Notes under the pieces: model-generated
What the model was told of the DNA's origin: nothing
Seen by the model: the letters and a program-made list of their open reading frames with translations, nothing else
Database searches by the model: none
NCBI GenBank assembly: GCA_030145325.1
Contig: JAQYVW010000009.1
Coordinates: forward strand, 473 to 64,472
Reading direction: 5' to 3'
DNA: 64,000 bases
Source: Desulfurivibrionaceae bacterium
GTDB taxonomy: Bacteria > Desulfobacterota > Desulfobulbia > Desulfobulbales > UBA5123
Position numbers and translations under genes: made by a program
In this document: piece after piece, positions 1 to 64,000 of the stretch
How positions within the stretch are numbered: the first letter of the stretch is position 1
Layout of the letters: each line of letters begins with the position of its first letter

Positions 1-395
1 TGCGAACCATCAGCAACAATGGCGGCAACGCGATCCTTCTGCATCCAGTCCATCATTCCCCGCATGGCCTTCACCCCGCCCTTCCCCCGCGACCCCCTGA
101 CAATGGCGCAGCCACGACGAGCAAGCAACCGGGCCACGTATTCGGCATCAGCACTGCCGCTGACCATGGCCACCCATTTCCTCCCGCCACGACGTTGCAT
201 CTCGATGATGCAGAATACCGAGTAATGCCAGAAGGCAGCAATAAATCCTTTCCCGGCCTGATCACATTGTTGCTGATACTCGCGGCCATGGGTCGTCACC
301 CGACAGGTGCCGAAAAGTACCCTACTAAGAAGCTCAAACAGTAAAGGGACGATACGCAACGACAACTGATACCCAAAACCTTTCTTCACAGCCAT
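1..395 (-). CDS. DUF374 / lysophospholipid-acyltransferase-like protein (3' end cut by window edge)
   Basis: Absent from the ORF track because it runs off the window. My minus-strand translation from the ATG at 395-393 reads [40 protein letters not shown]...[79 protein letters not shown]. The WH...MVS.S.D.E....G...VRGS..KGG pattern is typical of DUF374. The ATG overlaps the uvrB stop (ATGGCTGTGA). Confidence 0.7.
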
Positions 396-2377
396 GCCAG
401 TTCCCGCTCCCGTAATTCCTTGATCCGATCCCGCAACCGGGCCGCCTCCTCAAACTCCAGCTCCTTGGCCGCCGCCTGCATCTCCTTGTCAAACCGCTTA
501 ATATCATTTCGCAAGTCAGCCAGATTTTCATAGACCAACTCATCCTCGGCGGCCTCGGCCTCAACGGTGACATAATCCTGCTCGTAGACGGTCTCCATGA
601 GATCCTTGATCCGCGACTTGATGGTTTCCGGCCTGATCCCATGCTCATCATTATAGGCAGCCTGAATCTTGCGCCGCCGTTCAGTCTCCTCAATGGTCTT
701 ACCCATGGCATCAGTGACCCGGTCACCGTAGAGGATCACCTTTCCGCCCACATTCCGGGCTGCGCGACCGCAAGTTTGGATCAATGACCGCTCACTACGC
801 AAAAAACCCTCCTTGTCAGCATCAAGAATCGCCACCAAGGACACCTCCGGGATATCCAGCCCTTCCCGAAGGAGATTGATCCCCACCAAAACATTATATT
901 CACCGCGCCTAAGATCGCGGATTAACTCCATCCGTTGCAGGGTTTTGATGTCCGAGTGCAGATAACGCACCGCCACCTGCAATTTCCCATAATACTCGGT
1001 TAGATCTTCGGCCATCCGCTTGGTCAGGGTGGTGATCAACACCGCCTCACGCCGTTCCGTGCGCAGCCGAACCTCTTCCAGCAGATCATCCACCTGATTG
1101 GTGGCCGGACGGACCTCGATCTCTGGATCCATTAAACCGGTGGGGCGAATAATCTGGTCGACGATTCGTCCCTGCGCCCGCTCAAGCTCAAAATTACCGG
1201 GAGTGGCAGAGACAAAGATAGTCTGGCCAATTCGCGCCTCAAATTCCTCAAAACGGAGGGGCCGATTATCCAGAGCCGACGGCAAGCGAAAACCGAATTC
1301 CACCAAAGTCTTCTTGCGGGAGCGATCTCCTTTATACATGCCGCCAATCTGCGGCACGGTAACATGGCTCTCATCGATGACCAGCAAAAAATCATCCGGG
1401 AAATAATCCAACAAGGTCGGCGGCGGCTCACCCACCTTACGACCGGTAAGATGACGACTATAGTTTTCTATCCCGTGACAGTAGCCGAGCTCAGCCAGCA
1501 TCTCCAAATCAAACTCCACCCGCTGCTCCAACCGCTGCACTTCGAGCAACCTGTTGCCAGCCTGAAATTCCGTCAGCCGCTCCTTTAATTCTTCCTTGAT
1601 GGTGGCCGAGGCGATTTGCAGCCGTTCCTTAGAGGTGACAAAATGGCTACCAGGGAAAACGGTTATTTCATCCATCTCCTCAAGCACCACCCCGCGCAAG
1701 GGATCGACAATCCGGATGGCATCGATGGTATCACCAAACAATTCCACCCGCACCGCATGTTCCTCTTCATAGGCTGGAAAAATCTCCAAGACATCGCCCC
1801 GCACTCTGAAAACGCCGCGATGAAAAGAAACATCGTTCCGTTCGTAAAGCATATAAACCAAACGGCGGGTCATCTCCTCCAGAGGAAACTCTTCCCCCAC
1901 CTTGAGGAGGAGATGCATGTTTTTGTATTCGTCCGGCGAGCCCAGGCCGTAGATACAGGAAACACTGGCAACAATGATCACATCCCGACGGGTGAGCAGC
2001 GAGCGGGTGGCGGAATGACGCATCTTGTCGATGGCATCGTTAATGGCCGAATCTTTTTCGATATAGGTGTCACTCTGGGGGATATATGCTTCCGGCTGAT
2101 AATAATCGTAATAACTGACGAAGTATTCCACTGCGTTATCAGGAAAAAGATCCTTAAACTCACCATACAACTGAGCAGCCAAGGTCTTGTTGGGAGCGAT
2201 CACCAATGTGGGGCGGGAAGCTCGCGCCACCACCTGCGCAACAGTGAAGGTTTTACCGGAACCGGTTACCCCCAACAGTACCTGATCCCTGACCCCCTCG
2301 GCAACACCGCGACTTAGAGTGTCGATGGCGTGGGGCTGATCACCGGCGGGAGAGAATGGAGAATCAAGTCGAAACAT
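386..2377 (-). CDS. uvrB: Excinuclease ABC subunit B
   Basis: The 663-aa ORF has a Walker A motif ([10 protein letters not shown]), helicase motifs and a C-terminal UVR coiled-coil ([16 protein letters not shown]). It is full length for UvrB. Confidence 0.97.
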
Positions 2378-2383
2378 TAGCGG

Positions 2384-3433
2384 CTACCCTTGATGAGCGA
2401 CAAGGTCAGGGGCGAAATGGTCATATCCTTGATAGCTGATATCCAGCCGCTGGCTGCCGTCACAAAGGGTAACGCCATCACCTTCGACAATCCGCCCCAC
2501 GCAATAGATATCACGACCAAGTTCCTTGTTTACCAACGCTTCTAAGGCCAACGTGGCCTCCTCTGGGGCGGTAAAAAGCAGGCGGTAATCCTCACCGCCC
2601 CGCAACGCCCAATCCAAGGCAGCACATTGATAGCGAACCGCTGCCGCCCGCAACAGTGAAGACAATGGCAACTGTTCGGCCACCACCTCCGCTCCCACCC
2701 CGCTAGCGGCGCAGAGATGAGCAAGATCAGTGGCAAGACCGTCGGAAAGATCCATCATCGCATGCACATAGCCGCTGGCCGCAAGTATCGGCCCCAACAG
2801 CAGTTCCGCTTCCGGATCAAGATGGGCCTTGAGCAATTGCTGCCAAGCGGGATCATCAACATCCTTGCCATCCTTACACAAAGCAAGCCCTGCCGCCGCC
2901 TCGCCCAAAGAGCCACTAACCCAGATCAAATCACCATCTTGAGCCCCGGCACGATAACAAACCTGATCCTTGGCAACCTCGCCGCCAACGGTTATCGACA
3001 GCATCAGCTGCCCCCCGCTCTGCACGGTATCACCGCCAACCAGAACAACCTGGGCCTCAGCAAGGGCGGCCAGAAACCCGGCCATAAATCCATCCAGCAA
3101 CGCGGGAGGAAGAGAGGCCGGAACCCCCAGCGACAGAAGAGCGAAACTGGGTGTCGCGCCCATGGCCGCAATATCGCTTAAGTTGACTGCCGCCGCCTTC
3201 CTGCCCAACAACTGGGCAGGATGCCAGCCAAGGTCGAAATGCACCCCCTCCATCAAGGTATCAACGGTGAGAACCTGTAGCAGCTCACCGTCCTGCCGGA
3301 GGACAGCACAATCATCGCCAATCCCTTTCAGTACTCTACCGCCATCTCCCGGCAACTGCGCCCTAATCCCACTGATAATATCCCGCTCACTTCGCGTCCG
3401 AGACATAATCTTATCGTCCCCAACCAAGGCCAA
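2384..3433 (-). CDS. thiL: Thiamine-monophosphate kinase
   Basis: The ORF has an AIR-synthase-like fold signature (GIGDDCAVL, DTLMEGVHF, MDLSDGLATDL). The true start may be an internal Met a few codons in. Confidence 0.85.
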   Translation of the reverse strand: MALVGDDKIMSRTRSERDIISGIRAQLPGDGGRVLKGIGDDCAVLRQDGELLQVLTVDTLMEGVHFDLGWHPAQLLGRKAAAVNLSDIAAMGATPSFALLSLGVPASLPPALLDGFMAGFLAALAEAQVVLVGGDTVQSGGQLMLSITVGGEVAKDQVCYRAGAQDGDLIWVSGSLGEAAAGLALCKDGKDVDDPAWQQLLKAHLDPEAELLLGPILAASGYVHAMMDLSDGLATDLAHLCAASGVGAEVVAEQLPLSSLLRAAAVRYQCAALDWALRGGEDYRLLFTAPEEATLALEALVNKELGRDIYCVGRIVEGDGVTLCDGSQRLDISYQGYDHFAPDLVAHQG

Positions 3434-3566
3434 GGCCCATGTTTACAACAACCTTAAAAACCACCACCGCCCCGGTAAATCGTTCCATCACAGAATATTT
3501 CCTTAAGTTTTAAGATTAATTGTCGATACGTATAGCAACAGAGCAATACAAACCAAGGATAAAAAA

Positions 3567-3740
3567 ATGACCACCATCTGCTGCAAATGCTTAAAAACAA
3601 AAACCGATAACGGCTGGACAAAGACTGATTCCAGAGATGCCAACATACTCTCACACGGTTACTGCCCCGCCTGCTACCAGGAAACAATCAAAAAAATCCA
3701 GAATTATCGCCAGCAACCCTCAGAGCACACCAGCCCCTAA
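3567..3740 (+). CDS. Small (57 aa) CxxC...CxxC zinc-ribbon-like protein, function unknown
   Basis: It falls below the ORF-track size cutoff. My translation is MTTICCKCLKTKTDNGWTKTDSRDANILSHGYCPACYQETIKKIQNYRQQPSEHTSP. An AAGGA Shine-Dalgarno sits about 8 nt upstream of the ATG. It lies in an otherwise empty gap between thiL and a hypothetical gene. Confidence 0.45.
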   Translation: MTTICCKCLKTKTDNGWTKTDSRDANILSHGYCPACYQETIKKIQNYRQQPSEHTSP

Positions 3741-3754
3741 CCCCATTGCCCTGT

Positions 3755-4129
3755 TTACTTCACCAGCCGCAACCCCGGCTTTTTAACTCCCCCCGCAGAT
3801 CCAGCCCCACCTTGATCATCATTATCCAAACTAAACTTAACCGCCTGCATAAATTTCTTTTTCCCAGCCATGGTGAAAATCTCCTGCCCTGAAAACTGGG
3901 TGGTACGCAAAGTCCATACAGTCTGTTGTGGCGGCAGGGTCAAGAACTGTAGCGAGAGATGCCACCACTCGTCCTTCTTGCTTCGATCCCTTTCAATCCC
4001 CATAACCAGGGCGTACAGAATCATTTGCGGCTCCTCAGCAACCACCACCACGATATCCCCAACCTCAGTGGTTTCCTTAAAGGTAAAAATACTCTTTAAT
4101 TCCTCAACTATTTTTTCCATCCCATCCAT
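3755..4129 (-). CDS. Hypothetical protein (124 aa)
   Basis: This is the only long ORF filling the gap, and it is divergent from the ECF sigma operon. I recognise no family for it. It has a Gly-rich basic C-terminal tail. Confidence 0.45.
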   Translation of the reverse strand: MDGMEKIVEELKSIFTFKETTEVGDIVVVVAEEPQMILYALVMGIERDRSKKDEWWHLSLQFLTLPPQQTVWTLRTTQFSGQEIFTMAGKKKFMQAVKFSLDNDDQGGAGSAGGVKKPGLRLVK

Positions 4130-4281
4130 CCTGCGGCTTTCCTGTTGTTCTCTGGCCCGCTTTTGTGTTTAACTCCTAAAATTATTCTCAACATCGACCT
4201 AAAATCGGCATAAGCGCCAACTGGATATCATCTCCATAAAGGTGATTTTCGTTAACAGATAGTCAAAAAAAAATGTCCTAT

Positions 4282-4310
4282 GGAACTTTTCACTCTAACT
4301 GCGTGTCTAA
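4282..4310 (+). promoter_or_regulatory. Putative ECF-sigma (RpoE-type) autoregulated promoter
   Basis: GGAACTT (4282-4288), a 17-nt spacer, then TCTAA (4306-4310) matches the classic AAC / TCT ECF architecture. It lies directly upstream of the ECF sigma gene and inside the N-terminal extension given by the ORF track. Confidence 0.5.
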
Positions 4311-4348
4311 TGGTCATAGTCGTTCTCTTGAACAACTCACCAGGGCAC

Positions 4349-4930
4349 ATGCAACAAAACGGTGATACCTTTGCCAAAACCACCGAACTGGTTCTGGCTT
4401 GTCAGGCTGGAGACAAACAGGCCTTTAATCGTCTGGTTTTACTGTATCAGACAAGAATTTACAATCTAGCCCTCAACTATGTCAAAACCCCTGAAGAGGC
4501 AAAGGATCTTGCTCAGGATATATTCGTCACTGCTTACAGATCGCTGCCAAGCCTCAGGGAGGCCACAAAATTTTCCGCCTGGCTGAATCAGTTAACGATC
4601 AACCACTGTCGCAACCGTTACCGAAAACTACAACGACGCGGATATTTCACCTCAACCTCAACAGATGATATTGTTGTTCCGGCCCTTCTCTCCACAGACA
4701 CCCCGGAAGGTAATCTGGAACGAGATGAACGGATTAGTTTGGTACGAACCGCCATCGCCGCTCTGCCGGAAGCGGAAAAAGAAATTATCATCCTGCGAGA
4801 TTTGCAGGATTTATCCTACGAAGAAATCAGCGCGACCCTGGAGCTGCCGCTGGGGACAGTTAAATCAAAATTGAACCGAGCGCGGCATACCTTGAAAAAT
4901 AAAATAAAACATCTTCTTAGCACGCCATGA
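4349..4930 (+). CDS. ECF-family RNA polymerase sigma factor (sigma-24/RpoE-like)
   Basis: Sigma-70 region 2 (YNLALNYVKTPEEAKDLAQDIFV) and region 4 (ILRDLQDLSYEEISATLELPLGTVKSKLNRAR) are present. I moved the start from 4280 to the ATG at 4349 because the 4280 ATG sits inside the putative promoter and adds a hydrophobic, non-sigma N-terminus. Confidence 0.85.
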   Translation: MQQNGDTFAKTTELVLACQAGDKQAFNRLVLLYQTRIYNLALNYVKTPEEAKDLAQDIFVTAYRSLPSLREATKFSAWLNQLTINHCRNRYRKLQRRGYFTSTSTDDIVVPALLSTDTPEGNLERDERISLVRTAIAALPEAEKEIIILRDLQDLSYEEISATLELPLGTVKSKLNRARHTLKNKIKHLLSTP

Positions 4931-5712
4931 GTGAACCTATGAATTGCACCTCCGCTCAAGACATGTTTTCTGACCTGGCAGACGATGAACTTGCCGCCGT
5001 TGATGTAGTCCGCATTGAAGAGCACCTGGCAACCTGCCGCCAATGCGCACAGGAATGGGGATATTTCAAGAAAAGCCTTGCCTGGCTGCAAGAAGTTCAA
5101 CCCGTTGCTCCCCCCGCCGATTTCCTCATCGGCATCAATGCCAAACTTGATCGTGAGTTTCCCATCACCACCTGGCTACGAGATCTCTTCGGCTCGCCGT
5201 TACGCACCTTATCATCCCTGACGGTCGTCGGCCTGGCCCTCTTCTTCTTAATTGCCAACGACAACGCCAACCCGCCCCCCCTTGGCCACATGGCTGACAC
5301 AGGTTCCTTCACCCATAGCCAGTCTGCGACGAATCAACCCACCCGGCTTCTCTCCAGGCAGCTAAAAACCATCCCAGCCATTAGCCACACCTCGGCAACT
5401 TGGTCAAATAATGTCCAAGCAAATCCATACCGCCTTGCCCCATTGCCGACCTTCACTCCCGACATCGCCATAACCGTGCATGCCCCTTCGGCGGAAACAC
5501 GCAACCTCCTTTACCAACGACTTGTTTCGCAAAAACACTGGCGCGTTCATCCGGTCAGGAACGGCACCCTCCTAATCTATCTCAACGAACGGGAGATCCC
5601 CCACCTGCGGCACACGTTGGCTCCACACCGCTTAACCATGACCCCGAAAACTTCTTTACGCGCGCAAGCAGGACAATTACGATCGGTCAGCCTTAACATC
5701 GAAACACAGTGA
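4927..5712 (+). CDS. Anti-sigma factor, zf-HC2 (ZAS) type, single-pass membrane
   Basis: The ORF overlaps the sigma gene stop by 4 nt. It has the N-terminal H-x3-C-x2-C motif (EEHLATCRQCAQEW) and a transmembrane segment (LSSLTVVGLALFFLIA). Confidence 0.8.
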   Translation: MSEPMNCTSAQDMFSDLADDELAAVDVVRIEEHLATCRQCAQEWGYFKKSLAWLQEVQPVAPPADFLIGINAKLDREFPITTWLRDLFGSPLRTLSSLTVVGLALFFLIANDNANPPPLGHMADTGSFTHSQSATNQPTRLLSRQLKTIPAISHTSATWSNNVQANPYRLAPLPTFTPDIAITVHAPSAETRNLLYQRLVSQKHWRVHPVRNGTLLIYLNEREIPHLRHTLAPHRLTMTPKTSLRAQAGQLRSVSLNIETQ

Positions 5713-5966
5713 TCAAGCCAAAAGAGTTCGCCGTCAATTCTTTCCAGGAACTTTTTCCCAACCACCACTGTCCAACTTAACAAACCAGAGTGAAGAACAG
5801 AATTTCATCAGCAATGGTCGCTTCGCACAAAGCTCCCTTGACATTCATAACCTTACTCCGGCAATATGGGGTTTCGCCTTTGCGACTTCTCTCAGTCAGG
5901 AAGCACCCTCACAAGGTGCTTCAACAAAAGAAACTTACTCCGGATAAAATACCGCAAGGAGACATC

Positions 5967-7415
5967 ATGATTTCTCAGCACCAATATCGCCGATTTCCCG
6001 CTCCGGTCGCACTGTTTTCCATGGCAATCCTCTCGATCTTCCTTTTTTCCGGCTTTGCCTGGGCAAGTACCCCACCAAGCTTTGCCGACCTGGCCGAAAA
6101 TCTCGGCCCCACCGTGGTCAACATCTACACAACCCAAACCGTAAAAGCTCGGTCCCCACATGGCAATCAATTCGGCAACGGCAAGGAAATACCGGAACAG
6201 TTCCGCCGCTTCTTCGGGATTCCTGAGGGGAACGCTCCTCACGGCCAAACCCAACCGCAACGGAAGATGAAACGAACCAGCCTCGGTTCTGGAGTTATTA
6301 TCTCCAAGGATGGTTTTATTGTTACCAACAATCATGTGGTGGAGAATGCCGACGAGATCAAGATACGCCTCACCAATCTCGAGGAATACGACGCCAAACT
6401 CATTGGTCGTGACCCCAAAACAGATCTGGCTTTGATCAAAATTGAGCCTAAAAACGATTTACCAGTGGCAAAATTCGGAGATTCTGAAAAATTACGGGTA
6501 GGTGACTGGGTACTAGCCATTGGTAACCCCTTCGGCCTGGAACAAACGGTCACCGCTGGCATTGTCAGCGCCAAGGGCCGCACCCTGGGCACCACTCCCT
6601 ATGAAAACTTTATCCAAACCGATGCCTCCATCAACCCCGGCAATTCCGGTGGCCCTCTCTTCGACCTGAAAGGCAGGATGGTGGGAATCAACACCGCTAT
6701 TTACAGTCGGGGCGGCGGCAACATTGGCATCGGCTTCGCCATCCCGGTCAAAATGGCTAAGAACGTCATCAACCAATTAAAGGAACATGGCACAGTGGTT
6801 CGCGGCTGGCTGGGAGTAATGATCCAACAGGTTACCCCGGAACTGGCAAAACAGTTCAACCTGGAGCACCCCATTGGCGCCCTAGTTGGTGAAGTTGCGC
6901 CGGATAGCCCGGCTGACAAGGGCGGCATCAAGGACGGAGATGTCATCATTGCCTTTCAAGACCATGAGATAACCCAGATGAGCATGCTGCCATCAATGGT
7001 CGCCCAGACCCCTGTTGGCACTGAGGCTAAAGTCACTGTTGTCCGGCAAGGAAAGAAGAAAAACCTTACCATCAAGATCGCTAAACTCCAGGAAGAGGCG
7101 GTGGCGGCAAATCAATCCGGCACCGACGCCGGTCGCGAACTTGGCCTCACCGCGCAGGAACTCACTCCCGAACTGGCCAAGTCCCTTGACCTTGAAGACG
7201 AAAAGGGCGTTATCGTCGCCGATGTCGAGCCAGGTAGCCCTGCCGCCGAAACAGGCATCCATCGTGGCGACCTGATTCTTGAGATCAACCGGAATCAAAT
7301 TAAAGAAATTAAGGATTATTCGTCTGCCCTAAAAAAGAGTAAAAAAGGGGATTCCATCCTCCTCTGGATCAAACGCGGCGATCATAAACGGTTTGTGGTC
7401 ATCTCCGGCGAATAA
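5967..7415 (+). CDS. htrA: Periplasmic serine endoprotease DegP/DegQ/HtrA with two PDZ domains
   Basis: Trypsin-like motifs are present (TNNHVV, DLALIKI, GNSGGPLF) along with two PDZ regions. I set the start at the ATG at 5967, which has an AAGGAG Shine-Dalgarno and yields a signal peptide (...LFSGFAWAS). The ORF-track start at 5790 adds 59 unlikely residues. Confidence 0.9.
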   Translation: MISQHQYRRFPAPVALFSMAILSIFLFSGFAWASTPPSFADLAENLGPTVVNIYTTQTVKARSPHGNQFGNGKEIPEQFRRFFGIPEGNAPHGQTQPQRKMKRTSLGSGVIISKDGFIVTNNHVVENADEIKIRLTNLEEYDAKLIGRDPKTDLALIKIEPKNDLPVAKFGDSEKLRVGDWVLAIGNPFGLEQTVTAGIVSAKGRTLGTTPYENFIQTDASINPGNSGGPLFDLKGRMVGINTAIYSRGGGNIGIGFAIPVKMAKNVINQLKEHGTVVRGWLGVMIQQVTPELAKQFNLEHPIGALVGEVAPDSPADKGGIKDGDVIIAFQDHEITQMSMLPSMVAQTPVGTEAKVTVVRQGKKKNLTIKIAKLQEEAVAANQSGTDAGRELGLTAQELTPELAKSLDLEDEKGVIVADVEPGSPAAETGIHRGDLILEINRNQIKEIKDYSSALKKSKKGDSILLWIKRGDHKRFVVISGE

Positions 7416-7438
7416 ACTGCCCCCTAGCTTGTGAGGCT

Positions 7439-7484
7439 GGCCTACAATTATATTCTCAACAGAAAAGTCTTATAATTGTAGGCC
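7439..7484 (+). terminator. Perfect 14-bp inverted repeat hairpin downstream of htrA
   Basis: GGCCTACAATTATA (7439-7452) pairs with TATAATTGTAGGCC (7471-7484) across an 18-nt loop. There is no clear U-run afterwards, so it could be a terminator, an RNA-stability hairpin or an operator. Confidence 0.35.
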
Positions 7485-7546
7485 GATTCACTACTTGTTA
7501 TAGATTTTGCATTCACTGACAGCCCCTTGACGAGAAAAGGATCACC

Positions 7547-8305
7547 ATGTCTACGACACGACAGTGGCATACATCATTAATCCGCGCCCTAATCGTAATC
7601 CTGCTAGCCTACTCCTTGGCAGGTTGCACCTACCGGGATCGAGTTGCCCCCATCTCCCTACCAGGCAACAGCAACAACAGTATAACCGTTGGCGACGGCC
7701 TGAAAATTTCAGGCTATGCCATCACCGACCCCGAAGAGGCAAAAAAATACTTGGGTTTTAACGCTTTAAAAGCTGGTCTCCTGGCAGTGAGAGTAACTTT
7801 CCAGAATGATGGCAGCCAAATTGCGACCATCAACCCCGACCAGACCTTTCTCATCGACAGCGACAACAATGCCTGGCCCTTACTGAACCAACGACAAGCT
7901 ACGGAACGAGCTGAAAAACATGTTGATATCGGGGAAACGGTCAAGGGCAGCGCCAAACCGGCCTTCCTGCTCGGCGCGGCCGGAGCGGTAGCCGGAGCGG
8001 CCATTGCCATCGTCACCGGCGAAGACGTCGCCGAAGCAATGGGCAAGGGCGCGGCAATGGGTGCCGCTGGTGGCGTTCTCATGGGCGGGACCGCAGCCTA
8101 TTCAGACACCCACGACAAGGTAAAAAAAGGGATGGCCGACAAGGGGCTACCAAACGGGGCAATTATGCCGGGAGAAATTGCCTACGGATTCTTATTTTTC
8201 CCAGGGACACCGGGGGATGAAGCAAAAGATGCCGCAGAATTACGCCTCAGCCTTCACTTAGGAGAATACGCCCAGCCAGAGATCATCAAACTTGATCTCA
8301 GGTAA
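7547..8305 (+). CDS. Lipoprotein with glycine-zipper region, function unknown
   Basis: It has a signal peptide with a lipobox (LLAYSLAGC) and a Gly/Ala zipper (GAAGAVAGAAIAIVTG...GAAMGAAGGVLMGG). Confidence 0.65.
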   Translation: MSTTRQWHTSLIRALIVILLAYSLAGCTYRDRVAPISLPGNSNNSITVGDGLKISGYAITDPEEAKKYLGFNALKAGLLAVRVTFQNDGSQIATINPDQTFLIDSDNNAWPLLNQRQATERAEKHVDIGETVKGSAKPAFLLGAAGAVAGAAIAIVTGEDVAEAMGKGAAMGAAGGVLMGGTAAYSDTHDKVKKGMADKGLPNGAIMPGEIAYGFLFFPGTPGDEAKDAAELRLSLHLGEYAQPEIIKLDLR

Positions 8306-8332
8306 AAAGAACAAGCTCACATTTTCCGGTCG

Positions 8333-8379
8333 GACTTCTTAAGACACGCCCAAGAGCGTGCCTTAAGAGGTCTTTTTTT
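8333..8379 (+). terminator. Rho-independent terminator
   Basis: A long stem (GACTTCTTAAGACACGC ... GCGTGCCTTAAGAGGTC) is followed by a T7 run at 8373-8379, just after the lipoprotein gene. Confidence 0.7.
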
Positions 8380-8598
8380 ACCGGTAGCCTTTTTTCATCC
8401 GTCTTTCCTCGGTTACTAGAGCTTTTTCCCCTACTCAACAAAGCAATTCCCGCAGAACACCTAAGCCATCCCCCACTCACTAAAGTCCACCGCATTTCTA
8501 GCCAATGGTCTAGGTACAGATACGTTGCCATGCATTAGAAAGGTGGCGTCCTAACACCCTTTAGGTTAAAATAGAATATTTCTCATTAGGAGTATTCC

Positions 8599-10128
8599 AT
8601 GCTCGCAAAAGTTATAAGCAGCGCGGTGGTCGGCGTTGACGGTTTGCTCATCGAGGTTGAAACCGACATCGCCTTCGGCTTGCCCACCTTCATGACCGTT
8701 GGCTTACCGGAAGGAGCAGTACGGGAAAGCAAGGATCGGGTCAAGGCGGCAATCAAAAACAGTGGCTATGAATTCCCCAACCGGCGCATCACCGTCAATC
8801 TGGCTCCAGCCGATGTAAAAAAAGCAGGTACCGGTTACGATCTTCCCATGGCCCTTGGCATTCTCGCGGCCTCGGAAACCCTCATCAGCGACAAACTCTC
8901 CCGTTACGCAGCCATCGGCGAACTTTCATTGGACGGTTCACTACGCCCAGCCCAAGGCATTCTCCCCATGGCCCTAGCTGTACGTGACGCCGGGCTGGCT
9001 GGACTGTTGGTACCAAGCGCCAATGCTGCCGAAGCAGCGGTGGTCAAAGGCATCGACACCATCTGTGTTGAAACCCTGGCTCAGGCCGTGGAATTTCTTG
9101 CCGGCAAACGCAACGTCGAACCCACAGTTGTTGACCTCAACCGCATCTTTATCGACAATACCAACCATGGCGTTGATTTTGCCGAGGTCAAGGGACAAGA
9201 ACACGTCAAACGGGCCCTTGAAATTGCTGCCGCCGGAGGCCATAACGTGCTGATGAAGGGACCTCCCGGCTCCGGTAAAACCATGATCGCCCGTCGGTTG
9301 CCAACCATTCTGCCCGACCTCACCTTTGAGGAGTCGCTGGAAACCACCAAGATCTATAGTATCATCGGTTTACTGCCTGAGAATAAGGGTTTGCTGACCA
9401 TTCGCCCCTTTAAATCTCCCCACCATACCATTTCCGACGCCGGACTCATCGGCGGTGGCCAAATCCCCCGCCCCGGTGAGGTTTCTCTGGCCCATAACGG
9501 GGTTCTTTTCCTTGATGAACTGCCGGAATTCAAGAAGAATGTGTTAGAAGTGCTGCGCCAGCCCCTAGAAGATGGCAGGGTGACCATCGCTCGCGCCGCC
9601 TCGTCGTTAAGCTTTCCGGCCCGCTTCATCATGGTTGCCGCCATGAACCCGTGCCCATGTGGTTATCTCGGCGACCCGCAACACGACTGTCACTGCTCAC
9701 CGCCGCAAATCCGCCGCTACGAAAACAAGATTTCCGGGCCACTGCTGGATCGCATCGATCTACACATCGAAGTCCCGGCGGTGCCGGTGCGCGATCTCAC
9801 TGAACATCGCGACGGCGAACCTTCAACCTTGATCAAGGAACGGGTTAATCGGGCCCGGAATATTCAAAAATCTCGCTACCACCGCCATAAACACATCCAC
9901 TGTAACGGGCAAATGGGCGCCAAGGAAATTAATAAATATTGTGTACTTGACACCCCATCCCTTACTTTGCTAGAAACGGCTGTGGAACGACTGGGCCTTT
10001 CTGCCCGCGCTTATCACCGCATCCTCAAGATCAGCCGCACTATCGCCGATCTTGATGGCAACGATCAAATCCACGCCGAGCACCTGGCCGAGGCGATCCA
10101 ATACCGCCGCCTTGAACAAAAACAATAA
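8599..10128 (+). CDS. comM: Mg-chelatase-like AAA+ protein YifB/ComM
   Basis: It has an N-terminal Lon-like domain, a Walker A motif (GPPGSGKTM), the characteristic MNPCPCGY..C.C motif, and a C-terminal Mg-chelatase subunit ChlI-like region. Confidence 0.9.
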   Translation: MLAKVISSAVVGVDGLLIEVETDIAFGLPTFMTVGLPEGAVRESKDRVKAAIKNSGYEFPNRRITVNLAPADVKKAGTGYDLPMALGILAASETLISDKLSRYAAIGELSLDGSLRPAQGILPMALAVRDAGLAGLLVPSANAAEAAVVKGIDTICVETLAQAVEFLAGKRNVEPTVVDLNRIFIDNTNHGVDFAEVKGQEHVKRALEIAAAGGHNVLMKGPPGSGKTMIARRLPTILPDLTFEESLETTKIYSIIGLLPENKGLLTIRPFKSPHHTISDAGLIGGGQIPRPGEVSLAHNGVLFLDELPEFKKNVLEVLRQPLEDGRVTIARAASSLSFPARFIMVAAMNPCPCGYLGDPQHDCHCSPPQIRRYENKISGPLLDRIDLHIEVPAVPVRDLTEHRDGEPSTLIKERVNRARNIQKSRYHRHKHIHCNGQMGAKEINKYCVLDTPSLTLLETAVERLGLSARAYHRILKISRTIADLDGNDQIHAEHLAEAIQYRRLEQKQ

Positions 10129-10173
10129 AAATAATTAGAGCCTCACCGCTCTATTTTTGGGTATTGTACAATA

Positions 10174-13100
10174 ATGAAATCAACACAAGAAACAAAAGCC
10201 AACGATTCGCCGGTCATCCTTAAACCAACCCGACTCGCCACCTATATCATTCTTTTCTCCATCGGCTGGACCATGGTCGTCGCCGGATCGCTGCGCTGGA
10301 ACCAACTCCAGGTACAAGAGTCAATCCATGCCATCGCTCTCAATGTGTCCCGCGCCCATTTTGAAAAAGATTTTCTGTTCCGCAAATGGAATTCCATGCA
10401 CAACGGGGTATATGTCCCTCTCACGGAAAAAACTCCAGCAAATCCACATCTTAAACCAAATTCAAATCCCGAACGAGACATTACAACCCCTTCCGGCAAA
10501 AAATTAACCCTGATCAATCCAGCCTACATGATCAGACAGATCTATGAACTGGCCCAAGAAGATAATCGCGTGGCCGCCCACATCACCAGCCTCACCCCCA
10601 TCCGCAAAGAGAACAAGGCTGACCTCTGGGAAAGAAAGGCCCTTAAATCCTTTCAGACCGGAGAAAAAGAACAGAGCACCGTCGCCTTAATTAACGGCGA
10701 AAAATTTGTCCGCATGATGCGCCCCTTAATCACCGAAAAATCTTGCCTGAAATGCCATACCGATCAAGGGCTTAAAGTGGGTGATATTCGTGGTGGAATG
10801 AGCATTTCAATCCCCATGGCCCCCCTAGAGAATATCTCAAAAAGCCAATTACGGATGTTGCTGCTAACCCACTTCTTTTTTTGGATCATCGGCCTTTTAA
10901 CCATCAACCTCAGCTTTAAAACTATTAAAAACCGCTTCAGAGATCGTAAAATGGCAGCCGAGAAACTAGAGCGGCAGAAAGAACATTTCCGCCTTTTTTA
11001 TGAACGCGCCCCCATCAGTTACCAGGCCCTGGATGCCGATGGCCGTTTACTCAATGTCAATACCGCTTGGCTGGCCATGCTTGGTTATGACCGCAGCGAG
11101 GTAGAAGGACGTTTTTTCACAGATTTCATTGGCCCTGAACATAACAACAGTTTCAATCAACGTTACAGTCACCTCAAGAAAGAGGACTCAGGAACCTGCT
11201 ACGTCGAACTCAGCCTACGCAGCAAGGACGGAGGAGAAAGATTTGCCCTCCTTACCGGCACCATCATCAACGACGAAGAAGGTAACTTCAAACACACCCA
11301 GTGCACGCTTCAGGATGTCACCGATCGCACCAGAGCCGAACAAAATCTGGAGAAACTACGCCGCCAACAAGAACAAATCTTGAACTCTGCCGGTGAGGGC
11401 ATCTACGGTCTGGACTGCGACGGCATAACCACCTTTGTCAACCCGGCCGCCGCTCGTTTCCTTGGCTGGTCACAGGAAGAATTGATCGGCAAGCCTCACC
11501 ACACCATGGTCCACTATGCCAAGCCGGATGGCAGCCCTTATCCACTTGCCGAGTGCCCGATCCACGCCGCAATCAGGGATGGTCAACTTCACCACGGCAT
11601 CGGTGAATTTTTCTGGCGACGGGACGGATCTCAATTCCCAGCAGAATACACCAGTACCCCAATTATAGAGGATGGTTCCATAAAGGGGGCGGTGGTTGTT
11701 TTTAACGATATTTCGGCCAGCCATGAAGCGGAAATTGCTCTCCGAGAGCAACGCAACCTCTTTGAAACCATCCTCGCCTCAACCAGCGACCTTATCGCCC
11801 TCAAAAATCGCGATGCTGTTTATCTCGCCGTCAACGCCGCTTTCTGCAAAAATATCGGCAAAAACGAGGACGAAATTATCGGCAAGACCGACGTTGACCT
11901 TTTCAGCGCAGAAGCTGCCGCCGTCTACCAAAAAGAGGATGACGAAGTCATGTCCTCAGTGCAGCCCTGCTTCCACGACATGAAAATTACTAAAGAGGCT
12001 CAAGGGGAAAGCCAATGGCTGCACATAACCAAAACCCCGGTGGTTGATGATCAAGGCGACTGCATCGGCCTGCTCTGCTCCATCCATGATATCACCGACC
12101 GCAAACAGGCGGAGGAAATCCTTGAGAACAACGAGGCCAGGTTCAGGGGGTTGTTCAACAACATGAACAGCGGTGCTGCTGTCTTCAAGACCACTGATAA
12201 CGGCAAAAAATTTACAGTTGTGGATTTCAATCAGGCGGCAGAAAGAATCGAAAAACTAGAGAAAGAACAGGTGCTTGGCAAAGACATCACGGATATCTTC
12301 CCTAATATTCAAGAACTCGGGCTCACTAACATATTACAAACGGTTTGGCGAACCGGCCTTCCCGAACACAGCCCACCAACCTTCTATCAGGATGAACGGA
12401 TCAGCGGCTGGCGGGAACATCACATCTACAAACTGCCCTCCGGTGAACTAGTTGCCCTATTTGACGATGTTACCCTCCGCAAACAGGTTGAAGAGGAATT
12501 ACGCCAAGCCCAAAAAATGGAGGCCATCGGCACCCTGGCAGGCGGCATTGCCCACGATTTTAACAACATCCTCACTGCCATTATCGGCTACACCCAACTG
12601 ATGCTCTATGATGCCCCGTCCGAGAACAAAAACTATCCACTTTTAAAAGAGGTACTTAACGCCTCAAAACGGGCCACCAACCTGGTCAACCAGATTCTCA
12701 CCTTCAGTCGCCAGACCGAGAAGGAACGAAAGCCCATCGAGATCCAACCGGTGATCAAGGAAGCGCTCAAGCTGCTCCGTGGCACCCTGCCCACCACCAT
12801 TGAGATCATTCAGGAAATAGGTGCCAACTGCCGGATGGTAATGGCCGATCCGGTACAGGTTCACCAGATTTTCATGAATCTCTGTACCAATGCTTACCAC
12901 GCGATGCGAAAAGACGGCGGCACCCTTACCATACGCATGGACGAAACCACAATCGCCCCTGGCTTTACCGACGTCCAGGACCATGAACTAACCCCTGGCT
13001 CCTACCTCCGTCTGGCCATCCATGATTCCGGCACAGGCATGGACGAAGAAACCAAGGCCAAGATCTTTGCTCCCTACTTCACCACCAAGGGGAAGAGCGA

Positions 13101-13644
13101 AGGAACCGGCCTTGGCCTCTCCACCGTTCTCGGCCTGGCTCGAAGCTATAACGGCGGTGTCACCGTGAAAAGCACTCCCGACCAAGGCAGCGTTTTTACA
13201 GTTTACCTCCCCATCATCGCTCAAGAAGAAAGCAGAGACGCTGACGAAGAGAGCGGGGCAACACAACATATTTCCGCGCGCATCCTCTTTGTTGATGATG
13301 AGGAAACCATCGTCCGCCTTGGCAAAATAACCTTGGAGCGCCTGGGCTGCGAGGTGACTGCCCTCAGCAGCGGCGTTGACGCTCTGGCCCTGTTTAAACA
13401 AAACCCACAACGGTTTGACATGGTTATCACCGACCAGACCATGCCGGGCCTCACCGGCGCAGCACTGTCGCGACATATCCTTGCCATCCGACCAGAACTA
13501 CCGATTATTATGGCCACCGGCTACAGTGAAACAATCAACGCAGAACAGGCTGAAGAAATCGGCATCAGGGAACTGCTCATGAAGCCGCTGGATCTGCATG
13601 ATTTTGAACGAGTCATCATTCGCAATCTGCCCCCCAAAGTTTGA
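10174..13644 (+). CDS. Hybrid sensor histidine kinase: DUF3365-like CXXCH sensor, multiple PAS, HisKA-HATPase, C-terminal receiver
   Basis: The extracytoplasmic region after the N-terminal TM segment contains CLKCH (nt 10744-10758) within the KFVRMMRPL...CLKCH...GD.RGG context typical of DUF3365. Several PAS-like segments follow. The H-box is AHDFNNIL, the G-boxes are GTGLGLS, and the receiver contains VDDEE...DQTMPGLTG. Confidence 0.85.
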
Positions 13645-13881
13645 TTGCCGAACTCGCAAAAATCAGTGGTACCACTTAAGATGATTAAGGGTAAAATTCG
13701 GCCAACAAGTGAGTGCCCCGGTGGGAAGATTAGAAGGCGTGGTGACATCGCGAGAGCGGAGGCACATAGATGGAGGCAATATCCAGCCTTTCATATACCT
13801 GCCAGGGCGCATTCCATGGGACTTGTTGCAGTCTTCGTTTAACCGCGAGGCCTTCTCCACTGGCAAACAGGAGATTTCATC

Positions 13882-15231
13882 ATGACAAACGAACATCTCT
13901 TCCGCAACTCGCCCCTTACCAGGCGTTGTTTTATCAAGCTCACCACCCTTTCCGTTGCAGGCCTCGCCGCCGGTTGCGCCGTCAACCCGGTGACCGGACG
14001 GCAACAACTAATGCTGATTTCACCAGAACAAGAAATCAGTATCGACAAGAAAAACTCCCCCCAGCAATTCTCAGTTGACTACGGCACCATTCAAGATCCG
14101 CTCCTAAACAACTACATCAGTACTGTTGGCATGAAACTCGCCGCCCGTACCCATCGCCCAGAGATGCCCTACTCATTCCGGGGGGTCAACGCCGCCTACA
14201 TCAATGCCTATGCTTTCCCCGGCGGCAGCATCGCCGTAACTCGCGGGATACTTCTAGCCATGGAAAACGAAGCGCAACTGGCCGCCCTGCTGGGTCATGA
14301 GCTAGCCCATGTCAATGCCCGCCACACCGCCAACCAGATGAGCAAAAGCATCCTTGGCAACGTTTTCATCGCCGGAGCCGTTGCCTACGCCAACCAAAGC
14401 CGATATGGTGAACTAACAGAACAAATAGGCATGTTGGGCGCAGGTCTCCTACTCGCCTCCTACAGTCGCGACAACGAACGGGAAGCAGACGCCATCGGCA
14501 TGGAATACATGGTCAGCGCTGGTTACAACCCCCAAGGGATGATCGGTTTGATGGCCATCCTGCAAAAAATTTCGCACCGTAAACCAGGGGCTCTTGAACT
14601 GATGTTCTCCACCCATCCCATGAGCGACGAACGATATCAAAACGCCCTGGACAATGCTCTCACTTACTCCCGTTCATCCCGTGCCCTTAAGCTGGACAAA
14701 GAACGTTACCTGGATAAAACCGCTAAGCTACGCAAGATAAAAGACGCCATCAGAGACATCCAAAACGGCGACGAAGCAATGAGTAAAAATGAATATGAAA
14801 CCGCCCAGAAATTGTTCACCCAGGCCTTAAAGAAAGCGCCCAACGATTATGCGGCTCTGGTGATGATGGCCAAATGTCAGCTGGCTAAAAAGAACTATTC
14901 GGAAGCGAGCCGCTACGCTGAACTGGCTCGCAAGGCGTATCCGCAAGAAGCCCAATCGTACCACCTGCAAGGAATCACCAAGATTATGCAAAAAAAATAC
15001 GGTGCCGCCTTGCAGTCATTTACCACCTGCGAACAACTACTACCTGGCAATCCCAACCTTTCCTTCTTTAAAGGGATATCCCTTGAGGGTCTGCAACGGC
15101 GAAGGGATGCAGCAATGGAATATCGTCGTTACCTGCAAAGCAGCGGCGGACAAGGAAACCAGGCAGGGCATGCCTACCAGCGCCTGGTTGACTGGGGCTA
15201 TATCAACCCCAAACCTCAACCAAAACGGTAA
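13882..15231 (+). CDS. M48-family Zn metalloprotease with C-terminal TPR repeats (BepA-like)
   Basis: It carries the HELAHV zinc motif, an N-terminal signal/lipobox-like sequence (LAAGCAV) and TPR-like helical repeats in the C-terminal third. Confidence 0.8.
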   Translation: MTNEHLFRNSPLTRRCFIKLTTLSVAGLAAGCAVNPVTGRQQLMLISPEQEISIDKKNSPQQFSVDYGTIQDPLLNNYISTVGMKLAARTHRPEMPYSFRGVNAAYINAYAFPGGSIAVTRGILLAMENEAQLAALLGHELAHVNARHTANQMSKSILGNVFIAGAVAYANQSRYGELTEQIGMLGAGLLLASYSRDNEREADAIGMEYMVSAGYNPQGMIGLMAILQKISHRKPGALELMFSTHPMSDERYQNALDNALTYSRSSRALKLDKERYLDKTAKLRKIKDAIRDIQNGDEAMSKNEYETAQKLFTQALKKAPNDYAALVMMAKCQLAKKNYSEASRYAELARKAYPQEAQSYHLQGITKIMQKKYGAALQSFTTCEQLLPGNPNLSFFKGISLEGLQRRRDAAMEYRRYLQSSGGQGNQAGHAYQRLVDWGYINPKPQPKR

Positions 15232-15252
15232 TCCCAACAGGACCTCACCACC

Positions 15253-16080
15253 ATGAATGAATTCCACCAGCCCAGCACTATCTTGCCGGCAGGGCAAGCC
15301 AACGGGATGATCGACAAATTACAAATCGCCCAAAATTGGCTGCCGCGTTATACCGGGATGCCCATTGACAAATTCGGCGATTACATCCTTCTCACCAACT
15401 TCCAACACTATATCACCCGCTTTGCCGAAATGTTCGGTTGCAACCTTTACGGCGAAGATCGCCCCATGCAGGCAGCCACCAACCATGAAGGCCTGTCCAT
15501 GGTCAACTTCGGCATCGGCTCACCCAATGCCGCCACCATCATGGATCTGCTCAGTGCCAGGCAACCGGAAGGAGTCCTCTTTCTCGGCAAATGCGGCGGG
15601 CTCAAAACCTCCTCGGAAATAGGCCATCTGATCCTGCCCACCGCCGCCATCCGCGGCGAGGGAACCAGCGATGACTACTATCCGTCGGCGGTGCCGGCTC
15701 TACCTTCATTTAAACTCCATAAGTATGTGTCGGAAAAAATCATTGACCACGATTGCGATTACCGCACCGGTGTTGTTTACACCACCAACCGGCGAGTGTG
15801 GGAACATGACATCCGTTTTCGAGAACGATTGCAAATGATGACCTGCCTGGCCATCGACATGGAAACCGCCACCCTCTTCGTGGTCGGCCACTACAACCAA
15901 ATCCCCCGCGGTGCCCTCTTACTGGTTTCAGACGTCCCACTAACCCCGGAGGGGGTCAAGACTGAAGAATCTGACGAACTGGTCACCCAACAGTGGACGG
16001 AAAAACACCTCCAGATCGGTATCGACGCCATGAGCGGAATGGCCGAAGGATGCGAACAGATCCGCCACTTCAAATACTAA
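15253..16080 (+). CDS. AMP nucleosidase-like (PNP/UDP phosphorylase fold), short form
   Basis: It aligns by eye with the catalytic domain of E. coli Amn (YILLTNF..Y, VNFGIGSPNAAT, GKCGGL, AIDMETAT, LLLVSDVPL, EKHLQIGI). The long N-terminal regulatory domain is missing. Confidence 0.7.
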   Translation: MNEFHQPSTILPAGQANGMIDKLQIAQNWLPRYTGMPIDKFGDYILLTNFQHYITRFAEMFGCNLYGEDRPMQAATNHEGLSMVNFGIGSPNAATIMDLLSARQPEGVLFLGKCGGLKTSSEIGHLILPTAAIRGEGTSDDYYPSAVPALPSFKLHKYVSEKIIDHDCDYRTGVVYTTNRRVWEHDIRFRERLQMMTCLAIDMETATLFVVGHYNQIPRGALLLVSDVPLTPEGVKTEESDELVTQQWTEKHLQIGIDAMSGMAEGCEQIRHFKY

Positions 16081-16093
16081 AAAGAGGAAGCCC

Positions 16094-17800
16094 ATGAACC
16101 TGCCCACCATTAACCGTGCCCTCGCCCCTTGGGCTGTTATCCTCTTGTTGAGCGGATTCTTTTGTCTGGCAACCAGCGATGCATATGCCTCCACAACAAT
16201 CTCCCCTGCGGAGGCAACCGAGAAGGGATATGACTTGCTACAACTCTACCAAAAGGTTCTGGCCAATGATCCCGACGGTTCCATTCAACAACGCCGAAAA
16301 CTTGGTTCCCTGAGCTTGTTGGAAGCCGTGGAAACGTCCCTGACAAAATCACTAAATCTCTTCATCCAAAAAGAGACGGTTAACATTGCTGAAGGTCAAT
16401 ACCAGAGTCAGAGTGGCGCCTTTGGGTTCATGCTTTCCGGCGGAATCAACTACGGATTAAATGCCACCAAACTTGACTCGGTAGCCAGAACCAACATCCC
16501 TTATAAAGCGCTGGACGCCAACCAGACAACCACCACTCTGGCCCTGTCCAGGCAATTGCGGCTAGGTCCCTCCCTATCACTCTCTTCACAGCTATTACGT
16601 GCCCATTACACCGAAGACATGATGGCAACCTATGCCGGATCACCAAACCCGAAAACCACCGCTATTGTTAGGCTTGAAGCCAAAATCCCTCTGCTTAACG
16701 GGGCAGGCCACCTTGCCGCTGCTGCCGAAACCGCAGCCAGGCTTAATTATGAGGCAGGACAATATAGTTATCTACAAGCCATGTCGCAAAACACCCTTAC
16801 CGTGGTTCAAAAATACTGGGATTACAGAACCTCTTTTTTGGCATATGATGTCAACGTGTCCATACAAGGGTTGCTCAAGCAATGGCTAAAACACGAGCAG
16901 GACAAAACCGATCATTCCTCCAGCCATATCACCAATCCCAAACAGCAGTCTATTGTTCTCAGCACCTTGCGTGCTAAGCTGGCTGACGCCTCCAGAGAGA
17001 CCTCCAGAACCCGGCAAAACATCACCACCACCCGTCAGGCCCTTGCCATGGCCATAGGAATCGAACCAGCTAATTTCGGCAAACTGGCTATCCCATCAAA
17101 CAATTTCAACGTAGAGAGTATTTCCTTTAACCAAGACAAGGCATCCTATCTGCACCTTCTCACCCAAACGGCCATGGATAAACGTCCCGATCTTAAATCT
17201 CTTTCTCTTAAAGTAAAAGCGGCCGACGTAATGGTTAAAAGAGCGCAAAACAATCTCAAACCTCACTTGGACCTTATCGGCAACATCGGCTATATGGGCC
17301 TGAACGAAGACTCAGGAGTCGACAATTATCTTTCTGCTGCCACTGACAGGAAAAACGGGGAATCTTGGGCGGTAGGCGCCTCCTTTTCCTACCCCTTGGG
17401 AAATCAGAGCGCCAAAGGAGCCTTGCTAAGCCAGAACTCAACCCGAAGGATCAGTGCAATCCAAGAAAAGAACCTGACTCGGCAAATTAAGTCCCAACTC
17501 ACCGTTGACATCTCCTCACTGAAGCATTGGATCTCAAGCCTCAAACAAACCAACACCTCCGTTGAACAGTATTGGCAAGCCTTAAACATCGTCAGGGAGA
17601 GCCCGATCAAGAACAACTCGGACCTTGTGAACCTCTTGGATCTACAAGATAAACTTAGAGACGCCATCATTAGCCGTTCCGACACCATCAATGGTTTTGC
17701 CAAAGCCATTGCTTTGATCCGTTTCGACTCGGGAACACTTGTAGGGCTGGAAGGAACAAAACCGATCATCGATCTTAAAAGTCTGACCACCCTGCCGTAA
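16094..17800 (+). CDS. TolC-family outer membrane efflux protein
   Basis: It has a signal peptide and two OEP-type repeats with the coiled-coil-rich composition typical of TolC-like proteins. No adjacent pump genes are present. Confidence 0.65.
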   Translation: MNLPTINRALAPWAVILLLSGFFCLATSDAYASTTISPAEATEKGYDLLQLYQKVLANDPDGSIQQRRKLGSLSLLEAVETSLTKSLNLFIQKETVNIAEGQYQSQSGAFGFMLSGGINYGLNATKLDSVARTNIPYKALDANQTTTTLALSRQLRLGPSLSLSSQLLRAHYTEDMMATYAGSPNPKTTAIVRLEAKIPLLNGAGHLAAAAETAARLNYEAGQYSYLQAMSQNTLTVVQKYWDYRTSFLAYDVNVSIQGLLKQWLKHEQDKTDHSSSHITNPKQQSIVLSTLRAKLADASRETSRTRQNITTTRQALAMAIGIEPANFGKLAIPSNNFNVESISFNQDKASYLHLLTQTAMDKRPDLKSLSLKVKAADVMVKRAQNNLKPHLDLIGNIGYMGLNEDSGVDNYLSAATDRKNGESWAVGASFSYPLGNQSAKGALLSQNSTRRISAIQEKNLTRQIKSQLTVDISSLKHWISSLKQTNTSVEQYWQALNIVRESPIKNNSDLVNLLDLQDKLRDAIISRSDTINGFAKAIALIRFDSGTLVGLEGTKPIIDLKSLTTLP

Positions 17801-17810
17801 GTAAGCTTGT

Positions 17811-18467
17811 ATGATTAAAGTTTTTATCACCTCTTTCGCAACAAAGCTGCCAGATCCCATCATGGCGGGGTATTTAGTTTCCTTACCGGCAACCATGCAA
17901 AGATCCATCCTCTCTTATAAACGATGGCAAGATAGACAAAGGGCCCTCCTCGCCAAGCTTCTGCTCAGGTTTGGGCTGCAATCCTTTGGCTTTCCAGGCG
18001 AATCTCTCAGCTCAATCCAGCTTGATACCTTTGGCCGCCCCTTTATCTGTCGAGAAGTTGATTTCAATATTTCCCACTCGGGAAACTTCGTTATCTGCGC
18101 CATGGCCCAAGGTCAACGCGTAGGCATCGACATTGAGGCCATTCAGAATATCAATCTCACCGATTTTGATTCAGCCTTTTCTGCTGAGCAATGGGATGCA
18201 ATCACCCACGCCCCCGCCCCACACACCGCCTTTTTCAACAGCTGGACAAAAAAAGAGAGTGCCAGCAAAGCCGATGGTCGCGGCCTCTCCATCCCCCTGG
18301 CCCAGATTGACCTCCACAAAAACAGTGCCAAGATAGATACCTCCAACTGGCATCTTGTCCCCCTTCACATCCATCCGGCCTACAGTTGCCACCTGGCAAC
18401 CGATGGCTCAAGCGACTTCAAACTTACAGAAATAGATTGTCTCTCCGACTTAATGGTCAGAGGATAA
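17811..18467 (+). CDS. 4'-phosphopantetheinyl transferase (Sfp type)
   Basis: It carries the FNISHSG, GIDIE and W(T)KKES.SKA motifs. Confidence 0.8.
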   Translation: MIKVFITSFATKLPDPIMAGYLVSLPATMQRSILSYKRWQDRQRALLAKLLLRFGLQSFGFPGESLSSIQLDTFGRPFICREVDFNISHSGNFVICAMAQGQRVGIDIEAIQNINLTDFDSAFSAEQWDAITHAPAPHTAFFNSWTKKESASKADGRGLSIPLAQIDLHKNSAKIDTSNWHLVPLHIHPAYSCHLATDGSSDFKLTEIDCLSDLMVRG

Positions 18468-18564
18468 AAACGATGGGGGGATTTCCAACAGGAGTAGACA
18501 ACATGCGCAGCTAAACATAAAACGGCAAAAATCATACTAAATGAAGATCACTTTACCCTGACCT

Positions 18565-19539
18565 CTAAAACGAAGAAGGATCATGCTGATAAACACTGGT
18601 TGCAGAAATACGTGGCGATACTTTCTCAGCCTGCCAGTTACAGATCGCCCATTGCCAGAACTCTTCAACGCTCCCCTTGCTCAATTCTAACGGTGGCGAT
18701 TGACCAAGAAAATCCAGGGCCTGCCAAAGAGCCGGCAGTGGCTTACTAAGCGATAAGGGAGGTGCATGGGTCTGCTTGGAAAGCTTTGCCCCATCTTCGT
18801 TAACCGCCACGGGCAGATGCAGATAACGGGGTGTCAAAACCCCCAAAGCCTGTTGGAGATAAATCTGCCGAGGCGTTGAGTCAAGAAGGTCGCTGCCTCG
18901 CACCACCTCGGTAATCCCTTGGGCGGCGTCATCAACCACCACCGCCAACTGGTAAGCAACCAAGCCATCAGCCCGAAAAACAACGAAATCGCCCACCTCA
19001 TTCCCAAGATTTTGTCGTTGCTCACCCTGTAACCGATCTACGAAAGAAATATCCTCTGCCGCGACCATAATCCGCACCGCCTGTCTCCCTTGATGCTCAG
19101 AAATTCTCTTCCCGCGACAGGTTCCGGCATAGACGCCTGTCGGCAAACTCAATGCCGCCTGACACTCCACCTGCCGTTTGCGAGAACATGTGCAGGGATA
19201 GGCAAGACCTCTTTTACAAAGATCATCCAGCGCCGCTCGGTAAGCCTCGCGGCGACGACTCTGCCACACCACCTCCCCATGCCATACAAAACCATAAGCC
19301 TCCAGGGTACGAAGGATCAAATCAGCAGCGCCGCCAACCTCCCGGGGAGGGTCAATATCCTCCATCCGCACCAACCAGCGACCATGACAACTCTTCGCTT
19401 GCAGGTAGCTACCCATGGCCGCCACCAGAGACCCGAAATGCAATGGCCCGGTGGGAGAAGGAGCAAAACGCCCCACGTAGAGTCCCTCTCTTTTTGCACC
19501 GTCCCAACGCCCTGCCCCAGCCATCTCCACCCCATCCAT
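18565..19539 (-). CDS. gluQ: Glutamyl-Q tRNA(Asp) synthetase
   Basis: It has a class I synthetase core (GRFAPSPTGPLHFGSL; KLSKQ) with the truncated GluRS-like length and no anticodon-binding domain. The start may be the second Met. Confidence 0.85.
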   Translation of the reverse strand: MDGVEMAGAGRWDGAKREGLYVGRFAPSPTGPLHFGSLVAAMGSYLQAKSCHGRWLVRMEDIDPPREVGGAADLILRTLEAYGFVWHGEVVWQSRRREAYRAALDDLCKRGLAYPCTCSRKRQVECQAALSLPTGVYAGTCRGKRISEHQGRQAVRIMVAAEDISFVDRLQGEQRQNLGNEVGDFVVFRADGLVAYQLAVVVDDAAQGITEVVRGSDLLDSTPRQIYLQQALGVLTPRYLHLPVAVNEDGAKLSKQTHAPPLSLSKPLPALWQALDFLGQSPPLELSKGSVEEFWQWAICNWQAEKVSPRISATSVYQHDPSSF

Positions 19540-19873
19540 AAATTATCGTAATAACTATTAGAAAAAGAACCACAACACCCGCTTTCAAGAGAAAAAAACA
19601 TCTTACCCACAAATGATACTCTTTTACATTTCACTTTCCCTTTGCAATATTGCTAATAATCAATAATAAACTAATAATAATCTCGAAATACGGCATCTAC
19701 ACCTGCTAGCAACTTATCAAGTTCCAATATACTGTTGCACACGGAGACAACTCACACCTATAACATGAATAACCACCCACATCCAAAAGACATAGATTGA
19801 ATAGGGAACAGATACTTAATGAACAGCCAATATTATCCTTTAATATAATAGCTACCCCACCCAAAGAGCCGCC

Positions 19874-20539
19874 ATGACAGAAGCCAACGAAACCACCCAA
19901 CCTACGACAAGTCCTAAAAGCAGTCAGGAAGGAAAATACCTCACCTTCTCCCTGGCTGGCGAGGAGTACGGCATCCCGGTACTCAAGGTAAAAGAGATCC
20001 TCGGCATGATGCCGATCAACACCATCCCCCATACCCCCGAAGCCGTCAGGGGCATAATCAACCTTCGGGACAAAGTAATCCCCATCTTGGACCTGCGGGC
20101 TCGTTTTCAAATGGACGCAACCGCAGAAACCAGCACCACCTGCATCATCGTGGTGGAAGGGCAACGGGCAGATCTTGAACCTTGCTGGGAGGTCAAACAA
20201 TGCGGCAAACCGGACTGCCCTGCCCACGGGAGCACCGACCATCGTTGCTGGATGGTTTCGGGAACATTCTGCCGCGATGAAATCCAAGGTGCCTTTCATG
20301 AAAAAATCAAGTCGTGCCGGAAGTGTAATTTTTACCAATCAATGCACGAAGAGAAGGCGATGTTCGTGATGGGGATCATCGTGGATGCGGTGCAAGAGGT
20401 TTCAATCTTCAAAGATGAGGAGATTGAAGATGCCCCACCCATGAGCGGTAATATCCAGCTCAACTACATTCGCGGCATTGCCAAAAAAGAAGGCTCGGTA
20501 AAAATCCTCCTGGATGTGGATAAGGTTCTGATCGGCTAA
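19874..20539 (+). CDS. CheW-like coupling protein interrupted by a Cys-rich (two-CW-like) insertion
   Basis: The CheW core aligns with the two canonical CheWs in this window (KYLTF.LAGE.YG, G.INLR.KVIP..D.R.RF, TCI.VV ... G..VD.V.EV). About 66 aa (R98-M163) with 7 Cys and two CW dipeptides are inserted between the two halves. Confidence 0.85.
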   Translation: MTEANETTQPTTSPKSSQEGKYLTFSLAGEEYGIPVLKVKEILGMMPINTIPHTPEAVRGIINLRDKVIPILDLRARFQMDATAETSTTCIIVVEGQRADLEPCWEVKQCGKPDCPAHGSTDHRCWMVSGTFCRDEIQGAFHEKIKSCRKCNFYQSMHEEKAMFVMGIIVDAVQEVSIFKDEEIEDAPPMSGNIQLNYIRGIAKKEGSVKILLDVDKVLIG

Positions 20540-20582
20540 AGAGCAGCACATTGCCCGAACTGACTACCCATCACCCTCCTTT

Positions 20583-22805
20583 TCAACGCAGAGTACCAAG
20601 GTAATTAAAGGTGGAGGGGCGCTGCCGGAGAGGTTTCCCGCCCTTACCTGCCGCCAAACCGGCAAGCTGTTCCAAATCCCCCTTCCGCAAACGCAGCAAG
20701 GAAACATCAACCACCCCGTAACGAATCCCCATCCCGGCCAACTCACTCTGCTTGCCCAACAAAGAAAAAACCTGATCGGCTACCGCCACGGTCTGCCCCC
20801 AGGCCTCCTTGAGCATAAATCCCTCCCCTTTGGGGCTAAGAAAAGGTCGATCATACTGGAAATGTCCCGCCTTGAGCCGGGCAATGAACAGTGGGATGGC
20901 CCCATAAATGGTCAACCCCGTTTCCACTCCCTTAGCGCCAGCAACCAGAGCAGCCAGATTGTCATGATCACTCTCAATGGAGCATTGCGCCTTACCGATG
21001 CCAAGCTCAGTAACACAACGTAAGGCCAGGGAGTTGAGAATATTGAGGGTATAATCGCCGTTGATGGACAAACGACGGCGACGCGGTGGCCGCTTTTTCT
21101 TCTTCCCCTTACTGACCCGCCGCACCGGCTCGCTCTGTAACAAACTCAACTGGCCAATGTGCCCAACCTGCCACTCAACAAAGCCACTGCGGGTCAACTC
21201 AGCAATGGTACGTCGATAAAAAGAGAGATCTTTTTCAAGAATAATTGGCGGCAAGGCCCAGACCAAGCGGCCCAAGACATCCTCCAAGCGGCGGCGTTGG
21301 TGCTTAAATTGACTCAATGATTCCGGGGTCAAGGTCACCACGATTCGCTCTGGAGATGCAGGCAAATGCTTCCGTAACAAGCTGAAATCACCGACCTTCA
21401 ACCACCACCGCAACACCCGGGCACCCTTGCCAACTGCCAGCGCTGCTGGCGGCGACTCAATTTCACCGGCTAACGAAGCAAATCCTTCGGCGCGCAAAGA
21501 GTCCAGCACCAAATGCATTTTTTTACGGATAGCCGGATCATCCGCCTCCTTGCGGAACAACTCCGGCCTCACCTGGTCATCCTTCATCCCCTCTGCTCGC
21601 CGCTCACAGCTATCCACCTTGTACAAACTATCGCCGGGAGTGGCGTTTTCCGGCAGCTCAATGGTAACTCCGGCCCCCACGGCGGCCTGATCAATCTCCC
21701 CCCCCTCACTGCGCATCTCCTTCAGGGTAAAAGCCAATCGTTCCCCACTCTTCTCCTGATGCAGTCGCAAGCGGTCACCACCACGAAGGGGTTCTTTCAA
21801 GACCAAGCGGGCCGACTTGCCACGGCTGGACTCAATGCGGCCAAGGAATAGGCCGATATTGCCGGAATGCTGCGGTGAGATAGCGTCCACCGGCTGGGGA
21901 GTAGTAAAATAACCACTGGTGGAACGCCGCCCCATGGCCTCACGCAATCTTTCATGGGCAACAGCCAAGGTTTTACGATCACCGGGCTGGGCATCAATGG
22001 CCAGCCGATAAGCGGCAGTCACCGCCCCCACATAACTGGCGCTGCGCATCCGCCCCTCGATTTTAAGGGAAGTCACCCCGGCCTCACGAAGTTGCGGGAT
22101 AAGATCGATTCCAGCCAGATCATTCATGGAAAACAGGTAGCCGGACTGGGCACCGCCTTTCCCCTTGCCACTCCAAGTATAACGACGTCGACAAGGTTGC
22201 ACACAGCGACCACGCAGGCCACTTTTCCCACCTTGGTAGCTACTGAACAGACACAACCCCGAATAACTAAAGCAGAGGGCGCCATGGATAAAAACTTCCA
22301 ACTCCACCTTGTTCTGCTGGTGGATATAGGCTATCTCCGGGAGGGTCATTTCTCGAGATAACACCACCCGCTGAAAGCCCATTTTGCTAAACTGCCGCAC
22401 CGCCACAGAATTATGCCCGGCCAACAGGGTACTGGCATGCAAGCGCAGGTTTGGGAAATATTTTCGGGCCAACCGATACAGTCCCAAATCTTGAAGGATT
22501 AAAGCGTCCACCCCCAGATGCTCCAAAGCGGCCAGGGTATGAGTGGCAGTGGGGATATCCTCTTCCTTCATCAGGCTGTTCATGGCCACATAGACCTTAA
22601 CCCCATGGCGGTGGGCATAGTCAACCATGGCCGCGATCTCAGCCATGACAAAATGCTTGGCCAGGGCGCGGGCATTGAGGGTCGGAGCGCCGATATAGAT
22701 AGCATCCGCCCCTGCCGCCACCGCAGCCTCAAAGGCTTCGAGAGTTCCGGCCGGAGCCAGCAATTCAAGGGGTTGATTGCTCTTTTCCGTTACCAAGGTC
22801 TTCAT
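20583..22805 (-). CDS. U32-family peptidase-like protein (long form)
   Basis: It has an N-terminal U32 TIM-barrel signature (LELLAPAG..E...AAV.AGADAIYIG; E.F.HGALC.SYSG.C) plus a long C-terminal extension. Confidence 0.8.
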   Translation of the reverse strand: MKTLVTEKSNQPLELLAPAGTLEAFEAAVAAGADAIYIGAPTLNARALAKHFVMAEIAAMVDYAHRHGVKVYVAMNSLMKEEDIPTATHTLAALEHLGVDALILQDLGLYRLARKYFPNLRLHASTLLAGHNSVAVRQFSKMGFQRVVLSREMTLPEIAYIHQQNKVELEVFIHGALCFSYSGLCLFSSYQGGKSGLRGRCVQPCRRRYTWSGKGKGGAQSGYLFSMNDLAGIDLIPQLREAGVTSLKIEGRMRSASYVGAVTAAYRLAIDAQPGDRKTLAVAHERLREAMGRRSTSGYFTTPQPVDAISPQHSGNIGLFLGRIESSRGKSARLVLKEPLRGGDRLRLHQEKSGERLAFTLKEMRSEGGEIDQAAVGAGVTIELPENATPGDSLYKVDSCERRAEGMKDDQVRPELFRKEADDPAIRKKMHLVLDSLRAEGFASLAGEIESPPAALAVGKGARVLRWWLKVGDFSLLRKHLPASPERIVVTLTPESLSQFKHQRRRLEDVLGRLVWALPPIILEKDLSFYRRTIAELTRSGFVEWQVGHIGQLSLLQSEPVRRVSKGKKKKRPPRRRRLSINGDYTLNILNSLALRCVTELGIGKAQCSIESDHDNLAALVAGAKGVETGLTIYGAIPLFIARLKAGHFQYDRPFLSPKGEGFMLKEAWGQTVAVADQVFSLLGKQSELAGMGIRYGVVDVSLLRLRKGDLEQLAGLAAGKGGKPLRQRPSTFNYLGTLR

Positions 22806-22937
22806 GCAGCTATTCTCCCCTAACGGGTATCTTTAAATTGATGGACTTGAAAAAAGTCCGATGAAAAACAGTACATGATCAGAAAAAAACCTTTCTCGAC
22901 CAAAATTCTTCCGCCCCCACCCCGCGCCGGGATTGGC

Positions 22938-23135
22938 GAGAAATAAGGTAACTATTCACAGGGTGGCGACCTTATTTCCTTGATACCCCGGAACTGTAAC
23001 TGTTTACAGGGTGCCGGAGATGCAGATAGCGAGCCTGCGAGACCTTCGAGGCATCGTCCTGTAAACTATACATCGGTATGTGAGCAGGGCGCTAACGCAG
23101 CAAATTCGGTACCCTGTGAGCAGTTACGAAATAAG
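22938..23135 (+). repeat. Family-A intergenic inverted-repeat element, copy 1 (core stem 22996-23016 / 23107-23127)
   Basis: GTAACTGTTTACAGGGTGCCG pairs with CGGTACCCTGTGAGCAGTTAC in a 21-bp stem that includes G-T pairs. It is preceded by a second partial left arm and a GAAATAAGG/CCTTATTTC hairpin. The same arms recur near 36.8 kb and 39.7 kb. Confidence 0.75.
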
Positions 23136-23140
23136 AACAA

Positions 23141-24547
23141 CTACGGCAACTGAGGTGGCCCCACCACCACCGCCAAGGCCAACTCCTTTGCTGGTAGCGG
23201 CAGAACAAAATAGAAGTTATTGCCCTCGGCGGTGGCTTCATAACCAACCACCCCACCATGGATATCAATCACCTGTTTGACAAAGGTCAGGCCATGACCA
23301 CTGCCAGGCTGATCCTTAAACTGCTCACCCCGAAACCCTTCGCTGAAAACGCTGGCCGCTTCTTCATGGCCCAAATGAGGGCCGGTGGTAAAAACATTGA
23401 GTTTGATCCCGTGCCGACCCGGCCCGAAAAAATCAGCGACAAATTCACGGCCATAGGTCATCGCCTTCCGCGACTTACCGCGATGATCGGTAATCTCCTC
23501 AACATATTTCAGGGCGTTAGAGAAAAAATTGGCATAAACCTGCGACAAGAGCCCCACATCAACAACCAGCAGCAGCTCTTCTCCACCCATGTCAACAGGA
23601 GTTTCGACAACAATCCCCCGATCCACAAAACGACTGGCGAAATGATCCAGTTGGGGAGCAATAATCTCCTCTTCCACCTTGCAGTAGCGGGGACGAAGGA
23701 CAAGATGGCCCTGCACAAAATGATCACGCCGGAACAAACTTTCAAGAAATAGACTGGTGGTGGAATGATGCTCCTGCAACTGGTGGTGTTGTTTGATCAG
23801 CTGCTGATGGAGATGACCGACTCGCTGGCCAATGTCGGCCCAATCTTTGTTCGGCCCCGATGACTTTTCTTTGAGCTCAATCATCGCCACCTCGATCCCG
23901 GCGATCTCGGCAACGCTCTTCTTGAGATCATTGAAGAGATGGCGGAAATACATGTTGGGGACAATGACATTATGCTCGATGTCCATCACCAGGCCGTTGA
24001 TGAACTTGAGATGACTTATATTTTGCTGCGCCAACAAACGACTCTGAAGATTAACCGCGATCCGGTTGACGTACTTGCCTAGAAATTGAACCTCCATATC
24101 TGCAAGGCTGCTGGCGCCACCCACCACCAAAAGACCCAAGATGCCTTCGCCAGCAGAAGAGTCCTGATCCAGGCCGACATTTCCCTGGCGACAAATGGGC
24201 AGCACGTAACTGCCGTTTGCTTCGTAAGTATCCACGGAGGGATGCAAAAGCGCTGAGGCCGAAACCGACTCCACCACACCCTCCCCGGCCTCACTGGCCA
24301 GATGAAAAGAAACGGTGTCCTCGGCAAAAAGATACAAGGCACAGGCAAGCCCCAGAAACTCTTTAGGCGCCACCACGCAAAGACCGTAAAAGTCCTCTAA
24401 GGAATCAAGATCTTGTGCCAGATCGGAAAAAACCCGCAACAGGGTATTCTGCTCGCAACTAAAATTATAGCGGCGGTAATCAATTTCCTTACCTTTGATC
24501 AGCTCACGAATCCTTTGCAGATCGGCACAACCGGCATCGTCTGCCAT
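23141..24547 (-). CDS. Cytoplasmic sensor kinase-like protein (GAF-like N-terminus, HATPase_c C-terminus)
   Basis: The C-terminus has an N-box (FFSNALKY) and a G-box (GSGHGLTFVKQVIDIHGG). I cannot identify the phospho-acceptor His region with confidence. Confidence 0.65.
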   Translation of the reverse strand: MADDAGCADLQRIRELIKGKEIDYRRYNFSCEQNTLLRVFSDLAQDLDSLEDFYGLCVVAPKEFLGLACALYLFAEDTVSFHLASEAGEGVVESVSASALLHPSVDTYEANGSYVLPICRQGNVGLDQDSSAGEGILGLLVVGGASSLADMEVQFLGKYVNRIAVNLQSRLLAQQNISHLKFINGLVMDIEHNVIVPNMYFRHLFNDLKKSVAEIAGIEVAMIELKEKSSGPNKDWADIGQRVGHLHQQLIKQHHQLQEHHSTTSLFLESLFRRDHFVQGHLVLRPRYCKVEEEIIAPQLDHFASRFVDRGIVVETPVDMGGEELLLVVDVGLLSQVYANFFSNALKYVEEITDHRGKSRKAMTYGREFVADFFGPGRHGIKLNVFTTGPHLGHEEAASVFSEGFRGEQFKDQPGSGHGLTFVKQVIDIHGGVVGYEATAEGNNFYFVLPLPAKELALAVVVGPPQLP

Positions 24548-24565
24548 GGAAGATCCCTCGCTTGT

Positions 24566-25159
24566 TCAGGAACGGCTCTCCAGAACAACCTCATCAACAA
24601 CTTCACCGGCAGCGGAGCTTTCCCGCAACAAGACATGGACATGCTCATTATCGAGAACGCTGAGTTCCAAACCGGCATAATCCGGCTGAATGGGCAACTC
24701 CCTACCCCCCCGGTCAACCAAAACCGCCAACTGCATGGAGAGGGGTCGACCGAAATCCATAATCGCGTCCATGGCGGCGCGAATGGTGCGCCCAGTGAAG
24801 ATAACGTCATCAACAAGAATCAGATTCTGCTCACCCACCGCAAAAGAAATATCGGTGGTCTTGACAATGGGGTTCTGGGCCACAAGACTCCAATCATCAC
24901 GGTAGAGAGTGATGTCCAGGGTTCCAGAGTCAACCTTTTGCCCCTCTCGTTCCTCGATGATGGTGCGAATCCGGTCAGCGAGGTAAACGCCACCGGTATG
25001 AATGCCAACGATGGCCAGATTGTCAACTCCATGATTACGCTCCACGATCTGGAGAGCGATTCGATCCAGGGAACGAGCAATATCCTCCGGCGACATGAGC
25101 TGATTGCGATATGATGGCACGGTTGTTTCTCCCTTGCTCAGCCTACGAGCTTTACACAT
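24566..25159 (-). CDS. pyrR: Bifunctional pyrimidine regulator / uracil phosphoribosyltransferase
   Basis: It has the PRTase motif (ILVDDVIFTGRTIRAA) and PyrR-like length and N-terminus (I.RSLDRIALQIVE.N). The real start is probably downstream of the ORF-track Met. Confidence 0.85.
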   Translation of the reverse strand: MCKARRLSKGETTVPSYRNQLMSPEDIARSLDRIALQIVERNHGVDNLAIVGIHTGGVYLADRIRTIIEEREGQKVDSGTLDITLYRDDWSLVAQNPIVKTTDISFAVGEQNLILVDDVIFTGRTIRAAMDAIMDFGRPLSMQLAVLVDRGGRELPIQPDYAGLELSVLDNEHVHVLLRESSAAGEVVDEVVLESRS

Positions 25160-25211
25160 TTTCCCCGGTTGGCTTTCCTTGCCCCCCTAAGGATCTCACA
25201 ACAAACGCCAA

Positions 25212-25784
25212 TTATCCGGCGGGCCAGAAAGCATCCACTCCCTTGGCCGCCACCAAATTGATCGCCTCAGGAAACGCCTCGCATTCCGCCGCAAAAACCT
25301 TCGCGGCAATATCATCGGGGCTGTCATCCTCAGCAACCGGCACACATCTTTGCACCACAATGGGACCTTCGTCATACACCTCATTGGCAAAATGAACCGA
25401 ACACCCGCTCACCTTGACCCCACGCGCCTTCACCGCCCGATGCACCCGCATCCCGTAATATCCTGGTCCGCAGAAGGCAGGAATCAGGGACGGGTGGATA
25501 TTGAGCACCGCCTTCTGCAACCTTGCTGGCGGCGCATAAAGCTTCAGGTATCCAGCCAAACAGACAAGTTCCACATCATAATCACGCAGAATGGCATTAA
25601 TGGCGTCATTATCCACAGCATGAAAAGCCGGATAACCGTATTTTTGCGCTTTTTCAAGGCCCAAAGCGTCGGCAGCATTGGAAATCACCACCTGAATGGA
25701 GGCGTTCAAGGTGCCAGCTTCCATGCGCTCATGAAAGTTGTCCAAGGTTCGACCGGAGCCAGAGAGAAGAACTGCCATCTTCAT
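25212..25784 (-). CDS. purN: Phosphoribosylglycinamide formyltransferase
   Basis: It carries LLSGSGRTL, LAGY..., NIHPSLIPAF.G and CSVHF..E.YDEGPI motifs. Confidence 0.9.
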   Translation of the reverse strand: MKMAVLLSGSGRTLDNFHERMEAGTLNASIQVVISNAADALGLEKAQKYGYPAFHAVDNDAINAILRDYDVELVCLAGYLKLYAPPARLQKAVLNIHPSLIPAFCGPGYYGMRVHRAVKARGVKVSGCSVHFANEVYDEGPIVVQRCVPVAEDDSPDDIAAKVFAAECEAFPEAINLVAAKGVDAFWPAG

Positions 25785-25795
25785 AGCAAGACCCC

Positions 25796-26410
25796 TTATT
25801 TGAAATAATCGTTACTGGCAACATCCACCTTGCCTAGCCAGGCGGCGATGGCGGTGTCATACTTGCTGGTGAGTTCGAAAACCTTGACACAGAGCTTGAA
25901 ACGGGTGGCCAGGGTGGTGTTTCCAGTTTCCTTAATCTCGGCTAAAACTTGCGGATAATCAGCCGGATCGACGATGACCGTGACATCATGAAAGTTCTTG
26001 GCCGCCGCCCTCAGCATGGTGGGGCCGCCGATATCGATGTTTTCGATGGCATCACCTAAGGTGCAGCTGGCATCGGCAGTGGCCTTATCAAAAGCGTAGA
26101 GATTAACCGCAATAATATCGATGGGCTGCAAACCATGCTGGGCCATCTGCTCTTGATGATCCTTGTTTTCACGCTGGGCAAGGATGCCGCCATGAACCTT
26201 GGGATGCAGGGTTTTCACCCGTCCATCCAACATCTCGGGAAAACCGGTGAACTGGGAAACATCGGTGACCTTAACGCCATGATCACGAAGTTTCTTGGCG
26301 GTGCCGCCGGTGGAAAGGATATCAATACCCAAGGCCTCAAGTTCCTTGGCAAAACCCTCAATGCCGGATTTATCGGTGAGACTGATCAACGCCCTGGTCA
26401 CTTTCTTCAT
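25796..26410 (-). CDS. Stand-alone IMP cyclohydrolase (PurH N-terminal MGS-like domain only)
   Basis: The 204-aa ORF ([11 protein letters not shown]...STGGTAK.L...[25 protein letters not shown]) matches the IMPCH half of PurH. The ORF ends where the AICAR transformylase half would begin. Confidence 0.8.
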
Positions 26411-26563
26411 GCTTCTTACTCCTTTTGCAATTTCCGGGGCCGCAAGTTACGACCCCAACTTAATAGAGTCCTCGGAGAGGATAAACATTCATATTATTAT
26501 CGTAAGTCGCCAATAAATTCGCTACAGAGATCTAGTCGGCAACCAGTTTGCGTAAGCTTTTAG

Positions 26564-26983
26564 CTAATCATCCTTGCGGGTAAAGCTGCGGATCAAACGC
26601 CGATCACGCTTTGACGGCCTGCCCTCAGGGGCGCTGCGCTGGGCCGCCAACAACCGCCGCTCTTCGCGATTTGCTTCCCGCGCCGCCATACTGGCCTCGG
26701 TCTCTTCATAAAGTTTTTGGGCCTGCACCGCCGGGCCACGCTTATCGGCAAGGGCCAATACCTGGACGACATACTCAACTTCACCGCGCTGAATACGCAA
26801 GCTATCACCCATCGCCACTATCTTCGATGCCTTGACCCGACCGCCATTAATATGCACCTTACCGCCAGCAACAGCCTGAGAAGAGAGGCTTCTGGTTTTA
26901 AAAAACCGTGCTGCCCACAACCATTTATCAATCCTAACCCCATCTGCCACCGCCAAACCTTTACTCCTTTCAGGGTGCGCCAT
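26564..26983 (-). CDS. hslR: Ribosome-associated heat shock protein Hsp15 (S4 RNA-binding domain)
   Basis: It has RIDKWLWAARFFKTRS....V.GGKV..NG and a basic C-terminal tail. Confidence 0.8.
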   Translation of the reverse strand: MAHPERSKGLAVADGVRIDKWLWAARFFKTRSLSSQAVAGGKVHINGGRVKASKIVAMGDSLRIQRGEVEYVVQVLALADKRGPAVQAQKLYEETEASMAAREANREERRLLAAQRSAPEGRPSKRDRRLIRSFTRKDD

Positions 26984-27236
26984 TAGTCATCCATGACCAT
27001 TACTCCCGGCCAATCCTTGACCGCCTCCGAAACTACCATACTTATACACTATCAGCCATCATCGATCACCGCTTTTGCCAAAAACCACCGTTCAATTTGC
27101 ATGAAGATACTCCCCGCCAATTTACCACTGCGGTCAGCAGTAGACACCATCAACAGGCGGGGCAAAGCAACCAGGCAGCCCATGAGCCCAGAAACAGCTT
27201 GGCGCATGGCAAAAAAAACGGTAAAAAGGGCGCACT

Positions 27237-27974
27237 ATGAAGCTTAAAACCATCGGCATTAAAAACATCCGCTACCCCATCAAGGTTCGCGAAAAAGACG
27301 GCGACCTGCAAGAGACCGTGGCCAGCATCAGCCTTCGGGTCTCCATGCCGCGTCAGTACCGGGGCTCTTGCGTCTCTACCTTTCTGACAGTGCTAAACAA
27401 GCATCAGGATGCCTTAAGCGCCGAGATTTTCCCCGACCTTCTGGCCGAGATCCAAGAAGAGTTACAAGCCGAATCGGCCCACATGGAGATGACCTTCCCC
27501 TATTTCATCGAAAAAACCGCGCCGGTTTCCGGCACCACCAGCTTGATGGAATACACCTGCCGTTTCACCGGCGGCATCGGCAAGGACGAAGACTTTATCC
27601 TCTCCACCTGGGTGCCCACCACCACTCTTTGTCCCTGCTCCAAAGAGATCAGCGACTTCGGCGCCCACAATCAACGAGCCGAAATCAACCTCAACGTCAA
27701 ATGCAAAGGTTTTGTCTGGGTGGAAGATCTGATTAAAATGATCGAAGCCAGTGCTTCCTGCGAAGTTTTTGCCCTGCTCAAACGGCCGGACGAAAAATAT
27801 GTCACCGAGACGGCCTACCAGAACCCGATGTTTGTGGAAGATGCCGCCAGAAGAGTGGCAGAGACCGTTAACCGTCATGACGATATCTATTGGTTCTCAG
27901 TGAGTGTCGAAAGCTTTGAATCCATTCACAAACACAGCGCTTACGCCTATATTGACAGCGACGAAATGCACTGA
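27237..27974 (+). CDS. folE2: GTP cyclohydrolase I type 2 (FolE2/MptA family)
   Basis: It has the CPCSKEIS.FGAHNQR motif and family-typical length. Confidence 0.8.
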   Translation: MKLKTIGIKNIRYPIKVREKDGDLQETVASISLRVSMPRQYRGSCVSTFLTVLNKHQDALSAEIFPDLLAEIQEELQAESAHMEMTFPYFIEKTAPVSGTTSLMEYTCRFTGGIGKDEDFILSTWVPTTTLCPCSKEISDFGAHNQRAEINLNVKCKGFVWVEDLIKMIEASASCEVFALLKRPDEKYVTETAYQNPMFVEDAARRVAETVNRHDDIYWFSVSVESFESIHKHSAYAYIDSDEMH

Positions 27975-28232
27975 GAGAGATAAGCCCCCCCTTAAAATTA
28001 TACTCAGCTCAGATTTGCAACCAAATCCAGCCCCACCGCTGTTTTCACACCCCACTTGACCTTCCCTACCCCCTTGCCCTCAACCCCACCGCGACTTGAC
28101 AATTCAGCAGCCGATCATTGATACTTTGATATCTACTCTATGATATGAGTAGTTACGAAATAACACCACCCCGACCATGGGATCCCGCCTTCGGGATCAA
28201 AGGCAACGAGCCAGCAACCGGGAGAGTGCATT

Positions 28233-30578
28233 TTGAGCGACACAAACCGTATCTATACCCTACCGGTTCTCCCCCTTAAGAATGCGGTGGTGTTTCCCTA
28301 CGTGGCAATGCCGATCTCGGTGGGAAGGCCCCAATCAATGGCCGCCTTGGAAGAAGCTCTGGCCGGACAAACGCAAACCGTACTGGTTTTAGCCCAGAAA
28401 AATACGTCAACAGAAAGCCCTACCCCCGCCGACCTATATTCCATCGGCACCATCGCGCAGATAAAACTTATCAGCCACATTGAGGCAATGATCCAGATTA
28501 TCCTCCAGGGGATAGAACGGGTAATCGTCACCAACTTCAGCCCCCCCCACCCTTATCTGGAAGCACAGGTAAAACCGCTGCCACTCCCCCATGGGGAAAG
28601 TATCGAGCAGGAAGCCCTGCAAAGGGAGGTGATAAATCTTACCGATAAATACTTTTCCCTTGCCCATCCGGAAGTACATCTAAATTTCCCCCCCGTCATT
28701 AACACCGGGGAAGACATCATGCAGCTCCTTTATCCTCTCGGCCAGTTGCTGCCCCTGGACACAGCCAATGCTCAGGCTCTGCTTGAATCAAAAGACCTCT
28801 TCACCACCCTGCATTTTTTGCGCGATTCCCTTCTCCACGAAATTCAGATCCACGAATTACGTCACCAGATTGCCGACCAGGCTGACAAAAAAATAAACCA
28901 CGAACAACGTGACTACATCCTGCGCCAGCAGATGCATGCCATCAAACAAGAACTTGGCGACAAAAATCCTAATGATACCGATATTGAAGAGCTTCGCAAA
29001 CAACTGGCAGAAGCCGGTTTACCCGATGAGGTACTGAAAGAGGCGGAAAGAGAACTGAAAAGACTGGAACAGATTCCCATGGCCGCCCCCGACTATCAGG
29101 TCACCCGAACCCATCTCGAGTTGATAAGCGAGTTACCCTGGCAACAGACAACCACCGACAACCTGAACCTTGACAACGCCCGACAGGTTCTCGACGACGA
29201 CCATTACGGCCTGCAGAAGATCAAGGAACGAATCATCGAACAACTGGCAGTAATGACTTTGAATCCAGACGCCAAGGCCCCCATCCTCTGCTTTGTCGGC
29301 CCGCCGGGGGTGGGCAAAACCTCGCTGGGACAATCCATCAGTCGCGCCTTAGGAAGAAAGTTTGAGCGATTCAGCCTGGGCGGCATGCATGACGAAGCAG
29401 AATTACGTGGACATCGCCGCACCTATATCGGCGCCATGCCTGGCCGGATTATCCAAGCCGTCCGCAGAACAGGGGTAAATAATCCACTGCTGATGCTGGA
29501 CGAGGTGGACAAACTCGGCCATGACTTCCGCGGTGACCCAGCAGCCGCGCTGATGGAAATTCTCGATCCCGCTCAGAACTTTGCTTTCCGCGACAACTAC
29601 CTTGACCTACCCTTTGACCTCTCCAAGGTTTTTTTCATTACCACCGCCAATGCCACTGACACAGTGCCGAAACCCCTTCTCGACCGCATGGAAATGCTGC
29701 CCCTCTCCGGCTACAGCGGTGAGGAAAAAATGGTCATTGCCCGCCGTTATCTGCTCCCTCGGCAGCGGCATGAAGCCGGGCTTAACGAAAACCAATTCAT
29801 GGTTCCGGACGAAACCCTTCTCTCCGTTATCCGCTATTACACCCGCGAAGCCGGGGTTCGAGAACTGGAACGAATGCTGGGAAAACTGGCCCGGAAGGTT
29901 GCCGTCCGTGTCGCCGAGGGCAACACAAACCCGGTAACCGTGACCCCGCCTGATCTTGCCGAAATGGTTGGCCCAGAACGATTCTTCGCTGAAAAAAGAC
30001 GCAAAGAGCTGCCCGCCGGGGTGGCCACCGGTCTCGCCTGGACAGATACTGGCGGTGATGTCCTTTATATCGAGGCCATCGCCTTGCCCGACGGTGAAAA
30101 ACTAACCATCACCGGCCACCTTGGTGAAGTAATGAAAGAATCAGCCATGGCTGCCAACAGTTATGTCACCGCCCATGTCCAGGACTTAGGCATCACTCTC
30201 CCCCTCCCACAGGCAATCCATATCCATGTCCCGGCCGGCGCCATCCCCAAGGACGGCCCTTCGGCCGGATCCACCATCGCCGCAGCCCTGACTTCACTCT
30301 ATACCCATCGCCCAACCCGAAGCGATACCGCCATGACCGGCGAGATAACCCTCAGCGGCCTGGTTCTGCCGGTGGGCGGGGTCAAAGAAAAGGTTCTCGC
30401 CGCCAGACGCGCCGGGATCAAGAGAATCATCCTCCCTGAAGAAAACAAAAACGATCTCCGCGACCTGCCTTCCCACGTCCGGGAAGAGATGGAGTTCATC
30501 ATGGTTCAGCGCATTGAAGATGTCTTACTGGCAGCCATTATCGCCCCGCCAGAGCTTCACAAGGAATGCCCATGCTAA
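28233..30578 (+). CDS. lon: ATP-dependent Lon protease
   Basis: It has a LON N-domain, an AAA+ Walker A (GPPGVGKTS) and a proteolytic Ser-Lys domain (PKDGPSAG..., ...[17 protein letters not shown]). It appears to use a TTG start. Confidence 0.95.
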
Positions 30579-33436
30579 AAAAGGACGGTGCCCCCAACAT
30601 CAAGAAATCAATTTTCTTTCCCCTGGCCATCGTTCTGCTCACCCTATCTATCCTCTCTCTATCCGGACTCTTCTGGCTCCAAGAAACCCATATCCATAAT
30701 CAGATCAGGCAAAAGTTAGACAGCGTCCCTAAACTTCTCGATGTACTGGTGGGTGAAGAAGAAACCATCATCAAGGGACTATTTGTCCGCTTTGAACACT
30801 CCCCTGAGCTACAAAAAGCTTTTCTTAACGGCGACCGGAAGCAATTATTAGCTTCATCCCGGCCAATCTTTAAAGAATTTCTGGCCGCTCACGACATAAC
30901 CCACTTTTATTTCATTGACCGAGAAGGAAGATGTTTTCTTCGCGTCCATAACCCCGACCGCGAGGGTGACACCATAAACCGATGGTCATTTAATACCGCC
31001 CGCCAGTCTCAAAAGATCTCATCCGGCATCGAACTGGGGCCGTTGGGCACCCTTACTCTGCGGGTAGTCGCTCCCTGGCGCGTCAACGACAAGATAATCG
31101 GCTACCTTGAACTGGGTAAAGAAACCACCCTGCTCCTCCCCATGCTTAAAGACGCCTTAAATGTAGAATTGCTCTTTGCCGTTCGCAAAAACTTATTGAA
31201 CCATGATCAATGGCAGGAAGGACGCCGGATGATGGGCTACAGCGACAACTGGGAGGAATTAAGCAATCATGTCATCATCGCCTCCACCCGCCCAGATACG
31301 CCCAGCGACATCGACCCTTTTCTCCAACAAGAACACACCAGCCATAACAATTTCATCATCAGCACAACCATGGGTGATCTCCACTACGATGGAGGATTCA
31401 TCTCCCTTAAGGAAAGTTCTGGCCGTGAGATCGGCGAGATAATCGTTCTTCTAAATTTTAACGCCGAACGTCTTACCCTGCGCCACCTTTACCTATCTCT
31501 GGCCTTAGTCATTCTTACGGCCGGAATTATCCTTTCGATCCTTTTTTACCATTATCTCAACGGCATTGACGCCAGACTGAGTCTGGCTAGCAATCGTCTC
31601 AAGGAAGAGTTGCAAGAGCGCAAACTCACCGAAAAAGCTCTGGCCAGAGCGAAAATAGCTGCCGAAACCGCCAATCGGGCCAAGAGTCAATTTCTCGCCA
31701 GTATGAGCCACGAAATCCGCACCCCCATGAACGGCATCATCGGCATGACCGATCTGGCTCTCGCCACCGACCTCCAACCAGAACAACGTCACTACCTTGC
31801 CATTGTCCAAAACTCGGCAACCTCGCTACTGGGAATTATCAATGACATCCTTGATTTTTCAAAGATTGAGGCCGGCCAGCTGGTTCTGAGCAAAGAACCT
31901 TTCGACCTCCTTGAGGTGATTGAAAACACCCTGCAAACCGTAGCCACCCGGGGCCAGCAGAAAGGACTGGAACTCCTCTATCACCTCTCGCCCGAAGTTC
32001 CGACTATCCTTCGCGGCGATGGGATGCGTCTCCGCCAAATTCTCCTTAATCTGGTGGGCAACGCCATCAAGTTCACCAATGACGGCTATATCTTAATCAA
32101 GGTGGAAACAACCCACGATAGCGAGCACAGAGTCTTACTCCACCTCTCCGTTACGGACACCGGCATCGGCATCCCGAAAAGCAAACAACTCAACATCTTC
32201 AACAGTTTCACTCAGGCTGATGACTCTATTGCCCGCCTATACGGCGGCACCGGCTTGGGTCTAAGTATCTGCTGCAAGTTGGCAGGAATGATGGACGGCG
32301 AACTCTGGGTTGACAGCAAGACGGACAAGGGCAGCACCTTTCATGTTTCCGCCCAATTCGACAAGATCAATAAGGCTGCAGAGGAGACCCCGGAACAAGC
32401 CGCCCCGCCAACGACCTCCACCATCCTGCTCATTGATAATCTTGAGCTCAGCCGCAAAATTCTCCAGGAATTTCTATGTCACCACCACCTGCCCACCGAT
32501 ACCGCGGCTGACAGCAAAACGGCCCTCAAGGCATTACAAGGAGAAGGCAATCAATACCAGATCATCTTAATCAATCTAGCCAATCAGGGAGAAGAGAGTC
32601 CAGGGATCCTTGATAGCCTGGCGGCAGCCAAATTCACCACCATCCCGCTCATTGTCATGAGCGCCGCCGAATCTCTTGATCAACAAAGACGCTATCCAAA
32701 CCTTGCCATTCACTGGGTCTTGCCTAAACCGGTGGCACGGCGCGATCTGATGACTTTAATCAAAGCCACCCTGTCCCCGGAGAACCATTCGCTGTTGCTA
32801 GCCCCCTCTTCTTCCCCAAACCTCGACATCATGACCACCACGAACTCGCCCCTCAACCTCCTACTGGTAGAAGATAATGAAATAAACCGAGAACTTGCCC
32901 AAATCGTCCTCAAACGAGGTGGGCATCGTGTCACCTCGGCGACTAACGGCGTGGAAGCATTGCAAGAACTTGCCAGCCATGGTTTCGATGCCATCCTGAT
33001 GGATATTCAGATGCCGAAAATGGACGGTTTAACGGCCAGCAGAATCATTCGCCAGTGTGAAAAAGGGGCAGTAGGGGAAGGAAAAGATTCCGCATTAATC
33101 AAGAGGGTACGCAGAAAGCTCAAGGGATCCAAGACCCCGATCATCGCCATGACCGCCCACGCCATGGCCGGTGCCCAGGATCAGTGCCTTGAGGCCGGAA
33201 TGGATCATTACGTCACCAAACCATTCCAAGCTCGAGAAGTGCTGGCCGTTTTACAGGAAGTAAGCAGTGGCAAAAAGCATATCCCCCCCCCAGAGTCTCG
33301 CCGTTGGCCGCATCGAGAAATGAACCACTTCCCACAGACAAACCCACCACCATCTCTCGCGCCAAGGTCAGAGAGCACATTAGTAACTCCTACCACATGG
33401 ACTCAAAAAAAATCAGCCATCTCCTGGATTCATTGA
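30566..33436 (+). CDS. Hybrid sensor histidine kinase (periplasmic PDC/Cache-like sensor, HisKA, HATPase, two receiver-like domains); its 3' end is probably frameshifted
   Basis: The H-box is [11 protein letters not shown], with N/G boxes ([15 protein letters not shown]). There is a degenerate first REC and a canonical second REC ([10 protein letters not shown]...DIQMPKMDG...TKP). The last ~48 codons after the C9 run at 33283-33291 read as low-complexity junk. Confidence 0.85.
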
Positions 33437-33669
33437 AAGAAAACCTCGAAGGATATCTTGTGGCCGCAGAAAAAGCGGCAGCCGAAAATGATCTCGACAG
33501 TTTGCGCCTCTCAATCCACAGCATCAAGGGCGTGTTGCTTAATCTCGGCCAGGAAGAGTGCGCCGCCTACCTGCTCACCATCGAAAAAGATGCTCAGGGC
33601 GAAAAAACAAACACCAATTACACAAAAATGCTGGCCGTCCTCCGCACCATCTTACGCCCACTACTCTAA
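33304..33669 (+). CDS. Hpt phosphotransfer domain ORF (probably the displaced C-terminus of the preceding hybrid kinase)
   Basis: It has the Hpt signature ([16 protein letters not shown]). The ORF-track start is TTG and the ORF overlaps the kinase ORF by 133 nt in another frame. Adding one C to the C9 tract fuses the two ORFs. Confidence 0.75.
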
Positions 33670-33786
33670 ATCCGCTCTAACCAGCTTAGGTTAAAGATAC
33701 TTGCCAAATAGTTCATCAGCGCTACTCCACGCGTTGCCGCCCAAAGCAAAAGTAAACAGTTTCGGCAAACCATAGCGACAAAAAAA

Positions 33787-33820
33787 GGGGGAGCACCACC
33801 TCAACCCGGCGATGCTCCCC
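33787..33820. terminator. Bidirectional Rho-independent terminator between convergent genes
   Basis: GGGGAGCA (33787-33794) pairs with TGCTCCCC (33813-33820). It is flanked by an A-run on the left and a T-rich stretch on the right, so either strand sees a stem followed by a U-run. Confidence 0.65.
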
Positions 33821-33851
33821 TTCTTTATCTTTGCTTAGCTGTGACCAAAGT

Positions 33852-34592
33852 CTAGCGACGATCACCCATCAGCCGCAAGAGGCTCAAAAACAGATTGATG
33901 AAATCAAGATAGAGAGCCAACGCACCCATGATCGCACCCTTACGGATAACAGCCTCACCGCCGTTCATAATCCCGCTGCCACCGATGCGTTGGATCTTCT
34001 GGACATCGTAAGCAGTCAGGCCGGTGAAGACCACCACCCCAATAGCGGAGATCACCCAAGACATCATGGAACTGCCGATGAAGATATTGACCACCGAGGC
34101 AATAACCATCCCGATGAGCCCCATGAAGAGAAAGGAACCCATACCAGTAAGATCCTTTTTGGTAACGGTGCCGTAAACAGCCATGGTCGCAAACATGCCG
34201 CCAGCGACAAAAAAGGTGCTGGCCACCGAGGTGGCGGTGTACATGAGCAGAATGGCGGAAAGGGTCGCGCCGTTCAATACCGAATAAGCGATGAAAAGAC
34301 CGGTGGCGGCCTGGGCGGAAATCTTCTCAATACGGGCGGAAAGGTAAAGAACCATCCCCAGTTCACCGAAGATCAACCCATAAAAAACGATCCGGTTACC
34401 GAAGATCATCTGCTGGGCAGCGGAGGAGTTAAAAACCAAAAAGGCGGTAAAACCAGTCAACCCAAGACCGATGGCCATCCAATTAAAAACCTTGGCGAGA
34501 AACATGGTCGAGGCTTCGATATTAGCCCCGCTCAACGCCGTTTGTTGCTTTCCTTGAAATTGGTACATGTTCTTTCCCTCCTGAGAAATCAA
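33852..34592 (-). CDS. Bax inhibitor-1 / YccA family membrane protein
   Basis: It has seven hydrophobic segments and a family-typical N-terminus (...FLAKVFNWMAIGLGLTG) and C-terminus (LALYLDFINLFL.LLR). Confidence 0.8.
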   Translation of the reverse strand: MISQEGKNMYQFQGKQQTALSGANIEASTMFLAKVFNWMAIGLGLTGFTAFLVFNSSAAQQMIFGNRIVFYGLIFGELGMVLYLSARIEKISAQAATGLFIAYSVLNGATLSAILLMYTATSVASTFFVAGGMFATMAVYGTVTKKDLTGMGSFLFMGLIGMVIASVVNIFIGSSMMSWVISAIGVVVFTGLTAYDVQKIQRIGGSGIMNGGEAVIRKGAIMGALALYLDFINLFLSLLRLMGDRR

Positions 34593-34670
34593 CCTCTCAA
34601 CTTCTTTTATTAAATAATGCTCCTCAACCGGTAAAGACCCGCGAAGGCAGATTTTGTTCCATAATTTGCA

Positions 34671-35729
34671 TTATTCACTGGACATCAAAATCGCCGCCGG
34701 GCGGGTTACCTCCAGCTGTTCACAAGCAATCTTAATCGCAGCAGTGAGCGGCACAGCTATCAGCATCCCGACGATTCCCCACATCCACCCCCAAAAGAGC
34801 AGGGACAACAACACCACCAGAGGGCTTAGGTTAAGCCCCTTCCCCATCAAACGCGGCTCAAAGATGTTGCCCACCACTAACTGCACCGCCACCAAAGCCA
34901 GCGCCACCAAGAATGCGCTGAGAAGGGAGCCCGTTTGAAATAGGGCCACCGCCACCGGCGGCAAGGTCGCAACCACCGAGCCGATATTAGGAATAAAGTT
35001 GAGCAAGAAGGTCAAGACCGCCCAGAGAAAGGCAAAGGGCACACCAAAAATTTTCAGGATCACTCCCACCAGTAAGCCGGTCAACAGACTGAGGAAGATT
35101 TTCAGGCCAAGATATTGCTGCACCGCCTGATTCACCCGCGCCAGGGCAGCCAAGACGGTAACCGCCCTTTCGTCCCCCAAACCGCGCACCAGACGCTTGG
35201 TCATACTTTCCCGCTCAGCCAGCATAAAGACCATAAAAAGCAACACCCAAAAAGCATTACCCAGAAAGGAGAAAAAAGAGACCCCAACCTGCCCCATCAT
35301 CGAACCCAGCGGCTTCAAATCGGCATGGCGAAAATTATCAGCAAAGGCGGCAAACATCTGCTGCGCCTCCTGCCGGTTAATTTTCAGATTGGTCAAGACA
35401 CTGTCAGCATAACCCCAAAAGATAGCCTCAAACCCAGGCAACCGTTCCTGTAGTTCAATGAGGTTAGCCTGTAACAAGCGCCCCAGCAGATAAAAAACAA
35501 AGGCGGCGCAAAGCACCACCAGCAAGATCCGTAACCCCACCGGCACCCGCAGCCGTTGCAGTAATTCCATTGGCAAGCCCAGCGCATAACAGCAAAGAAG
35601 CGCCACCGACAGGGGCACAAACAAAAAAGCCAAGGTCTTCAGCACCACCGCCGTCATCAACAATAACGCCAACCAAGACGTAATCGTGATCAACCGAGGG
35701 GAAGTCGGCAAGGCAAGATCAGACCCCAT
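34671..35729 (-). CDS. AI-2E family transporter (PerM/YhhT, UPF0118)
   Basis: It is a polytopic membrane protein with the conserved C-terminal block (NFIPNIGS....P......G.........L...Q...GN...P...G..L.L.PL..L.SL.FWG...G..G...A.P). Confidence 0.8.
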   Translation of the reverse strand: MGSDLALPTSPRLITITSWLALLLMTAVVLKTLAFLFVPLSVALLCCYALGLPMELLQRLRVPVGLRILLVVLCAAFVFYLLGRLLQANLIELQERLPGFEAIFWGYADSVLTNLKINRQEAQQMFAAFADNFRHADLKPLGSMMGQVGVSFFSFLGNAFWVLLFMVFMLAERESMTKRLVRGLGDERAVTVLAALARVNQAVQQYLGLKIFLSLLTGLLVGVILKIFGVPFAFLWAVLTFLLNFIPNIGSVVATLPPVAVALFQTGSLLSAFLVALALVAVQLVVGNIFEPRLMGKGLNLSPLVVLLSLLFWGWMWGIVGMLIAVPLTAAIKIACEQLEVTRPAAILMSSE

Positions 35730-35774
35730 ACATCAACCCCGGTAAGCAGGAAGTCATCAGACCATGGACAAGAT

Positions 35775-36182
35775 TCATTGCACACCCTTGCTATTCAAGA
35801 AGGCGCTGTACTTCATGTCGGTACCGATAATATGTTTGTCCAGCCAATTTTTCAAAAAATTCATCACTTCAATGGTCATCGCCGCCTGCCCAGACTTAAA
35901 CTGGCGCTGGAGGTCAAGAACCTTGGCGGTCATCTTCACATGTTTATCCTTGTGATCCTGATACCCTTCATAACCATGGGTCTGTAACAACCCCTCTTCA
36001 AGGGCAAAATGGCTGGCGGCATAGGAAACAAGCTTATCAAGAATGGCGCCGAGGGCATCCTTGGCCTTACCCTGGGCCATGGCGTCGTTCAGTTCGTTGA
36101 TCATGTCAATCAAAACCTTATGCTGGTCATCAATTTGCTTAATTTTCACACTGTACGCATCTTTCCAAGTTAACAAGGCCAT
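35775..36182 (-). CDS. Bacteriohemerythrin
   Basis: It has W...YSV....ID.QHK.L......L and His/Asp/Glu iron ligands in the H...E / H....H / H....D spacing. Confidence 0.85.
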   Translation of the reverse strand: MALLTWKDAYSVKIKQIDDQHKVLIDMINELNDAMAQGKAKDALGAILDKLVSYAASHFALEEGLLQTHGYEGYQDHKDKHVKMTAKVLDLQRQFKSGQAAMTIEVMNFLKNWLDKHIIGTDMKYSAFLNSKGVQ

Positions 36183-36300
36183 ACCTTTCCTCCATACAAT
36201 TTTTGGTTAAAACAGGACAAGAATAAACGAATTAACTATATTCCCTCAAACAATGCCTAAGAGCAATAATTTTCGGCATCATTAACCGGAGAAAGACTAA

Positions 36301-36714
36301 TCAGCGCACCCCACGGGAAGTAAGAAAATCCCGGTATTCCATATCAGTGCCAAGAATATGCTGATCAAGCCATTGCAAGAGAAAATGCATAACGTCAATA
36401 CTCATTGCCACCCGCCCCTGACGAAAATCGTTCTGAAACGCCCGCACTTTGGCAGTCATCTGTTCATGCACCCTTTGGTGCGAAGCAGAACCGGCAAAAC
36501 CGTGTTCGTTCATCAACCGCTCTTCGGTAATGAAATGAGTGGCCGTATAGTTGACAAGTTGATCAAGAATCCCCTCAAGAACATTCTTGGCCCTTTCTGA
36601 GGCCATGGCATCATTGAGTTCATTCATTATCGCAAACATCCGTTGGTGCTGGGCGTCAATCTCACTGATGCCAACACTGTGTTTTTCCTTCCATTGTAAA
36701 AGAGACATCAACAA
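36301..36714 (-). CDS. Bacteriohemerythrin (paralogue)
   Basis: It shares the hemerythrin signature of the neighbouring gene (WKEKHSVGISEIDAQHQRMF...HF..EE..M). Confidence 0.85.
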   Translation of the reverse strand: MLMSLLQWKEKHSVGISEIDAQHQRMFAIMNELNDAMASERAKNVLEGILDQLVNYTATHFITEERLMNEHGFAGSASHQRVHEQMTAKVRAFQNDFRQGRVAMSIDVMHFLLQWLDQHILGTDMEYRDFLTSRGVR

Positions 36715-36743
36715 CTCCTGCTTATTATTTTGTTAAAGATAAA

Positions 36744-36926
36744 ACGTAACTACACATAAGGTCGCGACCTTATTTCCTCGCCACCTACAACTACAACTGC
36801 TTGCGGGGTGGCGGAGATTCAAGACATCGTCCTGCGAACAGGTAAACGACCGAAGGGAGACTCCGATACCTCGGGAGGTGAGCAAGCCGCTAATACAGCA
36901 TACTCGGTACCCTGTGAGCAGTTACG
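36744..36926 (+). repeat. Family-A intergenic inverted-repeat element, copy 2 (core stem about 36794-36814 / 36903-36926)
   Basis: The right arm CTCGGTACCCTGTGAGCAGTTACG is nearly identical to copies 1 and 3. The left arm is CAACTGCTTGCGGGGTGGCGG. Upstream is the perfect palindrome ATAAGGTCGCGACCTTAT followed by CCTTATTTCC, as in copy 1. Confidence 0.7.
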
Positions 36927-36932
36927 ATAAAA

Positions 36933-37700
36933 CTATAAGGTGACCGTCTCACCCGGCTCCGGTAGCCATACCTTGCAGGTGGAAAGTGATCGGGCCAAAT
37001 ACTTTTCAATTTCGCGGTGGGCAAGCAACCGTTCTTCCCGTTGGATATGCAACAAAGCCAGGGAAGGCAAACCAATCCTCGCCGCCATCTCAAGGCACCC
37101 TTTAATACTTCCATGGCCCGGAGTATCACCGGCAAGACCATAAGCCTCATGCACCGCAAGGGCGCATCCACTAGCCAACTCTTCGCTGGCCGGGGTTGAT
37201 CGCCCATCACCACTGTAGAAAAAAGATTGCTCTGAATTATCGAGGCGCAGCGCCAAAGCGCGTTGCGAGTGGAGGCCGACAGCAGTCCGCCACTGAAACC
37301 CAGCCACCTCCACCATGACACCCGGCTCCACCTCGCGGAACTGTAACGGATAATGCATCCTCGCCGCAAAATTGGGATATGCAAGATCCAGTGCTTGCCG
37401 GACCTTTGTTTTTACCCCAGCTGGCCCCAAAATATACAATGGCTTGCGGCGTTCCATCTCCCATAAGCGCATGAGCAGCAGAGGAATCCCAAAAAAATGA
37501 TCGCCATGAAAATGGGAAATCCAGACGGCGTCAAGATCCCCGGCCCCAGGCTGGCTGGCAAAATATTGATGCGGCACCGTAAAACCACAATCAAGAAGCA
37601 ACTGTCGCCCATGCCCGCCCATTTTCGACTGAACCAGCAAGGATGTATTGGGATAAAGAGAATCGCAGGCCTCACCGACCCCTAAAAAGGTAACTTTCAT
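36933..37700 (-). CDS. MBL-fold metallo-hydrolase (RNase Z-like)
   Basis: It has the HFHGDH metal-binding motif and MBL-type length and organisation. Confidence 0.75.
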   Translation of the reverse strand: MKVTFLGVGEACDSLYPNTSLLVQSKMGGHGRQLLLDCGFTVPHQYFASQPGAGDLDAVWISHFHGDHFFGIPLLLMRLWEMERRKPLYILGPAGVKTKVRQALDLAYPNFAARMHYPLQFREVEPGVMVEVAGFQWRTAVGLHSQRALALRLDNSEQSFFYSGDGRSTPASEELASGCALAVHEAYGLAGDTPGHGSIKGCLEMAARIGLPSLALLHIQREERLLAHREIEKYLARSLSTCKVWLPEPGETVTL

Positions 37701-38044
37701 CTTGCCTCATTTATCGTAATCCTGACAATACAGAATTGTAATTGTACCATGAAGTAGTAGATGGTGAAACGGTTAAACAGCAAGTAAACTCTCAGCCTGA
37801 CCACCATTACCCTAGGTACTAGCATCATATTGATTGCCAATAAAATCAGCCACAAGGCAAATCAAACAATATTGTCTTTTATTATCATGCGCTCTTTAAT
37901 TATCGGTATAAAATATAAATTTAATTGAACTATTCACCTTTCCATGTCTAATATATGCCCTACAAGGTTAAAGGACACCACCAGGGTGATAGTACCACCA
38001 CTACAACATCCCCGGAACATGATGTTTGGATATCGAGACAGAAA

Positions 38045-38199
38045 TTAACTAGTGTCTGTCCATAAATGAGGATTTTTGTCGTAGATTAAGGATTGCGAAA
38101 AAAATAAGCACAGGCATATACATGATATTCCGAGCATTATTTTTTTCGCATGACGCAGAGATACGGCAAAAAGACCATTTATGGACAGGCACTAACTAA
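38045..38199. mobile_element. Family-B 155-bp near-perfect palindromic element (REPIN/MITE-like)
   Basis: The left arm TTAACTAGTGTCTGTCCATAAATGAGGATTTTTGTCGTA (38045-38083) matches the reverse complement of ATACGGCAAAAAGACCATTTATGGACAGGCACTAACTAA (38161-38199). An inner pair, TGCGAAAAAAATAA / TTATTTTTTTCGCA, is also present. A solo arm occurs at 63191-63227. Confidence 0.6.
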
Positions 38200-38279
38200 A
38201 TTGACCACAAAGCATGACCATCGCCGACCTTACGGATTCTTCTGTATTTAAAAGACGTTAAACCTTTTTATAAATAGCC

Positions 38280-39572
38280 ATGCAGCCAAAAGATATCAAA
38301 CCAATCATTAAACCATTTTCTATCCCGGAAAAGTCAGATTTCGACATCCTCATTGTCGACGATGAATTCGTTAACCGGTTCCTGCTTAAGGATATTCTGG
38401 AACAGGACGGTTATCGAACCCACGAGGCAAACAATGGCACCGAGGCCCTTGCCGCTGCCATCAACAACAAAACGGATCTGATTCTGATGGATATCATGAT
38501 GCCGGACATGGATGGCTATGAAACCTGCCGACGGTTGAAGGAAGACCCGTGCACCGCCAACATCCCGGTTATCTTCGTTACCGCCCTCACCGATACTGAA
38601 AATTTGGTCAAGGGATTCTCCGTCGGCGCTGAAGACTACCTGGGCAAACCAATTAAGGACGGTGAGGTAAAGGCCAGGGTGCAAACACACCTGAAACTGA
38701 AAGCCGCCATGGACAAGATCTCTCACTATAATGAAGAACTGGAACAGGTGGTGGCGGAAAGCTCCAAAGAGTTGATCCGCACTGAACGGCAAGCCGCCTT
38801 TGGACAACTCATCCAGGGAATCGTCCATAATCTCAAAGGACCGCTGACCACCATTCGGGGCAGTGCCCAGGCCTGCCGGGCCACGCTGCGGATGATTCGT
38901 ACCGAAATAGACGAGGCCGGAGAAACTCCCTTGCCCGACAACCCCAAAATCACCAAACTTACTGACGGGGCAATAAAGGCCATTGATCTTTCCGAAACCG
39001 CTTCCACTCGCCTCACGGAAATGATCAACTCACTGATGTCAAAAAGCAGCGCCGACCAGGCCAGCAAGCCGGAACGTCTTGACTTAAATACCATTGTCCG
39101 CTCGGAACTGAACTTCATGGAAGGTGATCTGCATTTCAAACACCATATCAAAAAGAATATCGAACTAACCCCTTCTCCGCTCCCGATCATGGCCATTGCC
39201 CCGGAAATAGCCCAGGTTTTCAATAATATAATCGGCAACGCCATTGATGCCATGCATGGCAATGTTGACCAGGCAATATCCATCTCCACAACGAAAAAAA
39301 ACCGGTATGCCAGTCTGTCGATTTCCGATACCGGCAACGGCATTGCCCCTGATAACCTTAACCGAATCTTCGACCCCTTTTTCACCACCAAACCGAAACA
39401 CAACAACGATACACCTCAAAAAAAGGGACCAATCGGCACCGGCTTAGGCCTTTACATGTGTATGCGATCAATAAAAACTATTAATGGCGACATTGTGGTT
39501 GAAAGTAAACCTGGCTCAGGCACGACCTTCAAAATTAAAATACCGCTGGCCGAGCCCATAGATATTTCGTGA
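38280..39572 (+). CDS. Receiver-histidine kinase fusion (REC-HisKA-HATPase)
   Basis: The N-terminal REC contains ILIVDDE...DIMMPDMDG...GKP. The H-box is IVHNLKGPL, followed by N/G boxes (IGNAIDAM, DTGNGI, GTGLGL). It is the first gene of the chemosensory cluster. Confidence 0.85.
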   Translation: MQPKDIKPIIKPFSIPEKSDFDILIVDDEFVNRFLLKDILEQDGYRTHEANNGTEALAAAINNKTDLILMDIMMPDMDGYETCRRLKEDPCTANIPVIFVTALTDTENLVKGFSVGAEDYLGKPIKDGEVKARVQTHLKLKAAMDKISHYNEELEQVVAESSKELIRTERQAAFGQLIQGIVHNLKGPLTTIRGSAQACRATLRMIRTEIDEAGETPLPDNPKITKLTDGAIKAIDLSETASTRLTEMINSLMSKSSADQASKPERLDLNTIVRSELNFMEGDLHFKHHIKKNIELTPSPLPIMAIAPEIAQVFNNIIGNAIDAMHGNVDQAISISTTKKNRYASLSISDTGNGIAPDNLNRIFDPFFTTKPKHNNDTPQKKGPIGTGLGLYMCMRSIKTINGDIVVESKPGSGTTFKIKIPLAEPIDIS

Positions 39573-39651
39573 CCGGCAACGACGAAGATAAATAATTAAA
39601 AAGCAACTACTCACGGGGGCATGGCTAATTCTCCCAATATGAGCGTAATTT

Positions 39652-39758
39652 TAACTGTTTGCAGGGTGCCGGAGATGAAAGGCATCGTTCTGCGAAACAT
39701 ACATTGGTATGTGAGCAGGGCGATAACGCGGCAGATTCGGTACCCTGTGAGCAGTTAC
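39652..39758 (+). repeat. Family-A intergenic inverted-repeat element, copy 3 (minimal 107-nt form)
   Basis: TAACTGTTTGCAGGGTGCCG (39652-39671) pairs with CGGTACCCTGTGAGCAGTTA (39738-39757) over 20 bp. All four non-Watson-Crick pairs are G-T on the + strand. There is also an internal ACATAC/GTATGT hairpin. Confidence 0.75.
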
Positions 39759-39793
39759 ATTAAAAAAATTCACCTCGGGACAAAGAGGAGCAG

Positions 39794-40225
39794 ATGATGG
39801 CTGAGAAACGCAAGAAATACAAAATACTGATCGTCGATGATGATCAAAACATCCTGAACATGCTGGATCTGGCGTTCATTAATACGTCCTACGATATCAC
39901 CACCATCGATCACCCCTTACACGCTTACAAAATGATCGAAAACGAACATTACGACATGGTGATCAGCGATATCCAGATGCCACAGATGGACGGCCTGACC
40001 CTGCTCCGCAAGATCAAAAACTTTAACGGTATGATCCAGGTTGTGATGATGACCGCCCACATTTCCATCAGCAACACCCTGGACGCCTTTCGCTACGGCG
40101 CGGTGGATATATTTTTTAAACCGTTCGCGGATATCAATGAAATCATTCTCGCCGCCGACGGGGTGGCTGCAAAACTGGACAGGGTAAACAACATCTTACG
40201 CCAGCTAACCGATGGAGACAGATAA
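39794..40225 (+). CDS. Single-domain CheY-like response regulator
   Basis: It is a 143-aa REC domain (ILIVDDD...DIQMPQMDG...FKP). Its stop codon is 3 nt before the start of CheA-1. Confidence 0.85.
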   Translation: MMAEKRKKYKILIVDDDQNILNMLDLAFINTSYDITTIDHPLHAYKMIENEHYDMVISDIQMPQMDGLTLLRKIKNFNGMIQVVMMTAHISISNTLDAFRYGAVDIFFKPFADINEIILAADGVAAKLDRVNNILRQLTDGDR

Positions 40226-40228
40226 GCC

Positions 40229-42553
40229 ATGAGCAGCGAAATGGATCTTGATGCCCTGCATGGCTTTCTCGATGAGTCAAGCGACTCCATGCAAGGCATT
40301 GAAGCAGACTTTATCGATCTCGAAAGAGATCCGACCAATATGGAGATCATCAACCGGATATTCCGCCCCATTCACAGCCTGAAAGGGAACTCCGGCTTCT
40401 TCGGCCTAACCAACATCAACAAATTCGCCCACCGCTTGGAAAACCTTCTCGACACCGTCAGACGAGGTGAACTTGCGATCACCAAAGAGATCATCGACAC
40501 CCTTCTCATCGGTGCAGATTTTCTTCGCCAAATGGTGGAACGGGTCTATGAGGACCCCACCGACGTCCTTTTGCGTGACAACGAAGAAGAGTTTTTAGGC
40601 AAGGTCGAACAATTCAAACCGGAAAAACCAACCGGCTCAATTGAGAGCATCCTGACCCTTGAAAAACTCGTCAACGAGGCGATGGATCACGGCATCTCCC
40701 CCACGGACAACACGTTAATCAGTACCCTGCTGGGAAAAATCGAAAAAGCCAACCAAGAAATCAAGCTCATCCTCAGTGACGTCAAAAACGCCGACTCCAC
40801 TGCCAAGCGATCCACCGCCGCCGCTTATATGATTGGTGATGAGGATCACTCCGCAGTGGTCAAACCGCTGCTTGATGTTGCAAGCCAAATGGACAAAAGA
40901 GCAACGGTTGACCGCCAACTCCTAGCTGAGTTCGAAAAATCCCTGGTCACCCTGAACGAGCTTCTTAAAGACGACAGTGACGCCGCCCATGAGTTAGAAG
41001 AACTGCAATCCATGAGCAACTTTCTTGACGATGAATTACTCATCACCAGCCAAGAATTCACCTCATCGACCACAGCATCCATTGATGCCGTTCTGAGCAA
41101 ATTCGACATCGTCAAAACCGAAAGCAAAGATATCGAAGCTGAATCATTTGGCAAGCTCGGAGAAATCCTTATCTCCCAAGACAAGGTCTCACCGGAACAA
41201 CTCACCGATGCGCTTAAAAAACAGAAGAAAGTTGGTGAAATACTGGTGGACGATGGCATTCTCAAGGACCAAGACCTCAAGGAAGCATTAACCATCCAGC
41301 AAAAAAATGCCTTGGCAGAGCATACCAAAAATGAACCTGTTGCTCGCGAAGTTAAAAAAACCATCCGTATCGATCAAGACAAGCTGGACAGTTTTGCCAA
41401 CTTCGTCGGCGAGCTGTTTATCAATATCGATTCTTTCAGCTTCCTGAAAAAGCAATTGGAAGAAACCGACGTCGACTTTGACCTCATGGCCCGCTTCACC
41501 AATACCATCACCTCCCTTGACGAGATGGTGGACACCCTGCAAGAAAGCATCATGGGGATCAGAAAGGTGCCCATCGACACCCTATTCAAACGCTTCCCCC
41601 GCGTAATCCGCCAACTAGCAGGCTCACTGAACAAGGATATCAACTTCAAAATCGTTGGCGAAGATACCGTCATCGACAAAGATCTGCTGGAAAAAATCGA
41701 GAATCCACTGGTCCATATGCTGCGAAATTCGGTGGATCATGGCATCGAAACGCCCGAAGAACGAACCAACAACAACAAGTCTGGCACCGGCACCTTGGAA
41801 CTGAAAGCGGCGGTGGATGAAAATTATGTTTATATCACCATCAACGATGACGGTAAGGGCATTGACCCGCAGATCATCAAGAAAGTGGCGCTGAAGAAAG
41901 AGCTCATCACCCCGGAAGAAGCTGAACAGATGCCAGACAAGGAGTTGATCAACCTCATCTTCAAACCGGGCTTCAGTTTAGCCGAAAAAATCAGCGATGT
42001 CTCAGGACGCGGCGTCGGCATGGATGTGGTGCAGTCGGTATTAAAAGAAACCAGCGGCACGGTGGAGGTAAACTCGGTAATTGACCAAGGCACTAAGGTT
42101 ACGATTAAGATTCCGTTAACCAAAACCCTGGTTGCCAAGGAGGCAATGATTGTTTCCGCTTATGAGCGAACACTGGCCATCCCCTCCGAGGATATTACCG
42201 CCACCATTGAAGCTAAGGACGAGGAAGCAACAAGACTTTTTTCCGGCGACAATTGTATCCAATACCACGGCGCGATTTATCAAGTCATCGATCTTGGCGC
42301 TTTCCTATTCCCCAAAACCATCCGCCAGCGACAAGATGCAGACCGGCATGTTATTATTGTCAGTGAAAAACATAACATCGCCCTATTAGTTGACGAAGTA
42401 TTGAGCCACCAAAAAATTGTCGTCAAAAACTTCACCGGCGGGTACAAAGCTTTAGACAGGGTCCGAGGCATCAACGGCTTTACAATCTTGGGTAACGAGG
42501 ATATTATCCTCATTGCCGATGTACAAAATATTACCGCCCACGCTGTTGATTAA
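40229..42553 (+). CDS. cheA: CheA-type histidine kinase 1 (Hpt, MshEN-like motif pair, dimerisation, HATPase, CheW-like)
   Basis: It has Hpt (FRPIHSLKGNSGFFGL), a P3 region (IRIDQDKLDSFANFVGEL), a kinase core (HMLRNSVDHGIE, DDGKGID, GRGVGMDVV) and a C-terminal CheW-like domain. The LGEILI.../VGEILV... tandem motif lies at aa 309-358. Confidence 0.9.
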   Translation: MSSEMDLDALHGFLDESSDSMQGIEADFIDLERDPTNMEIINRIFRPIHSLKGNSGFFGLTNINKFAHRLENLLDTVRRGELAITKEIIDTLLIGADFLRQMVERVYEDPTDVLLRDNEEEFLGKVEQFKPEKPTGSIESILTLEKLVNEAMDHGISPTDNTLISTLLGKIEKANQEIKLILSDVKNADSTAKRSTAAAYMIGDEDHSAVVKPLLDVASQMDKRATVDRQLLAEFEKSLVTLNELLKDDSDAAHELEELQSMSNFLDDELLITSQEFTSSTTASIDAVLSKFDIVKTESKDIEAESFGKLGEILISQDKVSPEQLTDALKKQKKVGEILVDDGILKDQDLKEALTIQQKNALAEHTKNEPVAREVKKTIRIDQDKLDSFANFVGELFINIDSFSFLKKQLEETDVDFDLMARFTNTITSLDEMVDTLQESIMGIRKVPIDTLFKRFPRVIRQLAGSLNKDINFKIVGEDTVIDKDLLEKIENPLVHMLRNSVDHGIETPEERTNNNKSGTGTLELKAAVDENYVYITINDDGKGIDPQIIKKVALKKELITPEEAEQMPDKELINLIFKPGFSLAEKISDVSGRGVGMDVVQSVLKETSGTVEVNSVIDQGTKVTIKIPLTKTLVAKEAMIVSAYERTLAIPSEDITATIEAKDEEATRLFSGDNCIQYHGAIYQVIDLGAFLFPKTIRQRQDADRHVIIVSEKHNIALLVDEVLSHQKIVVKNFTGGYKALDRVRGINGFTILGNEDIILIADVQNITAHAVD

Positions 42554-42733
42554 AGTCAAGGCGACAACACTCAACGGTTATGTTAAATACTTAAACACCT
42601 CTGACACTCATAACACGATGTGTTGCGAGCAACCGAAACAAAGAACTTCGCAATACTTATTTACGAAATAAACAAACCGGATCAGCACATTATAACCAAG
42701 ATCCTCCAGTAAACATATTCACCAGGCCATTTC

Positions 42734-44047
42734 ATGGGAACAATGGAATCAGATATTTTCAAGGAAGAAGCTTATGATCTTCTTGATGATATAGAAGAAG
42801 CACTCCTTGAATTACGTGACAACCCCGCTGACAGCGAACTAATTAACCGCCTATTCCGCGCCTTTCATACCATCAAGGGATCGGGGGCCATGTTCGGCTT
42901 CAAAGAGGTGTCAAAATTCACCCATGAGGTGGAAACCGCCATCGACAAAATCCGCGAAGGGACCGGGGTGGTGCCGGACGCACTGCGCGAAGTCCTTCTC
43001 ACCGCTCGCGACCAGATCCTCGCCATGATCGAGACGGAAGACCCTGACGCCCCAGAGATTCAGGAAGCGGCACAACTCATCCTCAAGCAACTGGCGCCTG
43101 CTGTCTCAGCAAAAGAAGCGCCACCCGTACAGCAGCCCCCCACCCCCAAGCCTGAACCTGCCGCCGCCCCGCCCGTTATTGCCACGGAAATGCCGACAGT
43201 CCCAAAAACAGAGCCCAAAATCAATAAAGATCCGGACCCTGAAACGCAAGCGCTGCTAACCGAACTTGCAGAACTACTCAATGAAGTTCGAGACTTGTTA
43301 CAAAAACTGCACGAAGAACCCGGCGCCAATAAACTTTGCAAAAAGCTCCACCGATCAATTCATACCGTTGCCGGCACAGCGGCCATGTATGACATGGAAG
43401 CCCTTGCCGAATTCAGCAACAAACTTACCGATATCACTGCCACCATCAAACAAGCTGAAGAACCAGTCAATGATGAAGTGTTAAAAGTACTCACCGCAGC
43501 TATCGACCACTGCTTTTCCCTTCTCCGTTCCACCGACCCATCGGGGCAGGTTCTACAAAGACGCTCAGGCAAAATTACCACCGAACTTGAAGCAATGGTC
43601 AACAAAGACCAAACCAGTATCGGAACAGCGCCGGAAACTTTACGATTCCTTATTGTTGAAGACGAATTCATTAGCCGTTACCTTCTCCAAGAATTCCTGA
43701 CTCCATACGGTAATAGCCATGTTGCCATAGACGGTTACGAGGCTGTCTTGGCTTTTAAAAACGCCATTATCGAAAAGAAACCATACAATATCGTCTGTCT
43801 CGATATCATGATGCCGGGACTTGATGGTCGACAAGTGGCCAAAGAAATTCGCCGCCTGGAAAAAGAAATGGGCAACAACAATTTCTGCAAGATAGTAATG
43901 ACCACGGCTTTAGACGACGAAAGCATCAAGAACGAGTTATTGTCAGATAAACGGTGTGATGCCTATCTGACCAAACCCATACGATTTGAAGACCTTGACC
44001 AATTAATAAAATCATACTTTCCAGACTTCAATACGACAAATAGCTAA
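42734..44047 (+). CDS. Hpt-Hpt-REC phosphorelay protein
   Basis: It has two Hpt signatures (FRAFHTIKGSGAMFGF; HRSIHTVAGTAAMYDM) separated by a Pro-rich linker. A C-terminal receiver follows (FLIVEDEF...DIMMPGLDG...TKP). Confidence 0.85.
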   Translation: MGTMESDIFKEEAYDLLDDIEEALLELRDNPADSELINRLFRAFHTIKGSGAMFGFKEVSKFTHEVETAIDKIREGTGVVPDALREVLLTARDQILAMIETEDPDAPEIQEAAQLILKQLAPAVSAKEAPPVQQPPTPKPEPAAAPPVIATEMPTVPKTEPKINKDPDPETQALLTELAELLNEVRDLLQKLHEEPGANKLCKKLHRSIHTVAGTAAMYDMEALAEFSNKLTDITATIKQAEEPVNDEVLKVLTAAIDHCFSLLRSTDPSGQVLQRRSGKITTELEAMVNKDQTSIGTAPETLRFLIVEDEFISRYLLQEFLTPYGNSHVAIDGYEAVLAFKNAIIEKKPYNIVCLDIMMPGLDGRQVAKEIRRLEKEMGNNNFCKIVMTTALDDESIKNELLSDKRCDAYLTKPIRFEDLDQLIKSYFPDFNTTNS

Positions 44048-44190
44048 CAATCACGACAACCTTTAAGGTAGCCAAAGAATTAACATGTTATAGACTTCCA
44101 AATCAATTACCATACCAGTAAGAGCTACCATTCCAATTAGTATTGATATCAGCAAGCATCGCTGACAAAAATGGCAAAAGGTGAACAAAC

Positions 44191-46500
44191 ATGTCCGACA
44201 AGCTGACGGATGAACAAGTAGAGATCATTGAAGAGTTCATTTGTGAAGTCCGCGACCTGATAGAGACTGCGGAGTCCGATATAATCGGTTTATCCTCCAT
44301 TTACAAAAACAATGAGTCCCAAACCTCAACCGAAAACCTAAAAACTCTTCACACCATCTTTCGTTGCTTCCATTCCATCAAGGGTGGCGCAGCCTTCCTG
44401 CAGTTCAACAATATGGTCACTTGCGCGCACAGCGCGGAAAATCTTCTCGATCTACTCCGAAATGATGAAATAACCCTTCTGCCAGGGCATATCGATCTGC
44501 TCTGCCAAGCCTGCGACTTCATCTCGATTGCTCTGGAACAACTTGAAACCAACCTCAATGATCACGAGCTCACAGAGCAAGCTAACGCCATCCACGATAA
44601 ATTTGAACGCGCCATCGCTGGTATCCCAGAACCGGAAGAATCCCCATCTGAGAACGAAAGCAATGACGACAGTTTATTAATCAATCTTGACCTCAACCCT
44701 TCTCAACTTATCAACCCGGACACACTTCACCATTTCATCGAGGAGTCCAGGGAACTTATTCAGAAAAGCGAAGCGGCTTTACTTGACTGGAGCAAAAACC
44801 CTAACGACTCCGACCCAGAACTAGTTGCGCAACTTTTTCGCAACATTCACAGCATTAAAGGCAACAGCGGTTTTCTCGGATTCTCCGACATGGAGCGCTT
44901 GGCCCACGGGATGGAGAACCTCCTTGATGCTGCCAGAGAAGGCGCCGCCATTAACCGCGGCAAAGCAGCAGAGACCCTCTTGGGGCTTGTAGACATAATC
45001 AGTCATGCCATGGAAGATATCGCCCAGGGAGAAGAATGTAAAATCAAAGGCATAGGCCTTCATCTCGAGGCATTGGCTGATCTTCTCCCCGACACCCCTT
45101 CCTCCAATGTACCGTTACCAAAACTTGGTGAAATTCTTGTCGATCAAGGCGTTGTCAGTGAAGACGCCCTGGAAAATGCCTTGGATGTCCAGAATAAACC
45201 TCTCGGTGAAATCCTGGTCGAAACCGGCGCAGCCACAGAAGAGCAAGTCGCGCAGGCCGTGCAAACTCAGAAGAAACAAGCAATCGTCCCAGGCAAGGCC
45301 ACAAAAACAACCGCTCGTCAGGACATCCGAGTTGACCTCGGCAAACTTGACAGTCTCATCAACCTCATCGGCGAAATGGTTATTGCTGAAAATATGTTGA
45401 TCAACAACCCTGATCTGCAAGATCTGGAATTGGAAAATTTCAACAAAGCCGGCCAGCACATGGACAAAATCATCCGTGAATTACAGGAAATGGCCATGTT
45501 TATCCGCATGGTGCCGGTGGCAGGCCTCTTTCGGCGCATGACCCGGCTGGTACATGATCTTTCCCGAAAATCCGGCAAAAAAGTTGACCTGCAACTGGTT
45601 GGAGAGACCACCGAGGTCGACAAAACGGTTATCGAATTAATTACTGACCCCCTGGTTCACCTTCTTCGCAACTCCATGGATCACGGCCTTGAGCCCCCAG
45701 AGGAACGCTTGCAAGCAGGCAAAAAAGATACCGGGATTCTACGTTTGTCCGCAACCCATGAAGAAGGCGAAGTCCTGATCACCATCACCGATGATGGGCG
45801 GGGGTTGAACAGAGAAAAAATCATCGCTAAAGCCATGGAAAAAGGTGTCCTTGACGATGATGGATCTCAGATGAGCGATTCAGATGTCTTTAACCTCATT
45901 TTCCTGCCCGGCTTTTCCACCGCCGACCAGGTTACCGATGTTTCTGGTCGCGGTGTTGGGATGGATGTGGTTCGCAAGAACCTTGAAAAGATCAAGGGCA
46001 AAATTGAAATTAAGAGCAAGCAAGGGGGCGGCACCACCATTATCTTGCGCATTCCGCTGACCCTGGCAATCATCGACGGGATGATGATCCGGGTGGGCAC
46101 TGCGCTATACATCGTGCCGCTTCTCTCAATCCGCGAATCATTCCGTCCCAGCCACGAATTGATTACCGTTTCTCCAGATGGTCAAGAACTGGCCAAGGTA
46201 CGCGAGAACCTGCTGCCGGTGGTGAGACTCCACGATCTTCACAAAATCAGCCCAGACTTCGATGAACTAGACAAAGGTATCCTCATTGTCCTTGAAGGCC
46301 AGGATCTTAATTTTTGCCTTTTTGTCGACGAAATCATGGGTCAGCAACAGACGGTTATCAAAGGTCTATCAGAATACATCTCCGTACTTGGCAATGTCGG
46401 CGGTGTTTCCGGCTGCACCATTCTCGGCAATGGCGATGTCTGCCTGATCCTTGATGTACATTCATTGGTGGATGTCGCTCTCAGCGATAACGAAGAGTGA
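44191..46500 (+). CDS. cheA: CheA-type histidine kinase 2 (two Hpt domains, MshEN-like motif pair, dimerisation, HATPase, CheW-like)
   Basis: It has Hpt1 (FRCFHSIKGGAAFLQF), Hpt2 (FRNIHSIKGNSGFLGF), a P3 region (IRVDLGKLDSLINLIGEM), a kinase core (HLLRNSMDHGLE, DDGRGL, GRGVGMDVV) and a CheW-like C-terminus. The tandem LGEILV motif lies at aa 311-360. Confidence 0.9.
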   Translation: MSDKLTDEQVEIIEEFICEVRDLIETAESDIIGLSSIYKNNESQTSTENLKTLHTIFRCFHSIKGGAAFLQFNNMVTCAHSAENLLDLLRNDEITLLPGHIDLLCQACDFISIALEQLETNLNDHELTEQANAIHDKFERAIAGIPEPEESPSENESNDDSLLINLDLNPSQLINPDTLHHFIEESRELIQKSEAALLDWSKNPNDSDPELVAQLFRNIHSIKGNSGFLGFSDMERLAHGMENLLDAAREGAAINRGKAAETLLGLVDIISHAMEDIAQGEECKIKGIGLHLEALADLLPDTPSSNVPLPKLGEILVDQGVVSEDALENALDVQNKPLGEILVETGAATEEQVAQAVQTQKKQAIVPGKATKTTARQDIRVDLGKLDSLINLIGEMVIAENMLINNPDLQDLELENFNKAGQHMDKIIRELQEMAMFIRMVPVAGLFRRMTRLVHDLSRKSGKKVDLQLVGETTEVDKTVIELITDPLVHLLRNSMDHGLEPPEERLQAGKKDTGILRLSATHEEGEVLITITDDGRGLNREKIIAKAMEKGVLDDDGSQMSDSDVFNLIFLPGFSTADQVTDVSGRGVGMDVVRKNLEKIKGKIEIKSKQGGGTTIILRIPLTLAIIDGMMIRVGTALYIVPLLSIRESFRPSHELITVSPDGQELAKVRENLLPVVRLHDLHKISPDFDELDKGILIVLEGQDLNFCLFVDEIMGQQQTVIKGLSEYISVLGNVGGVSGCTILGNGDVCLILDVHSLVDVALSDNEE

Positions 46501-46668
46501 TTCACCCGCATCGCACGTCCCTCCCCGCCCTCCACACTACAAAGCTGTAAACATCCCACGACTTTGTTAACAATTACGTAACACTCACCCCACACCTTTC
46601 TCGCTCGCCCCTTCACCCTACGTATAAAAAGTTCCTAATTACAACACAATGAGATGGCTGTTCCAGCC

Positions 46669-46685
46669 TGGCACATTTCGTGCAT
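46669..46685 (+). promoter_or_regulatory. Putative sigma-54 (-24/-12) promoter for MCP-1
   Basis: The sequence is TGGCACATTTCGTGCAT. GG and GC are separated by exactly 10 nt, as in the TGGCAC-N5-TTGCW consensus. It lies about 110 nt upstream of the MCP-1 ATG. Confidence 0.55.
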
Positions 46686-46794
46686 TTCCTTCTCAAGTTC
46701 GAGGAAGATGCTCAATCACCTTCACTGGTCTAAAAAATGGCATCGTCAAAACAAAAAAGCCATTACCGGCCTTTCATTTTATGGAGAACTATTA

Positions 46795-49737
46795 ATGTTC
46801 AAGAATCTTAAACTTACCAAAAAACTCCTTATTGCTTTTCTCGGCGTAGGGCTAATCCCTTTTGCTGCCGTTGGCCTTACCGCTCTACTTAAAGCCAGTA
46901 GCGCCCTTGATCAGTCGGCATTTAATCAATTGCAGTCGGTTCAGGCAATCAAGAAAGCTCAGATCCAACGCTTCTTCACCGAGCGTAAAGGCGACATGGC
47001 CGTGTTACTGAATACCACTGCCGCTTTTGACGATGAGGTAAGCAGTAAAATTTACGCCATCCAAAACAACAAGAAAGAAGCGCTGGAACTGATCAGCCAG
47101 CAATGGTTCACCGATATCAAGATCCAGCAAGGTCAGGACATTTCCAGCAAAGGTTTGCCGCACTTCCAAAATTATCTCAAAACAGGCAAGAAATCGGCGC
47201 AATACAAACACTACGCCACGCAAGTTTCGCAATTCATGAAGGCCACCGGCTACTACGATTACTTTGTCATCGACAAATCCGGCCTTTGCGTCTTCACCGA
47301 CGCCAAGGAGGCGGATTACAAAACAAACCTTCTTAACGGCCCCTACAAAGACTCCGGCCTTGGAGTCGCCACCAAACGCGCCTTCAATGGAGAAACAGCC
47401 ATTGAAGATTTCGCTTCCTATGCACCCTCAAACGGCGCCCCAGCTGCTTTTATTGCTGCCCCGATCCGAAGAGGGAAAAACATCATCGGGGTTGTCGCCC
47501 TGCAAATCCCCCATGAAAAGGTGCAAGCCATTGTTGCCGAACGCACCGGCCTCGGCATAAGCGGCGAGGCTTACCTTGTGGGCAGAAAGGACGGCAAAAC
47601 CGGCTATCGCAGCAATCGCGTCATCAAGAACGGCAAGCTCGGCCAGGATAAAAATGGTGCCGACATCAACAAGGCGCTGGTAGGCGAAGCAGGGGTTCGC
47701 TTCAAGAAGGGCAGCACCGGCGACATGGAACTGGTCGCCTATACACCGGTTAAGATCCCCGGCCTTGACTGGGCTTTAATCACCTCCATGAGTCTCGAAG
47801 AGGCCATGGCTCACAAAGAAAAAGGCGATAAAGAGGATTACTTTGCAAAATACGTCAGGCAATACGGCTACTACGACCTCTTCCTGATTGAACCGGAAGG
47901 CAAGGTTTATTACTCGGTGACCCATGAGGCCGATTACGATACCAATATGATTAATGGCAAGTACGCCGATTCCGGGCTCGGTAAACTGGTCCGCCGGGTT
48001 ATTCAGGAAAAGAAATACGGGGTAGCAGACTTCGCCCCCTATGCACCCAGCAACAACGAACCAGCCGCTTTCATCGCCGCTCCTGTTTTTCGCAACGGCG
48101 AACTCCAACAGATCGTCGCCCTGCAACTGTCACTGGAGGCGATCAACAACATCATGCAGCAGCGTGAAGGGATGGGCGAAACCGGCGAGACTTATCTGGT
48201 TGGCCCGGACAAACTTATGCGTTCGGACTCCTTCCTTGACCCCACCAATCATTCGGTCAAAGCCTCGTTTGCCAACCCAACCACCGGCAGTGTCAACACC
48301 GAGGCCGCCCGCGAAGCACTGGCCGGACAGTCCGATTCTAAAATCATCATCGACTATAACGGCAATCCGGTTCTTTCCGCCTACACCCCACTGAAGGTTG
48401 GCGACAGCACCTGGGCAGTCATCGCCGAAATTGATGAAGCAGAGGCCTTTGCGGCCATCAACACCTTGAAATGGGTAATAGGTATCGTCTTTGTCGTCGG
48501 CATGGCCGCCATTATCGTCGTTGCCCTGACCATCACCCGTTCCATCACTCAGCCGGTGAGCAAAACCGTCCTCATGCTTGACGAGATGGCCAAGGGTCAC
48601 CTGGACAACCGACTAAACATGGATCGAGGCGACGAGATCGGCCAGATGGCTAAGACCATGGACTCTTTTGCCGATAGTTTGCAAAACGAAATGGTGGCAG
48701 CGCTGAACAAGCTGGCTGACGGCGACCTAACCTTTGATGCCAATCCACACGATGAGAATGACACCATCAGAAACTCGCTGAAAAAAACCGGTGACGACCT
48801 GAACAAACTGATCTCCGAAATCCTCACCGCCACCGAACAGATCGCCAGCGGTTCCGGCCAGGTTTCCGATTCCAGCCAGGCCCTCTCCCAAGGGGCGACA
48901 GAACAGGCGGCATCACTTGAGCAGATCACCAGCTCCATGACCGAGATGGGCTCACAAACCAGATTAAACGCCGAGAACGCCACCCAGGCCAATCAGTTAG
49001 CCAGCCAGACCAGGAGTGCAGCAGAAAGCGGCAATACGAAAATGCAGGAGATGGTCTCGGCCATGGGTGAAATCAACGAGGCGGGCCAAAGCATCTCCAA
49101 GATCATCAAGGTTATTGATGAGATTGCCTTTCAGACCAACCTACTGGCCTTGAACGCGGCAGTGGAAGCGGCCCGGGCCGGGCGTCATGGCAAGGGTTTT
49201 GCGGTGGTTGCAGAAGAGGTACGCAACCTGGCTGCCCGTAGCGCCAAGGCAGCTAAAGAAACCGCAGAGCTCATCGAAAGCTCGGTGGAAAAAACCAAGA
49301 ACGGCACCCAAATCGCCGAGGCGACCAGCGAGGCACTGGCCGAAATAGTCGGCTCGGTCACCAAGGTCACCGATCTTGTCGGCGAAATCGCTGCCGCTTC
49401 TAATGAGCAGGCGCAAGGAATCAACCAGACAAATCAGGCCTTGGGCCAGATCGATCAGGTAACCCAGCAGAACACCGCCAGCGCCGAAGAGAGCGCCGCT
49501 GCCTCGGAAGAGCTTTCCGGCCAGGCCATGCACATGAAAGAGATGATGAGCCGCTTCCGGGTCCGCGACATGGGCCAAGGAGGGATGCGCCAGCAACCCA
49601 TGTCACGGCAACAAAACGGCTGGGGAAACGCAACGCAACAACCACTGCCGCAACCACAGGCCCCAGGCCATTTACCCCGCCCCTTTGCGCCAAGTGAAAT
49701 AATAACCTTGGACGACAAGGAATTCGGTAAATATTAA
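46795..49737 (+). CDS. Methyl-accepting chemotaxis protein 1 (duplicated double-Cache-like periplasmic sensor, HAMP, MA domain)
   Basis: I set the start at the ATG at 46795, which has a GGAG Shine-Dalgarno 8 nt upstream and aligns with the MF(K/S)..KL..KLLIAFL N-termini of the other two MCPs. The signalling hairpin is [21 protein letters not shown]. The ORF-track start at 46654 adds 47 non-homologous residues. Confidence 0.9.
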
Positions 49738-49762
49738 TCGCTATAATAGCGAATGTTTCCAA

Positions 49763-49797
49763 ATGGCGTCCCTAGGTTCAGGGACGCCATTTTTTTT
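49763..49797 (+). terminator. Rho-independent terminator after MCP-1
   Basis: ATGGCGTCCCT pairs with AGGGACGCCAT in an 11-bp stem with a 6-nt loop, followed by T7. Confidence 0.85.
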
Positions 49798-49931
49798 AAT
49801 TTTTTTCTATCAAATAACTACCCAAAAGCGTTCAACAAAAGTGTACACATCTATTCAATTTTGTTGAACATTCACCTTACGCCTAACAATGCACATATGC
49901 ACAACACCTTTAAATCATTGTAAAAAATAAT

Positions 49932-49960
49932 TTGACAGCTTTACAACAGTTACTGATAAT
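49932..49960 (+). promoter_or_regulatory. Putative sigma-70-type promoter of cheW-mcp cassette 1
   Basis: TTGACA (49932-49937), a 17-nt spacer, then GATAAT (49955-49960). The block is conserved in cassette 2. Confidence 0.55.
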
Positions 49961-50095
49961 AAAAATCCTAGGCATTCTCAGTTGGTAATATCATAAAACA
50001 CTGCCCCTTAACCCCATTTCCAAAAGACTCCTTTGGCAACCTCACTTTCGCAACAGGAATTGCTAAAATAGAGCATTTTAACAAGGAGAGAAGCT

Positions 50096-50602
50096 ATGGC
50101 TGAAGATCAAGTTGTCGACATGGAGGATGATCTCTACGACGACGAAGACACCATGAAGGACAAGTACCTCACCTTCCATCTGGCCGGTGAGGATTACGGC
50201 CTTGACATCGTTTTTGTCACCGAGATCATCGGCATCCAGAAAATCACCGAAGTGCCGGACATGCCTAACTTTGTTAAGGGGGTAATCAACCTACGCGGCA
50301 AGGTAATCCCGGTGATGGACGTACGGTTACGTTTCAACTTGCAGGAACGTGATTACGACGAACGCACCTGTATCGTAGTCGTTGATATTAACGGCACCGC
50401 CGTCGGCCTTGTTGTTGATCAGGTCAACGAGGTGGCCGATATCCCCGAGGCACAGGTCGAGCCGCCCCCACGCACCACCAAGGGGACGACCAGCCGCTTC
50501 TTAAAGGGCATGGGCAAGGTGGATGAAGAAGTCCGCATCCTGCTCAATGTCGACAAGCTGCTCTACGACGAAGAAATGGAAATGCTTGCTGGTGCGGCGT
50601 AA
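50096..50602 (+). CDS. cheW: CheW coupling protein (copy 1)
   Basis: It is a 168-aa canonical CheW domain with an acidic N-terminal extension (MAEDQVVDMEDDLYDDED). Confidence 0.9.
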   Translation: MAEDQVVDMEDDLYDDEDTMKDKYLTFHLAGEDYGLDIVFVTEIIGIQKITEVPDMPNFVKGVINLRGKVIPVMDVRLRFNLQERDYDERTCIVVVDINGTAVGLVVDQVNEVADIPEAQVEPPPRTTKGTTSRFLKGMGKVDEEVRILLNVDKLLYDEEMEMLAGAA

Positions 50603-50648
50603 TCTTTCCTGAGAAAAAATCACAACATAACAAATAACGAGGTGAACA

Positions 50649-53588
50649 ATGTTTAGTAGACTTAAATTGGGCCAAAAACTTCTTATCGCCTTCCTCTGCG
50701 TCGGGGTTATCCCCTTTGCGGTGGTCGGCCTAAGTTCGCTGATCAAGGCCAGTAATGCCTTGGAGTATGCAGCCTTCAACCAGCTGAACGCCGTTCAGGG
50801 AATCAAAAAGAAACAGATTGAAAATTTCTTCAACGAGCGCAAAGGCGACATGACGGTTTTGCTTGATACCATTGAAACATTTGTCGATGAAAACGCCGAC
50901 AAAATGTTGGCCATCCAGAAGAACAAGAAGGAAGCCATTGAAGAGATTGGTGAGCAATGGATCTTGGATGTTGAAGGAATGTCCGACGATGATCTTCTCA
51001 GCGAAGGCATAGATCACTGTAAGCAATTTATTAAAACCGGCAAAAAAACCGCAGCATATCGTGAATTTTCCCTTGAAGTTGATACGTTTACCAAAAGGTC
51101 CGGCTATTACGATTTCTTCGTCATCGACACAACGGGTCTTTGTGTCTACAGCACTGCCAAAGAAGCGGACTACAAATCAAATCTCCTCACCGGTCCCTAC
51201 AAAAATAGCGGCCTGGGCCACGCCACCCGCAACGCCATGCAGGGCAAGACTTACATTGATGACTTTTCCCCCTACGCCCCTTCAAACGGTGAGCAGTCTG
51301 CTTTTATTGCCGCCCCGATTAAAGATGGCGACAAGATTGTCGGGGTTGTAGCTTTACAGATCCCCACCGACGAGATTCAAGCCATCACGGCTGACCGCAC
51401 CGGCCTTGGTCACAGCGGCGAAGCGTACCTGATCGGCACTCTTGACGGCCAGATCGCGATGCGCTCCAATCGGACCGTCAAGAGTGACAAAATCGGCGAC
51501 GCAAAAAAAGGACAAGATATCGACAAGGCCATGGCTGGCGAAACCGGTTGGATGTTCAAGAAGGGCAGCAGCGGCGCCATGGAGATGAGTACCTATACCC
51601 CTCTTGAGATCCCCGGTCTTAAATGGGCGATGGTCACCTCCATGAGCCTAGAGGAGGCAATAGCCAAAAAAGAAGAAGGCGCTAGCGAGGATTACTTCTC
51701 TCGTTATATCCAGCAGTACGGCTATTACGATCTCTTCCTCATTGAACCGGGTGGGCAAGCGTATTACACGGTGAGCAAGGAGGCGGATTACAAAACCAAC
51801 ATGGTAAACGGAAAATACGCCGACTCGAACTTGGGCGAACTGGTCCGGCAGGTCCTGCAAACCAGGCAGTACGGGGTGGCCGATTTCGCCCCTTACGCAC
51901 CCTCAAACAACGAACCCTGCGCTTTTATCGCTGCTCCGATCATCCACCAAGGCAAGGTGGAACAGGTCATCGCCATGCAGTTGTCGCTTGAAGCGATCAA
52001 CTCCATCATGCAACAACGCGACGGGATGGGCGAAACCGGAGAAACCTACTTGGTCGGCCCTGATAAGTTGATGCGTTCCGATTCCTTTCTTGACCCCACC
52101 AACCATTCGGTCAAGGCCTCCTTTGCCAACCCGGCCACCGGTAGCGTTGACACCGAGGCCGCCCGCGAGGCCCTGGCAGGCAGGAACGATGCCAAGATCA
52201 TTATTGATTACAACGGCCAACCGGTTCTTTCCGACTATGCACCGCTGAAGATCGGTGACAAAACCTGGGCAGTCATCGCCGAGATCGATGAGGCCGAGGC
52301 CTTTGCCGCCGTCAACTCCTTGAAATGGGTAATAGGCATCGTCTTTGTCATCGGCCTCGGTGCCATTATATCCGTAGCGTTGATGATCACCCGCTCCATT
52401 ACCCAACCGGTAACCAAAACCGTGCACATGCTTGAGGAGATGGCCAAGGGCCACCTGAATATCCGCCTCAACATGGACCGTGCCGATGAAATCGGCCAGA
52501 TGGCCAAAACCATGGACGCCTTTGCCGACAGCCTGCAGAACGAGATGGTGGCGGCGCTCAACAAACTGGCCGCTGGCGATCTCACCTTTGACGCCACCCC
52601 CCATGATGAAGCCGACGCGATTAGAAACTCTCTGAAGAAGACCGGAGACGATCTCAATACCCTGATCAGCGACATCCTCACCGCCACCGAACAGGTGGCC
52701 AGCGGTTCTGGCCAGGTCTCAGACTCCAGCCAATCCCTCTCTCAAGGTGCCACCGAACAGGCGGCCTCCCTGGAAGAGATCACCAGTTCAATGACCGAGA
52801 TGGGCTCACAGACCAAGTTGAATGCCGAAAATGCCACCCAGGCCAACCAATTGGCAGGCCAAACCAAAACTGCGGCTGAAGGCGGCAACGCCAAAATGCA
52901 GGAGATGGTCACCGCCATGGGCGAGATCAACGAGGCAGGGCAAAACATCTCGAAGATCATCAAGGTTATCGACGAGATCGCCTTCCAGACCAACCTGTTG
53001 GCCTTAAACGCAGCGGTGGAAGCCGCCCGCGCCGGTCGCCATGGCAAGGGCTTTGCCGTGGTCGCCGAAGAGGTCCGCAATCTCGCCGCTCGTAGCGCCA
53101 AAGCGGCCAAGGAAACCGCCGAGCTCATCGAGGGCTCGGTGGAAAAAACCAAGAACGGTACCAAAATCGCCGAAGCAACCAGCGATGCATTGGCCGAAAT
53201 CGTTACCTCGGTCACCAAGGTGACGGACCTGGTCGGTGAGATCGCCGCCGCCTCCAACGAGCAGGCGCAGGGGATCAACCAGACCAATCAGGCCTTGGGC
53301 CAGATCGATCAAGTGACCCAGCAGAACACCGCCAGCGCTGAAGAGAGTGCGGCGGCCTCGGAAGAACTATCCGGGCAGGCCATGAACATGAAAGAAATGA
53401 TGAGCCGCTTCACGGTTCGTGATATGGGCAGCGGCTCTGGCCGTCAGCAAGCCTCCCTGCCGAGTCCAACTCAATCCACGCCACAAAACGGCTCTTGGGG
53501 AGGAGGCCAGCAAACAGCCGCGAGAAAATCCGCTCCGGCCCCCAGCGACCTCATCGCCCTTGACGACAAGGAGTTCGGCAAGTACTAA
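50649..53588 (+). CDS. Methyl-accepting chemotaxis protein 2 (duplicated double-Cache-like sensor, HAMP, MA domain)
   Basis: It is a full-length paralogue of MCP-1 with the same architecture and the same C-terminal LDDKEFGKY tail. Confidence 0.9.
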
Positions 53589-53611
53589 CAACGTAAAAAT
53601 ATCATAAAAAA

Positions 53612-53650
53612 ATGGCGTCCCTGGTTTTCCCAGGTGACGCCATTTTTTTT
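53612..53650 (+). terminator. Rho-independent terminator after MCP-2
   Basis: ATGGCGTCCCTGG pairs with CCAGGTGACGCCAT (one bulge), followed by T8. It is homologous to the MCP-1 terminator. Confidence 0.85.
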
Positions 53651-53780
53651 ACTATTTCTATCGACCTACCACAAGAAGGCAGTTCAACAGATTTGAACAT
53701 ATGTTCTCAGTTTTGTTTAACATTTCACAAGACCTAACCACAAGCACACCCACACCTTCAACATAATTACAAAAAATAAT

Positions 53781-53810
53781 TTGACACCTTCATGTACGTC
53801 TGCTGATAAT
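53781..53810 (+). promoter_or_regulatory. Putative sigma-70-type promoter of cheW-mcp cassette 2
   Basis: TTGACA (53781-53786), a 17-18-nt spacer, then (T)GATAAT. It is a paralogous copy of the 49932 promoter block. Confidence 0.55.
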
Positions 53811-53944
53811 AAAAACTCTAGGCATTATCAGTTGGCAATATAGTAAGATCCTAATCCTTATCACCATCACAAAATGTTCTTTTGCAACTACACCTCCGCA
53901 AGAGGAATTGCAAAAACAGAACACTTTAAACCAGGAGAGAAGCA

Positions 53945-54451
53945 ATGGCAGAAGATCAAGTTGTCGACATGGAGGATGACCTCTACGACGACGAAGACAC
54001 CATGAAGGACAAGTACCTCACCTTTCACCTGGCCGGTGAGGATTACGGCATCGACATCGCCTTTGTCACTGAGATTATCGGTATCCAAAAGATTACCGAA
54101 GTTCCGGACATGCCTGACTTTGTCAAGGGGGTAATCAACCTGCGCGGCAAGGTGATCCCGGTGATGGATGTGCGCTTGCGCTTTCATCTGGATGAGCGCG
54201 ATTACGACGAACGCACCTGTATCGTGGTGGTTGATATCAACGGCACTGCTGTCGGTTTGGTGGTTGATCAGGTTAACGAAGTAGCCGACATCCCGGAAGC
54301 GGATGTGGAGCCGCCGCCCCGCACCACCAAGGGTAGCAGCAGCCGCTATCTAAAAGGAATGGGCAAGGTGGAAGAACAAGTCCGCATCCTCCTGAATGTG
54401 GACAAACTACTCTACGACGAAGAAATTGAACAAATCGTCGCGGCAGCTTAA
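53945..54451 (+). CDS. cheW: CheW coupling protein (copy 2)
   Basis: It is 168 aa. By my manual alignment it differs from copy 1 at 16 positions. Confidence 0.9.
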   Translation: MAEDQVVDMEDDLYDDEDTMKDKYLTFHLAGEDYGIDIAFVTEIIGIQKITEVPDMPDFVKGVINLRGKVIPVMDVRLRFHLDERDYDERTCIVVVDINGTAVGLVVDQVNEVADIPEADVEPPPRTTKGSSSRYLKGMGKVEEQVRILLNVDKLLYDEEIEQIVAAA

Positions 54452-54497
54452 TCAATCGCCACAACAACACTTTATAAAACTAAAATGAGGTATTCAT

Positions 54498-56678
54498 ATG
54501 TTCAGTAGACTGAAACTAGGTCAAAAACTTCTTATCGCCTTCCTCTGCGTCGGGGTGATCCCCTTCTCGGTGGTAGGTCTCACCGCCTTGCTCAAAGCCA
54601 GCGCCGCCTTAAATCAATCCTCCTTTAACCAGCTCAATGCGGTGCAGGGGATCAAGAAAGCGCAGATCACCACCTTCTTTGACGAACGGCATGGCGATAT
54701 GAACGTGCTGGTGAACACGGTGGGCAATTTCATTAAAGAAGCCGGCACCATTGATGCCGCCATGGCAGGCCTGACCGAGGGAGGTACTGACTACTTCGCC
54801 GACTACATCAAGGATTACGGTTACTATGACCTCTTCCTCATTGACGCTCAGGGGAAGGCGTTCTACACCGTCGCCAAGGAGTCTGATTACAACAGTAACT
54901 TTGTCAACGGCAAGTACGCCAGCTCCAACCTGGGCAAACTGGTTCGTCAGGTCATCCAGACCAGACAATACGGGATGGCCGATTTCGCCCCTTACGCCGC
55001 CAGCAATAACGAGCCATGCGGCTTCATCGCCGCGCCACTTATTGAAAATGGTGAGGTAAAATTGGTCATCGGTCTACAGTTGTCGCTGGAAGCAATGAAC
55101 CGGATTATGCAACAGCGCGACGGGATGGGCAAAACCGGCGAAACCTATCTGGTCGGTTCCGACAAGTTGATGCGTTCTGATTCCTTCCTTGACCCCACCG
55201 GCCATTCGGTTAAAGCCTCTTTTGCCAACCCAGCCACCGGCAGTGTCGACACCGAGGCCGCCCGTGATGCGCTGGCCGGGCGCACCGATTCGAAAATCAT
55301 CATCGACTACAACGGCAACCCGGTTCTCTCCTCCTATGCACCAATGAAAATCGGCGACACCACCTGGGCGGTTATCGCCGAGATCGACGAGTCGGAAGCC
55401 TTTGCCGCCGTCAACGCCTTGAAATGGGTCATCGGCATCGTCTTTGTCATCGGTGTGGCCGGTATTATCACCGTGGCCCTGATGATCACTCGCTCCATCA
55501 CCCAGCCGGTGGGCAAGACGGTACACATGCTCGAGGAAATGTCCAAAGGCCACCTTGACTTACGCCTTAACATGGACCGCGCCGATGAGATCGGCCAGAT
55601 GGCCAAAACCATGGACTCCTTTGCCGACAGCCTGCAAAAAGAGATGGTGGGCGCGCTAAACATGTTAGCCGACGGCGATCTTACCTTTGACGCCACCCCC
55701 CAAGACGAGAACGACGCCATCAGGAACTCGCTGAAGAAAACCGGCGATGACCTCAATATCCTGATCACCGATATCCTCACCGCCACCGAACAAGTGGCCA
55801 GCGGCTCCGGCCAGGTATCAGATTCCAGCCAAGCCCTTTCCCAGGGTGCCACTGAACAGGCAGCATCCTTGGAAGAGATCACCAGTTCCATGACCGAGAT
55901 GGGCTCTCAAACTAAACTGAATGCCGAAAACGCTACTCAGGCTAACCAGTTGGCCAGTCAGACCAAAACCGCTGCGGAAGGCGGCAACGCCAAGATGCAG
56001 GAAATGGTTTCGGCCATGGGCCAGATCAACGAGGCAGGTCAGAATATCTCCAAGATCATCAAGGTTATCGATGAGATCGCCTTTCAAACCAACCTTCTTG
56101 CCTTAAACGCAGCCGTGGAAGCGGCACGGGCTGGTCGTCATGGCAAGGGCTTTGCTGTGGTTGCCGAAGAGGTACGAAACCTCGCCGCTCGTAGCGCCAA
56201 GGCCGCTAAAGAAACCGCTGAGCTCATTGAAGGGTCGGTGGAAAAAACCAAGAACGGCACCGCCATCGCCGAATCAACCAGCGAAGCGTTGGCTGAAATT
56301 GTTTCCTCCGTAACCAAGGTGACTGATCTGGTGGGAGAAATCGCTGCCGCTTCCAACGAACAGGCCCAAGGCATCAACCAGACCAATCAGGCCCTGGGCC
56401 AGATTGATCAAGTAACCCAACAGAACACTGCCAGCGCCGAAGAAAGTGCGGCCGCCTCGGAAGAGCTTTCCGGCCAAGCGATGAATATGAAAGAGATGAT
56501 GAGCCGCTTCAAGGTTCGCGACATGGGCCGTAGCGCCGGAATACGCCAACAACCTACAAGGCCAACGCCGCAGCAAAACGACTGGGGTACCAGTCAGCAA
56601 AAACCGCTGCCGAGAGCTCAGGCTCCTGCCGCCCATGAGGTTATAGCCTTGGATGACAAGGAGTTTGGTAAATACTAA
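54498..56678 (+). CDS. Methyl-accepting chemotaxis protein 3 (single double-Cache-like sensor, HAMP, MA domain)
   Basis: Its N-terminus, TM segments, HAMP, MA domain and tail match MCP-2. It lacks the first sensor module, roughly 250 aa. Confidence 0.9.
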
Positions 56679-56705
56679 ATAAACAAAGAGAATAATAACC
56701 TACTA

Positions 56706-56738
56706 GCGCCGTTGGCATTGCCAACGGCGCTTTTTTTT
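56706..56738 (+). terminator. Rho-independent terminator after MCP-3
   Basis: GCGCCGTTGGC pairs with GCCAACGGCGC in an 11-bp stem with a 3-nt loop, followed by T8. Confidence 0.85.
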
Positions 56739-56740
56739 CA

Positions 56741-56817
56741 CCAGCGCCTGAAGGCATCAGCCTCGGAAGACCTTTCTGCCCAGGCCTTGCCCATGAAGGA
56801 AATAATGAATCGACCGC
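56741..56817 (+). pseudogene. Relic of an MCP 3' end
   Basis: CCAGCGCCTGAAG..GCCTCGGAAGACCTTTCTGCCCAGGCCTTGCCCATGAAGGAAATAATGAATCG aligns, with indels, to the ...[25 protein letters not shown] coding region of the three MCPs. There is no upstream MCP body. Confidence 0.6.
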
Positions 56818-57052
56818 AAAATGCGGGCAAGGTTCCAATTGATTTAATCAGGCTTCATATTCATCTTTCACCGTGGAGCCTTTTTAAGCTCAAGATGATT
56901 TTTTCAAAAAAACAGGAACAAAATCAAAACACGTTTGTCTTACTAACTAAGGAGCAACAACAAGGGTCCTCCACCCTTGCTAAATTATTAGTTACTCCTT
57001 ATTTTCTCTCTCCTTCTTGATAGGCTTCGGTTAAACCGAAGCAAAACTGAAA

Positions 57053-57087
57053 GGGCCGACGCCTCCCCGCGTCGGCCCTTTTTTTTT
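57053..57087. terminator. Rho-independent terminator, probably bidirectional
   Basis: GGGCCGACGC pairs with GCGTCGGCCC in a 10-bp stem followed by T9 on the + strand. On the - strand the stem is followed by TTTCAGTTTT, 40 nt after the ThDP-enzyme stop. Confidence 0.7.
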
Positions 57088-57126
57088 GCCCTTTCCGAAA
57101 CTCAGCAACAGCAGCAGAACCATTCG

Positions 57127-58932
57127 CTAGCGGTACTGATTGGCCACCGCCTCTATGCGGCTGTGTATAGGCGGCACGGCCGTCTCATCGATCCAGACAT
57201 CAATCACCGTCGGTCGGCCACTGGCAATCACCTGGGCCATAAGTTCCGGGGTCAACATCCCAGGGCAATCGATGCGAAGCCCTTTGGCACCGAGCCCCTC
57301 GGCAACCTTGACAAAATCATAACGGTGCCCGAAACCTGAGCGCAGCCCTTCCGGCACCTGCGGATTGAACAGTTTGCGACCGTGGTGAACCATCCCCAGC
57401 ATGCCGTTATTGAAAATAATCCAGATCACCGGAATACCGTACTCAACGGCAGTGGCCACCTCCATGCCGTGCATGAGAAAACATCCGTCCCCCACCAGCG
57501 CAACCACCGGCTGATCGGGGCGGGCTAGTTTTGCGCCCACCGGGGCGGCCACAGAATGCCCCATGGAACTAAAACCCAAAGGCACATGGAAGGAATAGGG
57601 CTGCTCGATAACCATATACCGTATCGCCCACGCCATGGTGGCACCCATGTCGACGAAATAGATTGTTTCGCCCGGACAGGCCGCCTGGATATCGGCAACC
57701 AATGCCCGGGGGTGATAATACTCACCTGCAACAATCGGCGAATCAGGATGCTGCTCTTTAACCATGGTGATCTCTGTCAACTGCTCCGCCCCACGCGCCT
57801 TCATCCGCTGACAGAGCTTCCCCAGACAGTGGCCGAGTCCTCCCCCCCCATCTTTCTGGAGAACGGCAGCAGCAATCTCCTCCCAGGCGGAAACCGTGCC
57901 GCCAACCTCCCGCAGGGAGGCGTAGAGGATTTCTTTAAGGATGGTCCGGGCGTCGCCGGTAAGGGCCAGGGAGACCGGATAATTCTTGCCGATCTCCTCA
58001 CCGTCCACATCGATTTGAATCAGATGATCGGTGGGGCGCAACCGCGTGTCCCAGCCGCTGGTCATCCACTCGTTAAAACTGGTCCCCACCGCCAGCAGGA
58101 CGTCCAATTCCCGCTCCACCAGATAATCCTTAGCCGCCGGCGAACCGGCAAAACCGAGACATCCCAAGGAGAGCGGATCCGACTCCGGAAACACCCCCTT
58201 GGCCTTGGGTGAGGTGACCACCGGAATCTTAAGCAGCCGCGCTAGGACCAGGAGCGCCTCAGCCCCACGCGACAGGACGGTTCCCCAACCAACGACGATG
58301 ACAGGACGCTTGGCCGCAAGCAGAATTCTTGCCGCCTCCTGCACCCCTTGCCGTTCAAACATCTTGGCGGCATACCCCCTCTGGTTGGCGGAGGCAACTC
58401 GCTCCACCGACATCTTCATCACGTCCACCGGCAGACTCAGATGCACCGGCCCCATGCGGCCAGACATGGCCAGACGAATGGACTTTTCCACCATATACTG
58501 CACCCGTTTGACGTTGAGCAGCATGCCGCTGTACTTGGTGAAGTTGCCGAAGATACTCACCAGGTTCACCCCCTCGGCACCAGACTCCTGGATGGCCCCC
58601 TTGCCGAAAACCGAGGTAGCCACCTGGCCGGTAAGGGCACAGACCGGCACCGAATCGGCATAGGAACAAACGAGGGCAGTGATCAGGTTGGTGGCTCCCG
58701 GCCCGGCGGTGGCACAGCAAACCCCAAGCTTGCCGGAAACCCTGGCGTAACCATCAGCCATGAAGGCGGCGCCGCCCTCATGCTTGGCGACAATGGGCTG
58801 AATCTTGCCGTTGGTGTAAAGAGCGGTGTTCAACTCCTCAATGGCGCCCCCCGGTACCCCAAAGACATACCGCACCCCGGCTTCCGCCAACAACGCCACA
58901 ACAAGTTCCGACGTTTTCATAAATCTCCCCAT
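57127..58932 (-). CDS. Thiamine-diphosphate-dependent enzyme, acetolactate synthase large-subunit-like
   Basis: It has an N-terminal Pyr domain (GVPGG...HEGGAAFMADGYAR), a central domain and a C-terminal PP domain (GDGCFLM...NNG.LGMV). The substrate cannot be assigned from sequence alone. Confidence 0.75.
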   Translation of the reverse strand: MGRFMKTSELVVALLAEAGVRYVFGVPGGAIEELNTALYTNGKIQPIVAKHEGGAAFMADGYARVSGKLGVCCATAGPGATNLITALVCSYADSVPVCALTGQVATSVFGKGAIQESGAEGVNLVSIFGNFTKYSGMLLNVKRVQYMVEKSIRLAMSGRMGPVHLSLPVDVMKMSVERVASANQRGYAAKMFERQGVQEAARILLAAKRPVIVVGWGTVLSRGAEALLVLARLLKIPVVTSPKAKGVFPESDPLSLGCLGFAGSPAAKDYLVERELDVLLAVGTSFNEWMTSGWDTRLRPTDHLIQIDVDGEEIGKNYPVSLALTGDARTILKEILYASLREVGGTVSAWEEIAAAVLQKDGGGGLGHCLGKLCQRMKARGAEQLTEITMVKEQHPDSPIVAGEYYHPRALVADIQAACPGETIYFVDMGATMAWAIRYMVIEQPYSFHVPLGFSSMGHSVAAPVGAKLARPDQPVVALVGDGCFLMHGMEVATAVEYGIPVIWIIFNNGMLGMVHHGRKLFNPQVPEGLRSGFGHRYDFVKVAEGLGAKGLRIDCPGMLTPELMAQVIASGRPTVIDVWIDETAVPPIHSRIEAVANQYR

Positions 58933-59598
58933 TTAAAATACGAACCGATTCCGCCTACCGACTAGCGCAGCAATATCTCTCGCGGCTCATGGTCGTTTCC
59001 CAACCAACGATCACCTCCAGGGGGCACCATACCGAAACCCACGCACCGAACAACGACCGACACAATCGTAAAACGCTGAGATTGCCTACCTTTTTCTGCA
59101 ACTTACAGATTCTTGGGTGCAGTCAACCTGTCATTGCCACCGTGCAATGAAACAACATGAGGAAAACTGATCAACCAGAAGAGAAAGCAGTAACGCAGAT
59201 AACCGAGCAGACGGACAGTTCTCCGAGGGACCAGGACCCCTGGGGCCCACCACAACGTACTTGCCCGGAAAGATAATGACATTGAGGATAAACAACGCCG
59301 GCGAACAGCAAATGCCTCGCAAGAAGAACCGAGGCTTTATGCGGAGGAAACAAGCGAAAATCGAGCTGGCGAAGCGTCTTTATACCGGTTGCCACCCTAC
59401 TCCGTTCCGCCAGGCCAATACCTCGGTTTTATGCTGTTGAGAATAACGTTACCAACGTCTTGCCCGCCTGTATCTGATTGGCCACCACAGGACCGCCTCT
59501 ATTGCGAGATTTACACGCTTAACATGGTGCCGTTCGCTGGCAGATGAAATCATGAGGCAAGGAATGTCATCTTCAGGCCAATTCAGGAAAAGGGGGCC

Positions 59599-61686
59599 TC
59601 AAAACTTGTAGCCCACCGTCAGCATCCCGGAGATTCCCGCCCGAGGGTAGTCATTGGGAATATACTGGGCTGCCCCGGAAAGATCAGGATCAACGTACTT
59701 TTTATCGAAAAGATTGTAAATCACACCTCGAATCTCCATTTCACGATAGAAGTGTTTGGCGGTTACCGCCAGATCCACCTTGGTAAAGGAATCCACCTCC
59801 GCTCTGGAATCGCCTGCCGGTCGAGACCGCTCCCCTGTCCAGGATACATCCACATTGGCCGATATTATCCGCGACAACGCATAATTGACAGTACCTCCGG
59901 CCCGCTGCTTGGGCACGAAGGGTAAGGCCTCGCCGGTGGCGGTATCGCGCGGGGCCTGATAAGTGTAGGTAAGTTTCAGGTAATCTTCCACGCCGAACTG
60001 GTAGTTCAAGGCAAACTCAATACCGTCGGATTCACTGCCGCCGATATTGGCATACTCGTTTGGCGCTACGGAGGTGTCACGCGTGATCTGATTGGTTATC
60101 TCCATATAGAAATAATTGAGGTCAACCCCAAGCTTCTCGGTCAGGCGGTAGCCGATGGCCGCTTCATAGGTGGTGATCTGTTCCGCCTCCAGAGCTTCAT
60201 TGCCCACCAGCGAGGTATTGTTGTCATTATATAACTCACTGAAGTTGGGAGCCCTAAATGCCTCGCCGTACAGCAGCTTTATTTCCCCCTGCTTGGAGAA
60301 ATTCCAAACTACGCCTGCCCGGGGATTGGTGGTGTCGCCAAAGTCGCTGTAATGATCGTAGCGGACGCCGGCGGTCAACTTGACATCGTTGACGACCTCC
60401 CATTCATCCTGCAGATAGGTGGCGTAACTCTCCCTGATCGCATCCTTGTTCCAGTTACCCCAGGCGGAGATATCTTGTACCCCGCCGAGATAGGCGTAGG
60501 TGTTGGGGTTGAAGTTAGAAATTGACTTCACGTCATACTGTCGCATCTTTTCGTAATGCAGCCCCCAAAGCAGGTGGTTTCTGGCCGTCAGGTCGTAATC
60601 GAGCTGCAACTCGCCGCCCACCGTGTTGTCCGTACAGAGAGGGCCGCCGATCATACCTTCAGGGAAACTGCCGATAAATCCCGGCGGCATGAGCTTCACC
60701 GAGGCGTCCTGCTCGAAATGGTCCCAGTACAATTTGGCCGAACCGGTCAGCGATGGGGTAAGGGCGTGCCGGTAGGCAATCTCGTGCCAGAAATTTTTAA
60801 ATTCCAGGTGATTATCGTCGGTAATGGCGTTAGCAAAGCCCACATACACACCGCGACTGTTGTCGACGAAGTGCCCCTCGTAGGAGAAGTCCTTGTAGGC
60901 AAGTTTAACAAAGAGTTCCAATGCCTCGTAGGTCGTATCGGCATCGCCGGGAGCCTTGGTGATCGGATTTCCACTCCAGCGATCCTCAGCGATGGTGAGA
61001 CCCGGGCCATGGGTCTGCCAATAGTCGAGACTGCCGAAAACCTGCAGGCCGTTGTCAAAAATATTGCCGCCAAGGATACTGAACTTGGAGGTGTCAAAGC
61101 TGCCGCCCGAAAGTTTCACCTCCACCCCTTCAAGGTCGTAAGCCTCCTTGGTAATGACATTGATGACGGCAACAAAGGCGTTGTCGCCGTATAGGGCGGA
61201 ACCGGGGCCGCGGACGATTTCTATCTGGCGGATGTTGTCCACGCTGAGATAGTCACCGAAATTCACCAAACCGCTGCTGGCATAGTTTTTGTTGAGGGAG
61301 TGGCCGTCAATCATAAGAAGGATCTTTTCGGACTTAACCGTGCTGATCCCGCGCACGTCAAACATGAAGAAACCTTGCTCATTCCTGGAAACGCCGATGC
61401 CGGGCACTGTTTGCAAGACATCCATAAGATTCCTGGCCCCCATGGCGGCAATCTCATCGGCAGTGATCACGGTGGCGATGGCCGGCGCTTCCCGAAGCGA
61501 CATCATGCGCTTGGTAGCAGTGAGCAGCAACCGGTCGGCACGGTAGTAGTCCACCTCCTGATAGGGCGAGGAGAACATTTCACGCACATCCTGCATTCTA
61601 TCCTCAACCGTAATGTCGGCGGCAAAGGAGACGATGGGGAACAAAGTCAAACAACCCAGCCCGGCGGCCAATATCAATCGTTTCAT
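59599..61686 (-). CDS. TonB-dependent outer-membrane receptor
   Basis: It has a signal peptide, a plug domain (LREAPAIATVITADEI...RNLMDVLQTVPGI; IEIVRGPGSALYG), a beta-barrel and a terminal aromatic residue (..VGYKF). Confidence 0.9.
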   Translation of the reverse strand: MKRLILAAGLGCLTLFPIVSFAADITVEDRMQDVREMFSSPYQEVDYYRADRLLLTATKRMMSLREAPAIATVITADEIAAMGARNLMDVLQTVPGIGVSRNEQGFFMFDVRGISTVKSEKILLMIDGHSLNKNYASSGLVNFGDYLSVDNIRQIEIVRGPGSALYGDNAFVAVINVITKEAYDLEGVEVKLSGGSFDTSKFSILGGNIFDNGLQVFGSLDYWQTHGPGLTIAEDRWSGNPITKAPGDADTTYEALELFVKLAYKDFSYEGHFVDNSRGVYVGFANAITDDNHLEFKNFWHEIAYRHALTPSLTGSAKLYWDHFEQDASVKLMPPGFIGSFPEGMIGGPLCTDNTVGGELQLDYDLTARNHLLWGLHYEKMRQYDVKSISNFNPNTYAYLGGVQDISAWGNWNKDAIRESYATYLQDEWEVVNDVKLTAGVRYDHYSDFGDTTNPRAGVVWNFSKQGEIKLLYGEAFRAPNFSELYNDNNTSLVGNEALEAEQITTYEAAIGYRLTEKLGVDLNYFYMEITNQITRDTSVAPNEYANIGGSESDGIEFALNYQFGVEDYLKLTYTYQAPRDTATGEALPFVPKQRAGGTVNYALSRIISANVDVSWTGERSRPAGDSRAEVDSFTKVDLAVTAKHFYREMEIRGVIYNLFDKKYVDPDLSGAAQYIPNDYPRAGISGMLTVGYKF

Positions 61687-61956
61687 AACTTTACGTCCTC
61701 CTCCCAGAGTTATGTTATTACACCCGTAATATCTCTGATAACTTATCTCATCGGGTCAAAAAATGATATTATATATTTTTTCCCATACACTTCGCCCTGT
61801 TGCGCACGACAGAGACCCTGCCCAACAGGGCAAGGTGTTTTCCTCAGCAACGGCACCCAGTACCCCAAAACGCGTTATTAAAAGTTTACAACAACGGAAA
61901 AAAGATCGAGAAGGAGCAAACAAAGGCAGAGAGAGTCAGGGATGTTGGCCAATTGG

Positions 61957-62997
61957 TCAGCATGAAGGATCGACCTTGACCCCGGTAACCATCTGCCAGT
62001 CACCAAACCCGGTGGGAAGCACCTCAATTTCCTGAAAACCGACAGCCGCCAGCAAGTTGCGTAGTTCTCCGCCGGAAAATTGCTGTCCTCTCGTCCACTG
62101 CATCATTCGGACATTATAGGCGGCAACGGAGAGAGGCCCTGTCTTGGTATCGTTGAACAACATTTCATGAATAATGATTCGACTGCCATGGTCCATTTCC
62201 GCATAACTTTTTTCAACCAAAAATTGACATTTCTCCGGTGGCCAGTCATGAAAGATATCGCTATAAAAATGGATATCGGCCTCAGGTAAGCGGTCATGCC
62301 ACATATCCCCATGCACGGTGTTGATCCGGTCCCGGAAGCTGTTGGCAGCGATAAACTCCTCGGCCACCTGGCAAACCAGAGGACGGTCATAGACCGTGGC
62401 CTGCAAATGTGGCCAGCAAGATACCACCCCGATGGAATGAGCCCCGGAACCGCCGCCGATGTCCAACAGTCTCTGGTAGCCACTGAGGTCGATGACATGG
62501 GGCCAGGCTATGGCGGCGGCCATGCTTTTACTGTGCATGCAACGGGTGAACGCCCTTGCCTGCTCCTCTTTTTGTTCATTGGTCTCAAAAAGGTCATTTC
62601 CACCGTAAACTTGGGGCGCATCGGTCAACAACGACTCTTTCAGTGAGGCAAAAGAGGAAAGTTCGGGATTCCTCAATCCCTGATCCAGGATGGCCCCCAT
62701 AGAGGTGGGACTCTCCGGCAGAAGAAATCGACGGGCAACCTCAGACAGTACATAAAGTCCCTGTGCATCCAGCCGAAGAAGTTTCTGGGCACAACAGATG
62801 GATACCAGGGCCTGGACGGACCGAGGCCGCAAGCTGAGCCGTGCCGCCAACTCCGCCAGGGACAAGGGGGCATCCGCCAGCACGGAAAAGAGTTTCAGAT
62901 CATGGGCAACATACAGGGCCTGGGCACTGGTCATTCCAAATATGATACCAAGGATGTGCCTGTCATCCATCTCTGGTGTAACGAGAGGATCTTTCAT
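61957..62997 (-). CDS. Class I SAM-dependent O-methyltransferase (Methyltransf_2-like, with N-terminal dimerisation/wHTH domain)
   Basis: It has the SAM motif LLDIGGGSGAHS and acidic-loop and C-terminal motifs consistent with small-molecule O-methyltransferases. Confidence 0.75.
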   Translation of the reverse strand: MKDPLVTPEMDDRHILGIIFGMTSAQALYVAHDLKLFSVLADAPLSLAELAARLSLRPRSVQALVSICCAQKLLRLDAQGLYVLSEVARRFLLPESPTSMGAILDQGLRNPELSSFASLKESLLTDAPQVYGGNDLFETNEQKEEQARAFTRCMHSKSMAAAIAWPHVIDLSGYQRLLDIGGGSGAHSIGVVSCWPHLQATVYDRPLVCQVAEEFIAANSFRDRINTVHGDMWHDRLPEADIHFYSDIFHDWPPEKCQFLVEKSYAEMDHGSRIIIHEMLFNDTKTGPLSVAAYNVRMMQWTRGQQFSGGELRNLLAAVGFQEIEVLPTGFGDWQMVTGVKVDPSC

Positions 62998-63001
62998 AAA
63001 G

Positions 63002-63178
63002 TTATATTTTCCTTATAGGTACGAAGAAGAAAAGGAGACAATTTTTTTCTTTCCTCGGACAGACCGGGCTCATCAACTCAAGACGACGAACGATCTTCTC
63101 CGAAATCTGCCGATAATGCCCGCGCTGAATGATGTGATGAGGACCATTTGGAAGGGCTAAACGAACTCGTCTTGGCAT
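63002..63178 (-). pseudogene. Truncated Y1 (IS200/RAYT-like) transposase N-terminal stub
   Basis: My translation from the ATG at 63178 is MPRRVRLALPNGPHHIIQRGHYRQISEKIVRRLELM... The MPR.PR....G..H.IQRG..RQ opening is characteristic of PF01797-type Y1 transposases. The rest is lost or degenerate. The stub is 58 codons, whereas these transposases normally run to a few hundred residues. Confidence 0.55.
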
Positions 63179-63190
63179 TGAGTTATGGTA

Positions 63191-63227
63191 ACAAGTGTCT
63201 GTCCACAAATGAGGATTTTTGTCGGAG
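63191..63227 (+). repeat. Solo family-B repeat arm
   Basis: ACAAGTGTCTGTCCACAAATGAGGATTTTTGTCGGAG closely matches the left arm of the 38045-38199 palindrome. It lies 13 nt upstream of the transposase stub's ATG. Confidence 0.65.
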
Positions 63228-63234
63228 ATCGATG

Positions 63235-63325
63235 CCCCATCCCAAGATCAATGCCAGCGCCTTGAGCAACGACCGCATGGTTAGCAGCAACCGATCGGCG
63301 CGGTAATAATCCTCCTACTGATACC
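63235..63325 (-). pseudogene. Fragment homologous to the 5' region of the TonB-dependent receptor gene
   Basis: On the minus strand, TATCAGTAGGAGGATTATTACCGCGCCGATCGGTTGCTGCTAAC aligns with TATCAGGAGGTGGACTACTACCGTGCCGACCGGTTGCTGCTCAC at 61516-61559 (YQEVDYYRADRLLL). The fragment reads YQ*EDYYRADRLLL with an in-frame stop, then decays. Confidence 0.6.
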
Positions 63326-63346
63326 GGGAACTGCCCACACCGGAAA

Positions 63347-64000
63347 TCAGGAGCCCTTGCCCACTCGATCCAATAACCCCCGCACCGCCTGTACCAGAGC
63401 CGCCTGCCGGAACGGCTTCTGCAGGAACAACGAATTGTCCTCCCTATCCAGATCCTTGGTTGACATGTCAAAGGTGTAGCCGCTGACATAGAGCACCGGC
63501 AAATCCGGTTTACTCTCCCGAAGGGTCTTGGCCACCTGATCGCCGTGGATACCAGGCATGATCACATCGGTGAGCAACAGATCGATGCCCCCCTGTTCCT
63601 TTGCAAAGACCTTGACCGCTTCGCCACCGTTAACCGCCTCAATCACCCGATAGCCGTAATCCCGTAAGGTGGCAACGGCAACCTCCCGGACGCCGGGGTC
63701 GTCCTCCGCCAGCAGAATGGTTTCGTCGCCAGTGGCGATCCGTACCCCTTCCGGCTTTTCCGCAGGCGTATCCCGCTGGGTCGTCTGTTGGAGATAGATA
63801 TAAAAGGTGGTACCTTGGCCCGCCGTTGTTTCAATACGCAAATGCCCACTGTGCTGCTGAACAATGCCATAGACGGTGGAGAGACCCATGCCGGTCCCCT
63901 TGCCCACCTCCTTGGTGGTAAAAAATGGCTCAAAGATCCGCGGCAGGGTTTCCTGATCCATGCCCGTGCCATCATCACAGATGGAAAGCACCACAAAGTC
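63347..64000 (-). CDS. Hybrid histidine kinase, C-terminal part (HATPase plus receiver); 5' end lies outside the window
   Basis: It has G-boxes (DDGTGMD, GTGMGLSTVYGIV) followed by a REC domain (ILLAEDD...DVIMPGIHG...QKP). The ORF is open to the window edge. Confidence 0.85.
   Translation of the reverse strand, partial: DFVVLSICDDGTGMDQETLPRIFEPFFTTKEVGKGTGMGLSTVYGIVQQHSGHLRIETTAGQGTTFYIYLQQTTQRDTPAEKPEGVRIATGDETILLAEDDPGVREVAVATLRDYGYRVIEAVNGGEAVKVFAKEQGGIDLLLTDVIMPGIHGDQVAKTLRESKPDLPVLYVSGYTFDMSTKDLDREDNSLFLQKPFRQAALVQAVRGLLDRVGKGS

Follow-up and report, generated by a model that had tools for sequence, protein, structure and literature searches.

Can a chemotaxis histidine kinase carry its own second-messenger sensor? 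The question is raised by a CheA gene (CheA-1) in the 64,000-nucleotide stretch of Desulfurivibrionaceae DNA analyzed here (the window), in which an initial annotation had described a tandem MshEN-like motif pair in place of the P2 domain. In MshE, PilF, NfrB, and related proteins, the MshEN_N domain spans just over 50 residues folded into two helical hairpins, and the resulting four-helix bundle accommodates a single c-di-GMP in extended form. Combining sequence comparison, structure prediction, and analogy with characterized proteins, we propose that CheA-1 residues 309–357 and residues 311–360 of a neighboring CheA (CheA-2) are MshEN_N domains that most likely serve as cyclic-dinucleotide sensors tuning the kinase, a reading to which we assign a probability of roughly 0.55.

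Two CheA proteins in one chemosensory cluster

CheA-1 has the following layout:

40229..42553, + strand: CheA-1 gene, 774 aa, with Hpt, helical region, MshEN_N, P3, P4, and P5 (ORF, Pfam, AF2)
40259..40546, + strand: Hpt (P1), aa 11–106 (PF01627, E 1.1e-13)
40577..41113, + strand: all-helical middle region, aa 117–295 (AF2 secondary structure)
41153..41224, + strand: MshEN_N motif 1, aa 309–332, KLGEILISQDKVSPEQLTDALKKQ (motif, NF053729, hhalign)
41225..41227, + strand: one-residue spacer, K333 (motif comparison, hhalign)
41228..41299, + strand: MshEN_N motif 2, aa 334–357, KVGEILVDDGILKDQDLKEALTIQ (motif, NF053729)
41357..41557, + strand: P3 dimerization domain (H-kinase_dim), aa 377–443 (PF02895, E 6.7e-09)
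41699..42121, + strand: P4 kinase domain (HATPase_c), aa 491–631 (PF02518, E 1.1e-17)
42143..42541, + strand: P5 (CheW-like), aa 639–771 (PF01584, E 3.8e-16)

The Hpt, H-kinase_dim, HATPase_c, and CheW-like domains all scored above the Pfam gathering thresholds in both CheA-1 and CheA-2, and the full-length AF2 model of CheA-1 had a mean pLDDT of 79.5. The phospho-acceptor of CheA-1 is His49 in HSLKGNSG, invariant among 61 orthologs. Pfam matched no P2 family in CheA-1 at E ≤ 1, nor any family in the middle region, which AF2 predicts to be helical except for two strands of 3–4 residues and which includes a confident four-helix unit (aa 208–289, pLDDT 85–92). As modeled, this region is not an α/β P2 domain, and P2 is undetectable by profile, in agreement with the proposal that the motif pair occurs instead of P2. 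BLASTP found no similarity between aa 107–308 and the CheA-2 N-terminus, so a degenerate-Hpt reading of the middle region is unsupported. The pair had also been placed between Hpt and the dimerization domain: it does precede P3, whose predicted helices (383–413 and 417–445) begin 26 residues after the second motif, but ∼200 helical residues (aa 117–295) separate it from Hpt.

The surrounding genes form a chemosensory cluster that includes the second CheA:

39794..40225, + strand: single-domain receiver (CheY-like), directly upstream of CheA-1 (PF00072, E 3.6e-26)
42734..44047, + strand: Hpt-Hpt-REC protein, between the two CheA genes (Pfam Hpt twice, Response_reg)
44191..46500, + strand: CheA-2 gene, 769 aa, with Hpt, Hpt, MshEN_N, P3, P4, and P5 (ORF, Pfam)
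45121..45270, + strand: CheA-2 MshEN_N, aa 311–360, KLGEILVDQGVVSEDALENALDVQ-NK-PLGEILVETGAATEEQVAQAVQTQ (motif, HMM, NF053729)
46654..56678, + strand: rest of the cluster, MCP, CheW, MCP, CheW, MCP (Pfam MCPsignal, HAMP, CheW)

The adjacency of the receiver gene and CheA-1 is conserved in Thiovibrio sp. JS02. A scan of the larger ORFs in the window, which covered some but not all of those of at least 120 aa, detected no GGDEF, EAL, HD-GYP, or PilZ gene.

The motif pair is a genuine MshEN_N homolog

Translation of 41153–41302 (+) gave exactly the peptide originally quoted, KLGEILISQDKVSPEQLTDALKKQ-K-KVGEILVDDGILKDQDLKEALTIQ (aa 309–357). We compared it with the relaxed 24-residue motif of Wang et al. 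(2016), [RKPN]hGxxhhxx[GAS]hhxxxxhxxxhxx[QNKRYWST]. Motif 2 matched with 0 mismatches, whereas motif 1 failed at position 10 (D, not G/A/S) and at position 11 (K319, where a hydrophobic residue is expected). The initial annotation had recognized this D and K. The two deviations affect a turn (position 10) and the core (position 11), neither of which is a ligand contact, and the turn Gly is poorly conserved across the CheA-1 clade (34/107). CheA-2 is the cleaner copy, with both motifs matching the relaxed pattern fully.

The two mismatches in motif 1 could be read as a sign that an amphipathic helical linker resembles a degenerate motif by chance or through its composition, and so could the Pfam result: in scans of CheA-1, CheA-2, and an 86-aa fragment, T2SSE_N (PF05157) gave no match at E ≤ 1, and the one match noted, to DUF4388, was below threshold. 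The PF05157 model, however, omits the first three MshEN_N helices and the binding site (Wang et al. 2016) and does not cover the motif; its silence is therefore uninformative about MshEN_N membership, and the suggestion that a missing match would refute the assignment was invalid for the same reason. The curated NCBIfam model NF053729 (“cyclic di-GMP-binding domain, MshE-related,” 53 residues, cut-off 38 bits) did match above its cut-off, with 43.8 bits for CheA-1 aa 309–357 and 52.6 bits for CheA-2 aa 311–360, both over profile positions 1–53 of 53. When 412 ORFs were searched with an HMM derived from 14 MshEN_N domains in the literature, just two matched, CheA-2 at 47.2 bits and CheA-1 at 42.1 bits. 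Alignment of a CheA-family profile with 13 published MshEN_N domains (hhalign) gave 99.2% probability and an E-value of 2.2e-19 over 54 columns, with a single 4-residue gap, located at the spacer. Searching the PDB with phmmer yielded at E < 1 the MshEN/GSPII domains of PilF (2.9e-10), PilB, and MshE (5HTL, 0.044), and one further match, the hypothetical protein 1wwp.

The window's six-frame ORFs contain 3 exact matches to the relaxed motif, whereas shuffling predicts 0.12, and all 3 fall within CheA-1 and CheA-2. The pair recurs in 109/120 CheA-1 homologs and 78/116 CheA-2 homologs, down to ∼30% sequence identity, which also argues against coincidence. With the published-domain HMM, NF053729, hhalign, and the shuffle counts in agreement, chance resemblance is effectively ruled out, and profile and model evidence together identify CheA-1 aa 309–357 as a genuine MshEN_N homolog. 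The MshEN_C (T2SSE_N1) α/β subdomain was not found after the bundle in CheA-1 by Pfam; the P3 helix follows instead. Ligand binding does not depend on MshEN_C, since MshEN_N by itself binds c-di-GMP with a KD of 0.35 µM.

The predicted fold superposes on ligand-bound structures

The AF2 fragment model of the CheA-1 domain is a four-helix bundle (core pLDDT 82–89), with motif 1 predicted to form helices 309–316 and 322–330 and motif 2 helices 335–341 and 347–366. The best 12 Foldseek matches in the PDB were exclusively MshE or PilF GSPII domains, 11 of them c-di-GMP-bound, with an rmsd of 0.9–1.8 Å (∼1.3–1.8 Å for most) over 54–56 columns and probabilities of 0.87–1.00. Among these structures, 5HTL aligned with an rmsd of 1.4 Å over 56 columns (probability 0.97–0.99) and 8PFA with 1.3 Å (probability 1.00); the NMR entry 8pkz, also among the Foldseek matches, gave 7.9 Å. 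The E-values of these matches were weak (0.24–1.1) because the domain is small. The domain as modeled is thus superposable on c-di-GMP-bound MshE and PilF.

Two details of the model concern the ligand site. Helix α2 stops ∼2–3 residues early, which leaves the ligand-contact position Gln332 in a loop. Helix α1 is predicted to start at K309/L310, immediately after a disordered linker, so there is no counterpart of the extended helix that occludes the site in PilF GSPII-A.

We note that AF2 may have learned the MshEN_N fold from 5HTL.

Ligand-contact positions are conserved

Following Wang et al., the contact positions are 1 (R/K/L/P), 2 (hydrophobic), 3 (Gly), 17 and 21 (Leu-type), and 24 (Gln). 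All are kept in both motifs of CheA-1 (K309/L310/G311/L325/L329/Q332 and K334/V335/G336/L350/L354/Q357) and of CheA-2. Across 107 unique CheA pairs, Q24 was present in 106/107 first and 107/107 second motifs, L6 in 107/107, and G3 in 107/107, although G3 was required by the filter. In an unfiltered 61-sequence alignment, G336 was invariant and G311, Q332, and Q357 were conserved in at least 90%.

Conservation of this kind bears on a rival reading, which we consider doubtful but deserving of weight: that the domain is a ligand-blind MshEN_N derivative whose role in the P1–P3 tether is that of a stiff spacer or of a “landing pad” for other proteins; it might, for instance, take over from the missing P2 the docking of the cognate receiver. 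The absence of P2 and the conserved receiver gene directly upstream fit this picture, as do the off-consensus turn and core of CheA-1 motif 1 and the variability of that turn Gly in the clade. There is also a precedent in GSPII-A, a well-folded but nonbinding MshEN homolog with a proposed landing-pad role, which shows that matching the consensus does not guarantee binding (PMC12002112). Yet Gln24 is nearly invariant in both motifs and Gly3 is retained by at least 90% in each, residues whose roles in MshE are mainly in ligand contact; CheA-2 matches the motif perfectly; and no MshEN_N–receiver interaction is known. The Gln24 argument is not decisive, because some nonbinders, such as Pseudomonas aeruginosa PilB, also keep the motif-2 Gln.

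A short spacer typical of CheA proteins

The inter-motif spacer measures 1 residue in CheA-1 and 2 in CheA-2 compared with the canonical 5, as had been suspected for CheA-1. We found spacers of 1–2 residues in 185/187 CheA pairs but in only 7/414 non-CheA inter-motif gaps, 316 of which (316/414) were 4–7 residues long. This CheA-typical spacer, rare elsewhere, has possibly not been described before. Binders aligned in the supplement of Wang et al. (2016) have spacers of 5 (MshE), 4 (NfrB), and 3 (Bd2402) residues.

Speaking against binding are a spacer shorter than those of the aligned binders, the loop position of Gln332 in the model, the precedent of GSPII-A, and the lack of GGDEF, EAL, HD-GYP, or PilZ genes among the window ORFs scanned. 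In CheA-1 itself, the Asp at the turn Gly and the Lys in the core of motif 1 add to this, the Lys resembling the I19R change of the nonbinder XpsE.

The short spacer is a further point for the ligand-blind reading. It could alternatively reshape the pocket so that a different cyclic dinucleotide is bound, such as 3′3′-cGAMP. Relatives in Desulfuromonadales use cGAMP signaling, VcMshEN_N binds cGAMP weakly (KD 3.3e-4 M), and the spacer sets CheA pairs apart from most other MshEN_N domains. In each half-site of MshEN, however, guanine is recognized by the backbone amides of Gly3 and of the residue that follows it, and both half-sites are intact here; with no positive sign of altered specificity, we consider a changed ligand improbable.

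The MshEN_N pair is common to most of the ∼235 CheA homologs. These sets came from full-length searches, which replaced a search with a 155-aa fragment that had returned 3 weak matches only, probably through a word-index limitation. An exhaustive representative search with a CheA-type profile retrieved mostly multi-repeat MshEN_N proteins, with CheA-like proteins making up 4 of the best 150, and was used for family size and spacer comparison, not for the distribution among CheAs. CheA loci of Ignavibacteria and Spirochaetaceae had no motif at ≤1 mismatch and are therefore not counted as carriers.

A candidate sensor in the kinase tether

Returning to the sensor reading, this P2-less CheA carries MshEN_N in the tether that joins the phospho-acceptor region (P1 plus the helical segment) to P3. 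A bound ligand would clamp one hairpin onto the other. The tether, which brings P1 to the active site of P4, would thereby change in length or stiffness, and autophosphorylation or phosphotransfer would be tuned to the second-messenger level. We infer that a ligand binds despite the 1–2-residue spacer and that it is c-di-GMP; the direction and mechanism of any effect on the kinase are likewise inferred. A more speculative extension, which we hold to be rather unlikely, is that the CheA domains form their own MshEN_N subfamily, with a 1–2-residue spacer and sometimes 3–4 repeats, predating the split between CheA-1 and CheA-2. The compressed connection could leave their bundle strained or open in the apo state, the clamp formed on cyclic-dinucleotide binding would switch the P1–P3 tether and so gate the central chemotaxis kinase directly by second messenger, and the thresholds of the two paralogs would differ with motif quality.

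If the domain binds c-di-GMP and binding alters autophosphorylation, the decision between sessile and motile life would be linked directly to the chemotaxis kinase, and a large clade of Thermodesulfobacteriota and Desulfuromonadales-type CheAs would share this link. The searchable literature yielded neither binding measurements on an MshEN_N embedded in a CheA nor an experimentally demonstrated case in which CheA itself houses a nucleotide sensor. The prediction of c-di-GMP input into CheA dates from 2016; what the window adds is a well-defined pair of test proteins, with one operon holding a consensus copy (CheA-2) and a partly degenerate copy (CheA-1). The short spacer should also help to refine the rules by which ligand-binding MshEN-like domains are predicted.

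Comparison with known systems

A CheA–MshEN_N fusion was already listed by Wang et al. (2016, Nat Commun 7:12481, main text and Supplementary Table 4), and the fusion in the window is a further case of a known kind, not a new idea. As in the window CheAs, MshEN_N stands directly before P3 in the Aeromonas CheA of that study (Supplementary Table 4, Fig. 3c), with a predicted c-di-GMP input into chemotaxis. The Aeromonas protein differs in retaining P2, in a first motif that begins with M in place of the R/K-type start, and in a spacer of ∼9 residues in the published alignment compared with 1–2.

Vibrio cholerae MshE (5HTL) shares with the CheA domain two 24-residue motifs that build a four-helix bundle with conserved contact positions. 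MshE has a 5-residue spacer and Arg at position 1, where the window CheAs have 1–2 residues and Lys or Pro, and it continues into MshEN_C and a T2SS/T4P ATPase, whereas the window CheAs lack MshEN_C and are histidine kinases. The best structural and sequence matches are GSPII-B and GSPII-C of Thermus thermophilus PilF (8PDK and others), both of which bind c-di-GMP (PMC11731258). Both CheAs share with GSPII-B a Lys at the first position of motif I, and CheA-2 shares with GSPII-C a Pro at the first position of motif II; unlike the CheA domains, the two PilF domains have a spacer of normal length, an MshEN_C subdomain, and a pilus ATPase context.

PilF GSPII-A (PMC12002112) and the Xanthomonas XpsE N-domain (Wang et al. 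2016) show that the MshEN fold can persist without ligand binding, and the I19R change of XpsE has a parallel in K319, which occupies core position 11 in motif 1 of CheA-1. In these nonbinders, Gly3 and/or Gln24 is missing or an extended α1 occludes the site, whereas the CheA domains retain both residues, and their α1 starts at the motif.

At the level of signaling, the papers found describe c-di-GMP as reaching motility via separate proteins, for example PilZ-domain chemoreceptors (such as Cbp1 of Azorhizobium caulinodans) and c-di-GMP-binding CheY-like regulators (Caulobacter Cle). In both, as proposed here, a second messenger modulates chemotactic or motor output. Cbp1 and Cle act at the receptor or the motor, whereas the putative sensor described here lies within the central kinase.

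A tandem MshEN_N motif pair in CheA-1

The kinase CheA-1 is recognized as a CheA by its Pfam domains, and translation of its residues 309–358 from window positions 41153–41302 (+) gives KLGEILISQDKVSPEQLTDALKKQKKVGEILVDDGILKDQDLKEALTIQQ.

Features of CheA-1 by Pfam and in a full-length AF2 model (mean pLDDT 79.5)
40229–42553, + strand: CheA-1 ORF, 774 aa
aa 11–106: Hpt (Pfam)
aa 377–443: H-kinase_dim (Pfam)
aa 491–631: HATPase_c (Pfam)
aa 639–771: CheW (Pfam)
aa 1–108: Hpt (AF2)
aa 117–193: helices (AF2)
aa 208–289: four-helix unit (AF2, confident, pLDDT 85–92)
aa 298–307: linker (AF2, low confidence)
aa 310–367: MshEN_N bundle (AF2)
aa 369–378: linker (AF2, low confidence)
from aa 383: P3 (AF2)

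We scored the motifs with a relaxed 24-residue MshEN pattern, [RKPN]hGxxhhxx[GAS]hhxxxxhxxxhxx[QNKRYWST], from Wang et al. 2016. Motif 2 (aa 334–357) had no mismatches at constrained positions, motif 1 (aa 309–332) had two, at position 10 (D) and position 11 (K), and the spacer was a single Lys compared with the canonical five residues. These results bear out the initial annotation, which had described the pair, the D/K deviations of motif 1, and the short spacer.

Exact matches to the relaxed motif numbered three in the six-frame window ORFs (53,998 residues), all in CheA-1 and its paralogue CheA-2, a further CheA encoded at 44191–46500, against a shuffle expectation of 0.12. An in-house HMM, built from 14 MshEN_N sequences taken from the supplement of Wang et al., scored CheA-2 at 47.2 bits (E = 2.7e-14) and CheA-1 at 42.1 bits (E = 1.1e-12), with no further match among 412 window ORFs (next best 3.8 bits). 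The shuffles (0.12 vs. 3) and the specificity of the HMM rule out a chance match of the CheA-1 pair.

Homology and predicted fold

Four lines of evidence identify the CheA-1 domain as a bona fide MshEN_N, and we put the joint probability of homology and fold at about 0.95. First, the curated NCBIfam model NF053729 (53 positions, cut-off 38 bits) matched CheA-1 aa 309–357 over its full length with 43.8 bits, and CheA-2 aa 311–360 with 52.6 bits, above the cut-off. Second, hhalign of a profile of 61 CheA fragments against 13 published MshEN_N domains gave a probability of 99.2% (E = 2.2e-19, 54 columns aligned), and the sole indel was a 4-residue gap right at the spacer. Third, a phmmer search of CheA-1 aa 290–375 against all PDB sequences returned, at E < 1, only MshEN/GSPII-type domains apart from 1wwp, a hypothetical protein (E = 0.12); those of the MshEN type were Thermus PilF (E = 2.9e-10), the c-di-GMP-binding PilF GSPII-B, Geobacter PilB, Myxococcus PilB, and Vibrio cholerae MshE 5HTL (E = 0.044).

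The fourth line is structural. An AlphaFold2 model of CheA-1 aa 297–371 (61-sequence alignment) has four helices (309–316, 322–330, 335–341, and 347–366) with a core pLDDT of 82–89. The top 12 Foldseek matches in the PDB were all PilF GSPII or MshE (5HTL), 11 of them c-di-GMP-bound, with probabilities of 0.87–1.00, query-normalised TM of 0.58–0.64, and rmsd of 0.9–1.8 Å over 54–56 columns, except the NMR entry 8pkz at 7.9 Å; the first match after these had a probability of only 0.08. Because the domain is small, Foldseek E-values were weak (0.24–1.1), and since AlphaFold2 may also have trained on 5HTL, this agreement may be taken as supportive, not as independent proof.

A Pfam scan returned no PF05157 (T2SSE_N) match in CheA-1 at E ≤ 1. 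The initial annotation had named such an absence as one that would refute the domain; we find it uninformative, because PF05157 leaves out the first three MshEN_N helices and the binding site (Wang et al. 2016), and an MshEN_N-only protein is thus expected to be PF05157-negative. The CheA-1 fragment (window 41096–41353) also gave a sub-threshold match to DUF4388 (PF14332; E = 3e-4) over one motif-like stretch. The best match in the fragment search was itself a DUF4388 protein (P0001; 229 aa), and this family may include one lone hairpin of the MshEN type.

Conservation and spacer length

A tandem pair with at most two mismatches per motif was present in 109 of the 120 best CheA-1 homologues, and several of the other 11 have a motif 1 with three mismatches. 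The regex motif was not found in five of the 120: P0092, P0117, and P0122 have no motif upstream of P3 (H-kinase_dim) in the stretch inspected, which in P0095 and P0098 stops short of P3. Among CheA-2 homologues 78/116 matched; the other 38 are Desulfuromusa/Desulfuromonas-type proteins, and in about six of these that we spot-checked motif 1 is shortened by one residue, as in LLGDYLVEEGVQQDAIFHAVETQ-KK-PVGEILV. Among the named carriers are Desulfurivibrio alkaliphilus, Thiovibrio sp. JS02, Desulfuromusa kysingii, and Desulfuromonas sp. AOP6, joined by proteins annotated as Syntrophomonas and Sumerlaeota; the source of the window is a Desulfobulbaceae MAG.

Counts over 107 unique pairs are partly biased by the filter, which imposed Gly3 (107/107) and left the identity of Leu6 (107/107) and Gln24 (106/107 and 107/107) free. 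Leu21 was kept in 101/107. Gly10 was present in 105/107 copies of motif 2 and just 34/107 of motif 1, where Q, N, K, or A replaces it; position 11 of motif 1 is Lys in 25/107. In 61 orthologues aligned over their full length and without the filter, G336 was invariant, and G311, Q332, and Q357 were kept in at least 90%. The main BLASTP alignment of CheA-1 with CheA-2 (35.9% identity) opens precisely at residues 309/311 and extends through the C-terminus, so the MshEN_N is part of their common core and older than the split between the paralogues.

Spacers were of one residue in 97 and two residues in 88 of 187 CheA pairs (homologues P0004–P0123 and P0274–P0389). At E ≤ 1e-3 an exhaustive CheA-type profile search recovered 25,969 representative clusters, and 3192 passed the stricter limit of E ≤ 1e-10; among its top matches (P0124–P0273), non-CheA gaps favored spacers of 5 (182), 6 (58), 7 (45), and 4 (31), with 4–7 making up 316/414. 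Spacers of 1–2 residues thus occurred in 185/187 CheA pairs vs. 7/414 non-CheA gaps, a CheA-typical length of which we found no description in the literature examined. Binders in the supplement of Wang et al. 2016 have spacers of 5 (MshE), 4 (NfrB), and 3 (Bd2402). In the AF2 model alpha2 stops two to three residues early, so that the short spacer fits and Gln332 is left in a loop.

Four CheA-like proteins (P0250, P0262, P0273, and P0179) have runs of three or four MshEN-type motifs separated by spacers of 1–2 residues, but 7 in P0179, so the unit can be iterated, odd numbers included. Five proteins of about 1160–1180 aa (P0124, P0126, P0127, P0130, and P0133) have 10–13 motifs each, in blocks of three or four with spacers of 6–8, recurring every ∼170–210 residues.

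The P1–P3 interval

The initial annotation had the pair standing in place of P2, the response-regulator-binding domain. This holds insofar as Pfam detected no P2 family in CheA-1, the model has no alpha/beta P2, and the MshEN_N is the last unit before P3, but ∼180 helical residues share the interval between P1 (Hpt) and P3. That region, aa 117–295 (window 40577–41113), is conserved, all-helical, and without a Pfam match, and its four-helix unit (aa 208–289) lacks a His-x-x-K-G motif; the region could represent a bundle of the Hpt type that has degenerated. CheA-2 instead has two true Hpt domains by Pfam, and the single Hpt of CheA-1 is 37% identical to the second of these vs. 30% to the first.

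Genomic context

The gene order is REC-HK (38280), REC (39794), CheA-1, Hpt-Hpt-REC (42734), CheA-2, MCP, CheW, MCP, CheW, and MCP; CheB, CheR, c-di-GMP enzymes, and PilZ were all absent from the larger window ORFs scanned. The pairing of CheA-1 with CheA-2 recurs in two related MAGs (L001 and L003). In Thiovibrio sp. JS02 (L006, 9577–13750) the CheA-1 orthologue lies between an upstream single REC gene and a downstream sigma-54-dependent response regulator (REC-AAA-HTH_8), which hints that kinases of the CheA-1 type may act on transcription and not on the flagellar switch. The CheA-2 type of D. alkaliphilus is part of a complete chemotaxis operon that also encodes CheR, CheB, CheD, and CheX.

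The Hpt-Hpt-REC protein (window 42734–44047), encoded between the two CheA genes, has a Pro/Ala-rich linker and may serve the pathway in a phosphorelay or as a phosphate sink. CheW-MCP modules are tandemly duplicated (window 50096–53588 and 53945–56678): the two CheW proteins share 90% identity and the C-terminal HAMP/signalling parts of the three MCPs 74%–84%, and the N-terminal sensor region of MCP3 is just ∼38% identical to those of the other two. Two neighbouring hemerythrin-domain genes (window 35775–36182 and 36301–36714, − strand) lie just upstream of the cluster. A large hybrid histidine kinase at 10174–13644 combines a Tll0287-like domain, multiple PAS, HisKA, HATPase_c, and REC.

Putative ligand contacts and a putative input

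CheA autophosphorylation requires tethered P1 to reach P4 (HATPase_c). An MshEN_N bundle between flexible linkers just ahead of P3 would be well placed to alter that tether, and a ligand clamping its two hairpins could change the tether's effective length or stiffness.

In the MshEN motif the position 1 side chain stacks on guanine, positions 2, 17, and 21 form a hydrophobic triangle contacting the ligand, backbone amides of Gly3 and the following residue also bind it, and Gln24 contacts both the ribose and the phosphate; the core is built from positions 6, 7, 11, and 12, with Gly10 making the turn (Wang et al. 2016). Judged by residue identity, each contact position in CheA-1 is suitably occupied (K309/L310/G311/L325/L329/Q332 in motif 1 and K334/V335/G336/L350/L354/Q357 in motif 2). 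By analogy, Lys at position 1 should be no defect, because PilF GSPII-B, with K167 there, binds at 6 nM, and the consensus was formally widened to (R/K/L)LG (PMC11731258). The motif 1 deviations sit at the turn Gly (10) and a core position (11), and Lys at the latter resembles I19R of the non-binder XpsE (Wang et al. 2016); in MshE, binding is abolished by G11L and by G40I (Wang et al. 2016). The CheA-2 copy (window 45121–45270), outside the initial annotation's claim, which was limited to CheA-1, is cleaner, with both motifs matching the relaxed pattern fully and a 2-residue spacer.

We rate nucleotide binding with kinase modulation by the CheA MshEN_N as about an even bet, with a slight lean in favor and better odds in CheA-2 than in CheA-1. 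The chief rival is that the module is blind to ligand and has a structural or docking role; it seems less likely to us yet has a precedent in PilF GSPII-A, for which a “landing pad” role was put forward and which is inactive even with the consensus restored (PMC12002112). A switch to another ligand, for instance cGAMP, seems improbable; VcMshEN bound cGAMP at just 0.33 mM.

Comparison with known systems

MshEN_N binds c-di-GMP in isolation with a KD of 0.35 µM, and VcMshEN gains 9 degrees in Tm with the ligand (Wang et al. 2016). PilF GSPII-C, a c-di-GMP binder (PMC11731258), opens its motif II with Pro, a feature shared by CheA-2. Full-text literature searches found no paper testing any CheA-embedded MshEN_N. 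The CheA-MshEN_N architecture, as a predicted input, is already known and catalogued, because the main text of Wang et al. 2016 states the association with “chemotaxis protein kinase CheA” and the curated model NF053729 recognizes the domain; the local twists here are the absent P2 and the CheA-typical spacer of 1–2 residues.

Follow-up and report, generated by a model that had tools for sequence, protein, structure and literature searches.

A conserved Hpt-Hpt-receiver protein that lacks a kinase core and is encoded directly upstream of a chemotaxis kinase gene

Chemosensory pathways with several CheA proteins and extra phosphotransfer domains are common. To our knowledge, the routing of phosphate in such pathways is known for few of them, such as those of Rhodobacter sphaeroides, ChpA and the Che3 system of Rhodospirillum centenum. 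A CheA is defined by the presence of HATPase_c and CheW domains, and where a CheA has at least two Hpt domains, a C-terminal receiver is present in more than 90% of cases and usually works as a phosphate sink (PMC10782961). The receiver of ChpA-type kinases has been proposed to serve as a sink and/or as a source of phosphate for some of the Hpt domains (PMC10782961). Some arrangements are divided between proteins: R. sphaeroides CheA4 phosphorylates the P1 domain of CheA3 in trans, and separate Hpt genes are able to complement a CheA (PMC10782961; PMC6829392). In the Che3 pathway of R. centenum, CheA phosphorylates the receiver of a REC-HK protein, which then phosphorylates CheY (PMC3868531).

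Here we describe a free-standing Hpt-Hpt-REC protein (HHR) of 437 amino acids, whose gene lies among chemotaxis genes in a 64-kb window (the whole stretch of DNA that was analysed). HHR is a real, conserved gene and an uncharacterised variation on a known theme, not a new kind of system. Judging from the sequence, its most likely role is to drain phosphate from the chemotaxis kinase of the next gene downstream, or to reroute it. The genes of the locus are listed below in window coordinates.

38280..39572, + strand: REC-HisKA-HATPase hybrid kinase, first gene of the upstream module (Pfam).
39794..40225, + strand: CheY-like single-domain response regulator, 143 aa (Pfam Response_reg, 92 bits).
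40229..42553, + strand: CheA1, 774 aa (Pfam, synteny).
42734..44047, + strand: HHR, the Hpt-Hpt-REC protein gene, 437 aa (ORF, Pfam Hpt twice plus Response_reg, 12 full-length orthologues).
44191..46500, + strand: CheA2, 769 aa, the likely partner kinase (Pfam, synteny).
46654..56678, + strand: downstream receptor and adaptor genes (Pfam).
46654-49737, + strand: MCP (Pfam).
50096-50602, + strand: CheW (Pfam).
50649-53588, + strand: MCP (Pfam).
53945-54451, + strand: CheW (Pfam).
54498-56678, + strand: MCP (Pfam).

The HHR reading frame opens with ATG and has no internal stops in the ORF listing and translation, and the opposite strand carries stops throughout. An alternative start at Met4 (42743), chosen in half of the orthologues, leaves all domains unaffected. 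Scans around the gene gave promoter counts at chance level and no terminator in either flanking gap, and an Rfam scan of the window returned zero matches. The protein is composed of a CheA-P1-type Hpt domain, a Pro-rich disordered linker, a degenerate second Hpt domain with the motif HTVAG, and a receiver, as follows.

42740..43105, + strand: Hpt1, aa 3-124, a CheA P1-type five-helix bundle (AlphaFold2, conservation, PDB matches).
43106..43237, + strand: Pro/Ala-rich flexible linker, aa 125-168 (pLDDT, low identity, orthologue indels).
43238..43600, + strand: Hpt2, aa 169-289, a diverged duplicate of Hpt1 (Pfam, AlphaFold2, relatives).
43640..44017, + strand: receiver, aa 303-428 (Pfam Response_reg, conservation, PDB matches).

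Pfam detects Hpt over two stretches of HHR (87.1 bits, E 9.5e-25), and the AlphaFold2 model places five-helix bundles at aa 3-124 and aa 169-289. The linker between them, which holds the Pro-rich stretch EAPPVQQPPTPKPEPAAAPPV at about aa 127-147, is predicted to be disordered (pLDDT <50 over aa 126-166) and shows indels and a mean pairwise identity of 29% among orthologues. No inter-domain packing is modelled with confidence (pTM 0.37). H-kinase_dim (P3), HATPase_c (P4) and CheW-like (P5) domains are all absent from HHR at a Pfam E-value of 0.01 or less, and both neighbouring CheAs carry all three. HHR thus lacks the domains of a CheA histidine kinase and, having no kinase core, can just receive, pass on or lose phosphate. 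The architecture read from the sequence in the earlier note, an Hpt domain, a Pro-rich linker, an atypical HTVAG Hpt domain and a receiver, is borne out by Pfam, the translation and the structural model. Pfam likewise upholds its statements that a kinase core is missing, which leaves a relay or sink role alone, and that the gene lies between two CheA genes, both of which are complete.

Because Hpt1 is CheA-like and the gene stands among cheA genes, HHR might be taken for what is left of a longer CheA after a frameshift or truncation, or for a pseudogene. We regard this as extremely improbable, since 7 loci carry a free-standing form of 412-437 aa that ends in a stop codon of its own and is set off by an intergenic gap. 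The earlier note would have given way had related genomes carried the gene as part of a frameshifted CheA; instead it is kept as a separate gene in all 7 loci, at 45-75% identity. A frameshifted fragment was also rejected on the grounds that the orthologues are syntenic, that no P3, P4 or P5 remnant is present and that both flanking CheAs are complete.

Hpt1 has every hallmark of a CheA P1 domain. Its five predicted helices span residues 3-29, 34-53, 57-75, 82-100 and 107-124, and the phospho-acceptor His45 (codon 42866-42868) is the 12th residue of helix 2. The residues of P1 that assist the kinase are a Lys at position His+3, a His at His+19 and a Glu at His+22, and we know of no generic Hpt domain with the His/Glu pair of CheA P1. 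All three are present in Hpt1 as Lys48, His64 and Glu67 (HTIKG...FTHEVE), so that the domain combines the fold and His of Hpt (PF01627) with the kinase-assist residues of CheA P1. Among 21 family members, His45 and Glu67 never vary, and Lys48 and His64 show conservation of 90% or more. In sequence comparison with the PDB, CheA P1 domains rank first (1tqg, E 1.9e-14; 1i5n, E 2e-13), and Hpt1 aligns lengthwise with 1tqg, from T. maritima CheA. It also matches chain 3kyi (E 1.4e-7), which we take to be the P1 domain of R. sphaeroides CheA3.

The C-terminal domain has the features of a response-regulator receiver. Pfam assigns residues 306-425 to Response_reg (54.2 bits, cutoff 30.2), and the model of aa 303-428 has the (beta-alpha)5 fold with five strands and five helices. 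The full PF00072 set is present, with an acidic pair (Glu309/Asp310), the phospho-acceptor Asp357 (codon 43802-43804), Thr390/Thr391 and Lys414. Glu309, Asp310, Asp357 and Lys414 are invariant in 21 sequences, and Thr390/Thr391 and the Lys414-Pro415 pair are invariant or at least 90% conserved. The nearest solved structures are GacS D1 (E 3.6e-11) and Sln1 R1 (E 5.9e-9), and CheY matches more weakly (E about 1e-5 to 1e-4). Matches in a Foldseek search of the PDB with the whole model are dominated by the receiver. This type of receiver also occurs as a free-standing protein beside a small Hpt gene in two loci (L003 and L005), suggesting that it is habitually paired with Hpt domains.

The core of the family to which HHR belongs appears, from sequence comparison, to be a widespread Hpt-REC protein of about 300 aa. 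Among 124 retrieved proteins of 230-460 aa, 92 have a single Hpt domain and 13 have two, the latter all from one clade. Family HMMs detected no hidden second Hpt domain in the longer Hpt-X-REC proteins (about 390 aa). Searching genome contigs with a profile of the family alignment gave, among the hits listed, single-domain matches only and no orthologues. No characterised stand-alone Hpt-REC protein was found in the literature searched. Homologues are labelled Desulfobulbaceae or Thermodesulfobacteriota. Single-Hpt relatives also adjoin hybrid histidine kinases (L004, L006), a sigma-54 regulator or flagellar genes, which shows that the family is not strictly tied to CheA.

Such neighbours raise the possibility that HHR serves hybrid histidine kinases, its receiver being charged by a hybrid kinase or by an Hpt domain and Hpt1 passing the phosphate onward, much as in a detached REC-Hpt relay unit. 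The receiver is indeed closest to those of hybrid kinases, two loci with single-Hpt relatives (L004 and L006) place a hybrid kinase directly alongside, and the window contains hybrid kinases at 10174-13641 and 30566-33436. However, Hpt1 carries the CheA-specific pair His64 and Glu67, which is invariant or nearly so, and it is a CheA2-type gene that always follows HHR. We consider this role quite unlikely.

Hpt2 keeps the Hpt fold. Scanned alone (aa 166-289), it scores 35.1 bits against the Pfam Hpt cutoff of 24.6 (E 1.6e-8), and its five helices are modelled with pLDDT values of about 80-90. The HTVAG motif occupies aa 210-214, and His210 (codon 43361-43363), like His45 of Hpt1, is the 12th residue of helix 2. 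The kinase-assist set of P1 is absent (HTVAG...FSNKLT): Ala takes the place of Lys, at a position that varies among orthologues, Asn that of His and Thr that of Glu. At this last position, only a deep branch formed by P0010 and P0011 retains Glu (FSYQVET and FCYQVES). In the 12 full-length orthologues, Hpt2 has no indels, and Arg207, Thr211, Met218 and Tyr219 are invariant. His210 is present in 11 of the 12 and is replaced by Arg (CGC) in P0009, a change seen in two assemblies. The earlier note had made its reading depend on conservation of the His residues among homologues; this holds for Hpt1, whose His is invariant, and falls marginally short for Hpt2. Acceptance of phosphate by Hpt2 is therefore dispensable in at least one lineage.

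Mean pairwise identity among orthologues is 70% for Hpt1, 72% for the receiver, 42% for Hpt2 and 21-29% for the linkers. Hpt2 is most closely related to Hpt domains from within the Hpt-REC family. Origin from a neighbouring CheA was considered and rejected, since Hpt2 best matches Hpt1 of its own protein and the Hpt domains of the single-Hpt proteins, and these matches rank above nearly all CheA P1 domains and above those of the two neighbouring CheAs. These comparisons point to Hpt2 as a fast-evolving internal duplicate of Hpt1, not an equal partner, and the duplication appears to be confined to one small Desulfobulbaceae-like clade. A metagenome scan with the Hpt2 alignment yielded nothing beyond a locus that was already known.

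A domain that has lost its His in one lineage could have a structural purpose, and HHR as a whole might be a phosphorylation-independent scaffold or regulator like FimL, with Hpt folds that merely bind receivers or a kinase. Precomputed PF27543 (FimL_C) hits fall on the Hpt2 region in P0001 and P0008 and are faint where marked, and the Hpt domains of ChpA, when unphosphorylated, have been proposed to act as protein-binding scaffolds (PMC12632253). However, the catalytic residues of the receiver and of Hpt1 vary little or not at all throughout the family, which is unexpected for a pure scaffold and makes such a role for the entire protein very unlikely. The idea could apply to Hpt2 alone.

Synteny points to CheA2 as the likely partner. 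A CheA2-type gene lies directly downstream of HHR in all 7 loci, at 58-80% identity to the CheA2 of the window, where the two genes are separated by 143 nt. A kinase of this type also adjoins or stands near single-Hpt relatives in three loci (L003, L004, L007). In CheA2, P3, P4 and P5 come after two P1 domains of canonical type, with HSIKG at aa 61 and aa 220, and there is no receiver. CheA1 has one P1, with HSLKG at aa 49, ahead of P3, P4 and P5, and belongs to an upstream module whose REC-HisKA-HATPase kinase, CheY-like and CheA1 genes are all syntenic in L001, L005, L090 and L092. The module is absent upstream of HHR in L093 and beside all five single-Hpt relatives examined. Farther downstream, identity is 90% between the two CheW proteins and 86-89% among the C-terminal regions of the MCPs, indicating that these are recent tandem duplicates. 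No CheZ, CheC or CheX was found among the ORFs scanned across the 64-kb window; CheX is encoded close by in related genomes (L005, L006), which weakens any argument that a sink replaces a phosphatase here.

The earlier note took the position of HHR to imply a multistep relay linking the two CheAs. That position does recur, with HHR between CheA1 and CheA2 in 5 of the 6 loci that have upstream sequence (the window, L001, L005, L090 and L092), but the downstream CheA2 alone is constant, and the absence of the CheA1 module from L093 and from the surroundings of the single-Hpt relatives counts against reading a relay from position. Spelt out, this idea would make HHR the hub of a four-step relay that integrates both CheAs, with phosphate moving from CheA to Hpt1, to the receiver, to Hpt2 and finally to a terminal regulator (such as the upstream CheY or the receiver of the REC-HK). 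Beyond the shared position, this is consistent with the retention of the Hpt2 fold, of its four invariant residues and of His210 in 11 of the 12 orthologues, and with the missing CheA1 module beside all five single-Hpt relatives, from which it follows that Hpt2 and the module largely co-occur. Precedents are the proposed supply of phosphate to some Hpt domains by the ChpA receiver (PMC10782961) and the path from CheA through REC-HK to CheY in R. centenum Che3 (PMC3868531). However, P0011, from L093, has Hpt2 and no CheA1 module upstream, which weakens any strict link between the two, and Hpt2 is Arg at position 210 in P0009 (two assemblies) and has evolved much faster than Hpt1 and the receiver. 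Moreover, the three MCPs and two CheWs are near-identical duplicates, which gives no hint that inputs from two distinct arrays are being integrated. We consider the four-step relay possible but fairly unlikely.

Also fairly unlikely is a free-standing His-Asp-His hub common to two CheAs on one receptor array. In such a scheme the kinases would charge Hpt1, the receiver would act as a gate, and Hpt2, reached solely via the receiver, would feed the branch formed by REC-HK and CheY. If this were true, an internal relay like that of ChpA would have been assembled from separate proteins, and one chemoreceptor array would have two outputs.

We instead give a somewhat better than even chance to a reading in which HHR, descended from CheA P1, is a working phosphotransfer protein without a kinase core and serves the downstream CheA2-type kinase as a sink or branch point. 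Hpt1, as a complete P1, would be phosphorylated in trans by the ATP-binding domain of a CheA dimer. The phosphoryl group would then pass to Asp357 of the receiver on the same chain, as the invariant catalytic residues of both domains suggest. Since the receiver is of the hybrid-kinase or phosphorelay type and not the motor-binding CheY type, it would probably divert phosphate from the flow between CheA and CheY, whether as a sink, as a buffer or as a branch point. Hpt2, without the residues for phosphorylation by a kinase, would do no more than exchange phosphate with receivers or serve as a receiver-docking module. Each step of this phosphate path is inferred. Against the reading, each neighbouring CheA carries P1 on its own chain, so that neither requires HHR to be a complete kinase.

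The locus represents a compact and conserved solution: a kinase that has two P1 domains and no receiver invariably comes with a P1-(P1')-receiver protein encoded by a gene of its own. Together with its relatives, the double-Hpt clade also provides a natural series: one Hpt domain; two, both with His; and two, with the second His lost. This series bears on the purpose of extra Hpt domains, the same question that is posed by ChpA. Annotation as a kinase-less CheA P1-receiver partner would improve on 'Hpt domain-containing protein', although the practical gain is modest.

Compared with described systems, HHR shares individual features with several. GacS D1, which works with an Hpt domain, and Sln1 R1, which works with Ypd1, are the relay receivers nearest to that of HHR in sequence and predicted structure, and both exchange phosphate with Hpt domains. 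Unlike hybrid and unorthodox kinases, however, HHR has the order Hpt-REC and not REC-Hpt, its Hpt1 is of the CheA-P1 type, and it has no HisKA domain. The CheS3, CheY3 and CheA3 proteins of R. centenum form the same set of components as the REC-HK, CheY and CheA1 module of the window; R. centenum CheA3 is a receiver-bearing hybrid, whereas CheA1 is not, and the Che3 system has no Hpt-Hpt-REC protein. In the CheA-CheY fusions (CheA of H. pylori and C. jejuni, and FrzE of M. xanthus), the receiver tethered to P1 is mainly a phosphate sink (PMC10782961). There, the receiver belongs to a complete kinase, whereas HHR has no kinase core.

The CheA3/CheA4 pair of R. sphaeroides (Cereibacter) offers a kinase-less P1 protein phosphorylated in trans (PMC10782961; PMC6829392), as proposed here for HHR. 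In that split kinase, and in 'bipartite' CheAs with a separate Hpt gene, the partner kinase lacks a P1 of its own, whereas here both kinases have canonical P1 domains, one in CheA1 and two in CheA2. R. sphaeroides CheA3 also differs in carrying a CheW-like P5 and a phosphatase region and no receiver, whereas HHR has a receiver.

Together, the HHR and CheA2 genes encode four Hpt domains, one kinase core and one receiver. By analogy, they resemble a ChpA-like multi-Hpt CheA-receiver hybrid that has been split over two genes, because ChpA of Pseudomonas aeruginosa and other multi-Hpt hybrids (the Tfp and ACF classes) likewise combine several Hpt domains, some of them degenerate, with one receiver. 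In ChpA, however, all parts reside in a single polypeptide with the receiver C-terminal to the kinase core, whereas here they are divided between 42734-44047 and 44191-46500, and the receiver belongs, with two Hpt domains, to a protein of its own whose gene precedes that of the kinase. HHR may work like the ChpA-type family without being a member of it.

The open reading frame at 42734-44047 on the forward strand is the sole long one at that position in the ORF listing, the opposite strand being closed by stop codons. Its product of 437 amino acids (HHR, for Hpt-Hpt-REC) has two stretches matching Pfam Hpt (87.1 bits) and a Response_reg match at residues 306-425 (54.2 bits), and the second Hpt (Hpt2) alone scores 35.1 bits against Pfam Hpt, above the cutoff of 24.6. 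An AlphaFold2 model with 12 orthologues as input (mean pLDDT 77) predicts five-helix bundles at residues 3-124 and 169-289, a disordered Pro/Ala-rich linker at 126-166 and a (beta-alpha)5 receiver at 303-428. His45 of the first Hpt (Hpt1) and His210 of Hpt2 each occupy residue 12 of helix 2 of their modeled bundles. The pTM is low (0.37), and the model is thus uninformative on inter-domain packing. Pfam assigns the surrounding genes as follows.

38280-39572, forward strand: kinase with REC, HisKA and HATPase domains (REC-HK)
39794-40225, forward strand: CheY-like regulator
40229-42553, forward strand: CheA1, with one P1 domain (HSLKG)
42734-44047, forward strand: HHR
44191-46500, forward strand: CheA2, with two canonical P1 domains (HSIKG, residues 61 and 220)
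46654-56678, forward strand: MCP, CheW, MCP, CheW, MCP

Both CheAs are complete, with Hpt, dimerisation, HATPase_c and CheW-like domains in Pfam and with N, G1, F and G2 boxes intact in their translations. Because reading frame, Pfam, model and flanking CheAs agree, all features described in the earlier note, a stand-alone Hpt-Hpt-REC protein between two cheA genes, are present in the sequence. Around HHR, promoter-like and terminator-like sites are as frequent as chance predicts, and the gaps on its two sides (180 and 143 nt) contain no terminator-like site.

A search of 5.8 billion proteins yielded 12-13 full-length orthologues (45-75% identity, 412-437 amino acids) from MAGs labelled Desulfobulbaceae, together with about 30 shorter relatives (~265-330 amino acids) labelled Desulfobulbaceae, Desulfurivibrionaceae or Thermodesulfobacteriota. 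In alignment these relatives prove to be Hpt-linker-REC, and the part they are missing is exactly the Hpt2 segment. In 1.84 billion cluster representatives, searched exhaustively with HMMER, the full architecture occurred in only three 50%-identity clusters (P0003, P0010 and P0013) and Hpt-REC in dozens. Among all retrieved proteins of 230-460 amino acids, Hpt-REC outnumbers Hpt-Hpt-REC by 92 to 13, and all 13 of the latter fall in one clade; the family is therefore built on Hpt-REC, to which this clade alone has added a second Hpt. We found no paper characterising a stand-alone Hpt-REC protein in the literature covered, which was incomplete.

HHR lacks a kinase core and is always encoded beside a two-P1, receiver-less CheA. 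In seven of seven loci (the window, L001, L005, L089, L090, L092 and L093) a CheA2-type kinase lies immediately 3′ of HHR, with 58-80% identity to CheA2 of the window, two P1 domains and no receiver. Of the six loci with upstream sequence, five have the upstream module (REC-HK, CheY and CheA1); the sixth, L093, instead has a gene for a membrane kinase in divergent orientation. The single-Hpt relatives are located as follows.

L003: directly 5′ of a CheA2-type kinase
L004: adjoining a hybrid kinase and within a few kb of a CheA2-type cluster
L006: adjoining a hybrid kinase
L007: 3′ of a sigma-54 regulator; cheR, cheB and a CheA2-type gene follow 4-6 kb downstream
L008: 3′ of fliE-fliJ

No CheB, CheR, CheC, CheX, CheZ or CheD genes were found among the ORFs scanned in the 64-kb window, nor any further Hpt beyond the HHR and CheA genes in its scanned parts. 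At related loci, cheR and cheB lie directly 3′ of the CheA2 cluster (L005 and L089), and CheD, CheX and HDOD genes are nearby (L003, L005 and L006). A 422-residue “Gate” domain (PF07670) gene lies 5′ of REC-HK in L001 (4030-5298), L090 (3979-5247) and L092 (945-2213), flanked in the first two by a metallo-beta-lactamase-fold gene and the REC-HK gene. The matching position in the window (37701-38279) is a gap of only 580 nt, and the gene is therefore absent or lost there. The remainder of the window is ordinary chromosomal housekeeping sequence (uvrB, lon, purine synthesis, hybrid kinases). It includes two large hybrid histidine kinases (10174-13641 and 30566-33436), one with Tll0287-like, multiple PAS, HisKA, HATPase and REC domains and the other with dCache_3, HisKA, HATPase and several REC stretches. 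Each of them is a possible alternative source of phosphate for an Hpt-REC protein.

CheA2-type kinases, which have no receiver but a pair of canonical P1 domains whose H[SG]xKG motifs lie about 155-165 residues from each other, were found at these positions.

Window, 44191-46500
L003, 11012-13360
L004, 1-2034, reverse strand
L005, 11260-13569
L007, 14762-17122
L089, 1453-3834
L093, 2529-4850

Of the CheAs that have at least two Hpt domains, more than 90% possess a receiver as well, whose usual role is that of a phosphate sink, and 93% of multi-Hpt CheAs belong to the ACF or Tfp classes (Berry et al., PMC10782961), so the CheA2-type lineage is in itself an unusual CheA architecture. CheA2 breaks the rule that multi-Hpt CheAs carry a receiver, a lack that the HHR gene beside it makes good.

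In the P1-P3 interval, the usual place of P2, both CheAs have a tandem “LGEILVxxGxxxxxxLxxALxxQ” motif.

Window 41153-41299: CheA1 residues 309-357
Window 45121-45270: CheA2 residues 311-360

This motif resembles the 24-residue c-di-GMP-binding motif of MshEN, a domain whose associated domains include CheA (Wang et al. 2016). The published MshEN patterns match CheA2 twice in relaxed and once in strict form and CheA1 once in relaxed form; the spacer has 1-2 residues instead of 5, and in Pfam the sole match, to DUF4388, falls below threshold. The likeness hints at a possible c-di-GMP input to both CheAs.

Hpt1 (HTIKG...FTHEVE) matches solved CheA P1 domains (1tqg, E 1.9e-14; 1i5n, E 2e-13) and has a mean pairwise identity of 0.70 among orthologues. 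In 21 family members His45 and Glu67 are invariant, and the conservation of Lys48 and His64 is 90% or more. This Lys/His/Glu set of P1 helps the CheA ATP-binding domain to phosphorylate the P1 histidine.

The receiver conserves E309/D310, D357, T390/T391 and K414-P415. Its nearest solved relatives are receivers that exchange phosphate with Hpt domains, namely GacS D1 (phmmer E 3.6e-11, Foldseek TM-score 0.82-0.84) and Sln1 R1 (E 5.9e-9, TM-score 0.82-0.88); CheY proteins reach only about 1e-5 to 1e-4. Free-standing receiver genes of the HHR type in the che clusters of L003 and L005 score 133 and 127 bits against the HHR receiver HMM. At L003 13353-14161 and L005 19652-20529, a small generic Hpt (118 and 128 amino acids; HALKG and HAFKG) precedes such a receiver; no such pair was found in the window. 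Receivers of this type are regularly found together with Hpt domains.

Hpt2 (HTVAG...FSNKLT) can be aligned with Hpt1 over its full length (121 residues, 24% identity). An Hpt2 HMM scores the Hpt of single-Hpt relatives at up to 108 bits and Hpt1 of P0013 at 104 bits, compared with about 77-91 bits for CheA P1 domains, nearly all below the family's own Hpts, and far less for CheA1 and CheA2 of the window. Hpt2 therefore arose by internal duplication of the Hpt that the family already had. Among orthologues its mean pairwise identity is 0.42, against 0.72 for the receiver and 0.21-0.29 for the linkers, with essentially no indels and with R207, T211, M218 and Y219 invariant, and Hpt2 is thus under constraint, though a loose one. 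The Lys position is A, E, G, S, Q or N, the counterpart of His64 is replaced, and that of Glu67 is kept only in the deep-branching P0010 and P0011. The histidine itself is Arg in P0009 (CGC, one transition from CAC), both in an NCBI MAG and in an independent read-archive assembly, which argues that Hpt2 need not accept phosphate in every lineage. Without the kinase-assist residues, Hpt2 could take phosphate from nothing but a receiver, or it may serve as a docking surface; both roles have been proposed for unexplained ChpA Hpt domains (PMC10782961; PMC12632253).

The earlier note had further proposed that HHR relays phosphate between the two CheAs, an interpretation only partly supported, which we keep as a rather unlikely rival and not as the lead reading. 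Hpt2 is mostly found together with the CheA1 module, and a route from CheA through REC-HK to CheY has precedent in R. centenum Che3, where CheA phosphorylates the receiver of a REC-HK (PMC3868531). The genes at 38280-40225 together with CheA1 correspond to CheS3, CheY3 and CheA3 of that system, a likeness of component set alone. However, L093 has Hpt2 without the CheA1 module, and the conservation of Hpt2 is loose. Moreover, the two CheW proteins of the window are 90% identical, and the MCPs at 46654-56678 are 86-89% identical in their C-terminal halves and 67-78% in their N-terminal sensor regions; they are therefore recent tandem duplicates, giving no sign of two separate input arrays. The MCP regions N-terminal of HAMP (roughly 330-620 amino acids) have no Pfam sensor domain above threshold.

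As judged from its sequence, HHR is a conserved protein with a complete P1, a degenerate second P1 and a relay-type receiver whose catalytic residues are all in place. Hpt1 would be phosphorylated in trans by a CheA kinase domain and would pass phosphate to the tethered Asp357, and the receiver may drain or divert the phosphate received. Such trans phosphorylation is known from R. sphaeroides, where CheA4 acts on CheA3, and from P1 domains with genes of their own (PMC10782961; PMC6829392). Since HHR supplies the receiver missing from CheA2, the two can be read as a split multi-Hpt CheA-receiver design. HHR is not a CheA, not the Hpt protein of a bipartite CheA and not ChpA; in function it probably comes closest to the P1 and receiver portions of a hybrid CheA, split off as a protein of its own.

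What the first reader, a model, noticed from the sequence alone, without database searches (positions are those of the whole stretch)
45121..45270. CheA-2 carries the same tandem motif, closer to consensus
Residues 311-360 read KLGEILVDQGVVSEDALENALDVQ-NK-PLGEILVETGAATEEQVAQAVQTQ. The first half matches every fixed position of the MshEN signature except K for R. The same module occupies the same position in two otherwise diverged CheA paralogues (one Hpt versus two). That argues it is functional rather than a chance coiled-coil.
Basis: partly seen in the sequence, partly recalled or inferred. Interest (0 to 1): 0.7.

Follow-up and report, generated by a model that had tools for sequence, protein, structure and literature searches.

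The report
c-di-GMP-binding module inside CheA kinase
The chemotaxis kinase CheA-2 carries, just before its dimerisation domain, a strongly conserved 50-residue copy of the MshEN_N module that binds the bacterial second messenger c-di-GMP in other proteins. This CheA-MshEN_N fusion was already described in 2016, with binding measured in vitro, so the finding is real but not new.

Summary
Window 45121-45270 (+) encodes residues 311-360 of a 769-aa CheA (44191-46500), made of two tandem 24-residue motifs. Motif I fits the published MshEN consensus except for K in place of R, and fits the extended (R/K/L) consensus exactly. It is not chance: the relaxed motif occurs three times in 128,000 six-frame residues, all in the two CheAs.

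A profile of the module hits only MshEN/GSPII domains in the PDB (PilF 2.4e-31, MshE 5HTL 3.5e-10). Across 120 orthologues the ligand-contact positions are near invariant (Gly3 120/120 in both motifs; Gln24 119/120 and 120/120), and the fixed positions are far more conserved than the flanking linker.

Wang et al. 2016 list the HPT-CheY-binding-MshEN_N-P3-P4-P5 architecture and measured a KD of 2.6 uM for the Aeromonas veronii CheA fragment. K and P at motif position 1 both occur in proven binders (PilF GSPII-B and GSPII-C).

Differences here: a 2-residue spacer (5-9 in tested binders), no P2 domain, two Hpt domains, and a paralogue (CheA-1) with the same module nearby. Binding by this protein and any effect on kinase activity are inferred. 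Foldseek did not confirm the fold. Verdict: a new member of a known kind, of modest interest.

The parts
44191..46500 (+). CheA-2 gene (769 aa): Hpt-Hpt-MshEN_N-P3-P4-P5
   Evidence: ORF; Pfam domains; 120 orthologues named CheA, from Desulfobulbaceae, Desulfurivibrio, Desulfuromusa and Desulfuromonas.
44224..44544 (+). First Hpt (P1) domain, about residues 12-118, with the phospho-acceptor motif FHSIKG
   Evidence: Pfam Hpt gives 2 stretches; BLASTP alignment to the CheA-1 Hpt covers residues 16-118. Boundaries are approximate.
44725..44991 (+). Second Hpt domain, residues 179-267, with motif IHSIKG
   Evidence: Best Pfam Hpt stretch is 179-267.
45121..45192 (+). MshEN_N motif I, residues 311-334: KLGEILVDQGVVSEDALENALDVQ
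   Evidence: matches the extended consensus. Conservation. Predicted as helix 312-318, turn at G320, helix 324-334.
45193..45198 (+). 2-residue spacer N335-K336 (5 residues in V. cholerae MshE)
   Evidence: start-to-start distance is 26 in all 76 orthologues where both motifs were detected. K336 is K in 97 of 120.
45199..45270 (+). MshEN_N motif II, residues 337-360: PLGEILVETGAATEEQVAQAVQTQ
   Evidence: relaxed pattern. P337 is P in 104/120; G339, G346 and Q360 are 120/120. Predicted as helix 338-345, turn at G346, helix 350-365.
45271..45318 (+). Variable linker of about 16 residues from the module to P3
   Evidence: Low conservation (about 0.8-1.9 bits for residues 361-374). pLDDT is 68 over model block 61-70 (residues 361-370) and 57 over residues 371-376.
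45319..45498 (+). P3 dimerisation domain (H-kinase_dim), residues 377-436
   Evidence: Pfam PF02895, E = 2e-16.
45649..46062 (+). P4 kinase domain (HATPase_c), residues 487-624
   Evidence: Pfam PF02518, E = 4.7e-17.
46078..46473 (+). P5 CheW-like domain, residues 630-761
   Evidence: Pfam PF01584, E = 1.2e-22.
40229..42553 (+). CheA-1 paralogue (774 aa, one Hpt); same module at residues 309-357 (nt 41153-41299) with a 1-residue spacer
   Evidence: The HMM built from the CheA-2 family module hits it at E = 1.6e-14.
39794..40225 (+). CheY-like single REC protein immediately upstream of CheA-1
   Evidence: Pfam Response_reg, E = 3.6e-26.
42734..44047 (+). Hpt-Hpt-REC protein encoded between the two CheA genes
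   Evidence: Pfam Hpt (2 stretches) plus Response_reg.
46654..56678 (+). Downstream chemoreceptor block: MCP (46654-49737), CheW (50096-50602), MCP (50649-53588), CheW (53945-54451), MCP (54498-56678)
   Evidence: Pfam MCPsignal/HAMP and CheW. The two CheW proteins are 90% identical.

Best explanation
Residues 311-360 of CheA-2 are a stand-alone MshEN_N module, the N-terminal four-helix subdomain of MshE/GSPII domains. It sits between the second Hpt (P1) domain and the P3 dimerisation domain, in the place a P2 domain usually occupies.

Shown here: it is homologous to solved c-di-GMP-binding MshEN/GSPII domains, and the residues that contact the ligand in those structures are near invariant across the CheA-2 family.

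Inferred: each 24-residue motif forms a helix-turn-helix hairpin, and the two hairpins together bind one c-di-GMP molecule. The backbone amides of Gly3 and the next residue would read the guanine O6/N7. Leu2, hydrophobic 17 and hydrophobic 21 would form the stacking clusters. Gln24 would hold the ribose-phosphate. K311 and P337 would stack on the bases.

The ligand site lies at the N-terminus of helix 1, about 10 residues after Hpt2. Helix 4 leads through a linker of about 16 residues into P3. Ligand binding is therefore expected to change how freely Hpt can reach the P4 ATP site, and so to tune CheA autophosphorylation or phosphotransfer. That would make the kinase itself a c-di-GMP receptor linking the motile/sessile signal to chemotaxis output. 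The direction of the effect is not known. By analogy with other c-di-GMP inputs to motility I would guess inhibition.
For: Sequence and chance.

Homology. The single sequence against the PDB gives PilF 6f8l at 9e-18 and MshE 5htl at 1.8e-4. The family profile gives PilF 2.4e-31 (GSPII-C stretch 1.2e-15), 5htl 3.5e-10, and PilF GSPII-B and several PilB entries at 1e-8 to 5e-5. Nothing unrelated scores below 0.2. In 1.84 billion representative proteins, 1,789 match at E <= 1e-3, and the best are proteins with 4-9 tandem copies of the same motif.

Conservation. Gly3 is 120/120 in both motifs, Gln24 is 119/120 and 120/120, and L316 is 120/120. Fixed positions average 3.45 bits against 1.35 in the flanking linker.

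Predicted structure. Four helices with each motif's turn glycine in the hairpin loop; pLDDT 81 and 91.7.

Literature.
- The isolated MshEN_N (1-62/65) binds c-di-GMP with KD 0.35 uM.
- The A. veronii CheA fragment 261-390 binds with KD 2.6 uM.
- The CheA architecture is listed in Wang et al. 2016 (PMC5013675).
- K or L at position 1 gives nanomolar binding in PilF GSPII-B. GSPII-C has P335 at motif II position 1 and binds at about 0.3-0.5 uM (PMC11731258).

Context. Orthologues sit in complete che operons, and next to flagellar genes in Desulfuromonas.
Against: - No binding data exist for this protein or for any MshEN_N with a 2-residue spacer. Tested binders have 5 (MshE, GSPII-B), 7 (GSPII-C) or 9 (A. 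veronii CheA) residues.
- A consensus sequence alone is not sufficient. PilF GSPII-A did not bind even after its consensus was restored (PMC12002112).
- Motif II is weaker than the consensus (AA at positions 11-12; V353 and V357 where Leu is usual).
- Pfam PF05157 does not hit the protein at E <= 1.
- Foldseek of both models against the PDB returned no MshEN, PilF or PilB hit.
- No GGDEF, EAL or PilZ gene was found among the roughly 40 window ORFs scanned.
- No paper in the searched library reports any effect of c-di-GMP on a CheA.
Confidence: 0.68

Rival explanations
1. The module is a ligand-independent structural element. It would be an MshEN_N-derived helical spacer or protein 'landing pad', for example a substitute docking site for CheY-like regulators in a CheA that lacks P2. 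This is the role proposed for the non-binding PilF GSPII-A domain.
For: - No P2/CheY-binding domain was detected in CheA-2.
- The 1-2-residue spacer lies outside the range of tested binders.
- Foldseek does not match the models to holo MshEN structures.
- GSPII-A shows that consensus-like domains can be non-binders used as interaction surfaces (PMC12002112).
- In CheA-1 the turn glycine of motif I is lost.
Against: Near invariance of Gln24 in both motifs and of Gly3 is hard to explain by folding alone. In MshE these residues contact the ligand rather than the core. Known non-binders such as XpsE and GSPII-A have lost several of these residues, and none is lost here. The only CheA fragment with this module that has been tested did bind c-di-GMP.
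Confidence: 0.22
2. The compact module binds a different cyclic dinucleotide, for example 3',3'-cGAMP, rather than c-di-GMP. From my own knowledge, not tested here, Geobacter and other Desulfuromonadales use cGAMP.
For: V. cholerae MshEN_N binds cGAMP measurably, though weakly (330 uM against 0.5 uM). The two motifs here differ systematically: P against R/K/L at position 1, A/T/K at position 11 of motif II, and a shortened spacer. The family is concentrated in Desulfobulbales and Desulfuromonadales.
Against: Both motifs keep the Gly3-X backbone geometry that discriminates against adenine N6 in MshE. No sequence feature found here points to adenine recognition. The A. veronii CheA fragment binds c-di-GMP.
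Confidence: 0.07
3. The resemblance is a chance product of an amphipathic or coiled-coil linker with biased composition.
For: The segment is rich in E, Q, L, V and A. Pfam gives only sub-threshold hits (DUF4388, FumaraseC_C).
Against: - 17 of 20,000 shuffles give even one motif, and here two lie in register.
- Profile E-values down to 2.4e-31 go only to MshEN/GSPII domains.
- Glycines and glutamines are invariant across 120 orthologues, and the module is present in a 36%-identical paralogue and in CheAs of other phyla.
Confidence: 0.01

Closest known systems
Aeromonas veronii CheA (EKB11881) with an MshEN_N insert; Wang et al. 2016, Nat Commun 7:12481, Supplementary Tables 4 and 6 and Fig. 3c
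   Same: It is a CheA kinase with two tandem MshEN motifs placed directly before the P3 dimerisation domain. One motif starts KLGEIL, and 14 of 24 residues are identical to CheA-2 motif I by my count from the alignment. There is no MshEN_C subdomain. The fragment 261-390 binds c-di-GMP with KD 2.6 uM by ITC.
   Different: The Aeromonas protein is HPT-CheY-binding(P2)-MshEN_N-P3-P4-P5, has a 9-residue spacer, and its better motif is the second one. CheA-2 is Hpt-Hpt-MshEN_N-P3-P4-P5 with no P2 detected, has a 2-residue spacer, and its better motif is the first. Wang et al. reported the taxa as Actinobacteria and Proteobacteria; this protein is from a Desulfobulbaceae-like Thermodesulfobacteriota genome.
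Vibrio cholerae MshE N-terminal domain (MshEN, PDB 5HTL)
   Same: It has two 24-residue motifs, each forming a helix-turn-helix, with the same Leu2, Gly3, Gly10, hydrophobic 17/21 and Gln24 positions. The family profile aligns across both motifs at E = 3.5e-10.
   Different: [quoted passage not shown] It is fused to a T2SS/T4P ATPase rather than to a histidine kinase.
Thermus thermophilus PilF GSPII-B (PDB 8PDK) and GSPII-C (in 6F8L)
   Same: GSPII-B starts KLGELL (K at position 1) and binds at 6 nM. GSPII-C has P at position 1 of motif II (KPLGEILVELG...), binds at about 0.3-0.5 uM, and is the best PDB match to the CheA-2 module (60 bits, 1.2e-15).
   Different: The spacers are 5-7 residues, a C-terminal subdomain is present, the domains lie in a pilus ATPase, and GSPII-C has three motifs.
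Other routes by which c-di-GMP reaches chemotaxis: MapZ-CheR1 (P. aeruginosa), PilZ-containing chemoreceptors (A. caulinodans Cbp1), PlzC (V. cholerae)
   Same: These also couple c-di-GMP levels to chemotaxis or motor switching (titles and abstracts listed).
   Different: They use PilZ adaptors or receptors acting on CheR or MCPs. Here the putative receptor domain is built into the CheA kinase itself and belongs to a different fold family.

Membership tests
MshEN_N c-di-GMP-binding subdomain (Wang et al. 2016; Neissner et al. 2024) | A 24-residue motif (R/K/L)LGxx(L/V/I)(L/V/I)xxG(L/V/I)(L/V/I)xxxxLxxxLxxQ as the first copy | tested here: met
   Residues 311-334, KLGEILVDQGVVSEDALENALDVQ, match the extended consensus exactly by regular expression. 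Against the 2016 consensus only K for R differs.
MshEN_N c-di-GMP-binding subdomain (Wang et al. 2016; Neissner et al. 2024) | A second tandem copy of the motif | tested here: met
   Residues 337-360 match the relaxed published pattern [RKPN]hGxxhhxx[GAS]hhxxxxhxxxhxx[QNKRYWST]. They do not match the strict consensus: P at position 1, AA at 11-12, V at 17 and 21. P at position 1 of motif II has a precedent in the binder PilF GSPII-C.
MshEN_N c-di-GMP-binding subdomain (Wang et al. 2016; Neissner et al. 2024) | The two motifs are joined by a short spacer: 5 residues in MshE (a 53-residue unit) and 5-9 in experimentally tested binders | tested here: inconclusive
   The spacer here is 2 residues (a 50-residue unit), fixed in 76 of 76 orthologues where both motifs were detected. 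Among the 150 best relatives, start-to-start distances of 23-45 residues were seen; 29 is commonest (176 cases) and 26 occurs 22 times. Spacer length therefore varies within the family, but no 2-residue case has been tested for binding.
MshEN_N c-di-GMP-binding subdomain (Wang et al. 2016; Neissner et al. 2024) | Significant sequence similarity to solved MshEN/GSPII domains | tested here: met
   phmmer: PilF 9e-18, 5HTL 1.8e-4. Family profile: PilF 2.4e-31, 5HTL 3.5e-10, and PilF GSPII-B and PilB at 1e-8 to 5e-5, with no unrelated hit below 0.2.
MshEN_N c-di-GMP-binding subdomain (Wang et al. 2016; Neissner et al. 2024) | Ligand-contact residues retained (Leu2, Gly3, hydrophobic 17/21, Gln24 in both motifs), in contrast to non-binders such as XpsE | tested here: met
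   All are present in CheA-2. Across 120 orthologues Gly3 is 120/120 in both motifs, Gln24 is 119/120 and 120/120, position 2 is always L/I/V, and positions 17 and 21 are almost always L/I/V (1 Ala at position 21 of motif II).
MshEN_N c-di-GMP-binding subdomain (Wang et al. 2016; Neissner et al. 2024) | A compact four-helix bundle made of two helix-turn-helix hairpins | tested here: inconclusive
MshEN_N c-di-GMP-binding subdomain (Wang et al. 2016; Neissner et al. 2024) | Binds c-di-GMP | not testable with these tools
   This needs ITC, DRaCALA or MST. The only precedent in a CheA is the A. veronii fragment at KD 2.6 uM.
Full MshEN / GSPII domain (Pfam PF05157; N-terminal plus C-terminal subdomains) | An alpha/beta MshEN_C subdomain following the four-helix subdomain, and recognition by PF05157 | tested here: not met
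   Only about 16 residues separate Q360 from P3. PF05157 gives no hit at E <= 1 and hits only 8 of 78 of the closest relatives. The segment is therefore filed as the MshEN_N subdomain only, not as a full MshEN domain.
CheA with an MshEN_N insert (architecture of Wang et al. 2016, Supplementary Table 4) | [quoted passage not shown] | tested here: met
   All four Pfam domains score above their gathering thresholds, and the module ends 16 residues before P3.
CheA with an MshEN_N insert (architecture of Wang et al. 2016, Supplementary Table 4) | A CheY-binding (P2) domain between Hpt and MshEN_N, as in the published example | tested here: not met
   Pfam gives no P2 or CheY-binding hit at E <= 1. 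A second Hpt occupies residues 179-267 instead. This is an architectural variant of the published example.

The most novel reading that the evidence does not exclude
The compact CheA-type MshEN_N, with a spacer fixed at 1-2 residues and standing in place of P2, may be a functionally distinct subclass rather than a plain copy of the MshE sensor. It could be a dinucleotide-gated tether or docking site that decides whether the Hpt domains, or a partner such as the adjacent Hpt-Hpt-REC protein, can reach the kinase. Its ligand preference might also be altered, for example towards 3',3'-cGAMP. In that case two paralogous CheAs in one cluster would read the second messenger differently.
Probability: 0.12. 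Interest if true: 0.7.

Novelty: new member of a known kind. Interest (0 to 1): 0.3.

Why it matters
If the module binds c-di-GMP, as its conservation suggests, the central chemotaxis kinase of these Desulfobulbaceae-like bacteria is itself a second-messenger receptor. The sessile/motile signal would then enter the pathway at CheA rather than through PilZ adaptors, CheR or the motor.

The architecture has been known since 2016, but I found no study of what c-di-GMP does to any CheA. The large, tightly conserved CheA-2 and CheA-1 families described here offer well-defined targets and point mutants (G313, G339, Q334, Q360) for that experiment.

There is also an annotation gap. Pfam does not recognise stand-alone MshEN_N modules, so such CheAs are labelled as ordinary CheA.

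Tried and rejected
- Pfam scans of CheA-2, CheA-1 and the 70-aa segment gave no PF05157 hit, only sub-threshold DUF4388 and FumaraseC_C. I rejected this as evidence against homology because PF05157 also misses 70 of 78 of the closest relatives, while HMMER against the PDB is unambiguous.
- PF27543, flagged in some orthologues, turned out to be FimL_C (a faint hit) lying between the two Hpt hits. It is unrelated to the module.
- A recent DNA-level duplication of the motif was tested and rejected: Tandem Repeats Finder finds nothing in 44900-45500.
- I looked for c-di-GMP enzymes or PilZ proteins in the window. None was found among about 40 ORFs scanned. This says nothing about the rest of the genome.
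- My first regular expression for motif spacing had an off-by-one error. I corrected and re-ran it.
- Literature searches for a functional CheA/c-di-GMP study found none.
Full report
**Observation**

Window 45121-45270 on the + strand translates to KLGEILVDQGVVSEDALENALDVQNKPLGEILVETGAATEEQVAQAVQTQ. These are residues 311-360 of a 769-aa ORF at 44191..46500.

Pfam identifies that ORF as a CheA:
- two Hpt stretches (best 179-267)
- H-kinase_dim at 377-436
- HATPase_c at 487-624
- CheW-like at 630-761
- no P2/CheY-binding domain

The segment is two 24-residue motifs separated by two residues (N335, K336). Motif I fits every fixed position of the MshEN consensus RLGxx(L/V/I)(L/V/I)xxG(L/V/I)(L/V/I)xxxxLxxxLxxQ except K for R. 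It fits the extended (R/K/L) consensus of Neissner et al. exactly. Motif II fits only the relaxed pattern that Wang et al. used for database searches. It has P at position 1, AA at positions 11-12 and V at positions 17 and 21.

The paralogue CheA-1 (40229..42553, one Hpt) has the same module at residues 309-357. The BLASTP alignment of the two proteins (36% identity over 463 residues) starts exactly at KLGEIL.

**Is it more than chance?**

Yes.
- The relaxed motif occurs only three times in the 127,996 residues of the six-frame translation of the window, all within the two CheAs.
- Only 17 of 20,000 shuffles of CheA-2 contain even one copy.
- There is no DNA-level tandem repeat, so the duplication is old.

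**What it is**

The 70-aa segment searched against PDB sequences finds the T. thermophilus pilus ATPase PilF (9e-18, three GSPII domains), V. cholerae MshE 5HTL (1.8e-4), the isolated PilF GSPII-B domain, and PilB proteins.

A profile built from 37 orthologous modules (A3) gives:
- PilF at 2.4e-31 (GSPII-C stretch 1.2e-15)
- 5HTL at 3.5e-10, aligned across both motifs with a 3-residue insertion at the spacer
- PilF GSPII-B and several PilB entries at 1e-8 to 5e-5
- nothing unrelated below E = 0.2

In 1.84 billion representative proteins, 1,789 match at E <= 1e-3. The best are proteins carrying 4-9 tandem copies of the same motif.

Pfam's own MshEN model (PF05157) does not report the segment. 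It also misses 70 of the 78 closest relatives, most of which hit positions ~46-80 of DUF4388 instead. This is a sensitivity gap of a model built on the two-subdomain domain, not evidence against homology.

**Conservation**

CheA-2 has more than 4,000 homologues at E <= 1e-20. The best 120 (53-100% identical) come from Desulfobulbaceae, Desulfurivibrio, Desulfuromusa and Desulfuromonas. In their alignment:
- G313, L316, G339, G346 and Q360 are invariant.
- G320 and Q334 are 119/120.
- A356 is 115/120 and position 357 is Leu in 112/120 (CheA-2 itself has V357).
- Position 311 is R52/L41/K21, and position 337 is P in 104/120.

Fixed motif positions average 3.45 bits. Other module positions average 2.29 bits and the flanking linker 1.35 bits (p = 7e-8). 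The CheA-1 family (n = 82) gives 3.47 / 2.72 / 1.61 bits.

Gly3 and Gln24 contact the ligand rather than the hydrophobic core in the MshE structure. Their invariance therefore argues for retained ligand binding.

The turn glycine of motif I is D in CheA-1 and is unconserved in that family.

**What is already known**

Wang et al. 2016 (PMC5013675) solved MshEN with c-di-GMP and defined the motif. They showed that the isolated four-helix MshEN_N binds with a KD of 0.35 uM. [quoted passage not shown]

Neissner et al. 2024 (PMC11731258) showed the following:
- PilF GSPII-B, with K167 and L196 at position 1 of its two motifs, binds at 6 nM.
- The K167L variant binds at 2 nM.
- GSPII-C, whose only deviation is P335 at position 1 of motif II, binds at about 0.3-0.5 uM.

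Both deviations seen in CheA-2 (K311 and P337) therefore have precedents in proven binders.

Neissner et al. 2025 (PMC12002112) add a caution. GSPII-A does not bind even with a restored consensus, because an N-capped, elongated helix 1 and contacts between subdomains block the site. CheA-2 has no C-terminal subdomain, and P308 and P310 precede K311. That should disfavour such an extension, but this is inference only.

**How this one differs**

1. The spacer is 2 residues, giving a 26-residue period, in 76 of 76 orthologues where both motifs were detected. It is 1 residue in the CheA-1 family. Tested binders have 5, 7 or 9 residues. Among the 150 closest relatives a period of 29 dominates (176 cases), but 26 occurs 22 times.
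2. CheA-2 lacks P2 and has two Hpt domains, so the module sits where P2 would be.
3. Two diverged MshEN_N-bearing CheAs lie in one cluster: REC-kinase, CheY, CheA-1, Hpt-Hpt-REC, CheA-2, then MCP, CheW, MCP, CheW, MCP. The pair appears to be conserved in related metagenome assemblies: each CheA-2 hit and its CheA-1 counterpart report the same longest-contig length (12704, 68994 and 23733).

Orthologues of CheA-2 elsewhere sit in complete che operons with CheR, CheB, CheD and CheX. In Desulfuromonas they lie beside flagellar genes. The family therefore serves flagellar chemotaxis.

**Structure**

AlphaFold2 on residues 301-376 gives pLDDT 81, and on residues 308-364 gives pLDDT 91.7. Both models show four helices, with each motif's turn glycine in the hairpin loop and a poorly ordered linker to P3. 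This agrees with the published description of MshEN_N.

**Mechanism**

Shown: the module is homologous to c-di-GMP-binding MshEN_N, and its ligand-contact residues are conserved.

Inferred: it binds one c-di-GMP between the two hairpins (my estimate about 0.7). The ligand site lies at the N-terminus of helix 1, about 10 residues after Hpt2, and helix 4 leads into P3. Occupancy should therefore alter the access of Hpt to P4 and so tune kinase output. The direction is unknown, and I found no published test on any CheA.

Rivals:
- a ligand-independent spacer or docking pad replacing P2 (0.22)
- a changed dinucleotide preference such as cGAMP (0.07)
- chance (0.01, refuted)

**Verdict**

The thing itself is a new member, with a compact spacer and a P2-less architecture, of a kind described and biochemically sampled in 2016. 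Interest is modest at 0.3. The open and testable question is what c-di-GMP does to a CheA.

Noticed in passing
window 42734-44047 (+): A 437-aa Hpt-Hpt-REC protein with a Pro/Ala-rich linker is encoded between the two CheA genes. It is a free-standing double phosphotransfer protein fused to a receiver, which suggests a multi-step phosphorelay around the two kinases.
   Followed up: partly
window 40229-42553 (+), module at 41153-41299: CheA-1 carries the same module with a 1-residue spacer (25-residue period). The turn glycine of motif I is not conserved in its family (D here; Q24/N12/G12 in 82 orthologues), while Gly3 and Gln24 of both motifs remain 82/82.
   Followed up: yes
orthologues P0072, P0100, P0115 (CheA-2 family) and P0372 (Sumerlaeota CheA): Some CheAs carry three tandem motifs at a 26-residue period instead of two, as PilF GSPII-C does. 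P0386 seems to keep only one.
   Followed up: no
Desulfuromusa/Desulfuromonas-type orthologues, e.g. P0060-P0120: A large subgroup (about 41 of 120) has Leu at position 1 of motif I (LLGDFLVEEGV-KEE...) and a one-residue deletion after the turn glycine. Leu at position 1 and a motif one residue short are both features of the nanomolar binder PilF GSPII-B.
   Followed up: no
distant CheAs P0360-P0384: MshEN_N-type tandem motifs before P3 occur in CheAs labelled Sumerlaeota, Chitinophagales (Bacteroidota) and Syntrophomonas (Firmicutes). That is a wider spread than the 'Actinobacteria, Proteobacteria' given in 2016. Start-to-start distances are 25, 26, 28 and 30.
   Followed up: partly
Pfam scan of relatives; window 45091-45300: Stand-alone MshEN_N repeats are not caught by Pfam PF05157 (8 of 78 relatives). 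They give hits to positions ~46-80 of DUF4388 (PATAN) and to FumaraseC_C instead. This annotation gap hides such modules in CheAs.
   Followed up: partly
window 50096-50602 and 53945-54451 (+): The two CheW genes are 90% identical over all 168 residues, and each is followed by an MCP. This looks like a recent duplication of a CheW-MCP unit.
   Followed up: partly
window 35775-36182 and 36301-36714 (-): Two adjacent single-domain hemerythrin genes lie just upstream of the chemosensory cluster. They might be O2 or redox sensors.
   Followed up: no
window 19874-20539 (+): A 221-aa ORF gives two separate CheW-like stretches in Pfam. It is an orphan or unusual CheW far from the main cluster, and it overlaps an ORF on the opposite strand (19706-20338) that has no Pfam hit.
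   Followed up: no
window 38280-39572 (+): A REC-HisKA-HATPase hybrid kinase (receiver at the N-terminus) lies directly upstream of the CheY/CheA-1 pair. It could be an output or a cross-talk partner of the cluster. No CheB or CheR is found near the two CheAs, unlike in Desulfurivibrio and Desulfuromonas orthologous loci (L001, L003).
   Followed up: partly

Follow-up and report, generated by a model that had tools for sequence, protein, structure and literature searches.

Tandem cheW-mcp cassettes beside a cheA gene: age of the duplication and possible conversion of the promoter/leader region

Introduction

Two consecutive units, each with a terminator, a promoter, a cheW gene and a chemoreceptor (mcp) gene, lie next to each other in the 64,000-nt stretch of DNA analyzed here (the window). 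They resemble one another in their genes and also between them. The first-pass annotation attributed this to recent duplication or ongoing gene conversion. The question is how old the duplication is, and whether inheritance, selection or exchange between the copies has kept them alike.

Results

Organization of the locus

Both units have the same order of parts: terminator, TTGACA-N17/18-GATAAT promoter, leader of ~130 nt, cheW and mcp (Table 1). Every element listed for a complete, tandemly duplicated unit was found at or near its reported position, and the tandem duplication itself was confirmed. Cassettes 1 and 2 are genuine duplicates in their non-coding DNA as well as in their genes. The repeat families between the units are spaced 3849-3854 nt apart in the 5′ half and 3099 nt apart in the 3′ half. 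We refer to the segment before cheW1 (49738-50095) as IG1 and to that before cheW2 (53589-53944) as IG2.

A third receptor gene, MCP1, has neither its own cheW nor a cassette-type promoter. In a shuffle comparison, no similarity was found between the cheA-mcp1 spacer (294 nt) and IG1 (z 2.6) or IG2 (z 0.9). The homologous ATG of MCP1 is at 46795, and the mechanical ORF begins at 46654. The relic of an MCP-gene 3′ end beyond cassette 2 is out of frame with every intact gene; it aligned locally with the terminal 3′ parts of MCP1, MCP2 and MCP3 and with MCPs of two relatives, L081 and L082 (79-83%).

Table 1. Features of the receptor array in the window and the evidence for each.
Feature	Position	Strand	Evidence or remark
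cheA, the second such gene of two, immediately before the receptor array	44191..46500	+	Pfam Hpt, H-kinase_dim, HATPase_c, CheW
MCP1, third receptor paralogue, upstream of both units	46795..49737	+	HAMP, MCPsignal; alignment with MCP2 and MCP3
Cassette 1 unit: terminator, promoter, leader, cheW1, MCP2	49738-53588	+	Collinear with cassette 2
Predicted intrinsic terminator 1, after MCP1, AAATGGCGTCCCT...AGGGACGCCATTTTTTTT	49761-49800	+	13-bp perfect stem and T8, dG -22.4 kcal/mol, z -6.2
Promoter/leader segment of cassette 1, proposed conversion tract	49804..50095	+	71% to paralogue vs 44-51% between orthologues
Imperfect palindrome, 14-nt arms	49830..49869		Arms 93% complementary; ~65 nt upstream of the -35 hexamer of promoter 1
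Predicted promoter 1, TTGACA-N17-GATAAT	49932..49960	+	Sigma-70-type, 11/12 match
cheW1	50096-50602	+	PF01584, E 5e-42
MCP2: two tandem dCache_1 (A 50886-51674, B 51675-52328), HAMP, MCPsignal, EFGKY end	50649..53588	+	Pfam, AF2 model
Cassette 2 unit: terminator, promoter, leader, cheW2, MCP3	53589-56678	+	Collinear with cassette 1
Predicted intrinsic terminator 2, after MCP2	53606-53652	+	14-nt perfect outer arms, T8, dG -27.5 kcal/mol, z -8.5
Promoter/leader segment of cassette 2, proposed tract partner	53651..53944	+	Alignment and site patterns
Predicted promoter 2, TTGACA-N18-GATAAT	53781..53810	+	Sigma-70-type, 11/12 match
cheW2	53945-54451	+	PF01584, E 4e-42
MCP3: single dCache_1, HAMP, MCPsignal	54498..56678	+	Pfam; orthologues on L082, L084, L016
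Predicted intrinsic terminator 3, after MCP3	56705 to about 56731-56739	+	12-bp stem and T8, dG -23.5 kcal/mol
MCP-gene 3′ end relic, ~70 nt, encodes ...ASEDLSAQALPMKEIMN...	56740..56808	+	Repeat family D8

Coupling proteins and receptors

PF01584 spans profile positions 1-137/138 in both CheW1 and CheW2. Against the NCBIfam equivalog for E. coli-type CheW these proteins scored 126 bits, under the cut-off of 260; therefore, they are CheW-family members rather than equivalogs of E. coli CheW. Exactly 16 of 168 residues differ between them, as had been counted, and the genes are 84% identical in nucleotides. The closest relative of cheW1 is cheWa of L081 (95% amino acid identity, dN 0.035). The pairing of cheW and mcp is not fixed, since L081 joins a cheW1-type gene to an MCP3-type receptor.

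HAMP (PF00672) and MCPsignal (PF00015, E 4e-54 to 8e-53) were found in all three MCPs, which also share a terminal pentapeptide, EFGKY, behind a variable Q/P-rich flexible linker. C-terminal pentapeptides that tether CheR/CheB have the form xZxxZ, where Z is F, W or Y (PMC7390727), and EFGKY conforms to this predicted tethering pattern in all three.

The sensors comprise two dCache in tandem in MCP1 and MCP2 and one in MCP3. At the Pfam cut-off of 45 bits for dCache_1 (PF02743), MCP3 scored 46.4 bits over profile positions 2-239/240; the first half of the MCP2 sensor was above the cut-off (50.3 bits) and its second half below (38 bits). The Pfam search gave no match in the first half of the MCP1 sensor. 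The AF2 model of MCP2 (pLDDT 83.7) has four PAS-like modules, and long N- and C-terminal helices stand on either side of the periplasmic domain. Its PDB matches were only single dCache ligand-binding domains, the best Foldseek matches being those of PctA, PctB and PctC (E 6.5e-10, target TM-score ~0.68). When MCP3 was aligned with MCP2, ~250 residues were absent opposite MCP2 residues 80-342. This agrees with the initial description of MCP3 as one sensor module short on a conserved signalling scaffold. Tandem-dCache homologues are widespread, ~70 of the 150 best representative clusters aligning end to end over the 534-residue region, and therefore loss of one dCache in the MCP3 line is the simpler reading. 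The MCP3 sensor is 86.6-87.3% identical in amino acids to its L016 orthologue.

The duplication predates the split from related lineages

Between the two cassettes, pS was 0.54-0.61, and dS was 0.96 in cheW and about 1.0-1.5 in the MCP domains (Nei-Gojobori method, with which values near 1 are imprecise). Cassette 2 has orthologues in two other assemblies, and these are nearer to it than cassette 1 is: contig L082 aligns at 82.9% identity along 2849 nt and contig L084 at 82.5% along 2039 nt. The dN values between cassette 2 and L082 were 0.030 for cheW and 0.057 for the MCP, compared with 0.055 and 0.107 between the cassettes; the dS of cheW2 to the L082 cheW was 0.58. Therefore, the duplication is older than the splits of those lineages. 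With synonymous sites near saturation and orthologues closer than the paralogue, the initial claim of a recent duplication did not hold.

Among the MCP paralogues, amino acid identity is 93-96% in the signalling domain and 58-80% in the sensors. The signalling domains are only ~84-85% identical in nucleotides, and third-position identity at conserved codons stayed at 45-75% along the whole length, without any tract of high identity. The dN/dS values across the cassettes were 0.02-0.27, and those of the signalling scaffold (0.02-0.05) indicate purifying selection. The scaffold described as fixed is thus conserved while the sensors differ, but selection, not conversion, has kept it so.

Homology extends through the intergenic regions

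IG1 and IG2 could be aligned over their full 356-358 nt, with 261 of 342 positions identical (76%) and 30 gap positions (BLASTN E 3e-44). The Smith-Waterman score was 134, and shuffles gave 11.4±1.3 (z ~95). This self-alignment, which the first-pass annotation had proposed as a check, revealed extended homology far past generic promoter and terminator likeness. The strings quoted as conserved 5′-UTR islands occur in both copies, but as islands they are statistically no different from a uniform identity of ~70%. Mismatches were evenly spread (var/mean 0.70-0.79 vs binomial 0.69; permutation P = 0.30), as expected for neutral decay and not for patchy constraint. Identity climbs to 79-88% toward the ribosome-binding site. 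Folding gave no structural signal for the leaders of cassettes 1 and 2 (z +1.0 and -0.15), and neither an Rfam match nor a stable or shared fold was found. The 46-nt cheW-mcp spacers of the two cassettes are at background identity, about 55-58%.

Terminators 1 and 2 are homologous, as had been noted, but terminator 3 is unrelated to either. It is conserved in the L082 orthologue, whose alignment reaches window position 56734. The terminator 1 hairpin has the same sequence in L082 and compensatory changes in L081, and the terminator is present again in L084. A scan of 10.8 kb (46.4-57.2 kb) for TTGACA and TATAAT hexamers 16-18 nt apart returned promoters 1 and 2 as its two best sigma-70-type matches, so that the shared promoter block was upheld; the total number of matches was no higher than in shuffles (9 vs 7.3±2.7). 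Both cassettes, L081a, L082 and L084 carry the same promoter motif, and in each of them 164-168 nt separate the -35 hexamer from the cheW ATG. The sigma-28 (FliA) consensus is TAAA-N15-GCCGATAA. For this alternative, the -10 side agrees at 6-7 of 8 positions (ACTGATAA, GCTGATAA, GCAGATAA, CCCGATAA) at 14-15 nt from the upstream hexamer; the -35 element is TTGACA, not TAAA. The palindrome in IG1 is degraded in IG2 and not conserved in L082. The predicted terminator hairpin and promoter hexamers, and likewise the distance from promoter to ATG, are conserved in orthologues, which shows that selection also acts to retain them.

Discordant histories of the promoter/leader region and the genes

After the terminator, the intergenic regions of the two cassettes are 71.4% identical, whereas identity is 51.4% between cassette 2 and L082, 44.5% between cassette 2 and L084 and 45.1% between L082 and L084. 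In all of these pairs cheW is 84-89% identical; the orthologous intergenic regions are nonetheless at background. We sorted sites by whether they place the paralogues together (P), the orthologues together (O) or fall in the remaining class (X). With L082, the segment 49804-50095 gave P=83, O=28 and X=28, and the coding segment 50222-50885 gave P=27, O=98 and X=44 (Fisher 1e-16). The result was replicated with L084 (P/O/X 101/24/23 intergenic vs 43/83/44 coding; Fisher 4e-14). The switch from paralogues together to orthologues together falls at the cheW border.

Our reading of this pattern is that a single, old gene-conversion event covered roughly 300 bp of the promoter/leader, a tract that has since diverged by about 25-30%. 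The tract ends are approximate, the terminator being too conserved to inform on them. In cheW codons 1-42, dS is low between the paralogues (0.38); it is also low between genomes (0.39-0.53), and thus gives no grounds for extending the tract into cheW. The suggestion of ongoing gene conversion survives as a conversion-like process on the ~300-bp promoter/leader only and fails for the coding scaffold (dS ~1.0-1.1, no tract). No sister or same-species genome was found (0 matches in an exact-match metagenome scan; best cheW relatives 92-95%), so we infer conversion from the conflict with orthologues that are themselves fairly distant (dS 0.6-1.0). IG1 and IG2 are known from one genome only.

Copy number was compared in relatives, as had been recommended. 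Related Desulfobulbaceae have (cheW-mcp)n arrays whose cassettes number from 2 to 4 or more and whose sensors are of the dCache, 4HB or CZB type; the Hpt-RR / cheA / cheW-mcp synteny recurs in L081, L083 and L004. In UBA5121, cheW copies with 90-100% nucleotide identity stand beside unrelated sensors. Third-position identity in the MCPs of Bin57 is 57-78% in the sensor and rises abruptly to 85-100% in the signalling part. Some relatives thus contain mosaics left by fresh conversion or duplication.

Discussion

The locus is probably a tandem array of self-contained cheW-mcp operons, old and passed on vertically, that adjoins the cheA cluster and in which promoter and leader were later converted. 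Every cassette would carry its own predicted intrinsic terminator, strong promoter, ~130-nt leader, cheW and dCache chemoreceptor. With its own promoter and cheW, each receptor would be made together with its own dose of CheW. From what is generally known of chemotaxis, the receptors would plug into a common CheA-based array, and their periplasmic sensors, which differ (two dCache in a row in MCP1 and MCP2, one in MCP3), might supply different inputs. The cassettes were duplicated long ago, ahead of the split from the L082 and L084 lineages, and purifying selection alone has kept CheW and the HAMP/signalling scaffold alike since then. Later non-reciprocal recombination (gene conversion) probably copied ~300 bp of promoter and leader from one of them to the other, and the converted tract would then have decayed evenly to about 71-76% identity.

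It is possible, though on the unlikely side, that constraint by itself explains the intergenic likeness. IG1 and IG2 would then be as old as the genes, and the ~300-nt promoter/leader would be under purifying selection in this lineage without any conversion. Such selection could rest on shared regulator sites or a leader function, and it predicts the same site patterns. The promoter hexamers, terminator and promoter-to-ATG distance conserved across species, the 79-88% identity toward the ribosome-binding site and the palindrome upstream of promoter 1 are all in its favor. However, the corresponding intergenic regions in L082 and L084 have only background identity (44-51%) although cheW is 84-89% identical, the mismatches are even without excess clustering, the leaders have no stable or shared fold or Rfam family, and the palindrome has decayed in IG2 and is missing from L082. 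Independent intergenic turnover in L082 and L084, instead of conversion, would likewise produce these site patterns.

Ongoing concerted evolution of the signalling scaffold, with repeated conversion while the sensors diverge, as in Campylobacter jejuni Tlp2/3/4, seems very unlikely here. The gap between 93-96% identity in the signalling domain and 58-80% in the sensors resembles it, clear mosaics of this kind are present in relatives, and the orthology signal has gone from the signalling domain (P=32, O=29, X=39). Yet such equal thirds are the product of saturated synonymous sites; dS in the signalling domain is 1.0-1.1, as elsewhere, third-position identity (45-75%) includes no tract above 80%, and the MCP1 HAMP is nearer to the Bin57 receptors (90.6%) than to MCP2/MCP3 (86.5-87.1%). 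That the whole cassette was recently duplicated in tandem, all similarity being residual identity, would suit the collinear and homologous parts, non-coding DNA included, but this is extremely unlikely in view of a dS of about 1.0-1.3, a cheW-mcp spacer at background, MCP sensors only 58-80% identical in amino acids, and a cheW2-MCP3 pair nearer to L082/L084 than to cheW1-MCP2. An assembly artefact, that is, a mis-joined or collapsed repeat in a metagenome-assembled contig, is extremely unlikely too. The window does come from a 64,824-nt NCBI contig without a strain replicate, and UBA5121 contigs break within such cassettes, but the copies are 15-45% different, too diverged to collapse or to confuse an assembler, and the same gene order was independently assembled in L081, L082, L083 and L084.

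Besides the old array with a converted promoter/leader, we considered the rather doubtful idea that the cassettes of this Desulfobulbaceae clade act as a recombining receptor-cassette array, in which the conserved boundaries (terminator, promoter, cheW, signalling domain) serve as crossover sites and promoter-only conversion is adaptive. If this were true, sensors, cheW genes and promoter/leader regions would be exchanged or homogenized independently, and promoter-only conversion would keep anciently diverged receptors co-regulated.

The array belongs to an ordinary kind of system and departs from it only modestly. In C. jejuni, Tlp2, Tlp3 and Tlp4 have identical signalling domains and sensors that are ~30% identical (PMC9769880). 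Common to them and this array are paralogous dCache_1 receptors with a similar cytoplasmic signalling part behind strongly different sensors; copy number varying among strains and the occurrence of pseudogene remnants are further points of likeness (PMC9769880). Unlike in the Tlps, the signalling domains here agree at 93-96% of amino acid positions but at only ~84-85% of nucleotides, and dS is ~1; their similarity is therefore selective and not concerted. The receptors MCP2 and MCP3 are also adjacent, each with its own cheW, promoter and terminator. Paralogous chemoreceptors are present in more than 60% of genomes (PMC6974571). As in PctA, PctB and PctC of Pseudomonas aeruginosa, dCache ligand-binding domains have diversified after duplication (PMC6974571), but identity to the Pct ligand-binding domains is 13-19%, and MCP1 and MCP2 carry two in tandem. 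Sensor simplification by module loss has been reported ('Bacterial sensor evolved by decreasing complexity', PMC11804620). Similarly, MCP3 and its orthologues make do with a single dCache, against the pair in MCP1 and MCP2; the difference is that the loss in the MCP3 line would be of a whole dCache and not of one dCache module, if the polarity deduced from homologues is right. Multiple cheW genes are known from chemotaxis clusters of Geobacter and Rhodobacter sphaeroides, and the extra CheWs have been proposed to admit extra MCPs or to give MCP-specific coupling (PMC2577667). Here as there, several cheW genes lie in or adjoining one che cluster of a Deltaproteobacteria-type genome (PMC2577667). 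The Geobacter and R. sphaeroides accounts concern gene content, without a repeated terminator-promoter-cheW-mcp unit, whereas here cheW-mcp is a repeating cassette, present in 2 to 4 or more copies in relatives.

Tandem cheW-mcp cassettes

Two cassettes, each made up of a terminator, a promoter, a leader, a cheW gene and a receptor gene, stand in tandem in the window (cassette 1 with cheW1 and MCP2, cassette 2 with cheW2 and MCP3). They form collinear direct repeats, spaced by 3849-3854 nt in their 5′ parts and by 3099 nt in their 3′ parts because MCP3 lacks about 250 codons. Tandem Repeats Finder detected nothing on the cassettes, whose period is too long and whose sequences have diverged too far. 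The intergenic regions before cheW1 and cheW2 (IG1 and IG2) aligned end to end, with 261 of 342 aligned positions identical (76%) and 30 gap positions; their local alignment score was 134, against 11.4±1.3 for shuffles. The similarity thus extends beyond generic signals. Both regions open with a homologous strong hairpin followed by T8 (dG -22.4 and -27.5 kcal/mol), and their TTGACA-N17/18-GATAAT blocks were the two best sigma-70-type matches of 10.8 kb (11/12 each). Nucleotide identity of the cheW genes was 84%, with 16 of 168 residues differing between the two proteins. The feature is real, and the first-pass annotation described it accurately; both intergenic regions contain the leader strings that it quoted. 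We found no other copy of an intergenic region within the window, and the only strong inverted repeats in intergenic regions were the terminators and one palindrome; a mobile-element or MITE origin was therefore rejected.

Features of the chemotaxis locus, in window positions
Feature	Position	Strand	Remark
Receiver-cheA region	39794-46500		CheY-like receiver before the first cheA
First cheA	40229-42553		complete gene
Hpt-receiver protein			between both cheA genes
Second cheA	44191-46500	+	complete gene
TGTT(N)AACA-like words	46540-46580		5′ of MCP1
MCP1 ORF extension	46654-46794		47 codons
MCP1	46795-49737	+	periplasmic region with tandem dCache 46795-48500; EFGKY 49723-49737
IG1	49738-50095	+	
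Imperfect palindrome	49830-49869		
Promoter, cassette 1	49932-49960		
cheW1	50096-50602	+	
cheW1-MCP2 spacer			46 nt
MCP2	50649-53588	+	periplasmic region with tandem dCache 50649-52350; EFGKY 53574-53588
IG2	53589-53944	+	
Promoter, cassette 2	53781-53810		
cheW2	53945-54451	+	
cheW2-MCP3 spacer			46 nt
MCP3	54498-56678	+	EFGKY 56664-56678
MCP remnant	56740-56808		~70 nt
ar14 match	56952-57084		sub-threshold
Bidirectional terminator	57049-57082		
Thiamine-pyrophosphate (TPP) enzyme gene			downstream of MCP3, convergent

The order of the receiver, cheA, Hpt-receiver and cheA genes was also present on L081 and L083, two contigs from relatives, where cheW directly follows cheA; MCP1 intervenes in the window. 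The genes checked at 27-64 kb of the window included neither cheB nor cheR. The mechanical ORF of MCP1 starts 47 codons 5′ of the homologous ATG, which is preceded by GGAG. Neither MCP2 nor MCP3 has anything that corresponds to this extension, which probably remains untranslated. A similarity search upstream of MCP1 found neither a lost cheW nor a cassette-type promoter, and both were rejected.

Immediately 3′ of the MCP3 terminator lies a frameshifted remnant of another MCP gene's 3′ end (ASEDLSAQALPMKEIMN), with no gene body upstream. Since the relative's contig L082 carries a further MCP (CZB type) after the orthologous cassette, the window may have lost a receptor at this point. In Rfam, the alphaproteobacterial sRNA ar14 was matched at 36 bits (gathering score 58.8 bits, E 8e-4). 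The match overlaps a strong bidirectional terminator that lies between MCP3 and the TPP-enzyme gene convergent with it, and is probably driven by the terminator hairpin.

Age of the cassettes and selection on their coding parts

Nei-Gojobori estimates gave pS of 0.54-0.61 and dS of about 1.0-1.5 for cheW and every MCP segment, the signalling domain included. Third-position identity at conserved codons was 45-75% throughout MCP1/MCP2 and MCP2/MCP3, and no high-identity tract was found along either pair. The 46-nt cheW-mcp spacer was at background identity (~55-58%). The dN/dS ratio was 0.02-0.05 in the HAMP and signalling parts and 0.11-0.27 in the sensors. With dS nearly uniformly high and no high-identity tract, the copies are ancient, and the likeness of the "fixed signalling scaffold" in this genome is maintained by purifying selection. 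At cheW codons 1-42, dS between the copies was only 0.38; we rejected this as an extension of a conversion tract, since it was also low between genomes (0.39-0.53).

The relatives' contigs L082 and L084 place the duplication further back. The L082 cassette matched cassette 2 at 82.9% across 2849 nt, and that of L084 did so at 82.5% across 2039 nt. Between cassette 2 and L082, dN was 0.030 for cheW and 0.057 for the MCP, compared with 0.055 and 0.107 between the two cassettes of the window. Both are orthologues of cassette 2, and the duplication is thus older than those lineage splits. The recent duplication proposed in the first-pass annotation was not supported.

A probable separate history of the promoter and leader DNA

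Pairwise identities from a four-way alignment
Pair	Post-terminator intergenic	cheW
Cassette 1-cassette 2	71.4%	84.0%
Cassette 2-L082	51.4%	89.0%
Cassette 2-L084	44.5%	84.6%
L082-L084	45.1%	85.0%

With L082 as the third sequence, informative sites in the intergenic DNA (49804-50095) joined the two cassettes in 83 cases, cassette 2 with L082 in 28 and cassette 1 with L082 in 28. In the adjoining coding DNA (50222-50885) the counts were 27, 98 and 44 (Fisher's exact test, 1e-16). Similarly, L084 gave 101/24/23 in the intergenic DNA and 43/83/44 in the coding DNA (4e-14). On the simplest reading, most of the intergenic DNA is unconstrained and turns over fast, and IG1 and IG2, through a conversion tract some 300 bp long, share an ancestor younger than that of the flanking genes. 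Their Jukes-Cantor (JC) distance since the tract is about 0.3, below the dS of 0.6-1.0 to L082. It is also conceivable, though rather unlikely, that a lineage-specific constraint and not conversion keeps IG1 and IG2 alike. This alternative is still live because no sister genome was found. Among the species-representative genomes scanned and the proteins searched, only the window's own 64.8-kb NCBI contig carried its exact proteins. Exact look-ups with its CheW proteins found nothing, and 0 matches came from scanning metagenomes for exact copies of a leader motif.

The leader "islands" of the first-pass annotation can be judged on the same alignment. The mismatches between IG1 and IG2 were spread evenly, with a variance/mean of 0.70-0.79 where a binomial gives 0.69 (permutation P = 0.30). 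Such islands are therefore expected under a uniform identity of about 70%. The islands are missing from the L082 orthologue, the folding energies of the leaders were ordinary (z +1.0 and -0.15), and Rfam gave no match to the leaders. A role of the islands as functional elements was thus not supported.

Some intergenic elements are under selection, judging by their conservation. The terminator hairpin is near-identical in L082 and has compensatory changes in L081, the promoter TTGACA-N-(G/C)C(N)GATAAT is conserved, and the -35 hexamer lies 164-168 nt 5′ of the cheW ATG in both cassettes, L081a, L082 and L084. These signals predict an insulated bicistronic operon for each cassette. The leader sequence itself is not conserved although this distance is. 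The -10 region (G/A/C)C(N)GATAAT, conserved in both cassettes and in L081, L082 and L084, follows TTGACA at a distance of 14-15 nt. The sigma-28 -10 consensus is GCCGATAA, and 6-7 of its 8 positions were matched; FliA dependence of the promoters may be considered. On inspection we rejected a sigma-54 reading of the leader stretch TTGGCAAC...TCGCA, because the GG-to-GC spacing is wrong and the GG is missing in IG2. About 65 nt upstream of the cassette 1 -35 hexamer lies an imperfect palindrome (GTTCAACAAAAGTG...CAATTTTGTTGAAC), degraded in IG2 and missing from L082; TGTT(N)AACA-like words are also present 5′ of MCP1.

Sensors and receptor C-termini

Segment-wise Pfam searches found a single dCache_1 in MCP3, matched over the full profile at 46.4 bits. 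MCP2 had two, with 50.3 and 38 bits. The two MCP2 modules, A and B, were 37% identical. MCP1 and MCP2 both have two dCache_1 domains in tandem in their periplasmic regions, which full-length Pfam scans missed. An AlphaFold (AF2) model of MCP2 residues 1-600 (pLDDT 83.7) placed four PAS-like modules after a helix of about 105 residues. Its PDB matches were single dCache ligand-binding domains (PctA/B/C, DctB, CtaA, Tlp3), each covering half of the model, and none spanned both halves.

A word-indexed protein search with module A returned only 12 weak matches. The idea that this module is unique to the genome was overturned by an exhaustive search with the tandem-dCache region, which gave 2136 matches at E ≤ 1e-30; of the top 150 representative clusters among them, about 70 aligned end to end. 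Judged by these matches, the tandem architecture is widespread in metagenomes, and given this commonness the single domain of MCP3 is more likely a loss. The C-terminus of all three receptors is EFGKY, in line with the xZxxZ pentapeptide pattern for CheR/CheB tethering. The preceding linker is Q/P-rich and poorly conserved (53-65% amino acid identity).

Cassette arrays in relatives

By scanning species-representative genomes and searching proteins, we found the closest cheW genes (85-95% amino acid identity) in Desulfobulbaceae/Thermodesulfobacteriota MAGs and metagenome contigs. These relatives share the cassette design. L081 carries Hpt-RR, cheA and two cassettes (cheW-MCP724 with dCache, and cheW with an MCP of at least 666 aa), L082 has an MCP, one cassette (cheW-MCP731) and MCP732 (CZB), and L085 and L086 have three cassettes with 4HB or other sensors. 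In the UBA5121 genome, three contigs hold at least four cheW copies, and several of these contigs end inside a cassette. Several relatives' MAG contigs break off within cassette repeats.

Relatives were compared within L001 (3107-3619 against 6139-6660), between L005 and L016, and between L003 and L004. Homogenisation in them is fresh and affects different cassette parts. Two adjacent UBA5121 cassettes share cheW genes of 90-100% nucleotide identity, although unrelated sensors (40-46%) follow these genes. In Bin57, third-position identity of two receptors is 57-78% in the sensor and 85-100% from the second transmembrane helix onward. At the amino acid level, identity is 96.5-100% for the Bin57 signalling halves and 79% for the adjoining sensors; UBA5121 also has a near-identical receptor pair (97%). 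In cheW trees the copies cluster by genome, and cheW/mcp pairing varies, as L081 has a cheW1-type gene with an MCP3-type receptor. At L081 4304-7029, cheWa is nearest to cheW1 (dN 0.035) and the receptor behind it to MCP3 and the L082 MCP (dN 0.078-0.083). Therefore, the proposal of ongoing gene conversion around a signalling scaffold is right for the family, but in the window genome it would concern the promoter and leader only, with no coding tract.

Function and comparison with known systems

Co-transcription of cheW with each receptor would supply the coupling protein in step with the receptor. The common HAMP/signalling scaffold and pentapeptide might place the three receptors in one CheA-based array with one adaptation system, and the differing periplasmic domains might provide distinct inputs. 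Multiple CheWs have been proposed to admit extra receptors or to couple receptors specifically (PMC2577667); the variable cheW/mcp pairing speaks mildly against strict partner specificity. The arrays offer a natural system for asking whether each receptor depends on a CheW dose, or a CheW partner, of its own.

For chemotaxis, the arrays show receptor expansion by repetition of a self-contained, predicted cheW and receptor operon in a group of sulfur-cycling sediment bacteria. For tandem paralogues in general, non-coding similarity can mislead, since here the genes are ancient duplicates and the promoter and leader appear to have a separate, younger history. The homogenised part differs between genomes: probably the promoter in the window, cheW in UBA5121 and the signalling domain in Bin57. 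The locus is of a known kind, that of paralogous chemoreceptors and multi-cheW clusters, and not a new kind of system; its sole unusual point is that homogenisation is restricted to the promoter and leader.
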